DNA of 31,538 nt from Candidatus Altarchaeum sp. (GTDB lineage Archaea; Altiarchaeota; Altiarchaeia; Altiarchaeales; Altiarchaeaceae), in assembly GCA_018260615.1 (NCBI GenBank), contig JAGWDQ010000079.1, positions 19,391 to 50,928 on the forward strand, written 5' to 3'. Both the position numbers and the translations under genes were made by a program. Position 1 is the first letter of the stretch. Each line of letters starts with the position of its first letter. The notes under the pieces are model-generated. The model had not been told where the DNA came from and ran no database searches. It was given only the letters and a program-made list of their open reading frames with translations. This document shows positions 1 through 31,538 of this stretch, piece by piece.

Positions 1-208
1 CCCTGCTTTTTTATCATAAGGCGCTCCCGCTGCTCTCGCAATCTGGGAAATTTTCCAGTTACTTATAAATTTTACTTTGCCTTTATATTCTGCTTTTATA
101 TCGCAAAATTTCTCCCCGATTTCTATATCTTCTGCTTTTATTTCCGGATTTCCCTCCTGTGCCTCAATAATTTCCCTCATCTTTTTTAATGCCTTCGTCT
201 TTAAAATT
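1..208 (-). pseudogene. Partial second copy of the AMP phosphorylase 3' region (about codons 389-458), running off the window start
   Basis: 1-208 is identical to 3168-3375 except T160 vs C3327 (synonymous, GCA/GCG Ala). Identity stops abruptly at 209, with no upstream part of the gene. Confidence 0.9.
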
Positions 209-264
209 CATTCGTTGATTTATTTTTACTTTTTTTAAACAAAATAAAATTTAAGAAATTTTCA

Positions 265-2853
265 TCATTGATTCAATCTACCCATCAAATCTAAAACATC
301 CTGTAATGTTAAATTTCCATTATTGCGTAAACATTCCATGTTAGACACATTATTATTTGTGCTTTTTTCTCCACTTAAAACTTCTAATGCTTCAACGGCG
401 TCAAAAACATCCATCATTCCGTCACCGTTAAGGTCATCACAATGAATAACTTGTGGTTCGCATTCTGGGCATAGGGCCCCTCCTTCTTTCTTTGTAATAT
501 TTAAGACCTCATTCCATACCTGGAAGTTACAACACATATCATAAACAACAACAGTAACCTTTAGATAATATGTCGTTTGATTATTAACTTTATCTGGCAA
601 TACATAAGACTTACCTTCAACACCAACCAATCCAAACCCATTTTCTATTCCCTGATTATCAAATATCAGGTCTAAATTAGGATCTCCTAATTGTAATCCT
701 GCTGCAGCACCATATATTATATTTTCACTATTATTCACATAAGGTTGGAAGAATACTTTTACTACCGCCGGAAGGGATTCTCCACTCTTCAAACTTACAT
801 TTATGTAAACGGTATCTTCGGCATGTAACTCACCTTTATCTTTTAAATTAACTATCTTAACATCCTCATCTCTTATATTTGGTGCAACAAAGTCGCCTAT
901 TGAAATATTTCCAATTTTCAGTATGATATCCTGCTCTGTGCCATTTCCCACAATTACTGTAACATTGTAGATATATTTTCCATCTATAAAGTCCCACTCA
1001 CCTATTGTTTCCAGATCATCAATCGTTTTAATATAATAGTATCTATTTAACTTTAATATTATCATATTGCTATTTAAAGTTGCATTTTCGCTTAACATTC
1101 CATCAGGCGCAACGGTAGTCATATTATTGCCATCAATAGTTAATGTGATTTCATCACCTCCAACTTTTACCTTTAATTCCGAAGTGTTTACATTTGTTAA
1201 ATTTATGTTTATAACCGGATCATTAGATGGATATCCTCGCACATCTCTTTCATTTATGTCTGGAGCGGAAATATATTCATTACTACTAAATGCGCATTTT
1301 GTATAAGCGCCTCCATATTTCACTAAATCCATATTTATTGTTTTAGTAATATTTGCACTATCAAGATTCACAACATTTATTCCTGCTGCACTTTCGTTAT
1401 ATTTCCACACATACGGTGCGTCTGACGCATCAACTGAAACATACACACTATTATTAAATTCAAACAACCACGGATTTTTAATACTTGAAAAAGTTGCAGT
1501 ATTAAAACTTGCATCATCAAAGTCAGATTTCTTTACACCCTCAGCACTAACTGCTTTATGTAAGATCGTTCTAGTTGCAGCAGTACAATTTGCCTGCACA
1601 CATTTGTCAATGTAAATTCTATTATCTGTTAAAGTTGCTCTCACAAAATATATTGTCTTTATTGTTCCAGTTATTTTGTCCTTTATGGGGTAGTGCAGAT
1701 CAATAGTATCCAATAAGGGTGTATCTACTTGATATGACACATATAAATTGCCATCTTTAAATATTATGTTCGGATGGTGTGCTTCACAAGTCATATTCAT
1801 TTTCTGTCCTTTTGTATCAACTTCACATAAAGTATCGGCACCATAAACAGTTATATTTCCTTTAATAATATCTTCTTTTTTAACCTTAAGCGCATATTTT
1901 CCTTTATTTGAGACGATCAATACATAATATGTATTATCAAGCTTATTGATAAGTGTTAAGGTAGCATTAGCAAACTTAATTTCTGTCTGCGTAGTATTTG
2001 GTGCGTCATTTGCAATAATTCCCAAACTCGCCAAGTATGATATAAGTTCTTGTAAGTCCCCGTTGATTGAATAATTCCAGTTAAATGCTATTTTCTCTGC
2101 AAATGTTATAGGTCTAATAATAGTATTATCTTCCTTTGTATAAATGTATATATCAGAATTATTTACATAAGCAATATAGGTCCTTCCATTATATCTGGCG
2201 ATTGCTGGTTCCTTTGCATCTCCTACCAGAATGGCGGCAATTTTTTCTTCATTTGTACAGGATAATGAAGCTGCTGATGGTGTGCATTCTCTATAATATA
2301 AACTTGCTTGTAAGTCGCTTTCTCCTCTGCCCATATATGCCAAATATATTTTATTACTCTCGTACGTCATTGCAGCATAGTAATATCTCATTCCTTGCTG
2401 TGAAATTTCAAAGGATATATTATTATGAGGGGCACTTGCATTTGAAAGATACATAAATTTTATTTTTGGATTGTGGTTATTATTACTATAATCTTCATAC
2501 GCAATATAATAATTATTTCCAACTTTAACCATTGATGTTGCAGTTTGCCAATTAATAACATCTGTCAATTTTGTAAAGTTAACTGTTGAAAGATTTTCCA
2601 TCTCGTTTACATAATTCCACGCAATTGTGGAATACAATTCGTATCTGTTTCCATAGTCCGTATTGTATCCCTTGCTTATACCTCCAATACAACCATTATC
2701 ATCACCGCAATAAACAATATTGTTGTTTGCTAATAAAGCTGAAGGATAATTTGGATCATTTATATTACATCCATAAAATACATTAAATTCTATTAATATT
2801 CCAAATATCATCAAAATTGCTATTCCAAAAAATATTAAATTTTTGCTTGCCAT
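265..2853 (-). CDS. Large secreted/surface protein (862 aa): putative beta-propeller-like and Ig-like regions plus a C-terminal dockerin-like EF-hand module
   Basis: N-terminal hydrophobic signal (MASKNLIFFGIAILMIFGILI). Many N-x-S/T sequons. Repeated YIAY/YLAY/YVSY strand motifs. C-terminal DDLNGDGMMDVFDAVEAL matches the DxNxDGxxDxxD pattern. Confidence 0.75.
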   Translation of the reverse strand: MASKNLIFFGIAILMIFGILIEFNVFYGCNINDPNYPSALLANNNIVYCGDDNGCIGGISKGYNTDYGNRYELYSTIAWNYVNEMENLSTVNFTKLTDVINWQTATSMVKVGNNYYIAYEDYSNNNHNPKIKFMYLSNASAPHNNISFEISQQGMRYYYAAMTYESNKIYLAYMGRGESDLQASLYYRECTPSAASLSCTNEEKIAAILVGDAKEPAIARYNGRTYIAYVNNSDIYIYTKEDNTIIRPITFAEKIAFNWNYSINGDLQELISYLASLGIIANDAPNTTQTEIKFANATLTLINKLDNTYYVLIVSNKGKYALKVKKEDIIKGNITVYGADTLCEVDTKGQKMNMTCEAHHPNIIFKDGNLYVSYQVDTPLLDTIDLHYPIKDKITGTIKTIYFVRATLTDNRIYIDKCVQANCTAATRTILHKAVSAEGVKKSDFDDASFNTATFSSIKNPWLFEFNNSVYVSVDASDAPYVWKYNESAAGINVVNLDSANITKTINMDLVKYGGAYTKCAFSSNEYISAPDINERDVRGYPSNDPVININLTNVNTSELKVKVGGDEITLTIDGNNMTTVAPDGMLSENATLNSNMIILKLNRYYYIKTIDDLETIGEWDFIDGKYIYNVTVIVGNGTEQDIILKIGNISIGDFVAPNIRDEDVKIVNLKDKGELHAEDTVYINVSLKSGESLPAVVKVFFQPYVNNSENIIYGAAAGLQLGDPNLDLIFDNQGIENGFGLVGVEGKSYVLPDKVNNQTTYYLKVTVVVYDMCCNFQVWNEVLNITKKEGGALCPECEPQVIHCDDLNGDGMMDVFDAVEALEVLSGEKSTNNNVSNMECLRNNGNLTLQDVLDLMGRLNQ

Positions 2854-3008
2854 TTTTTGTTAAGTAGTGTCCATCAATAAACTCACAATTTTTGTCAAAA
2901 ACATAATATAATTAGGATTAAAAATAAATTTATAGAAAAATAACAAATTATCTTTACAATTTAACATTGCTTTTTATCGTAGCATAATTTTTGATTCAAT
3001 TTTTGTTT

Positions 3009-4541
3009 TTATTCAATCTTCTCAATTATCGCCCCCCCGATTTCTACCGGATTTAGTCGTTCTGCGAGCTCTATCGCATGCTGTAATTTGTGAGCCGATG
3101 AAGAATACAAGGTGAATAACGATTCATTGCTCCTTACAAAATCCCCTGCCGAAATTTTTAAATATAGCCCTGCTTTTTTATCATAAGGCGCTCCCGCTGC
3201 TCTCGCAATCTGGGAAATTTTCCAGTTACTTATAAATTTTACTTTGCCTTTATATTCTGCTTTTATATCGCAAAATTTCTCCCCGATTTCTATATCTTCT
3301 GCTTTTATTTCCGGATTTCCCTCCTGCGCCTCAATAATTTCCCTCATCTTTTTTAATGCCTTCGTCTTTAAAATTTCTCCCGCTGTTTTTCTGTATTCGC
3401 CCTTTTTATTGTAGGCCATTTCAAAAATATTTGCAGCCATGTCAAGCGATTTATTTATCAAATCATAAGGAATTTTAAAATTTTCATTTTTATTTTTAAA
3501 ATTTTCATAATCTAAGGCAATTAGCACATCTCTCGCTTCCAATGCAGGGCCTATTCCGTTTCCAACAGGAGAATATCCGTCTGTTATCAGACATCTTGTA
3601 TTTATTCCTAATTTTGTTCCTATGTTGATAAATTCGCTGGCCAATTTTTTTCCTTTTTCAGTGTTGCTTATTTTCGCACCCCTTCCGACTGGAATATCAA
3701 CGAGCAGATATTTCGCATTAACGCTTTTCTTTTTTGCCATGACACTCGCGAGCATTTGTGAGTCCGGATCAATTGAAAGCGGATATTCCACCTTTATTAT
3801 TTTATCATCGGCAGGTGCTAAATTTATCGCCCCTCCCCAAACCATACACCCGTTTGTTTTCTCAACAATTTCTTTTATTTTTTCCGCATCAAATTCAACC
3901 TTTGCCAGGACCTCCATCGTATCTGCCGTTCCGGATGCCGAAGTTATTGCCCGCGATGATGTTTTCGGAATTTTTAAATTTGCCGACGCTATGAGCGGAA
4001 CCAAAAGCATCGTTGTCCTGTTTCCCGCGATACCCCCGATACTGTGCTTATCAACTACATTTTCCCCGAAATCAATACTTTGTCCCGTTTCAACCATCGC
4101 ATTTATTAAAGAAATCGTCTCACCGCTCGTCATTTCATGAACATAAGTAGCAATTACAAAGCCCGCCAGTTCAACGGAACTTAAATTTCCATTCACAATA
4201 TCTCTCACAATTGCTTTAATTTCTTCATCACCCAGATTTATTCCGTCAATTTTTTTTCTTATATATTCAAGCGATACGGGACGGGAAGAAAGCGAAACAT
4301 CAGCCATGTCTCCCTCCTGAATATTTAGCCGTTGTCTGACTTCTTCGTAAATCCCGATTTCCCCTTTATTAAGATAAATTTTTGTAAAATTTGGAATTGC
4401 ATTGAGCTTATTTTTGCAATTATCAGAATAAATCTCTACTCTGTCTATAAGGCAAATTCCCATTTCCTTTGCGTCTTCCTCATTTATTACGACAACAAAA
4501 TTTCCAGCTTCAATATGTAAAATTTTTGATTTTAGTTTCAT
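3009..4541 (-). CDS. deoA: AMP phosphorylase (archaeal thymidine/pyrimidine-nucleoside phosphorylase family)
   Basis: 510 aa with the N-terminal extension typical of archaeal AMPpase. Motifs VDKHSIGGIAGNRTT, KTSSRAITSASGTADTMEVLA, SVMAKK and a C-terminal ARAAGAPYDKKAG domain. Confidence 0.93.
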   Translation of the reverse strand: MKLKSKILHIEAGNFVVVINEEDAKEMGICLIDRVEIYSDNCKNKLNAIPNFTKIYLNKGEIGIYEEVRQRLNIQEGDMADVSLSSRPVSLEYIRKKIDGINLGDEEIKAIVRDIVNGNLSSVELAGFVIATYVHEMTSGETISLINAMVETGQSIDFGENVVDKHSIGGIAGNRTTMLLVPLIASANLKIPKTSSRAITSASGTADTMEVLAKVEFDAEKIKEIVEKTNGCMVWGGAINLAPADDKIIKVEYPLSIDPDSQMLASVMAKKKSVNAKYLLVDIPVGRGAKISNTEKGKKLASEFINIGTKLGINTRCLITDGYSPVGNGIGPALEARDVLIALDYENFKNKNENFKIPYDLINKSLDMAANIFEMAYNKKGEYRKTAGEILKTKALKKMREIIEAQEGNPEIKAEDIEIGEKFCDIKAEYKGKVKFISNWKISQIARAAGAPYDKKAGLYLKISAGDFVRSNESLFTLYSSSAHKLQHAIELAERLNPVEIGGAIIEKIE

Positions 4542-4573
4542 CTTTTAACAAAACGCAAAGATAAAATAAGGAT

Positions 4574-5683
4574 TTATCCCTTGATTACAATCTCATTAAT
4601 CAAGGCAAATATTCTAAGCAATAAATCGTTTCCTCCGATTTTGCTTCCATTGTAATAAATTTCTTTGCCTTCACTTAAATAATCAAGTCCCGCAACTGCG
4701 TCAAAAGTATCAATTGCTCCGTTATCATCATAGTCAAATTCTTCTGAAATAAATAAAATTTTACATCCTTGGGTATTATTATCATTCCACCCTTCTGTTT
4801 TAAAGCAGATATTGGTATCTCCTGAACTTGATTCCCAATTATCGGAATAAAGGTCATATACCTTATTGTCTAAAACATTTGTATTTATTGTTGAATTTGA
4901 TGAATTTGAATAAATTCCTATTCCGTTGTCTAAAATTATGTTGTCTTTAAAGGTATTATTTGTGTTGCCAGGTCCCATTGCCGGAACTTTTTCGCACATT
5001 TTTGTTTCATTTGTAGCATTTTTTGTGCATGCGACAACCTTTCCGTCTTTTATGCATGCTGTTACTTTTGCACCAATTTCCGATGGATTGGTCTCGTTTG
5101 ATGTATTTGAGTTATTTGATGCATTTGCTCCTTGTGTTTCATTAATACAACTTTTAACATCTGCAGACCCATAAAAATTAGCAATTGAAATTCCCGTCAA
5201 ACCATTATTTGAAACTGTATTGTTCAAAATTAAATTGTTATTTGAGCTTCCAAACATATAAATTCCATTCCAGTTTGATCTTATTGTGCTGTTCATTAAT
5301 GAAATATTTGAAGAAAAAGCCAGGTAAATTCCGTCCTCAAAATTTGTAATTATGCAGTTCTTTATCGTGTTGTTTTGCTTGTCCATTAAATAAATTCCGT
5401 GAGTTTCTTCTGTTAAATTTCCGTCAATTACATATCCTTGACAATCAAATATTTTATTGCTGAAATTTGAAGGATTGTTAATACATGTTTCATTTTGATT
5501 TGTTATATTCACAGTTAATCTTACTTCATTATGTCCATTATCATTCAAAGCATCTATACAATCACTACAATTTCCACAATTGAAATAACTTCCCGCATCA
5601 CTATATGCATTTACATTTCCCGCAATTAAAAAAGCCAAAACCATTGTAACAAATCCTGCCAAAACAATATCTTTTATATTCAT
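4574..5683 (-). CDS. Secreted right-handed parallel beta-helix (NosD/CASH-like) protein with a C-terminal dockerin-like motif
   Basis: Signal peptide ending NVNA. Beta-helix repeats HGIYL...NNTIKNCIITNFEDGIYL...SNISL...NGIYM. C-terminal FDYDDNGAIDTFDAVAGL. Confidence 0.75.
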   Translation of the reverse strand: MNIKDIVLAGFVTMVLAFLIAGNVNAYSDAGSYFNCGNCSDCIDALNDNGHNEVRLTVNITNQNETCINNPSNFSNKIFDCQGYVIDGNLTEETHGIYLMDKQNNTIKNCIITNFEDGIYLAFSSNISLMNSTIRSNWNGIYMFGSSNNNLILNNTVSNNGLTGISIANFYGSADVKSCINETQGANASNNSNTSNETNPSEIGAKVTACIKDGKVVACTKNATNETKMCEKVPAMGPGNTNNTFKDNIILDNGIGIYSNSSNSTINTNVLDNKVYDLYSDNWESSSGDTNICFKTEGWNDNNTQGCKILFISEEFDYDDNGAIDTFDAVAGLDYLSEGKEIYYNGSKIGGNDLLLRIFALINEIVIKG

Positions 5684-5736
5684 CTTTATGAAATTTATTT
5701 TTTTTGAATATTAAATTTAGATTTGAATATTATATT

Positions 5737-7056
5737 TTAATGCATATGTCTCCACCAAATGTTTTTCACATAATCTCTAACGGTTTTGCTTGGATCGTCC
5801 TTTAACTTTTTAATAATTGCTTTTGCATTAGGAATTCTGTCAATGTTCTTTGCAGCCATCTGAACAGCATACCATCTGACACCATCGTATTTATCATTAG
5901 CAAACATTTCTAATATTTTTTGTGATGTTTGAATGTTTATAATATTTTCAGAATACTTTGAAACAGCATCTGCAACACTTTCTCTAAAAGCATCATCAGG
6001 ATCTTTCATAAGTTTTTCAATTATTTCGTTCGCTTTTGGAAATTTATAAAAATTTTCCAAAAGCATTCTACACAAAGCAATTTTATTTTCACTTTTATAT
6101 TCCAATAAAATTCTTTCAACAAGATCAGAAATTTGCCGAGATTTACTTTCATCTATTTTTTCAGAAATTAAATCCCTTAATATTTGTATTTCCCCGCTTT
6201 CGCTTTCCATTGAAATTTTATTGATAAAAGATTCTGAAAATTTATTTCTATATATCTGAGCAGGATAATTCCATTTTTCTTTAATTATCTTTATTGCATC
6301 GTTTCTAACACCACTATATTCATCCTGAGCAAGTTTTTCCAATAATTTTGCAGCGTTTGGAATCTTGTCAAAATGTTGGTTTATTACTCCTACAACACCA
6401 ATTCGTACATATTCATTTTTATCTTCTGCCAACATTTCTATAATTTTATCAGCATTTGGAATCTTATCAAAATGTTCTTTTATCACATCAGGAACCTTGT
6501 AAGGTGTATATATACTATATTTACGATTCATCAATCTTTCTATAATTTTTGAAGCATTTGGAATCTTATCAAAATAGTGATTTATTATATCTGTAACATA
6601 CACGCATTTATATTTATCATTTGACCATCTTTCTATAATTTTAGCAGCATTTGGAATCTTATCAAAATTTCTATCTATTGATTCGGCCGCGACTATTATT
6701 CCATACATCTCTCCTTTATCAAATACGCCTCCATCATAATATGATAATTCCTCAACAAGATTTGCAGCATTTGGGATATGATCAAAGTTTCCAACTATTG
6801 GAGGGAAAGCAGGGCAAATCCTAGGATTTCCTCTAACAGCGCCCGTTGGACCATATATTAATTTATCCATCTTTGCTTTTCTAAGTAGATCAGAAACTAA
6901 TAAAAAGACAAAAATTGCTACGAGTATAAAAAGAACAATTTCTGGTAAAGTGACACAATAAATAATTCCAATTACAATTATAAAAAAAATTATAGTGAGG
7001 AATATTAAAATAGTTTTCCAATTGTTTTTTATACTTTTCTGTGCATACTCTAACAT
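5737..7056 (-). CDS. Membrane-anchored alpha-helical (HEAT-like) repeat protein with FDKIPNA repeats
   Basis: Two N-terminal hydrophobic segments. Five FD[KH]IPNA units spaced 31-40 aa apart, plus degenerate FYKFPKA and IDRIPNA. HEAT-like L.xD...VR motifs. Confidence 0.75.
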   Translation of the reverse strand: MLEYAQKSIKNNWKTILIFLTIIFFIIVIGIIYCVTLPEIVLFILVAIFVFLLVSDLLRKAKMDKLIYGPTGAVRGNPRICPAFPPIVGNFDHIPNAANLVEELSYYDGGVFDKGEMYGIIVAAESIDRNFDKIPNAAKIIERWSNDKYKCVYVTDIINHYFDKIPNASKIIERLMNRKYSIYTPYKVPDVIKEHFDKIPNADKIIEMLAEDKNEYVRIGVVGVINQHFDKIPNAAKLLEKLAQDEYSGVRNDAIKIIKEKWNYPAQIYRNKFSESFINKISMESESGEIQILRDLISEKIDESKSRQISDLVERILLEYKSENKIALCRMLLENFYKFPKANEIIEKLMKDPDDAFRESVADAVSKYSENIINIQTSQKILEMFANDKYDGVRWYAVQMAAKNIDRIPNAKAIIKKLKDDPSKTVRDYVKNIWWRHMH

Positions 7057-7116
7057 TTTATCTAAATTTCCTTTATTTTATTTTTAAATTTTCTAAAACG
7101 CAAAATTACACAACCA

Positions 7117-7203
7117 TTATCTGCTTAATTCCCCTAATATTTCAGTTGTATCCGCTTCTTCTACCGACTTATCATCCCTAAACCTGACTAATCTCGGAAC
7201 TCT
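7117..7203 (-). pseudogene. Remnant resembling the extreme C-terminus of an ATP-dependent DNA ligase
   Basis: Manual translation gives RVPRLVRFRDDKSVEEADTTEILGELSR*. This resembles the ligase OB-domain tail (LRFPRxxxxRxDKxxxxADT) as recalled from archaeal ligases. No upstream ligase sequence is present. Confidence 0.65.
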
Positions 7204-7214
7204 GTACCTATTCA

Positions 7215-7835
7215 TCATTTGCCGATCTTTCTATAATTTTTACAGCGTTTGAAAATCTTATCAAAATACTTTTTTAAAACGTCAGTATATCTAATAGGAG
7301 TATCATCTATATCTCCTATGATTCTACTATTTTCTATAATAATATCATCTGTGATTTTTTTTGGAATCTTATCCAAATGCTTTCTAAAAACTTCAGCAGC
7401 TTTATCTCTAACATCAATGGATTCATCTTTCATCAACTTTTTTAAAATTTCAGGAGCATTTGGAATCTTGTCAAAATGCCAATCTATAGCTTTACAAACA
7501 CCTATTTTTATTGCCCAATCTTTACTCCAAGAAGCTTCCTCAACAAGTTTTGCAGCATTTGGAATTTTGTCAAAATTTACAAGAATTGGTGCAGTTGGTA
7601 AATCGTGCCTAGGTCCTCTAACTCCAATATTTACTTCACCAAGAAAATAGTATCTCATTTCCTCTTCTTTCTGAAATTTATAAACATATAACACAAAAAC
7701 ACCTACAATAAAAAACATAAGAATCGTCATTGAAATGTATTGCGGCAATCTGCGAAAAATAAAAATTACAAATATTGTAACAAAGATAATACTTACAATA
7801 GTTATTCCCCGGTCCTTTATATTTTCAAGGTTCAT
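7215..7835 (-). CDS. Shorter paralogue of the FDKIPNA-repeat membrane protein, with a probably frameshifted/truncated C-terminus
   Basis: Same architecture as 5737-7056 (2 TM, then P..P..vNFDKIPNAAxLVEE). In the last repeat, GATAAGATTTTCAAACGCTGTAAAAATTATAGAAAGA realigns to the repeat consensus only if one T is removed. Confidence 0.7.
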   Translation of the reverse strand: MNLENIKDRGITIVSIIFVTIFVIFIFRRLPQYISMTILMFFIVGVFVLYVYKFQKEEEMRYYFLGEVNIGVRGPRHDLPTAPILVNFDKIPNAAKLVEEASWSKDWAIKIGVCKAIDWHFDKIPNAPEILKKLMKDESIDVRDKAAEVFRKHLDKIPKKITDDIIIENSRIIGDIDDTPIRYTDVLKKYFDKIFKRCKNYRKIGK

Positions 7836-7949
7836 TGTAACTATTTAAAGACGAAATTTACTCGGAAAGGTTTGAAAATTTCTCAAGAAATTTACCTCTA
7901 ATTTCCTTGTGGCTGAATAGTTATAAATTCATTTAGTATCAATGTTTCA

Positions 7950-9263
7950 TTACTCTTTCTCTATAAAATAAACACTCTTTGCATCCATTCCTAATGTAGT
8001 AAATTTTCCCGTCGCAAGAACTTTGTAAGAATCGGCAATACATGCAACTCTCTTTCCGGGTCCGACTGTTGAATTCGGATAAATTTCTGTCTCATCGCCA
8101 ATTACAGGTATCCTTGATTTTGTTGCTACGAATTCATTCACATCGGCATCTATCCTGCTGTTTTTTCCGATTGTTGTGTGCTTTCCAATGATACATTTAT
8201 TAAGCGTACAGTTTTCTTCAACGAGCGTAAAATCACCTATAACTGCATTCGTTATTTTACAACCTTTGTGTATTATTACAGAATCCCCAATTACCGAATT
8301 TTCAATGAGCGCATCTTCAATATCACAGTTTTTTCCTATGCGAAGCGGCTTTTGCAGTAAAATTTTTTGAGTCAGTATTTGAGCTTTAAGACGGTTATAT
8401 GTATCTTCCTTTATCCAAACCATCTCATACCTTTCTTCGTTTTTGTTAAATTTTATATTATTTAGTTTGCCATTAAGAATATCTGCTGTCGTTTGTAAAT
8501 ATCTGTCTGGTGTTCCGACATCATTCCAGTAATATTCGTGTGAAAATCCGTAAATTTCATAATTATTATTCACCAAATAGGGAATTAAATCCTTTCCGAA
8601 ATCCTTAACGACATCAATATTTTCTTTTTCAAAAATTTCCCTTATTTTTGGTGATAATATGTAAACTCCGATATTTGCCAGATTGCTTTTTGTCTCGCAT
8701 GCCTTTGGTTTTTCAACAAATTTTATTATTCTTCCATCTTCATTTAATTCGGCAACACCGTATTGGGAAACATCATCAACTTTTAATAAGCCGATTGTCA
8801 TCAGTGCGTTCTTTTCGTAGTGAAATTTTAACATCGCTTCAATATTCATATCCATTATCTGGTCGCCGCCGACTATAATCATATCACTATTTATATTAAA
8901 AAATTTTGCAGCAAATTTTGTCGCATCGGCACTTCCTTTGTCGTCATATTTCGGGGCATAGTTAAATTCAAGGTCGGAAATTTCAATACCGCGGGTTTGC
9001 ATTCTTTTTACCATATCTCTTCCTAATCCCATAACCTCTTTAATTCGCACACTATTCTCATAGCCCTTGCTCGCAAAAATAAATTTCCTGCAGCCCTGCA
9101 CTATAAAAATTTCGCATATTCTTTTTATTATTGGATAGTTGCACATATCAATCAGCGGCTTCGGACAATGCAAGGTTAAAGGATACATCCTCGTTCCTTC
9201 TCCTCCGACTGTAAGCACAACATAAATGCCTTTAATTTTTTCCTCTATATTTGTATCGGTCAT
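7950..9263 (-). CDS. NDP-sugar pyrophosphorylase (mannose-1-P guanylyltransferase / GlgC-like) with a C-terminal left-handed beta-helix
   Basis: GGEGTRMYPLT...KP, VGGDQI, YGVA, KFVEKP, DFGKDLIP, YWNDVGT, then hexapeptide repeats. Start placed at ATG 9263 (MTDTN); the ORF-track extension to 9335 is likely non-coding. Confidence 0.85.
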   Translation of the reverse strand: MTDTNIEEKIKGIYVVLTVGGEGTRMYPLTLHCPKPLIDMCNYPIIKRICEIFIVQGCRKFIFASKGYENSVRIKEVMGLGRDMVKRMQTRGIEISDLEFNYAPKYDDKGSADATKFAAKFFNINSDMIIVGGDQIMDMNIEAMLKFHYEKNALMTIGLLKVDDVSQYGVAELNEDGRIIKFVEKPKACETKSNLANIGVYILSPKIREIFEKENIDVVKDFGKDLIPYLVNNNYEIYGFSHEYYWNDVGTPDRYLQTTADILNGKLNNIKFNKNEERYEMVWIKEDTYNRLKAQILTQKILLQKPLRIGKNCDIEDALIENSVIGDSVIIHKGCKITNAVIGDFTLVEENCTLNKCIIGKHTTIGKNSRIDADVNEFVATKSRIPVIGDETEIYPNSTVGPGKRVACIADSYKVLATGKFTTLGMDAKSVYFIEKE

Positions 9264-9331
9264 TTTTGTAAAATTTAGAAAATTTAAACATAATTCAATT
9301 GAATTATAATTAAGATTATAAAATATTAGCA

Positions 9332-9595
9332 TCAATCATTACCTTTATTGCCATTTTTTCTCCGGATATCTGTTAGTGTTTTAATCAGTTCTTCCTTAGT
9401 AACCTTTCTTTCCCTTACATGTTCCTGAAAAATATCTGTAATTTCATCCGGGTTTGCACTTATTTTTTTCATTAAAATATATTCTCCGACTTCATCAACT
9501 GCGAGATAACTGTTTCTATTTAGTGCAAGTACTTTTCTTATCTCTTTCGGTAGAGTGAGTTGCCCTTTTGATGTTACTTTTGTCAGGTAGGCCAT
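9332..9595 (-). CDS. AbrB/MazE/SpoVT-family DNA-binding protein (antitoxin-like)
   Basis: N-terminal TKVTSKGQLTLPKEIRKVL is the swapped-hairpin signature. 87 aa. Confidence 0.85.
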   Translation of the reverse strand: MAYLTKVTSKGQLTLPKEIRKVLALNRNSYLAVDEVGEYILMKKISANPDEITDIFQEHVRERKVTKEELIKTLTDIRRKNGNKGND

Positions 9596-9731
9596 TTTAT
9601 TATATTTACCTAAATTGGTTTGGTTTCATTTTTCTCTTATTTTTGTTTTGCGATAAATAAATTTAAAATTTATCTTATTATCTTTAATTTTATCTAAATT
9701 TAATTTTTATATTAATTAAATTTAGTTTTTA

Positions 9732-11732
9732 ATGATAAAATTTCAGCATAAATTATCCGGAATATTCTGCATTTTTTGTATTTGCATAATTACAATTGCT
9801 TTAATTTCAAATGTTCAGGCAATAAGCAAATCCCCCTCAACACCGTCTACTTTTTCAGTTGAAGTTCTTTTTGATAAACCAAAAACCCCCGGGCTTTCAT
9901 TTACAGAAAGTTATAGTGTAGAAATTATAAATACAGAAAATTTTAGTATAACTATAAATGCCACCGGCGAGAACTGCGGAAATATAACTGCCTCCGCATC
10001 CCCGGTTACAATTTCAAGAAACTCGTCATCTTCTATATCTATTGATTTTGATGTTTTGGCATCGCAGGCGGAAGGAAAATATACCTGCAAAGTAAAAATT
10101 TTTAAAATTAATAGTAGTGAAGTGGTTTATGTTAACGGAACAATAACAGTCAAGTATCCTTCGCCGCAATTACAGGTAACATGGGATAACAACTTAGAAA
10201 AGGTTAAAGCAGGTGAAAAATATACAAGAAATATTGTTATAGCAGAGACCATGGGGTACAATCCCGCAAAACATGTCAGTGTTGATATTAAACCGCTTGA
10301 AGAAGGAGAACCCATATATTTGGATATAAAAGATGATAAAAATTTAGCTCCGCCATATTTCTTTTCACAAATAAATCCAGGTGCTACTGTTTCAAAGCCA
10401 ATCACTCTCACTGTTCCTGAAAGAAATTTATTTCCCGGGAACTATACCCTAAATACACAAGCAAAAGCAACAAACAATAAACCGGAGGACAATATTGACT
10501 ATCTGCTCATGTATGAAATTCCCTATCCTGTAATGAGAATATCAGGTAATATTGATTTTGAATCATTAACATTTTCGCAGGAAAAAAACATTAAAGAAAA
10601 ATCACTGAGCATTGAAGAAACTGGTGGTTATACTCCGATTGAAGGTGTAGCAATTGAAAAAATTTCCGGGGATGACGGATGGATAACACCACCTGCGATT
10701 GACTATATAAAGCCAAATTCATCTGAAAATTTTACATTCAGAATTTCACTTCCGGAAGATGCAGAACTGGGAAAACGAGAGTGGAAATTTAAAATAAGGA
10801 CAACTTATGCGGGAAGCAGTGAATTTTCTACGAGCACATTAGTTTATTTTCCCTCAATTGACGAATCAATTACAGAGGCAAAAAATATGCCTAAAAACGA
10901 GCTCTCGGAAAATTTAATTTTGATGCTTGAAAGTGCCAAAACATCTACAGAAAAACAAAATTTAAAAAACCTTGCAGGAACGATGTATATTTATTCCGCA
11001 TCCAAAACACTGATTTCCGAAATTTCCGCAATGAAAAATACCAACGATATCGGAGAAAAATTGTCTCACATTTCAACCATTAAAAGAAGCATAAATAAGA
11101 TAGAAACGGTGAAAAAGTTAATAACAGCAAGTGATTTGCAGGATAAAGCAACCAAAATTTTAAATTATGCAAGAAGTATGGAGAAAAGCGAAATAGATAC
11201 GGAAATTGAAAATATAAGAAAAAATCTGGAAATTTATAAAGAAAATGACTACAAAAAGTGCAGCATCTTATCCAAAAAAATCGGGGAAATTTACGGCAAA
11301 GAACTTCCCGAACAAACGGACTGCGAAAATAAATACATACAGGCAATAACAAATACAAGTAAATTAAAGGATGATGAAGAAAAAGTAAGGACTGAAATTG
11401 ATGAAAATACTTATGGTGCCGGAACGGGAAGGATATTAATTAATCCGTTTGCTTATGATTATGTAATTACAAAGTATGATGAGAACGAAAAAATTTATGA
11501 AAATTTAATTAAAATTTATGATGTTGCAGGCGAAAAAGGCGAGTCAAAAATTTATGGGAAAAAGCTGGAGGATTTGAAAACCGAAAAAAACATAGTCGGT
11601 GCATTCTTTATGGTTTACGGAATAATTGTTATTTTAATTTTGATTGGTATTGTTGTAAGGATATTTATCGGATTTACGCAATACAAGAGGGATGAGGAAG
11701 AGAAGATGCTGGGGGATGTTGTTTACGGGTAA
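9732..11732 (+). CDS. Cell-surface protein: signal peptide, Ig-like domains, helical region and C-terminal membrane anchor
   Basis: Signal ending NVQA. Beta-rich repeats (GKYTCKV, GNYTL, GKREWKF). TM segment IVGAFFMVYGIIVILILIGIVVRIFIGF followed by a short charged tail. Confidence 0.7.
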   Translation: MIKFQHKLSGIFCIFCICIITIALISNVQAISKSPSTPSTFSVEVLFDKPKTPGLSFTESYSVEIINTENFSITINATGENCGNITASASPVTISRNSSSSISIDFDVLASQAEGKYTCKVKIFKINSSEVVYVNGTITVKYPSPQLQVTWDNNLEKVKAGEKYTRNIVIAETMGYNPAKHVSVDIKPLEEGEPIYLDIKDDKNLAPPYFFSQINPGATVSKPITLTVPERNLFPGNYTLNTQAKATNNKPEDNIDYLLMYEIPYPVMRISGNIDFESLTFSQEKNIKEKSLSIEETGGYTPIEGVAIEKISGDDGWITPPAIDYIKPNSSENFTFRISLPEDAELGKREWKFKIRTTYAGSSEFSTSTLVYFPSIDESITEAKNMPKNELSENLILMLESAKTSTEKQNLKNLAGTMYIYSASKTLISEISAMKNTNDIGEKLSHISTIKRSINKIETVKKLITASDLQDKATKILNYARSMEKSEIDTEIENIRKNLEIYKENDYKKCSILSKKIGEIYGKELPEQTDCENKYIQAITNTSKLKDDEEKVRTEIDENTYGAGTGRILINPFAYDYVITKYDENEKIYENLIKIYDVAGEKGESKIYGKKLEDLKTEKNIVGAFFMVYGIIVILILIGIVVRIFIGFTQYKRDEEEKMLGDVVYG

Positions 11733-11756
11733 ATTTTGGAAATTTCCAGTTTTTAC

Positions 11757-13217
11757 TCACATAATCTCATCCGTTAGTTTCATCTGCTTTTCACTTACCG
11801 GAGAAATTCCCGTAAGGCATGCATCGCATAAATTTTTTGTTCCGATTGCTTTGAATAGCCCTTCTATGCTTATATACTGCAAAGAATCCGCTCCTATCAG
11901 CGAGACAATTTCACCAGCACTCTTATCTCTTGCTATAAATTCCTTTGCCGTCTGCATATCTATTCCAAAGTTGCATGGAAATTTTATTGGCGGACACGAA
12001 ACCCTTATATGAACCTCTTTTGCTCCTTTATCCCTTAAAATTTTTATGAGTCGTTTTATGGTGGTTCCCCTTACAATAGAATCATCAATAAGAATTATTC
12101 TCTTCCCTTCAACCTCTGTTTTTATGGGATTTAATTTTGTGCATAATTCTTTCTCCCTGTCCGCCTGATTCGGAAGAATGAATGTCCTTCCGACATATCT
12201 GTTTTTCATAAGCCCTTCACTGTAACAAATTCGCTTCTTATTTTCAATGCACCATTCTGCATATCCGATTGCAGCAGTAATCCCGGAATCCGGAACCGGA
12301 ATGACAATATCCGCATCAACATAACTTTCGCTCGCCAGAATTTTTCCCATCTCTTTCCTGACCTGATAGACAGAAGCGTTATTAATAACACTGTCAGCCC
12401 TCGCAAAATAAACATACTCAAACATACAATGGGAAATTTTGTCTTTTAAGACAGAATATGTTGATGATGAAATTTTATCGTTTTCTTTTTCATATACGTA
12501 CTCAGCAACAAAAATTTCTCCCGGTTCAACATCCCGCAGGTATGAAAAACCGATTGCGTCCAATGCGCATGTTTCCGATGCAACACAAATTTCGCCTTCT
12601 TCATTCTTTCCGATAACTAACGGCCTGAATCCGTTCGGATCTCTTATGGCAATAACTTTATTCTGATACAGAATCACTAAACAATAAGAACCGACAATTT
12701 CTTTCATTGCCTGTTTCAGACATTCCAGAAAATTTTTGTTTGACGCATAATAGTGTGCAATCAGGTTTGCGATGACCTCGCTGTCAGTTGTAGTTAAAAA
12801 TGTCGCACCTTTTAACTTTTGTTTGATTTCTATTGTATTTACGATATTTCCGTTGTGTGCAATTGCAAAAATTTCATCGTTGCACTTTATCTGAATCGGC
12901 TGGGAATTTTCTATGGATGATGAGCCGGTTGTTGAATACCTTACATGGCCGATTCCCGTATTCCCTTCAATAAATTTATTTCGCAAAGCTTCAGGCACAA
13001 TACCCATATCTTTAACAATTTTTATGCCATTGCCTGCATTATTTGATACATTATTTGCATTACTAACAGAGGTTGCTATTCCGGCTGATTCCTGACCGCG
13101 ATGCTGCAGAGCAAAAAGTCCGTAATAAATTTTACTGTAAACATTTGTCCTTTCTTTTCCAACAATTCCGAAAATTCCGCATGCTTCCTTTACTTTTCTA
13201 TAAAATGTTCTAATCAT
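11757..13217 (-). CDS. purF: Amidophosphoribosyltransferase
   Basis: Propeptide then CGIFG; LQHRGQESAGI, GHVRYSTTG, AHNGN, RDPNGFRPL, CMFEYVYFAR, DDSIVRGTT and Fe-S cysteines (CPP..PC, CDAC). Start at ATG 13217 preferred; the ORF track gives 13238. Confidence 0.96.
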   Translation of the reverse strand: MIRTFYRKVKEACGIFGIVGKERTNVYSKIYYGLFALQHRGQESAGIATSVSNANNVSNNAGNGIKIVKDMGIVPEALRNKFIEGNTGIGHVRYSTTGSSSIENSQPIQIKCNDEIFAIAHNGNIVNTIEIKQKLKGATFLTTTDSEVIANLIAHYYASNKNFLECLKQAMKEIVGSYCLVILYQNKVIAIRDPNGFRPLVIGKNEEGEICVASETCALDAIGFSYLRDVEPGEIFVAEYVYEKENDKISSSTYSVLKDKISHCMFEYVYFARADSVINNASVYQVRKEMGKILASESYVDADIVIPVPDSGITAAIGYAEWCIENKKRICYSEGLMKNRYVGRTFILPNQADREKELCTKLNPIKTEVEGKRIILIDDSIVRGTTIKRLIKILRDKGAKEVHIRVSCPPIKFPCNFGIDMQTAKEFIARDKSAGEIVSLIGADSLQYISIEGLFKAIGTKNLCDACLTGISPVSEKQMKLTDEIM

Positions 13218-13293
13218 CTGAAAAATGTATCTTCTCAATAAAATAAGGCAAATTAAGTTATATCATCTCACTACCTTTATGAGATTTTAAATA

Positions 13294-13495
13294 AATTTGA
13301 AATAAGTTCGCTTCGCTCTCATTTAAAAATGCTACAAGCATTTTTAAAGATTGAAAACTTATAGTTTTCAGTATATTTTAAAATTCTTTGCGAATTTGAA
13401 ATAAGTTCGCTTCGCTCTCATATTTAAAATTCTTTGCGAATTTGAAATAAGTTCGCTGATACTCGGATATTTTAAATTTTACAAAAATTTAAAAT
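13294..13495. repeat. Array of AT-rich hairpins with GTTCGCTTCGCTC linkers (REP/BIME-like cluster A)
   Basis: AATTTGAAATAAGTTCGCT occurs three times (13294, 13393, 13439). Hairpins TTTAAAAATGC-TACAA-GCATTTTTAAA, TGAAAAC-TTATA-GTTTTCA and TTTTAAATTTT-AC-AAAAATTTAAAA. Confidence 0.85.
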
Positions 13496-13612
13496 GGCTT
13501 TACTTTTCAGTGAAAAATGTTATTTTTATATTTTGCCCCAAGTTTCCCACCCATCCGAAAAGCTTGGTGTAATTTTTTTTTGCGAGTAATTTAATTTAAA
13601 ATTATCTGTGAA

Positions 13613-13764
13613 TTTTTTATCGTACAGGAAAGTTCGTTTTATTAGTTCCTAACCTCGCTAACGCTCGGATATTTTCAAAACTCTGCGTTTTGAAAATCGC
13701 ACCAAGACACAGAGACACAAAGGAGTTATATTCTGTAACCTGGTGACTTTGTGGCTTTGTGTGA
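13613..13764 (+). mobile_element. ~100-bp MITE-like imperfect palindrome (copy B) carrying a 49-bp hairpin-module insertion at 13651-13699
   Basis: Aligns with the reverse complement of 22414-22511 (shared TTTTTTATCGTACAGGAAAGTTCGTTTTAT and CAC..AGACACAG.GACACAAAGGAG...TGACTTTG.G.CTT.GTGTGA) apart from the insert. Confidence 0.7.
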
Positions 13765-13815
13765 ATGTTCTTCTGAATTTTTTAATGGCTGGAAATATGG
13801 GCTTTACTTCAAATT

Positions 13816-14283
13816 TTAGGTTGTGCTAAAATGGCTAAATGTTTTTAAGAGGGTTGATAAAGGGCTGTTCGACCAAAAATCTTTAGTTGCTTCTTCAGAA
13901 AGTTCTTTTAACCCCATATCTCCAACTTTATCATTTACTGTTTCTCTGATTATAGCCCTTTCATCGTCTGACAACAAAACAACCATTTTTTCAAAATTTT
14001 TCCCGGGTTCAAGAAACCACCCGTTCTTTTTTACAATCATCTTTACTATATCTCTACTTATTGCTGTTGAAAGTTCAACCGAAACAGCGCCGGAAAAAGG
14101 TCCGTCAGGAGACATAGCATATTTAAAATCCTTGAACTCCTGTAAATTTTTCCGTTTTAAAAAATATCCAATTCTTTGTATGTGTGCAGGAGATATTTGC
14201 TTTTCAGGATGTTTAACCATCAGAGTTTTTACTAAAAATCCAATTACTGCTGCCGGTTTATATATGCTCTTTTTTCCTGTCAT
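13816..14283 (-). CDS. Hypothetical protein, possibly a SocA/Panacea (DUF4065)-like winged-helix antitoxin
   Basis: HIQRIGYFL...F.Y....GPFS..V..EL resembles the KLQKLxYF...YGPxS pattern of the family. The resemblance is modest. Confidence 0.5.
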   Translation of the reverse strand: MTGKKSIYKPAAVIGFLVKTLMVKHPEKQISPAHIQRIGYFLKRKNLQEFKDFKYAMSPDGPFSGAVSVELSTAISRDIVKMIVKKNGWFLEPGKNFEKMVVLLSDDERAIIRETVNDKVGDMGLKELSEEATKDFWSNSPLSTLLKTFSHFSTT

Positions 14284-14452
14284 TTTGGAATGTGCTGTTG
14301 TTTCTTCTGTGTTTCTAATTTCTTCTTTCCTTTGTTCCTCTTCTGATTCGTTTGTAGAAATTTCATTTTTTGAAAAGTGTTATTTTTGATATCGTGATAG
14401 GTATCAAAATGATTTTAAATTAATTATAAATTAGGAAATAAGAGTATAACTT

Positions 14453-15250
14453 TTAAATTTTGTTAATTTTTACATTATAAATTTCTCCCCCCATATCTAC
14501 AAGCGTGCAAACAACAATTGCCAGCGCCTTTTCAACCGCATATTCATTTGTTCCCGTAATCTCTACGAATAAATTTTTTGTTTCCGTAGTTACCTTTGTG
14601 CGGTCGGCATTTATGATGGGCGGCATTGAAACAGCATCGTTATTTGCATCAACAATGAGCGGAAATTGAGCAAAATTTTTTATTATTTTTCCATACTCAA
14701 TTCCTTTCGGAGACATTCTTAAAATTTCATCCAAGTCCATAGAACTTTCAAAATTTAGAGGTATAAATTTATATTCCTTTGGATTTACCGCTTTATAGGT
14801 AACCGGAAATTTTAAGACATCTAAATTGTGAATACCTATCGCCACCTTTTTCCTGTTCCTTCCATGCGTAATGTGCAGTTTCTCCTGAATATTCATCAGG
14901 GATTTTAGCCGTGCATCCGTTATGGTTAAATTTTTTACTATTGCAGAAGATATAAATGGTCTGACCGGTTTAACTGACGCATCAACAAAAATTTCACCTC
15001 CATCTATCTCGTCATTAACTTTGTAGGTATTAACCTCTTTTTTGAGCCCTAAAAAATTTTTCAACGCCCTCGCAAATCCCTCAACACACAGCATATCTGG
15101 CCTGTTCGGAAAAATTTCCATTACTGCTTTATCCCTGTCAAGACATTCCATATCAACTCCGAGCATCGGAATCCTTTCTCTTAAAAAATTTAAGTCGCTG
15201 ATTCCTGTTAATTCAGTTAATTCGTTTGTGTTAAATTCTACCGTAGGCAT
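14453..15250 (-). CDS. pheT: Phenylalanyl-tRNA synthetase beta subunit, N-terminal half only (through the B3/4 editing domain)
   Basis: Archaeal-type start MPTVEFN, then EIFPNRPDMLCVEGFARAL, LMNIQEKLHITHGRNRKKVAIGIHNLD and MPPIINADRTKVT. Stops at 265 aa before B5 and the catalytic-like domain. Confidence 0.85.
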   Translation of the reverse strand: MPTVEFNTNELTELTGISDLNFLRERIPMLGVDMECLDRDKAVMEIFPNRPDMLCVEGFARALKNFLGLKKEVNTYKVNDEIDGGEIFVDASVKPVRPFISSAIVKNLTITDARLKSLMNIQEKLHITHGRNRKKVAIGIHNLDVLKFPVTYKAVNPKEYKFIPLNFESSMDLDEILRMSPKGIEYGKIIKNFAQFPLIVDANNDAVSMPPIINADRTKVTTETKNLFVEITGTNEYAVEKALAIVVCTLVDMGGEIYNVKINKI

Positions 15251-15452
15251 TTTGTTTATAAAAATAGAATATTAAAAGAAATTAATAAAATTAATAAAAT
15301 AGATTATTAAAAATTAGCAAAATGAATAAAAATTTAACTAAAAATTTAACTAAAAATGTTAAGTTCGTTTTTCAAAACGCAAAACACCATGTATGTTCCT
15401 GTTTTGAATCCGCTATAAAGGAAAAATTTCCTGAAATTTCAAAGTAATATAT

Positions 15453-15595
15453 AACCTCACTTACGCTCGGATATTTTCAAAACTTTGCGTTTTGAAAATA
15501 ACCTCACTCACGCTCACTTCGTTCGTGTATTTTCAAAATCTCTGTGATTTTGAAAATCGTTCGGATATTTAAAATTTCTATGAGAAAATTTAAAT
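15453..15595 (+). repeat. REP/BIME-like hairpin cluster C
   Basis: ACCTCACTTACGCTCGGATA, hairpin TATTTTCAAAAC-TTTGC-GTTTTGAAAATA (15472-15500), linker CTCACTCACGCTCACTTCGTTCGTGT, hairpin ATTTTCAAAATC-TCTGT-GATTTTGAAAAT (15529-15557), then a third imperfect hairpin. Confidence 0.85.
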
Positions 15596-15669
15596 AATCT
15601 TAAAAATAATTGCCATCATTAATAAACAAATATAAAAGAGTTTAAATTTAATTTTTACATTAACAAGTA

Positions 15670-18600
15670 ATGAAAATGGAGCCGAAATATCTTACTGAGA
15701 GAGACATTCTGAATTATGCTGATTCACCAAGTATATTTGCACGGGGAAGAAATTATTATTATAATGGAAACATAATATACATGAAGGTAATTGAAGAAAA
15801 TAAAGAAATTTGTGCAGAAGTTAAGGGAAACTACGGCATATATGACATTACAATTACTTTTGGTAAGAATGCGATTCACAGCAACTGCACATGTCCTTAT
15901 GATGGCAAGGGCTGTAAGCATGTCGTCGCGGTTTTACTTAAATTTCTCAATGAATTCAAAGACGCAGCCAAAGATAATTCAAACACATCTTCCAGAGCAA
16001 ACACAAACGCGCTGACTGAAAAAGATGAGGACTTATGGAATTTCTCTCTGGACGATATCGTGAAACACACCTCAAAACAATCCGTTTCTGACGCCTTTGA
16101 TATTTTAACCGAAAAGAGGATAAAGATAAAGTCCTTAACCGACAGGGAAATGCTCACGGAGATAGATGAAAAAATCACTGCTTTTCGTCCGTGGGAAAAA
16201 CAGCTTGCAAGGGATAATGTAAAAGTCCGCATATACAGAAGGGGCTTTGATGAGCTCCTTTCATTTCAGACACAGTGTAATTGTCAGCCCTACCACGAGC
16301 ACTCAACATGCAAACATACTGCCGCATCGTTGCTCGCTTTATTTCTGCAAAAAAACAAAAAACAAATATCCGAAGTAAAAGAAGAACATATATCCAAAAT
16401 CCGCTCCGAACAGTTTTATGGTTTCATTCACGAACTTAATTCATTATCTCCTGAAAAACCAAAGGTAAACCCTGAAAGAAATTATTTATTTTATTTTAAT
16501 GCAGAGAAACATACATCCTCTTATGACAGTTACTTCTCAATCTCAATAGAAAAAAGATGTATCCTGAAATCAGGTATTCCGGGAGCACCAGCCGATGCCA
16601 CAACTAAATTTATAAGAGAGTATTACGATACAATACCTGATAAGAGGAAAAAAATTTTTGACATGTTTATCTGGAATTTAGAGCATGAAAATAAATGGCT
16701 TAGCTCATCAGAAAAACTTGTTAAGAAAAAATTTGATGAAAGAGACGACAGCAGGTTGTTGAGTGAGATGAAAAATTTATATCTGGCAGATCCGCATGCG
16801 TTTCAGAACTGCATATTCCCATCTGAAAAAGGCGAAATTGAGATTAATATTAGCGAAGACAAAAAACGAAAAAAGGCAGCCCTTAAATTAATGATAAATA
16901 TAGGCGAACAAAAATTTCCGGCTAATAAAAAAGATGTCGGTTTTCTTGGAAAAGACCCTTTATGGGTTTCCATCTCTGACAATAAAAAAAATAGTTTTAT
17001 TTTGTTTGAACTGGAATGTCCTCACCAGGGAATCATGAGGAAACTGTCGGAGTTTTCTGATGCGGAAATAGAAATCAGCCAGCTGAATGACATTATAGAA
17101 AAATATTATCTGAACTTATCCGCAATAGGAAAGGTTGTGCTTCCGGAAGATTATGATGTTGAAGAACAAAAATTTGAGGTGATTCCCCGTTTGTATCTCA
17201 GGGACTACGGCGAGTCATTTGGGATTGAGCTGCGGTTTCTCTATGCTCAACAGGAGGCATTATACACCGGCAGGCAGGATATAGTGTTTAAAAACGAAAA
17301 CGAAAAAATTATCAGGATACAAAGAAACCGGGAGAAAGAGAATGCCTATTTCAAAGTCCTTCTTGACCATTACACAACAGAACGCGGCGATTTGCTTATC
17401 CCCTCCATAGACCCTTATCTCTGGCTGACTGATGTAGCAAATGATTTAATAGCAAAGGGTTATGAAATTTATGGAAAATCCGAATTACTTAATAATAAAA
17501 TCACTTCGGAAGAGCCAAAACTGAAATTAGAGGTCTCAAGCGGGATTGACTGGTTTGATTTAAAAGGAGCCGTATCTTTCGGAAAAGAAACGGTTTCTTT
17601 TGCTCAAATACTTTCTTCAATAAACAGCAATGAGCGGTTTATTAAACTGAGTGACGGAAGAACAGGCGTTATCCCTAAAAAATGGCTTAATAAACTGTCT
17701 GGTATCACAGGTCTGTTAGAGCGGGATGAAAAAAATGAAAGTGCAAGGGCATCAAGGTCGCAGATTGCCATTATAGAGGCGTTGCTCGATATCTCGGAAA
17801 AAACGACGGTTGATAAAAAATTTAAACAAATCAGGGAGAAATTTTCCGGTTTTAAGAAGATAAAACATATTTGTCTCCCTAAAAAACTGCAAGGTGAACT
17901 GAGGGACTATCAGAAAGCCGGCTATGACTGGCTGCATTTCCTGAAGGAGTTCGGTTTGGGGGGATGCCTTGCGGATGAGATGGGACTGGGCAAAACAGTT
18001 CAGGCGCTGAGTTTGCTGCTTTACGAAAAAGAGCATGGTATTAAAACACCTTCACTTATCGTAGTTCCGACATCTCTTGTGTTTAACTGGGTGAATGAGA
18101 TTAGGAAATTTACTCCGTCCCTTGATGTTTATGTTCATCACGGGCTTGAAAGAGAACGAGACGGCAGAAAAATCTGGGAAAAACATGCGGATATAATCCT
18201 GACAACTTACGGGACTTTAAGGAATGACGCGGATATGTTTAAAGATAAGGACTTCCATTATGTGATACTTGATGAATCACAGAATATAAAAAATCCTCTC
18301 TCAAAGACCGCCGGAGAAATATATCATCTGAAATCAAGACATAAACTGGCGATGACCGGAACGCCGATAGAAAACAATTCTCTTGAATTGTGGTCGCAGT
18401 TCGCATTTCTCAACCCGGGGCTGCTGGGAAACATAAATTACTTTAAAGAGACATTTGCAAAGAGCATTGAAAAGGAGAAAGACGAATATAAAACGAATGC
18501 ACTTAAAAATATAATAAATCCGTTTTTACTGATGAGGAAGAAGGAGATGGTTGCAAAGGATCTTCCGGAAAAACAAATTTCCCTATCCTACTGCGAGATG

Positions 18601-19290
18601 GAGCCGAAACAAAGAGAAATTTATGAAGCCCATAAATTTAAAATCAAAAAGGAGATAGAGGATGCGATAAATGAAGGTGGCTTCATGAAATCCAGGTTTA
18701 AGATATTGCAGGGGCTTATGAAATTAAGACAGATATGTAATCATCCGGTACTTATTGACGAAAGCTTTAAAGGAGAATCCGGTAAATTAAACATGCTGCT
18801 GGATCAGATTGAGGAAGTTATTGCCGGGGGGCATAAGGTTCTGGTTTTTTCTTCATTTGTCAAAATGCTGCATGTTTTCCGCAGTGAATTTGAAAGAAAA
18901 GGTATAAAATTTTCCTATCTTGACGGAAGCACACGGATGAGCGACAGAAAAGATGTCGTGGAGAAATTTCAGAACGATTCGGGCATAAGCGCATTTCTCA
19001 TCAGTTTGAAAGCGGGAGGGCTTGGTTTAAATTTAACCGAAGCGGATTATGTGTTTATTGTTGACCCGTGGTGGAATCCGGCGGCAGAAATGCAGGCAAT
19101 GGACAGGACACACAGGATAGGGCAGAAAAAGAACATATTCGTTTATAAAGCGATTACAAAAGACAGCATTGAAGAGAAAATACTCCAGCTTCAGGAAAGC
19201 AAACTGAATCTTGTTAAGAATGTGATTGCAGTTGATGAAGGGATTTTTAAGAAATTAGGCAGGGAAGATATTGAAAAGTTGTTCGTATAG
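15670..19290 (+). CDS. SNF2-family (SF2) ATPase/helicase with two N-terminal SWIM zinc fingers
   Basis: SWIM motifs CTCPYDGKGCKH and CNCQPYHEHSTCKH. Helicase motifs LADEMGLGKT, ILDESQ, MTGTPIENN, VLVFSSF, SLKAGGLGLNL and QAMDRTHRIGQ. Confidence 0.93.
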   Translation: MKMEPKYLTERDILNYADSPSIFARGRNYYYNGNIIYMKVIEENKEICAEVKGNYGIYDITITFGKNAIHSNCTCPYDGKGCKHVVAVLLKFLNEFKDAAKDNSNTSSRANTNALTEKDEDLWNFSLDDIVKHTSKQSVSDAFDILTEKRIKIKSLTDREMLTEIDEKITAFRPWEKQLARDNVKVRIYRRGFDELLSFQTQCNCQPYHEHSTCKHTAASLLALFLQKNKKQISEVKEEHISKIRSEQFYGFIHELNSLSPEKPKVNPERNYLFYFNAEKHTSSYDSYFSISIEKRCILKSGIPGAPADATTKFIREYYDTIPDKRKKIFDMFIWNLEHENKWLSSSEKLVKKKFDERDDSRLLSEMKNLYLADPHAFQNCIFPSEKGEIEINISEDKKRKKAALKLMINIGEQKFPANKKDVGFLGKDPLWVSISDNKKNSFILFELECPHQGIMRKLSEFSDAEIEISQLNDIIEKYYLNLSAIGKVVLPEDYDVEEQKFEVIPRLYLRDYGESFGIELRFLYAQQEALYTGRQDIVFKNENEKIIRIQRNREKENAYFKVLLDHYTTERGDLLIPSIDPYLWLTDVANDLIAKGYEIYGKSELLNNKITSEEPKLKLEVSSGIDWFDLKGAVSFGKETVSFAQILSSINSNERFIKLSDGRTGVIPKKWLNKLSGITGLLERDEKNESARASRSQIAIIEALLDISEKTTVDKKFKQIREKFSGFKKIKHICLPKKLQGELRDYQKAGYDWLHFLKEFGLGGCLADEMGLGKTVQALSLLLYEKEHGIKTPSLIVVPTSLVFNWVNEIRKFTPSLDVYVHHGLERERDGRKIWEKHADIILTTYGTLRNDADMFKDKDFHYVILDESQNIKNPLSKTAGEIYHLKSRHKLAMTGTPIENNSLELWSQFAFLNPGLLGNINYFKETFAKSIEKEKDEYKTNALKNIINPFLLMRKKEMVAKDLPEKQISLSYCEMEPKQREIYEAHKFKIKKEIEDAINEGGFMKSRFKILQGLMKLRQICNHPVLIDESFKGESGKLNMLLDQIEEVIAGGHKVLVFSSFVKMLHVFRSEFERKGIKFSYLDGSTRMSDRKDVVEKFQNDSGISAFLISLKAGGLGLNLTEADYVFIVDPWWNPAAEMQAMDRTHRIGQKKNIFVYKAITKDSIEEKILQLQESKLNLVKNVIAVDEGIFKKLGREDIEKLFV

Positions 19291-19379
19291 ACATTTATAT
19301 TTGCATCAAAATTTAATTTATTCATCCATAATTCTTAATTATAAATCAGGAAAAATTTTAAAATTTAATAAAATTATAA

Positions 19380-20744
19380 TTGGAGGGAATGTATCAAAAA
19401 CAACTCAAAGAAATTATAGAAAACGGTGAAACCGAGGAAGTAGAATTCAAGAAATCAACCGCACAGTTAGAAAAGGGTCTGAGAGCAATATGTGCTTTTT
19501 TGAACCACAAGGGCGGGGCAGTATATTTCGGAATTGATAATAAGACCCTGGTCGGACAGCAGGTCTCTGACCCCACCTTAAGATCAATATCTCAGAAAGT
19601 CAGGCAGAAGATAAAGCCGGAAATAACTCCGGAAATTACTGTTCATGGGGACGGCAGGGAGAAGATTATAAAAGTTGCGGTAAAAGAAGGACTTAATAAA
19701 TTATATTATTTAGATGGAGTTGCTTACAAAAGAGTCGGAACAGAAAATCCTATAATCCCTCCGGAAGAAATTGAGAGAATTATTACGGAGAAGCGAAAAA
19801 AGGGCTGGGACTCTGAAATTTGTGAAGGAGCATGTCTGAAAGACATTGATTCAGAAAAAGTAAAGTGGTTTTTAAGAAAAGCAAAATATGAGAGAAATTT
19901 TGAGGTTGATCCTGAGACGCCCGTAAAAGAAGCACTTGAACGGCTGAAATTAATCAGAAATGAAAAATTGACAAATGCTGCTGTTTTGTTGTTTGGAAAA
20001 GATACACAAAAATTCTTCCTGCCGGCGAAAATAAGATGCGCCCGGTTTAAAGGAACAGAACCACTGGAGTTCATAGATATGAAGGTCTTTGAAGGGAATA
20101 TTATTAGTCAAAGAGACGACGCACTTGAATTTGTAAAAGAGCACATTAAACTACACGCAAAAATTGTTGGAACTGAAAGAGAGGAAAACTGGGAGTATCC
20201 GATAGAAGCGGTAAGGGAAGCGATTACAAATGCCATATGTCACAGGGATTATGAAATAGCAAGTAATGTCCAGATTAGAATATTTAATGACAGAATTGAG
20301 ATATGGGGCTGCGGACATTTACCTGAGCCGCTCAAATTAGAGGATTTAAAAAGAAAACACGATTCTTTGTTAAGAAATTGTTTAATAGGAGAGTGTTTTT
20401 TTCTGATTAAATTTGTGGAAGAATGGGGAACAGGAACAAACAGGATACTTAAGGAATGTTTAGATCATGGGCTGCCTGAACCTTTATTTGAGTTAATTGC
20501 GGAAAACCTTGTTGTAACTATTAGAAAGTATAAGATTACGGATGAAATTTTAAAGGAGCTAAAAGAAGAGGAAAAGAATATTGTAAACCACATTCTAAAA
20601 CATGAAAAAATTTCAAGAAAAGAAGGTGTGACCATCCTTAAAGTTTCACCGGCTACGGTATATAGATACTTTAAATCATTAGAAAACAGGGGAATCATAC
20701 AAAGAATGGGAAAAGGGAAAAATATTTATTATGTGTTGATGTGA
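19380..20744 (+). CDS. AlbA_2/Schlafen-like domain + HATPase_c_4 (RecG C-terminal-like) + HTH protein
   Basis: ETEEVEFKKS, ICAFLNHKGGAVYFGI, YPIEAVREAITNAICHRDY, EEWGTGTNRI and a C-terminal HTH (ISRKEG..ILKVSPATVYRYFKSL). ATG at 19389 is an alternative start. Confidence 0.88.
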   Translation: MEGMYQKQLKEIIENGETEEVEFKKSTAQLEKGLRAICAFLNHKGGAVYFGIDNKTLVGQQVSDPTLRSISQKVRQKIKPEITPEITVHGDGREKIIKVAVKEGLNKLYYLDGVAYKRVGTENPIIPPEEIERIITEKRKKGWDSEICEGACLKDIDSEKVKWFLRKAKYERNFEVDPETPVKEALERLKLIRNEKLTNAAVLLFGKDTQKFFLPAKIRCARFKGTEPLEFIDMKVFEGNIISQRDDALEFVKEHIKLHAKIVGTEREENWEYPIEAVREAITNAICHRDYEIASNVQIRIFNDRIEIWGCGHLPEPLKLEDLKRKHDSLLRNCLIGECFFLIKFVEEWGTGTNRILKECLDHGLPEPLFELIAENLVVTIRKYKITDEILKELKEEEKNIVNHILKHEKISRKEGVTILKVSPATVYRYFKSLENRGIIQRMGKGKNIYYVLM

Positions 20745-20746
20745 AT

Positions 20747-20777
20747 GAAACGAATTTGAAACGAATTTGAAACGAAT
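20747..20777 (+). repeat. 11-bp tandem repeat GAAACGAATTT (about 2.8 copies) just after the stop codon
   Basis: GAAACGAATTT GAAACGAATTT GAAACGAAT read directly. Confidence 0.85.
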
Positions 20778-20814
20778 AAAATAACTAATAATCAGATTTT
20801 ATATCACCATAATC

Positions 20815-20936
20815 GTAATTTCTCAATAAGTTGGGGCAAATAAATTTTGTAACTGCTCGTTTTATAAAAAACAAACACAAAAAATGCAAAACAATTATAT
20901 ATTTTATCATCTTTCCACAAGTTATTGAGAAGTTAC
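20815..20936. repeat. 22-bp imperfect inverted repeat enclosing a 78-bp AT-rich spacer (MITE-like)
   Basis: GTAATTTCTCAATAAGTTGGGG (20815-20836) vs the reverse complement of 20915-20936, GTAACTTCTCAATAACTTGTGG: 19/22 identical. Confidence 0.6.
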
Positions 20937-20940
20937 CTTG

Positions 20941-21097
20941 TTTGAAAATCTCCGAACGATTTTCGACGCAAAGTTTTGGAAATACGCGATTTTCAAAACC
21001 GCAGAGGTTTTGAAAAGACACGAACAAAGTGAGTGGAACGGAGTGAACGTAAGTGAGGTGATTTTAAATTTCCCACAGAAATTTTAAATCTCCGAGC
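20941..21097 (-). repeat. REP/BIME-like hairpin cluster D (inverted relative to cluster C)
   Basis: The reverse complement contains ACCTCACTTACG, CACTCACTTTGTTCGTGTCTTTTCAAAACC-TCTGC-GGTTTTGAAAATCG, AAAACTTTGCGT and GAAAATCGTTCGGAGA, the same modules as 15453-15595. Confidence 0.85.
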
Positions 21098-21118
21098 AAC
21101 CGCAAGGTGATGTAGCAG

Positions 21119-21158
21119 GGAAACAAAATGTTGAGAATAATTCTCATAAGACAATGTG
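21119..21158 (+). pseudogene. Degenerate duplicate of the cobC translation-start region
   Basis: 36/40 identical to 21181-21220. Reads MLRIILIRQCV* vs MLRVILTRHCE. Confidence 0.8.
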
Positions 21159-21189
21159 TTTAAATCGCCCTATATAGTATGGAAACAAA

Positions 21190-21819
21190 ATGTTGAGAGT
21201 AATCCTCACAAGACACTGTGAAACGGAATGGGCAACTGAAAAAAGGTATCAGGGAAACAAAGATGTTCCTTTAAATGATGTTGGAAGAAAGAATGCCGTC
21301 TTGCTCGGAAACAAAATTAAGACCTTAAATTACAAAATTTCAAAAATTTACTCGTCCTGTTTGTCAAGAAGTTATGAAACAGCAGGAATAATTTCAGAAC
21401 ATAATGGCTTTGAATCCATAGAGAAAATTTGCGAACTTAATGAAAGAAATTTTGGCGACTGGGAAGGCATGACATACAACGAGATTGAGAACAAATACGG
21501 AAAAACCAAGACGAATGAATATTTAAACAACCCGTTAAATTTTCCAGTCCCGGATGCAGAGATATTTAATGACTTTAAAGACAGGATATTAAAAGGACTA
21601 AATTTTATCCTCAATGCGAATAAAGAAGAAATAAAAGATGGCAAAGAGCACACAATAATTGTTGTAGCACACGGCGGCACAAATCGCATTATAATCTGCA
21701 ATGCGTTAAATTTATCGTTTGAAAATTTTTTCAAAATAAAACAGGACTTCGGATGTTTGAATGTAATTGAATTTTATGAAAATTTTACCGTTGTTGATTT
21801 GATGAATGGAAATATTTAA
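21190..21819 (+). CDS. cobC: Histidine phosphatase, likely alpha-ribazole-5'-phosphate phosphatase
   Basis: RH(C)ET, IYSSCLSRSYETA, LNERNFGDWEG and VAHGG. Lies directly upstream of cobU. Confidence 0.75.
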   Translation: MLRVILTRHCETEWATEKRYQGNKDVPLNDVGRKNAVLLGNKIKTLNYKISKIYSSCLSRSYETAGIISEHNGFESIEKICELNERNFGDWEGMTYNEIENKYGKTKTNEYLNNPLNFPVPDAEIFNDFKDRILKGLNFILNANKEEIKDGKEHTIIVVAHGGTNRIIICNALNLSFENFFKIKQDFGCLNVIEFYENFTVVDLMNGNI

Positions 21820-21840
21820 AGAAATTTAAAGAAATTAAAA

Positions 21841-22389
21841 ATGCTTATCTTTATTTTAGGCGGAGTCAGGAGCGGGAAAAGCAAATATGCAGGCGAAATT
21901 GCGGATGAAATTTCAAAAAATGAAAATAAAAAAGTTATCTATATTGCAACATACAGAAATGACGGAAAGGATGCCGAAATGACTGAAAGAATTGAGAAAC
22001 ATAAAAAACACAGACCTGATGAATGGACTGCGGTTGAGACAGGAAAAATTTCCGATGTGGGATTAAAGATAAAAGAAATAAGAGATGCAATAATTATAAT
22101 TGACTGCATGACCCTTCTCGTGTCAAATTTTTTGTTTGAGGTTAAGAATGCCGATGAAGATAAAATAACAAATGAAATTGAAAAAATGCTCAAAGAAATC
22201 AGGGAAGGAATAAAAAAGAACAATAATAAAGTAATAATAATTTCAAATGAGGTCGGACAGGGAGTTATTCCCGCAAATAAAATTTCAAGAAAGTATGCGG
22301 ATTTACTCGGGAGGGCAAATCAGCTCATTGCAAAACACTGCGCTCAATTTTATTTTATGTTTGCGGGCATTCCGAACAAGATAAAGTGA
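21841..22389 (+). CDS. cobU: Bifunctional adenosylcobinamide kinase / adenosylcobinamide-phosphate guanylyltransferase
   Basis: GGVRSGKS P-loop, YIAT, RIEKHKKHRP, IDCMTLLVSN, ISNEVGQG and LLGRANQ. Confidence 0.92.
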   Translation: MLIFILGGVRSGKSKYAGEIADEISKNENKKVIYIATYRNDGKDAEMTERIEKHKKHRPDEWTAVETGKISDVGLKIKEIRDAIIIIDCMTLLVSNFLFEVKNADEDKITNEIEKMLKEIREGIKKNNNKVIIISNEVGQGVIPANKISRKYADLLGRANQLIAKHCAQFYFMFAGIPNKIK

Positions 22390-22413
22390 AAAAGTCAAAT
22401 TTTTAAAAGAATA

Positions 22414-22511
22414 CTCACACCAAGTCGCAAAGTCACAGAGTGTATTTCTCCTTTGTGTCCCTGTGTCTCCGTGTGAGGCTCATAAAACGAACTTTCCTGT
22501 ACGATAAAAAA
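22414..22511 (-). mobile_element. ~100-bp MITE-like imperfect palindrome (copy E, uninterrupted) between convergent cobU and secD
   Basis: Arms TCACACCAAGTCGCAAAGTCACAGAG and CTCCTTTGTGTCCCTGTGTCTCCGTGTGA, followed by ATAAAACGAACTTTCCTGTACGATAAAAAA, which is the reverse complement of 13613-13642. Confidence 0.7.
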
Positions 22512-22520
22512 ACAAAATTT

Positions 22521-24182
22521 TCACTTCGTAATATATTCCACAATCTTTGCAAATGCCGGCCTTGTAATGATTACTCCGATCAGGACTCCTGCAATTGTTG
22601 TAAATGCAAATCCCTTAAGCATTCCCGCCTCAACACCCATTAACGCAAGCATAACAACTATTATTGTTCCCGCACTTACAAATATTATAAAAAATGCGTT
22701 TCTGATTCTTTCTACAATACTGACAACCTCTTTTTTCTTTCCCCTCTTTAATGTTTCATCAAGAATTATTATCTGGTTATCTACTCCTGTTCCGACAACA
22801 ATTATTATACCTGCAATCGCAAGTAAATCAAGTTCCCAGTGAATCATTGATGCGAACCCCAGTATTATTATTATCTCGCTTAAACAGGTAAGCATTACAG
22901 GAATTGCTAATTTCAGCTTCCTGTACCTGATAAAAATTATTAGGGAAACAACAATAATTGCTATTATTCCGATTATTGCAGAAATGCTTAAAAATTTCTC
23001 CCCCAACGCAGAGTCAAATGTTGTCTCCTTCCCTCCGCACTGTCCTGTATTTTCGGCAAATGTTGTCCCGCATATAGGGAGGATTTTTATAGGCAAATTT
23101 CCGGAACTTAATAAGACCTGTGTGGCAATTACCTTCTTTTCAGCATCTGCTTTTGTCGGGCTGTTTCCTTCTATTGACGCTTCATATACCGGCCCAGGTG
23201 AAAAGATATTAAGTTTGGGAGAACTTTGAAGTCCGGTAAGTTCTTTTACCCACTCGCCGTAAATTTTATCACCTTTTGGCTTTCTTATTACTTTAAATCC
23301 GTTTTCGGCGATGAAATTTTCAACCTGAATTGTAATATTATCGTTTTTGTCCTGTGCTATAATTATTGTGTTGATACCACTGTTTTTTAATTCATCTAAC
23401 TGTGCTTTTAGGTCGTCAAAGTCAAAATTTTCTGATGTAACACCTTCATTATTTTCGCCGTTGTTCGTCTTTATTGTCTTTATTTGTGTAATTGGAATCT
23501 GGGACCTGTTTTCTATTATATAAATCCCGTTATCAAATCCGTGAAAGGCAATATCCCAGCCCTCTAATGTCTGGAAACTTGTCATTGAATGAAGACGATT
23601 GTATGTTTCTTCCGTAAGCAAAACGGATGTATTTTCAGGAGCGTCTATGAAAGAGTCAATAGGTCTGCCAAATTTGCCTGCAATTGCCTCACCGAACCTC
23701 TTTGCACCTTCAACATTATGTCTGACTGCAACATGCCACCGATATCCTCCGCCGGTAGACAGAATTGCTACGCCCCTGCTTGATGTATCCAATGTTAATT
23801 CGTCTCCTTTAATGGCTAATTTTCCGTCTACTCTCTCAATATATTTGGCCTGGCGCATTATTATACTTTCAATTTCATGAATCTGCTCGGGTGAGGCCTT
23901 TGCCATCTTTACGACCAGAAACTGATCCCCCCATGTAACAACCTGAATATCTCTCAGTCCCATGCCGTTCAGCCGGTTTTCAAGAATTGTTTTCATTGCC
24001 TGCATTTCTTCGGTGCTGTTTGCAGAATGTTCAAGTTCTAATTCAATATAAACCCCTCCGACAAAGTCCGAACCGAAATTTAACGGTTTAACATATAAAA
24101 ATACAGCAGATAATATTATTGCAGTGAGCAAAAGCAATATTTTCCAGTTCTTCAACATCCTGACGAATGACTTTTTTTCCAT
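22521..24182 (-). CDS. secD: Protein translocase subunit SecD (archaeal type)
   Basis: N-terminal TM + GSDFVGG, LENRLNGMGL, large extracellular domain, LSSGNLP, and five C-terminal TMs with GTGVDNQIII and LKGFA. Confidence 0.92.
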   Translation of the reverse strand: MEKKSFVRMLKNWKILLLLTAIILSAVFLYVKPLNFGSDFVGGVYIELELEHSANSTEEMQAMKTILENRLNGMGLRDIQVVTWGDQFLVVKMAKASPEQIHEIESIIMRQAKYIERVDGKLAIKGDELTLDTSSRGVAILSTGGGYRWHVAVRHNVEGAKRFGEAIAGKFGRPIDSFIDAPENTSVLLTEETYNRLHSMTSFQTLEGWDIAFHGFDNGIYIIENRSQIPITQIKTIKTNNGENNEGVTSENFDFDDLKAQLDELKNSGINTIIIAQDKNDNITIQVENFIAENGFKVIRKPKGDKIYGEWVKELTGLQSSPKLNIFSPGPVYEASIEGNSPTKADAEKKVIATQVLLSSGNLPIKILPICGTTFAENTGQCGGKETTFDSALGEKFLSISAIIGIIAIIVVSLIIFIRYRKLKLAIPVMLTCLSEIIIILGFASMIHWELDLLAIAGIIIVVGTGVDNQIIILDETLKRGKKKEVVSIVERIRNAFFIIFVSAGTIIVVMLALMGVEAGMLKGFAFTTIAGVLIGVIITRPAFAKIVEYITK

Positions 24183-24220
24183 TTTTAGTATTCTATAAAG
24201 TATATGTTTTTCATTGGTTT

Positions 24221-24420
24221 CTCACACCAAGACGCAAAGGAGTTATACTGAAAATCTGTGAGATTTTCAATCTTTAAAAATCTGTTGATTTTTAAATCAC
24301 CTCGCTTGTGCTCGGAGATTTTAAAAACTTCGTTTTTAAAATACTGAAAATCTGTGAGATTTTCAATCTTTAAAAATCTGTTGATTTTTAAATACTCTGT
24401 GGCTTTGTGTCTTTGTGTGA
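24221..24420 (+). mobile_element. MITE-like palindrome (copy F) interrupted by a hairpin array containing a 53-bp direct repeat
   Basis: Left CTCACACCAAGACGCAAAGGAGTT and right CTCTGTGGCTTTGTGTCTTTGTGTGA match copies B and E. 24245-24297 = 24341-24393. ATACT flanks the insert at 24245 and 24392. Confidence 0.7.
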
Positions 24421-24441
24421 ATATTTTATCATTTTCCATTT

Positions 24442-25557
24442 TTATTCGTGAAATAATGAAAATTTAAATAATTTTTTTCTTCTTATGTTTGTTGTTTTTC
24501 TTTCAACATACCATTTTAATATTCCCGTATTCATCAACCATGTTGAAAATATATCCATAAAAAGTCCGCATAATATTACCATTGAAAGTTCGCTAAGTAC
24601 TTCAATTTTCGGTGTTGTGAGATTTGAAACAATTAATATTGTCATAGCTGCTCCCATTGCTGCAAATGTCATAGTCAGTCCGGTTTTTATGGTTTCATCT
24701 ATGGTTTCATTAACACGTGTTTTTCTGTTTAATATTCTGGTTGTTAATAATATATCCGTATCAACGGAATATCCCAACAACATAACCAATGCAAGCAGGG
24801 TCGGTAAATTTAATTCTATTCCGAATATTGACATACAGCCCGCTGCAAATATTATATCTATTAATGCCGCCGCAAGAATTGCCACTGTCGGAACAGGTAT
24901 ACGATAAGCAACAAATATAACAAAGGTAATCAGGATAACTGCAATAATAAACGCCCGTATCATTTCCTCCTTTAAATGAGCACCAAGCACAGGACTTACA
25001 CTTCCGACATTTGCGTTTGCCGGCTCAAAAGAATAACTGCCTCTGCTAAAGTCAATATCATAATTAACATCCGATAAGATTCCTTTCATTTCTTGTTCGC
25101 TCATTTGCCTTCTTTCTACTATAATGTTTGTGCTGTCGTCATTGCCGGTTATTTTTATTTCATTTCCAAAACGACTTTCTAATTTTTCTTCGGCATCACG
25201 CAAAATTTTATAATTTAAATTTACTGCAAATATGTTCTTTGTATTGAGTTTTCCGGTATATTTTTCTGCAAGTGAAAGAAATTCAGCGTTGGAAATTTTA
25301 GAGGTTGTTGTTATTTTAATCGTATTTCCGTCATCTGAAATTTTTAAATTTTCCAGATTAGCATTACTTAATCCGTTATGTAAGTCATTTATCTGACTGT
25401 CGGATAATCCATAAATTTCAAGCGACATACCTCCGCTAAAATCAAAACTCATCTGAAATCCGTTAATTGCTATGAACGCAAGCATAACAATTGCTATGAC
25501 TATTGGAATTGCCATCAATATCTTATATGGAATCTTTGCCGTTAGTTTTGAATACAT
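24442..25557 (-). CDS. secF: Protein translocase subunit SecF (archaeal type)
   Basis: SFDFSGG, VGSVSPVLG, LLGYSVDTDILLTTR, TGLTMT and six TM segments. Confidence 0.92.
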   Translation of the reverse strand: MYSKLTAKIPYKILMAIPIVIAIVMLAFIAINGFQMSFDFSGGMSLEIYGLSDSQINDLHNGLSNANLENLKISDDGNTIKITTTSKISNAEFLSLAEKYTGKLNTKNIFAVNLNYKILRDAEEKLESRFGNEIKITGNDDSTNIIVERRQMSEQEMKGILSDVNYDIDFSRGSYSFEPANANVGSVSPVLGAHLKEEMIRAFIIAVILITFVIFVAYRIPVPTVAILAAALIDIIFAAGCMSIFGIELNLPTLLALVMLLGYSVDTDILLTTRILNRKTRVNETIDETIKTGLTMTFAAMGAAMTILIVSNLTTPKIEVLSELSMVILCGLFMDIFSTWLMNTGILKWYVERKTTNIRRKKLFKFSLFHE

Positions 25558-25685
25558 TTTTTGATTTATGTTAAATTTGATGCTGATAAGTATTTGTTAA
25601 TTATTTGTTAATTATTTGTTAAATATTGTGAATTAAATTTTAGAATTCTAATTAGAAGTTTATTATTAAATTTAAATATAGCAAA

Positions 25686-27419
25686 ATGACAATCATCATT
25701 CGTAATCCAATCGTTGTTGTAGTCGGACATGTTGACCACGGAAAAACAACTTTACTTGATGCAATCAGGCGGAGCAGAACCGTTGTTACCAAAAAGGAGG
25801 CAGGCGGAATTACGCAGCACATCGGAGCAACCAACATAACCCTGGAGCATATCTCAAATTTATGCGAAAATAATCCCTCATATCAAAATTTTATAAAAAA
25901 TTTAAAGGTTCGGGGACTGTTGTTTATTGACACGCCGGGACACGAAGCATTCATGACATTGCGAAAAAGAGGGAGCAGCATTGCAGATATGGCAATCGTC
26001 GTAATAGACATAAACAAAGGCGTTGAACCCCAAACAAAAGAAAGCATAAAAATTTTAAAAGAATTCAAAGTTCCGTTTGTTATAGCCGCAAATAAGGTTG
26101 ACGCCATCATGGGATGGGATTTAAATTCCAAATTTGATAACCAGCAGCCCGATACGAGCGGGCAGTTTTACACTAAATTTTACGACATTATCGGACAGTT
26201 AAATTCAATGAACATAAACGCAGACATATTTACAAATTTTAAAAAGCCGGATGATTATAAAGAGTCCTTTGCGGTAGTTCCGCTCGCAGCAATTGCGGAC
26301 TATGGAATTAAGGACTTGCTGCTGGTTCTGATGGGTATAGCAAATAAATTTCTGCTCAATAAACTTGAGACCGATTCGGACACGCCGGGAGAGGGAATGA
26401 TATTAGAAGCAAGGGATGTTACGGGAATAGGAAAAACCATAGATGTGATTATGTATAGCGGAAAAATTTCAAAAGGCGACACAATTGTTATAGGCGGTAT
26501 GATACCCATCGTAACAAAGGTAAAAAATTTACTCCTTTCTCCTGAAAGTGAAGAAATGCGGCTCGCAAAAAAATTTAATACGACAGATGAGGCAATTGCT
26601 GCCTGCGGAATTAAAATTTATGCGGAAAATTTAAAGGATGCGGAAGGGGGAATGCCAATATATGTCTGTAAGCCCGAAACAATAGAAGAAACAAAGGCAA
26701 AAGCAAAAACAGAGACAGGGGAAATTTCAACATCACAAAACGGAGTCATAATAAGAACAGATACTCTCGGAGCGGTTGAGGCGTTTGCTTATCTGCTGAA
26801 CAAAGAAGGAATTCCGATAAAAAATGCCCGTGCAGGAAGAGTAACAAAAGAAGATGTCATCATGGGAGCGGCAATTGCTGAAACAGATAAAAAGTCGGGG
26901 GTAATATTTGTGTTTAATGTGCATATTGCTGAAGATGTGGAAAATTTAATATACGAGAAAAAGCTCAAAATTTTTAAGGGTGAGGTGATATACCGGCTTA
27001 TAGAGGGGTATAAAGAGTGGAGCAGAAATATCAAAAAAGAAGTTCCGAACATAGCAAAAATACAGGTATTAAGCAACTGTATTTTCAGGGCAAACAATCC
27101 TGCGGTTGTCGGAGTGAGGATATTAAATGGCGAAATTAAGACGGGAATGCGGCTGATGAATACGAGGGGTGAATTAGTTGGAAGTATAATAGGAATTGAG
27201 GCAAAGAAAGGAGAAAAAGTACCCTCTGCAAAGAAAGGAGAAGAAGTTCCTGTTTCAATAGATAAAGGAGAGATTGGCAAAAATATTGACAAAGACGGAA
27301 TACTTTATTCATTTCTTACTTTTGAAGAAACAGCAGGCATAGAAGGTCTGTTGGGCGGAGAAGAAAAGGTTGTCCTGGAAGAAATAAAACAGATAAAGAG
27401 AGCAACGGTTGCCAAATAG
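25686..27419 (+). CDS. infB: Translation initiation factor 2 (aIF5B)
   Basis: RNPIVVVVGHVDHGKTTLLD, EAGGITQHIGA, FIDTPGHE, AANKVD, DTLGAVEA and IFRANNPAVVGV. Confidence 0.97.
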   Translation: MTIIIRNPIVVVVGHVDHGKTTLLDAIRRSRTVVTKKEAGGITQHIGATNITLEHISNLCENNPSYQNFIKNLKVRGLLFIDTPGHEAFMTLRKRGSSIADMAIVVIDINKGVEPQTKESIKILKEFKVPFVIAANKVDAIMGWDLNSKFDNQQPDTSGQFYTKFYDIIGQLNSMNINADIFTNFKKPDDYKESFAVVPLAAIADYGIKDLLLVLMGIANKFLLNKLETDSDTPGEGMILEARDVTGIGKTIDVIMYSGKISKGDTIVIGGMIPIVTKVKNLLLSPESEEMRLAKKFNTTDEAIAACGIKIYAENLKDAEGGMPIYVCKPETIEETKAKAKTETGEISTSQNGVIIRTDTLGAVEAFAYLLNKEGIPIKNARAGRVTKEDVIMGAAIAETDKKSGVIFVFNVHIAEDVENLIYEKKLKIFKGEVIYRLIEGYKEWSRNIKKEVPNIAKIQVLSNCIFRANNPAVVGVRILNGEIKTGMRLMNTRGELVGSIIGIEAKKGEKVPSAKKGEEVPVSIDKGEIGKNIDKDGILYSFLTFEETAGIEGLLGGEEKVVLEEIKQIKRATVAK

Positions 27420-27476
27420 ACATAGTTATGAAGTTCAAAAAATTATACTATCAATCAAAAAATTAATTCCAAAGTT

Positions 27477-27620
27477 TTGAAATGTCCCTATTTTGAGAGT
27501 GAATTATGCGTGAAAACCGAATTATTAGAATGCCCCCCACATAACAAAATTGGATCATATTACTTAAATTGTGCAAAGTTACGGCTTAAATTTTTTAGGT
27601 CAATCATCTTTGTATTTTAA
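27477..27620 (+). CDS. Possible small Cys-rich protein (47 aa, TTG start)
   Basis: Manual translation LKCPYFESELCVKTELLECPPHNKIGSYYLNCAKLRLKFFRSIIFVF* has four Cys. No ATG start. Confidence 0.25.
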   Translation: MKCPYFESELCVKTELLECPPHNKIGSYYLNCAKLRLKFFRSIIFVF

Positions 27621-27868
27621 ATTTTTTTATTTAATTGTAATTATATCTGAACAGCAAATATATTAGACATGTTGCAAAATAACTTTTCCACCTTTGAATT
27701 CCTTTAAATTTTATTACTTTCCACCTTTAAAATTTTTAATTTGCAACAACTCTATTATTCTATGAACAAGAGTTCAGAAAGCAAAGAACAAACGTTTAGT
27801 TATTGTGGAGTCACCTTTAGATTATTCAAGTGAAATTAAATCCAAAAACAGGAGAAAAAGTTTATTCC

Positions 27869-28825
27869 TTATTGTGATTTTTTTATTTCTTTTAATTCTA
27901 TCTTTTGCATTGGAATATATCCTCCTTGAGCATACAAATAATTTTCCATTTTTACAATTATCCTTCTGTTTTTGTCTACATAAAAAAGGTATCTGTTTTT
28001 TTGGTTATATGTTCCAGAGTATCCTTCGTAAATTTGTTCAACTTTAAAGCAATCAAATCCATTTACTTTTTCAGATCCTACAACCGTTAATTCCGAATAA
28101 TATCCTTCTTTTTTTCCATTCCTTTCCTTTACTTCATCAATAATAAATTTTGTCTTTTCATCAAGGCAAGTTATCCAATCCTCGAAGTGAAAGAGACTGT
28201 CTACCGGATTTAACCTTCTATTAACATTGCTATATGCTTTATCACTTTCTGTTTTTGGTTTTTGTGCATCAGTTGATGTCGGCATAAATATATACTTAGA
28301 AATGTTATCCTTATTTATTCCAATAACCTCTTTTTTAAAAATAAAAGCATTTTCTGTTTCTGTAAAATGTTGGCCGTCTTTGGTATAACATGTATAAGGT
28401 GCTTCTGCTTCCTCAATCCTTACAATGTAATAATCGCTTTTATTTATTCTCTCAATTTTATCTATATATACAAATACATCCGCCTCGGAGGCATCGCATA
28501 TTTCAGGGGGGATTTCAGAGGATTTAAATGTTTGTTTTTTTGCAAGCATTGCGTTATTTATGTTATCCCATACATGATAAACATAAACATCTCCGACATC
28601 AATTTGCACCTTTCCCGTTGGTGTTAAATTTTCAAATCCTATATGAACCGACTTTATTATTTTTACATCTTTTTCAGAAATTATTGTGCTGTTTTCATCC
28701 GTTGTATTTTCTATAGTTTTATTTTCCTTTTCTTCACTATTTAAGCAACCGGAAATAGATAAAATAAGGATGAATATCGCCACAAATCCTATTCCTGTTA
28801 TTAATTTTAAATATTTTGGCTTCAT
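27869..28825 (-). CDS. Putative lipoprotein, paralogue of 30030-30956
   Basis: Lipobox-like LSISGCL. Shares PTG.v.I.VG..Y.Y, E.ING..YY, E.vNgFDCFKV and YVDK..RI.VK...AxGGYIP with the paralogue. Confidence 0.75.
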   Translation of the reverse strand: MKPKYLKLITGIGFVAIFILILSISGCLNSEEKENKTIENTTDENSTIISEKDVKIIKSVHIGFENLTPTGKVQIDVGDVYVYHVWDNINNAMLAKKQTFKSSEIPPEICDASEADVFVYIDKIERINKSDYYIVRIEEAEAPYTCYTKDGQHFTETENAFIFKKEVIGINKDNISKYIFMPTSTDAQKPKTESDKAYSNVNRRLNPVDSLFHFEDWITCLDEKTKFIIDEVKERNGKKEGYYSELTVVGSEKVNGFDCFKVEQIYEGYSGTYNQKNRYLFYVDKNRRIIVKMENYLYAQGGYIPMQKIELKEIKKSQ

Positions 28826-30033
28826 TTTTTAACGATTGATTCATTTATTCGTTCATAAATTGTTGAATATTTAGCAAAACCATGTAATTCTGCCGATGAA
28901 TTCATAAATAGTATAGTTTTATCTTTCTTATCTATCCATATTGATGTGTCACTCTCAAATAAATCATAAGGTGTTTTTTGTTTCAATTTCTCTTCTATTT
29001 TATATGTTTCTATTCCTCTGAAAATTTCTGTCCCTAAAAAATTTATATTTCTAATAGTTTCTATAGATAGCATTTTTTCCTTTTCTACCTCTTTCTCAAG
29101 ATAATCTGCGGTTAGGTTGTGATCCATTACACTACAAAGAGGTTTTTTATCCGTATAATTTTTTTGAATTATTATGCCTTTTGTTGAATTTTTTGTATAA
29201 GAAATGTTAAATATTTCCGTAGCACAATAACAATGCTTCTTGCCATCATCTTTGTATTGTACTGAACAGTTTTGTACATTTCGGACTTCAACTGGGGTAA
29301 CATCTATTACATCGCGTTTCTCAGTTATTGTAACATTTTCAGGTTCAAATTTGCCAAACCCTATTAAATAAAGAGGATGAAGTATGCTAATTTCTGAATC
29401 AATGTCATCATATATTGTAAGTAAATAATCTTCTAAATAATCTTCTTCTGTTTTTTCATTAAAAGTGTTAGAATAAAGTATATCGGAGGGAAATTCATAT
29501 TCTCTTTTATCTTCAGGAATACTCTTTAATTTTCCATCCGTTGTTACTTCATACGGAATTTTAACTAATTTAATATCCCCTGTTTGAGCATTCATATATT
29601 CAATAGTTTCATAAAAATTCTCGGAATAAAAAAACCCATTAGGAACATCATCTAATTTGCTTTCTGCAACAATATACCTTGTATTGTTAATTAATTCTTC
29701 TTTTGTATATATAGTAATATTGGCTTCTGATAGTTTTCCGTGAGTGTCTATTTTTAATACATATCTATAAATCCTATTATAGGTTTCATTTTTGTTTATA
29801 TTTGCACTTATATTTGCAGATAAATTTTGTCGTGGTGGCGTTGTTTGTGTTATATTTATGGAAGAATTTTGAGTATCCGGTGAAGTATTTTTTATACCTA
29901 ATAATTCAGAAGAATGGTTTTCTTGAGTATGATTTTCTTTTTGTATGCTTCCTGACTGTTCAATAGTGAAAAAATAAATCACAATTCCCACAATTACAAT
30001 AAGCAGAGCCACTAAAAATATTTTTTTATTCAT
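28822..30033 (-). CDS. N-terminally anchored extracellular protein, distantly similar to the flanking lipoproteins
   Basis: N-terminal TM, sequon-rich linker, C-terminal E.FRG.ETYKI...WIDKKDKTILF echoing the neighbours' tails. ATGA overlaps with both neighbours. Confidence 0.7.
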   Translation of the reverse strand: MNKKIFLVALLIVIVGIVIYFFTIEQSGSIQKENHTQENHSSELLGIKNTSPDTQNSSINITQTTPPRQNLSANISANINKNETYNRIYRYVLKIDTHGKLSEANITIYTKEELINNTRYIVAESKLDDVPNGFFYSENFYETIEYMNAQTGDIKLVKIPYEVTTDGKLKSIPEDKREYEFPSDILYSNTFNEKTEEDYLEDYLLTIYDDIDSEISILHPLYLIGFGKFEPENVTITEKRDVIDVTPVEVRNVQNCSVQYKDDGKKHCYCATEIFNISYTKNSTKGIIIQKNYTDKKPLCSVMDHNLTADYLEKEVEKEKMLSIETIRNINFLGTEIFRGIETYKIEEKLKQKTPYDLFESDTSIWIDKKDKTILFMNSSAELHGFAKYSTIYERINESIVKK

Positions 30034-30956
30034 CTTAAAATTTTTGCATCTTTTAATTCAAATTTCTCCCAGGGAATATATCCTCCATGAGCAAATACAT
30101 AATGCTCATATTTTACAGCAATTCTTTTATATTTGTCAACATATATTATATCTTTTGCTTGTATCTGTTTTTGCATGTCGTTAGGTGATGATAATGCATA
30201 TATTCTTTGTACTTTGAAGCAATCAAATTTATTTATTTTTTCTTCACCAATTACATTGGTTTCTATATTTTCTTCTAGTGTATTTTTGTCCATCTCGATA
30301 TAGTTTTTCTCAGCAAAACTAACACTTTCATTTAAGTATAACATCCATGGTTCATAAATCTGGGTTTCATAACACAACCCAAAATTTTTTCCGAGAGGAA
30401 TAGGATAAGCAGAAATATTATTCTTGTTTATACCAATCCTACAGCCCCCATAAATAAATGGATTATCTTTTTCATTAGGATATATTGCTTTTCCAACAGT
30501 CACTTTTATTATTTTCCCATTCACATTATGATAACATACTGGATATATTTCTCTTCTTTCTGACTGCAACACATAATAATTGCTTCCATTTATTCGTTCA
30601 GTTTTTTCTACATCTAAAAATATATCAAATCTAATTGGTTCGCACCATACATCATTCGAGGAGTTTGGTAAAAGAGATCTTGCATTTATAATAGGATTAT
30701 CATAAATAGAGTATGTATAAATCTCTCCAACATTTATATGCAGATTTCCTGTTGGTTTTAATGATCCTATACTTACAACATTAGTTATTTTAATTTCTTT
30801 TTCTTGGGTCATAAAATCTTCGTCCATATCATAAGTTATATTTGACGGTTTATTCTCTTTACTTATGCATCCTGAAAATAACAGTATAAACAGTACTATT
30901 ATGCTTGCATATAAAAATAGCAAGTGATTGATAAAGTAATTTATATTTTTAGACAT
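30030..30956 (-). CDS. Putative lipoprotein
   Basis: Start at ATG 30956 (MSKNINY...ILLFSGCIS, lipobox-like). The ORF-track extension to 31082 overlaps the upstream gene and is likely non-coding. Confidence 0.75.
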   Translation of the reverse strand: MSKNINYFINHLLFLYASIIVLFILLFSGCISKENKPSNITYDMDEDFMTQEKEIKITNVVSIGSLKPTGNLHINVGEIYTYSIYDNPIINARSLLPNSSNDVWCEPIRFDIFLDVEKTERINGSNYYVLQSERREIYPVCYHNVNGKIIKVTVGKAIYPNEKDNPFIYGGCRIGINKNNISAYPIPLGKNFGLCYETQIYEPWMLYLNESVSFAEKNYIEMDKNTLEENIETNVIGEEKINKFDCFKVQRIYALSSPNDMQKQIQAKDIIYVDKYKRIAVKYEHYVFAHGGYIPWEKFELKDAKILR

Positions 30957-31051
30957 TTTTGATTGTTTAAATTGATAAGTTAAAAATAAAAAATAAAAAA
31001 TGGTTTGCCTTTTTTGGTTGTCTATTCTTTTCCTATTTTTGTTTCTATACT

Positions 31052-31396
31052 TTAATATCGGTACACTGATGCATACGCCCAATTACTACTTCCTCCTGCT
31101 CTTGCATATGCTCCTATTGTGTATGGCCACCCGTAAGAAAAAGTAGCGTTTTCTTTATCATAATTACCAGAATTGCCTATTGCTTCTGCTATTGCATCTA
31201 CACTGCCCCCCTCCGAAATACTACTTTCACATAATTTACACACGTAGTAACCGGAAAAAGTACCACAATCTCCCTCTTTATCCAATGTATCTCCACTAAT
31301 ATCTGTTGTTACCTGCGCAGCACTCACCGAACTCGCCATCATTCCCACTATCGCTATTCCAACCAGCATTACCAATATTCCTATTTTAAAATCCAT
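31052..31396 (-). CDS. Small secreted protein (about 114 aa precursor)
   Basis: MDFKIGILVMLVGIAIVGMMASSVSA|A signal peptide, then a Gly/Ser/Tyr-rich mature part with three Cys. Start at 31396 preferred over 31441. Confidence 0.7.
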   Translation of the reverse strand: MDFKIGILVMLVGIAIVGMMASSVSAAQVTTDISGDTLDKEGDCGTFSGYYVCKLCESSISEGGSVDAIAEAIGNSGNYDKENATFSYGWPYTIGAYARAGGSSNWAYASVYRY

Positions 31397-31538
31397 TTTG
31401 CTACAATCTTTACCTTTTAGGTTTAAACCGTAACTATACAAAATTTGCGTAATCTAAATTCTACATAAATTACACAAAACCTACAAGTTATGGGTTAAAT
31501 TTTACTAACTGCCCTCTACAGGGACATAAGCTGTCAGC

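Follow-up and report, generated by a model that had tools for sequence, protein, structure and literature searches.

Modular repeats such as pneumococcal BOX (A-B(n)-C) with RUP, and ERIC with its internal inserts, are found in bacteria. Repeats of this type vary in unit number and can hold one small family inside another at fixed internal sites, and the partner of RUP is IS630. The REPs of Proteobacteria form inverted pairs of GC-rich sequence with a GTAG or CGTC tag, and a Y1 HUH RAYT gene accompanies them (PMC3116915, PMC3733652). In Haloquadratum walsbyi, the small mobile repeats called SMR-A insert into PATEs and IS605-type elements (Dyall-Smith et al. 2011, PMC3119063). The concept of transposase-free small repeats nested in another repeat family is already documented, both in bacteria and in Haloquadratum. 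The portion of a MITE census considered here gives 146 MITEs per Mb for Ca. Altiarchaeum hamiconexum, the highest value among archaea, and already marks the genus as rich in MITEs; that portion does not describe the Altiarchaeum families or their nesting (PMC11602168).

The window analyzed here, a 31,538-nt stretch of DNA from the groundwater archaeon Candidatus Altiarchaeum, contains three intergenic copies (B, E and F; Table 1) of one element, each located where the original prediction had placed it. They belong to one family of ~110-bp, gene-less jumping elements, an abundant and previously undescribed family within an already known category of selfish DNA. A genome-wide count of the 26-nt head motif, allowing ≤3 mismatches, gave 107 copies of this host element in the 2.2-Mb MAG. 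The element is ~107–128 bp long; its parts are a 30-nt head that is conserved, a long CACA/TGTG hairpin with imperfect pairing and a tail with a T-run. Standard copies have a T-run (~7 nt) at both ends, and tandem copies have one T-run in common. The head begins with TTTTTTATCGTACAGG and the tail ends in GAGCATTTTTTA, and the two are not inverted copies of each other. The hairpin has periodic unpaired bases and pairs in a strand-specific manner, with the top strand folding ~5 kcal/mol better because purines of the 5' arm face T in the 3' arm as G.T or A-T pairs. The tail was reached from 91 of the 107 heads; 32 of these copies are empty, a lower bound for uninterrupted copies, and 59 are filled, with interruptions of 45–390 nt at a few recurrent sites.

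Many host copies lie ≤30 nt from a stop codon, and their orientation relative to neighboring genes is mixed. Where the tail adjoins a stop codon, the gene is convergent in 49 cases and co-oriented in 21, a bias that fits TAAAAAA on the opposite strand. Orientation was not linked to local GC skew (odds ratio 1.0), in what is a weak test for a fragmented MAG. The head is nearly specific to this species, and three sister species that have the same genes almost lack the family. Because all genomes are MAGs (65–87% complete) and 27% of contig ends lie ≤150 bp from these repeats, counts and absences alike are uncertain throughout.

Table 1. Positions of host copies, hairpin modules and associated features within the window.
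Feature	Position	Strand	Description
Stretch around copy B	13201–14473		1273 bp; also contains an orphan ORF
Free-standing hairpin-module array	13271–13500		outside host elements
Host copy B	13613–13784	+	aligns end to end with the S3-type consensus; T-run and head 13613–13642, spacer, interrupted CACA/TGTG hairpin, tail GAATGTTCTTCTGAATTTTTTA
Type A module in copy B	13651–13699	+	linker AACCTCGCTAACGCTCGGAT and hairpin ATTTTCAAAAC-TCTGC-GTTTTGAAAAT
Free-standing type A array	15441–15600	+	three linker-hairpin units
Free-standing module array	20931–21110	-	reverse orientation; right end of a 1868-bp insertion
Host copy E	~22400–22512	-	uninterrupted; hairpin 22414–22478; between the convergent stops of cobU and secD
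Left duplication copy	24175–24187		TTTTCCATTTTTA; flanks copy F; contains the secD start codon
Host copy F with cargo	24188–24431	+	244-bp insert splitting the secF–secD junction; degenerate head 24188–24220, arms 24221–24246 and 24394–24420, tail end near 24429
Array in the loop of copy F	24247–24393	+	B unit 24247–24297, A module 24298–24342, B unit 24343–24393
Right duplication copy	24432–24444		TTTTCCATTTTTA; flanks copy F; contains the secF stop codon and a pseudo-start

Empty and filled states were found at orthologous as well as paralogous sites. Copy F is antisense within the secF–secD operon, and its site is empty in G001, G002, L026 and L027, where secF and secD abut; relatives carry a single GTTCCATTTTTA at this junction. 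In G003 and three related metagenome contigs, ~45 bp of different sequence occupies the site. The duplication flanking copy F comprises 9–13 nt or more, ends in TTTTTA and is longer than the T-run of standard copies. Copy E, which is uninterrupted and on the minus strand as predicted, lies in a cobU–secD gap of 114 bp, versus 40 bp in G001 and 45 bp in the Ca. A. hamiconexum contig L027. A further host copy (C110:3947–4056) is absent from the G003 orthologue and sits at a TTTTTA-type site with a duplication of ~5–6 nt. Copies E, F and C110 are all solo insertions without gene cargo. The 1273-bp stretch that holds copy B is replaced by ~36 bp in G001 and G002. Copy B had been described as filled with a 49-nt insert, and it is, although its end must be moved from 13764 to 13784 because the tail belongs to the element. 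We infer that these differences reflect insertion, as opposed to precise deletion, at the sites concerned.

The inserts within the host elements fall into two families of hairpin modules. Type A (~46–48 nt) consists of a linker and an AT-rich hairpin, with the conserved flank TCAC followed by CTCRCT(N3-6)YTCGGA and by the variable hairpin, and type B (~50 nt; ACTGAAA..TTTCAATCTTTAAAA..TTTAAAT) is a double hairpin. Pattern searches of this genome returned 245 type A and 193 type B matches, and reversed-pattern controls returned 0. Across the four Altiarchaeum species searched, the counts were 245, 51, 147 and 95 for type A and 193, 25, 37 and 264 for type B, and neither type was found in 37 other class members searched or in IMG/VR. 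Perfect hairpins with 9-bp stems numbered 1771, versus ~134 expected from an order-2 Markov simulation, and stems remain paired over 38 and 63 distinct inner sequences, indicating covariation. The modules are thus discrete units, as originally proposed, present at hundreds of further loci and in sister species; together with the 107 heads, these counts are far from the few additional copies that would have spoken against a repeat system. Comparison with sister loci yielded 63 candidate orthologous indels, including module-only insertions and an in-frame array of 6 x 48-nt modules in a gene. One of six TnpB paralogues holds a 48-nt type A module with TAAAT on both sides, and the other five do not. 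In the window, the intergenic region containing the array at 15441–15600 measures 365 bp, versus 98 bp in G001.

Within host elements, the comparison of empty and filled copies defines the insertion points. Empty copies with the same backbone as copy B (for example, on C66) read CCT-CACACC and copy B reads CCT-(49 nt)-CACC, placing the module between CCT and CAC as predicted, with a 2-nt ambiguity and no target duplication. The host copies of C26 and C109 have near-identical modules at this site, where at least nine S2-type copies contain a variant. At least nine S2 copies contain the same module at site 37 amid unrelated flanks; many filled copies thus result from one insertion followed by amplification of the composite. 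The 147-nt hairpin array of copy F is bounded on both sides by ATACT, again as predicted, and the empty copies with the sequence ATATACTCTG may have arisen by precise deletion between ATACT repeats; the host homologue in G002 already has a B unit in its loop. One loop site is occupied by different B variants in different host copies. Arrays run head to tail in copy F, at S1 site 68 and at 15441–15600. Inserts in the 5' arm are all forward and those in the 3' arm are all reverse complement, giving a mirrored arrangement. Modules do sit within a second repeat family, and nesting runs deeper than had been claimed, with up to three tiers (module in module in host): an 86-nt insert is a module within a module's linker and a 94-nt insert is a module within a module's loop. 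The proposal that modules specifically target the host family did not hold, as host copies contain only 42 of the 275 modules of type A and 48 of the 219 of type B, leaving 78–85% outside.

No mobilizing enzyme had been seen in the window, and we also found none there. Y1 HUH (PF01797) searches gave 0 matches in the genome under study (G000, 87% complete) and in G001–G003 (65–87% complete), with positive controls matching, so the suggested search for an HUH (TnpA/RAYT) gene came back negative for all four Altiarchaeum genomes; a search for reverse transcriptase was likewise negative. The nine TnpB genes lie in elements whose inverted ends (GAGTGATTTCGCTTT) are unrelated to host or modules, and the single IS110 shows no sequence link to the host element. 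The host element lacks terminal inverted repeats that match an autonomous IS, and no longer element with the same head and tail was found. A classical MITE was rejected on these grounds, as was a PATE derived from IS200/IS605, given that no Y1 TnpA was found in the four genomes and that the TnpB elements have unrelated ends.

We consider it reasonably probable that the system comprises two tiers of gene-less, non-autonomous mobile DNA, the host element and the hairpin modules. Alternatively, the modules could be immobile. The observed patterns would then come from template switches during replication at hairpins, from gene conversion among the repeats and from deletions that palindromes stimulate between short direct repeats, and the "empty" copies would be deletion products. 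Host backbones do combine spacer, arm, loop and tail variants in reticulate mosaics, two host-internal module junctions are not clean insertions, and arrays at one site range from 1 to >4 units. The only similarity at type A junctions is microhomology to the ends of the module itself (TCAC, TAAAT), with flanking repeats no longer than in a shuffled control and hence no target duplication beyond it. Identical tandem units are present in the 6 x 48-nt gene array and in copy F, whose two B units (family D10; two 53-nt copies, 100% identical, 96 nt apart) resemble a local duplication and are the exception to an overall pattern that local slippage does not explain, and the transposase searches found no candidate. 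Nevertheless, hundreds of unlinked loci whose flanks are unrelated contain the 46–50-nt units, including a TnpB gene and coding regions, and the units are present in four species at very different copy numbers, a distribution that calls for dispersal of some kind. Moreover, the host element appears at new unique sites with T-run duplication, and we therefore regard recombination and slippage without transposition as an unlikely explanation.

Retention for function is, in our view, quite unlikely: the host element would be a structured RNA or a cis-regulatory cassette in many copies (a small RNA, a terminator or a stabilizer of mRNA 3' ends) and the modules tolerated expansions. T-runs are archaeal terminator signals, and the T-run at the element's end, the better-folding top strand, the proximity to stop codons and the covarying stems all suit such a role. 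It is difficult to reconcile with the mixed orientation to genes (copy F being antisense within its operon), with the near absence of the family from three sister species that have the same genes, or with interruptions of 45–390 nt in 59 of 91 copies. In an Rfam scan of window positions 13000–25000 (E≤1), none of the host copies was matched; a sub-threshold TYMV_upPK match at 13339–13361 (22 bits versus a 38-bit cut-off, E 0.85) lies inside a module array. We consider it very improbable that the host hairpins serve an integron-like, Xer-type cassette system as attC-like recombination sites of folded DNA, even though the long imperfect palindrome with its periodic unpaired bases and strand-specific pairing, the tails that often lie directly behind gene stops, the orphan ORF inserted along with copy B and the two host copies flanking paralogous genes in a variable island on C82 are all reminiscent of one. 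Integron attC membership was rejected: the insertions of copies E, F and C110 carry no genes, the host consensus has no visible GTTRRRY-type core, 107 dispersed single copies do not constitute a cassette array, and a single tyrosine recombinase gene was found in the assembly, on the contig of the window and ~19 kb upstream of it.

Returning to the two-tier reading, the host element would insert in one orientation at TTTTT(T)A-type T-runs, duplicating the T-run, and would have multiplied to ~107 copies after the split from the sister species. The 30-nt head also fronts an unrelated body and is therefore probably the site recognized by a putative mobilizing enzyme, which would act in trans. Modules A and B would be older, genus-wide units that come and go as discrete blocks, at short motifs resembling their own ends (TCAC, (T/A)AAAT and ATACT); such targeting by end homology would explain the head-to-tail pile-up, the entry of modules into one another and the mirror-image entry into the arms of the host hairpin. 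After insertion, local duplication and deletion would alter array length and recombination would swap segments between host copies, and a host copy carrying modules would still be mobile and would spread its passengers. A more specific version, which we offer tentatively and regard as doubtful, is that host and modules form an HUH-independent, hairpin-based mobile DNA system limited to Altiarchaeum. A putative enzyme, or the cell's replication/repair machinery, would recognize the portable 30-nt head together with strand-specifically folded single-stranded DNA and place elements at motifs matching their own ends, which would give self-nesting arrays and hairpin arms that always change together.

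At least 2% of the assembly consists of these repeats, and their closeness to so many contig ends helps explain why Altiarchaeum assembles poorly. They remodel intergenic regions, as where copy F separates the tightly coupled secF and secD by 244 bp with a junction duplication that leaves both genes intact, and modules are also inserted into genes, in frame. The system is a compact natural example of small mobile repeats that have no known transposase, from a lineage without an IS200-type enzyme, and identifying the mobilizer could uncover a new mobilization route.

Like BOX, RUP and ERIC, the Altiarchaeum repeats consist of variable-number modular units with one family inside another at fixed internal sites, but the sequences are unrelated, those hosts are bacteria, and RUP has IS630 whereas the Altiarchaeum repeats have no known partner. 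They resemble MITEs in being short, non-coding, high-copy, mostly intergenic and taxon-restricted, with insertion polymorphism between relatives, and differ in that the host element lacks terminal inverted repeats and a related autonomous IS and inserts in one orientation at a T-run. The original prediction likened them to REP, BIME or REPIN elements. Both systems have high-copy intergenic hairpins and linker motifs in mosaic clusters (PMC3116915, PMC3733652), covarying stems and a frequent location near gene ends. RAYT-dependent membership was nevertheless rejected, as the Altiarchaeum hairpins are AT-rich (for example, TTTTCAAAAC/GTTTTGAAAA), have neither a GTAG/CGTC tag nor a RAYT or other Y1 HUH gene in the four genomes, and form head-to-tail arrays in place of inverted pairs or alternating orientation. 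Nor is such nesting a first for an archaeon, since Haloquadratum SMR-A repeats that preferentially enter PATEs were already published (PMC3119063). SMR-A have terminal inverted repeats and hosts derived from IS200/IS605 (PMC3119063), whereas the Altiarchaeum modules form direct linker-plus-hairpin arrays, lie mostly outside the host family and occur in four genomes without an IS200-type (Y1) transposase. Neither SMR-A nor the modules show regular target duplication or have been assigned a mobilizer, and both are transposase-free small archaeal repeats associated with another small, palindrome-bearing family, inside which SMR-A are preferentially found (PMC3119063).

All three copies (B, E and F) of the host element, a gene-less repeat of ~107-128 bp, were found where the original prediction had placed them. 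Copy E is indeed uninterrupted, and the filled loop of copy F, with its 147-nt insert flanked by ATACT, was confirmed. Copy B, as claimed, is this element carrying 49 nt of inserted sequence, but its end had been set too early; it extends to 13784 because the host family has a T-run tail. The whole genome (G000, a 2.23-Mb MAG of 148 contigs, GC 33%) contains 107 occurrences of the 26-nt head motif, and gapped alignment to three consensus backbones (S1, S2 and S3) gave 91 host copies that reach the tail, of which 32 are uninterrupted and 59 interrupted. The element begins with the head, TTTTTTAT-CGTACAGGAAAGTTCGTTTTAT, followed by a variable spacer, an imperfect hairpin of ~64-70 nt with GACAC/GTGnC in its arms at an 8-nt period, and a tail of one of two forms, GCATTTTTTA or GTATTCTTCTGATTTTTTTA. 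Spacer, arm, loop and tail variants are mixed in many combinations, indicating that host copies have recombined among themselves. Top-strand folding of the hairpin is favoured by ~5 kcal/mol (-26.5 vs -21.9, -30.3 vs -24.9 and -27.8 vs -23.0) because A/G variation in the 5' arm pairs opposite T in the 3' arm. No match to the element was found in Rfam. By the library used, host elements make up 0.54% and modules 1.45% of the assembly, and 80 of the 296 contig ends lie within 150 bp of a repeat block.

Comparison with related genomes indicates that the host element has moved. The secF and secD genes abut in two sister genomes (G001 and G002) and in two Ca. A. hamiconexum contigs (L026 and L027), and are 244 bp apart in the window (24188-24431), where the insert containing copy F is bordered by a direct duplication, TTTTCCATTTTTA (24175-24187 and 24432-24444); since the stop codon of secF and the start codon of secD both lie in this duplication, the two genes are still intact. 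The gap at copy E is 114 bp in the window vs 40-45 bp in relatives, and a further host copy (contig C110:3947-4056), at a site of the TTTTTA type, is missing from the orthologous locus of sister genome G003. Neighbouring host copies have a single T-run in common, in line with a T-run target; the duplication at copy F is longer. Host tails abut a convergent gene's stop codon 49 times vs 21 times for a co-oriented gene, an excess that would follow from TTTTTTA being TAAAAAA on the complementary strand. The family is nearly limited to this species, with 0-5 weak matches in the sister genomes and no match to the exact head motif in other species of the genome_contigs database or in IMG/VR; a host homologue in G002 already has a type B unit in its loop. 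A SecD search of metagenomes returned only seven loci, the closest at ~89% amino-acid identity or below, leaving no same-population alleles to compare. G000, G002 and G003 also have the host head in front of an unrelated body. With this 30-nt head before it, the body CCAAAYTATGAAYTCTCA...GATAATATCTGATATAATGTC occurs once in G000 (C110:973-1065) and a few times in the two sisters (loci L003, L005 and L072), the copy at L072 being split by one B and one A module.

The modules are discrete units. Type A consists of TCAC, CTCRCT(N3-6)YTCGGA and an AT-rich hairpin (stems 7-14 bp, loops 3-8 nt), and type B comprises two hairpins over ~50 nt; the count in G000 is 275 linkers for type A and 219 junctions for type B. 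Both families are present in all four Altiarchaeum species, with pattern matches that vary strongly by species (A 245/51/147/95, B 193/25/37/264), and a search of 37 other class members found neither. The reversed patterns used as controls had no match in Altiarchaeum genomes, the module patterns had none in IMG/VR, and matches in the genome_contigs database came nearly all from Altarchaeum/Altiarchaeales MAGs. Among 154 B units the two hairpins have 38 and 63 distinct inner sequences with stems still paired, and pairing in the second hairpin is far above that after swapping 3' halves between units. Relative to genes, type A is without orientation bias (57:45) and type B stands at 55:24, units of one array not being independent. 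Comparison of sister loci with G000 gave 63 candidate indels, which include module-only gains and an in-frame array of six 48-nt units within a gene; a 48-nt type A module is also present in one of six TnpB paralogues (C42), with TAAAT at either side.

Within host copies, inserts recur at a few sites (S1 positions 51, 68 and 90-93; S2 37 and 92; S3 31 and 100), always forward in the 5' arm and always as the reverse complement in the 3' arm. Site 68 of S1 holds arrays of one to more than four units whose hairpin variants differ by copy, and the loop of copy F holds an A module flanked by two identical B units. Nesting reaches three tiers, with one module lying in another's linker (86-nt insert) or loop (94-nt insert). 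Another element, with ends TATAGCGTCAAAATGCCGTTGGAA, is inserted into two host copies (C78:~6270 and, on the reverse strand, C145:~17460), and one gene contains it as a 450-bp insertion when compared with G003 (C111:21946-22397).

The proposal that the modules specifically target the host family was not borne out: host copies contain just 42 of the 275 type A modules and 48 of the 219 of type B, which makes the family one context of many. Modules are enriched in host copies above the host share of intergenic DNA (2.8%), an enrichment inflated because composites have been amplified. At S2 site 37, the same module occurs in at least nine copies with unrelated flanks, indicating that the loaded host element still moves and disperses its passengers. 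Type A modules showed no target duplication above a shuffled control, and flanking repeats, where present (TAAAT, TCAC, ATACT), coincide with the module's own ends, a pattern that would fit targeting of specific sequences as well as events mediated by microhomology. Each of the empty/filled differences could have arisen in either direction; empty copies reading ATATACTCTG, for instance, may result from precise deletion.

Coordinates of features in the window, G000 contigs (C) and related loci (L)
Feature	Position	Strand	Remarks
Host copy E	hairpin 22414-22478; whole element ~22400-22512	minus	uninterrupted
Insert of copy B	13651-13699		49 nt
Copy F	arms 24221-24246 and 24394-24420; insert 24247-24393		insert 147 nt, ATACT at both bounds
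AlbA_2/Schlafen-HATPase_c_4-HTH gene	19380-20744		inside 1868-bp insertion, together with module array
Duplicate of histidine phosphatase gene start	21110-21158 vs 21172-21220
TnpB-only insertion sequences ending in GAGTGATTTCGCTTT	C13, C24, C119, C69, C70, C42 (loci L035, L036)
IS110-family (DEDD) transposase gene	C73:1-1560		cut off by contig start; structured 3' region
GTATTTGCTCAATA...TATTGAGCAAGTTC element	L072 vs C134:8501-8510; L027:9654-9746		in sisters, same sites empty in G000

The window holds other insertions. A 1273-bp stretch (13201-14473) with module arrays, copy B and one orphan ORF (13816-14283 minus, or 13823-14389 plus) that has no Pfam match is replaced by ~36 bp in G001 and G002, and a 1868-bp insertion (19319-21186) is missing from G001 and Ca. 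A. hamiconexum. Past the right end of the latter, the beginning of the histidine phosphatase gene is duplicated over 49 nt at 86% identity. Paralogues of the AlbA_2/Schlafen gene that this insertion carries are grouped in an island on contig C82. The left edge has an exact 208-bp direct repeat (1-208 and 3168-3375, spacing 3167 bp), and repeats of 93-102-nt period at 6300-7600 lie within HEAT-repeat genes (5737-7056 and 7215-7835, minus strand). Elsewhere, sister genomes contain the ~80-bp GTATTTGCTCAATA...TATTGAGCAAGTTC element, which has inverted ends and a 9-bp target duplication, CGCATTTTC, and a G003 gene (L098:941-1410) has a 468-bp in-frame insertion ending ...VVHNT, absent from the G000 copy (C110:6074-6076), that looks like an intein.

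As the original prediction had noted, no mobilising enzyme was found in the window. A retroelement in which the T-run marks a transcript end was rejected, as no reverse transcriptase was found in the assembly. Mobilization by an IS200/IS605 system was rejected likewise: no Y1 HUH transposase was found in G000 or the three sister genomes, the elements of the nine G000 TnpB genes have inverted ends unrelated to the host, and host orientation has no relation to local GC skew. Six copies of a TnpB-only insertion sequence, with inverted ends GAGTGATTTCGCTTT, are 88-96% identical; in the C42 copy the type A module lies in frame, close to the 3' end of tnpB. G000 also has one tyrosine recombinase, four weak DDE_Tnp_1 matches and no IS66 DDE transposase.

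An IS110-type enzyme was rejected because the single, truncated copy (C73) has no k-mer of at least 8 nt in common with the host ends or tail-head junction. Downstream of its gene come a tandem AAAGCAAAAGTA repeat with an assembly gap and, after it, ~165 nt of higher GC content that fold into a long closed structure (-60 kcal/mol when a stretch of 290 nt was folded) and could represent a 3' bridge/seek RNA as in IS1111-type elements. An autonomous partner behind one of the four to five solo heads was rejected too, since the downstream DNA of each is unrelated and they have no downstream gene in common. Two identical host copies lie in the C82 island, whose genes include AlbA_2/HATPase_c_4 genes and paralogues of an archaeal ATPase; no transposase was found there.

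The suggested likeness to REP, REPIN or BIME elements failed for each defining feature tested. Unlike a classical MITE, the host element is without terminal inverted repeats and without an autonomous partner. A 2024 census places Ca. A. hamiconexum top among archaea in MITE density (PMC11602168); no description of the host or module families was found in the part of that census consulted or in the further literature searched. The closest published analogue of these nested Altiarchaeum repeats is found in Haloquadratum, where transposase-free SMR-A repeats insert preferentially into PATEs (PMC3119063).
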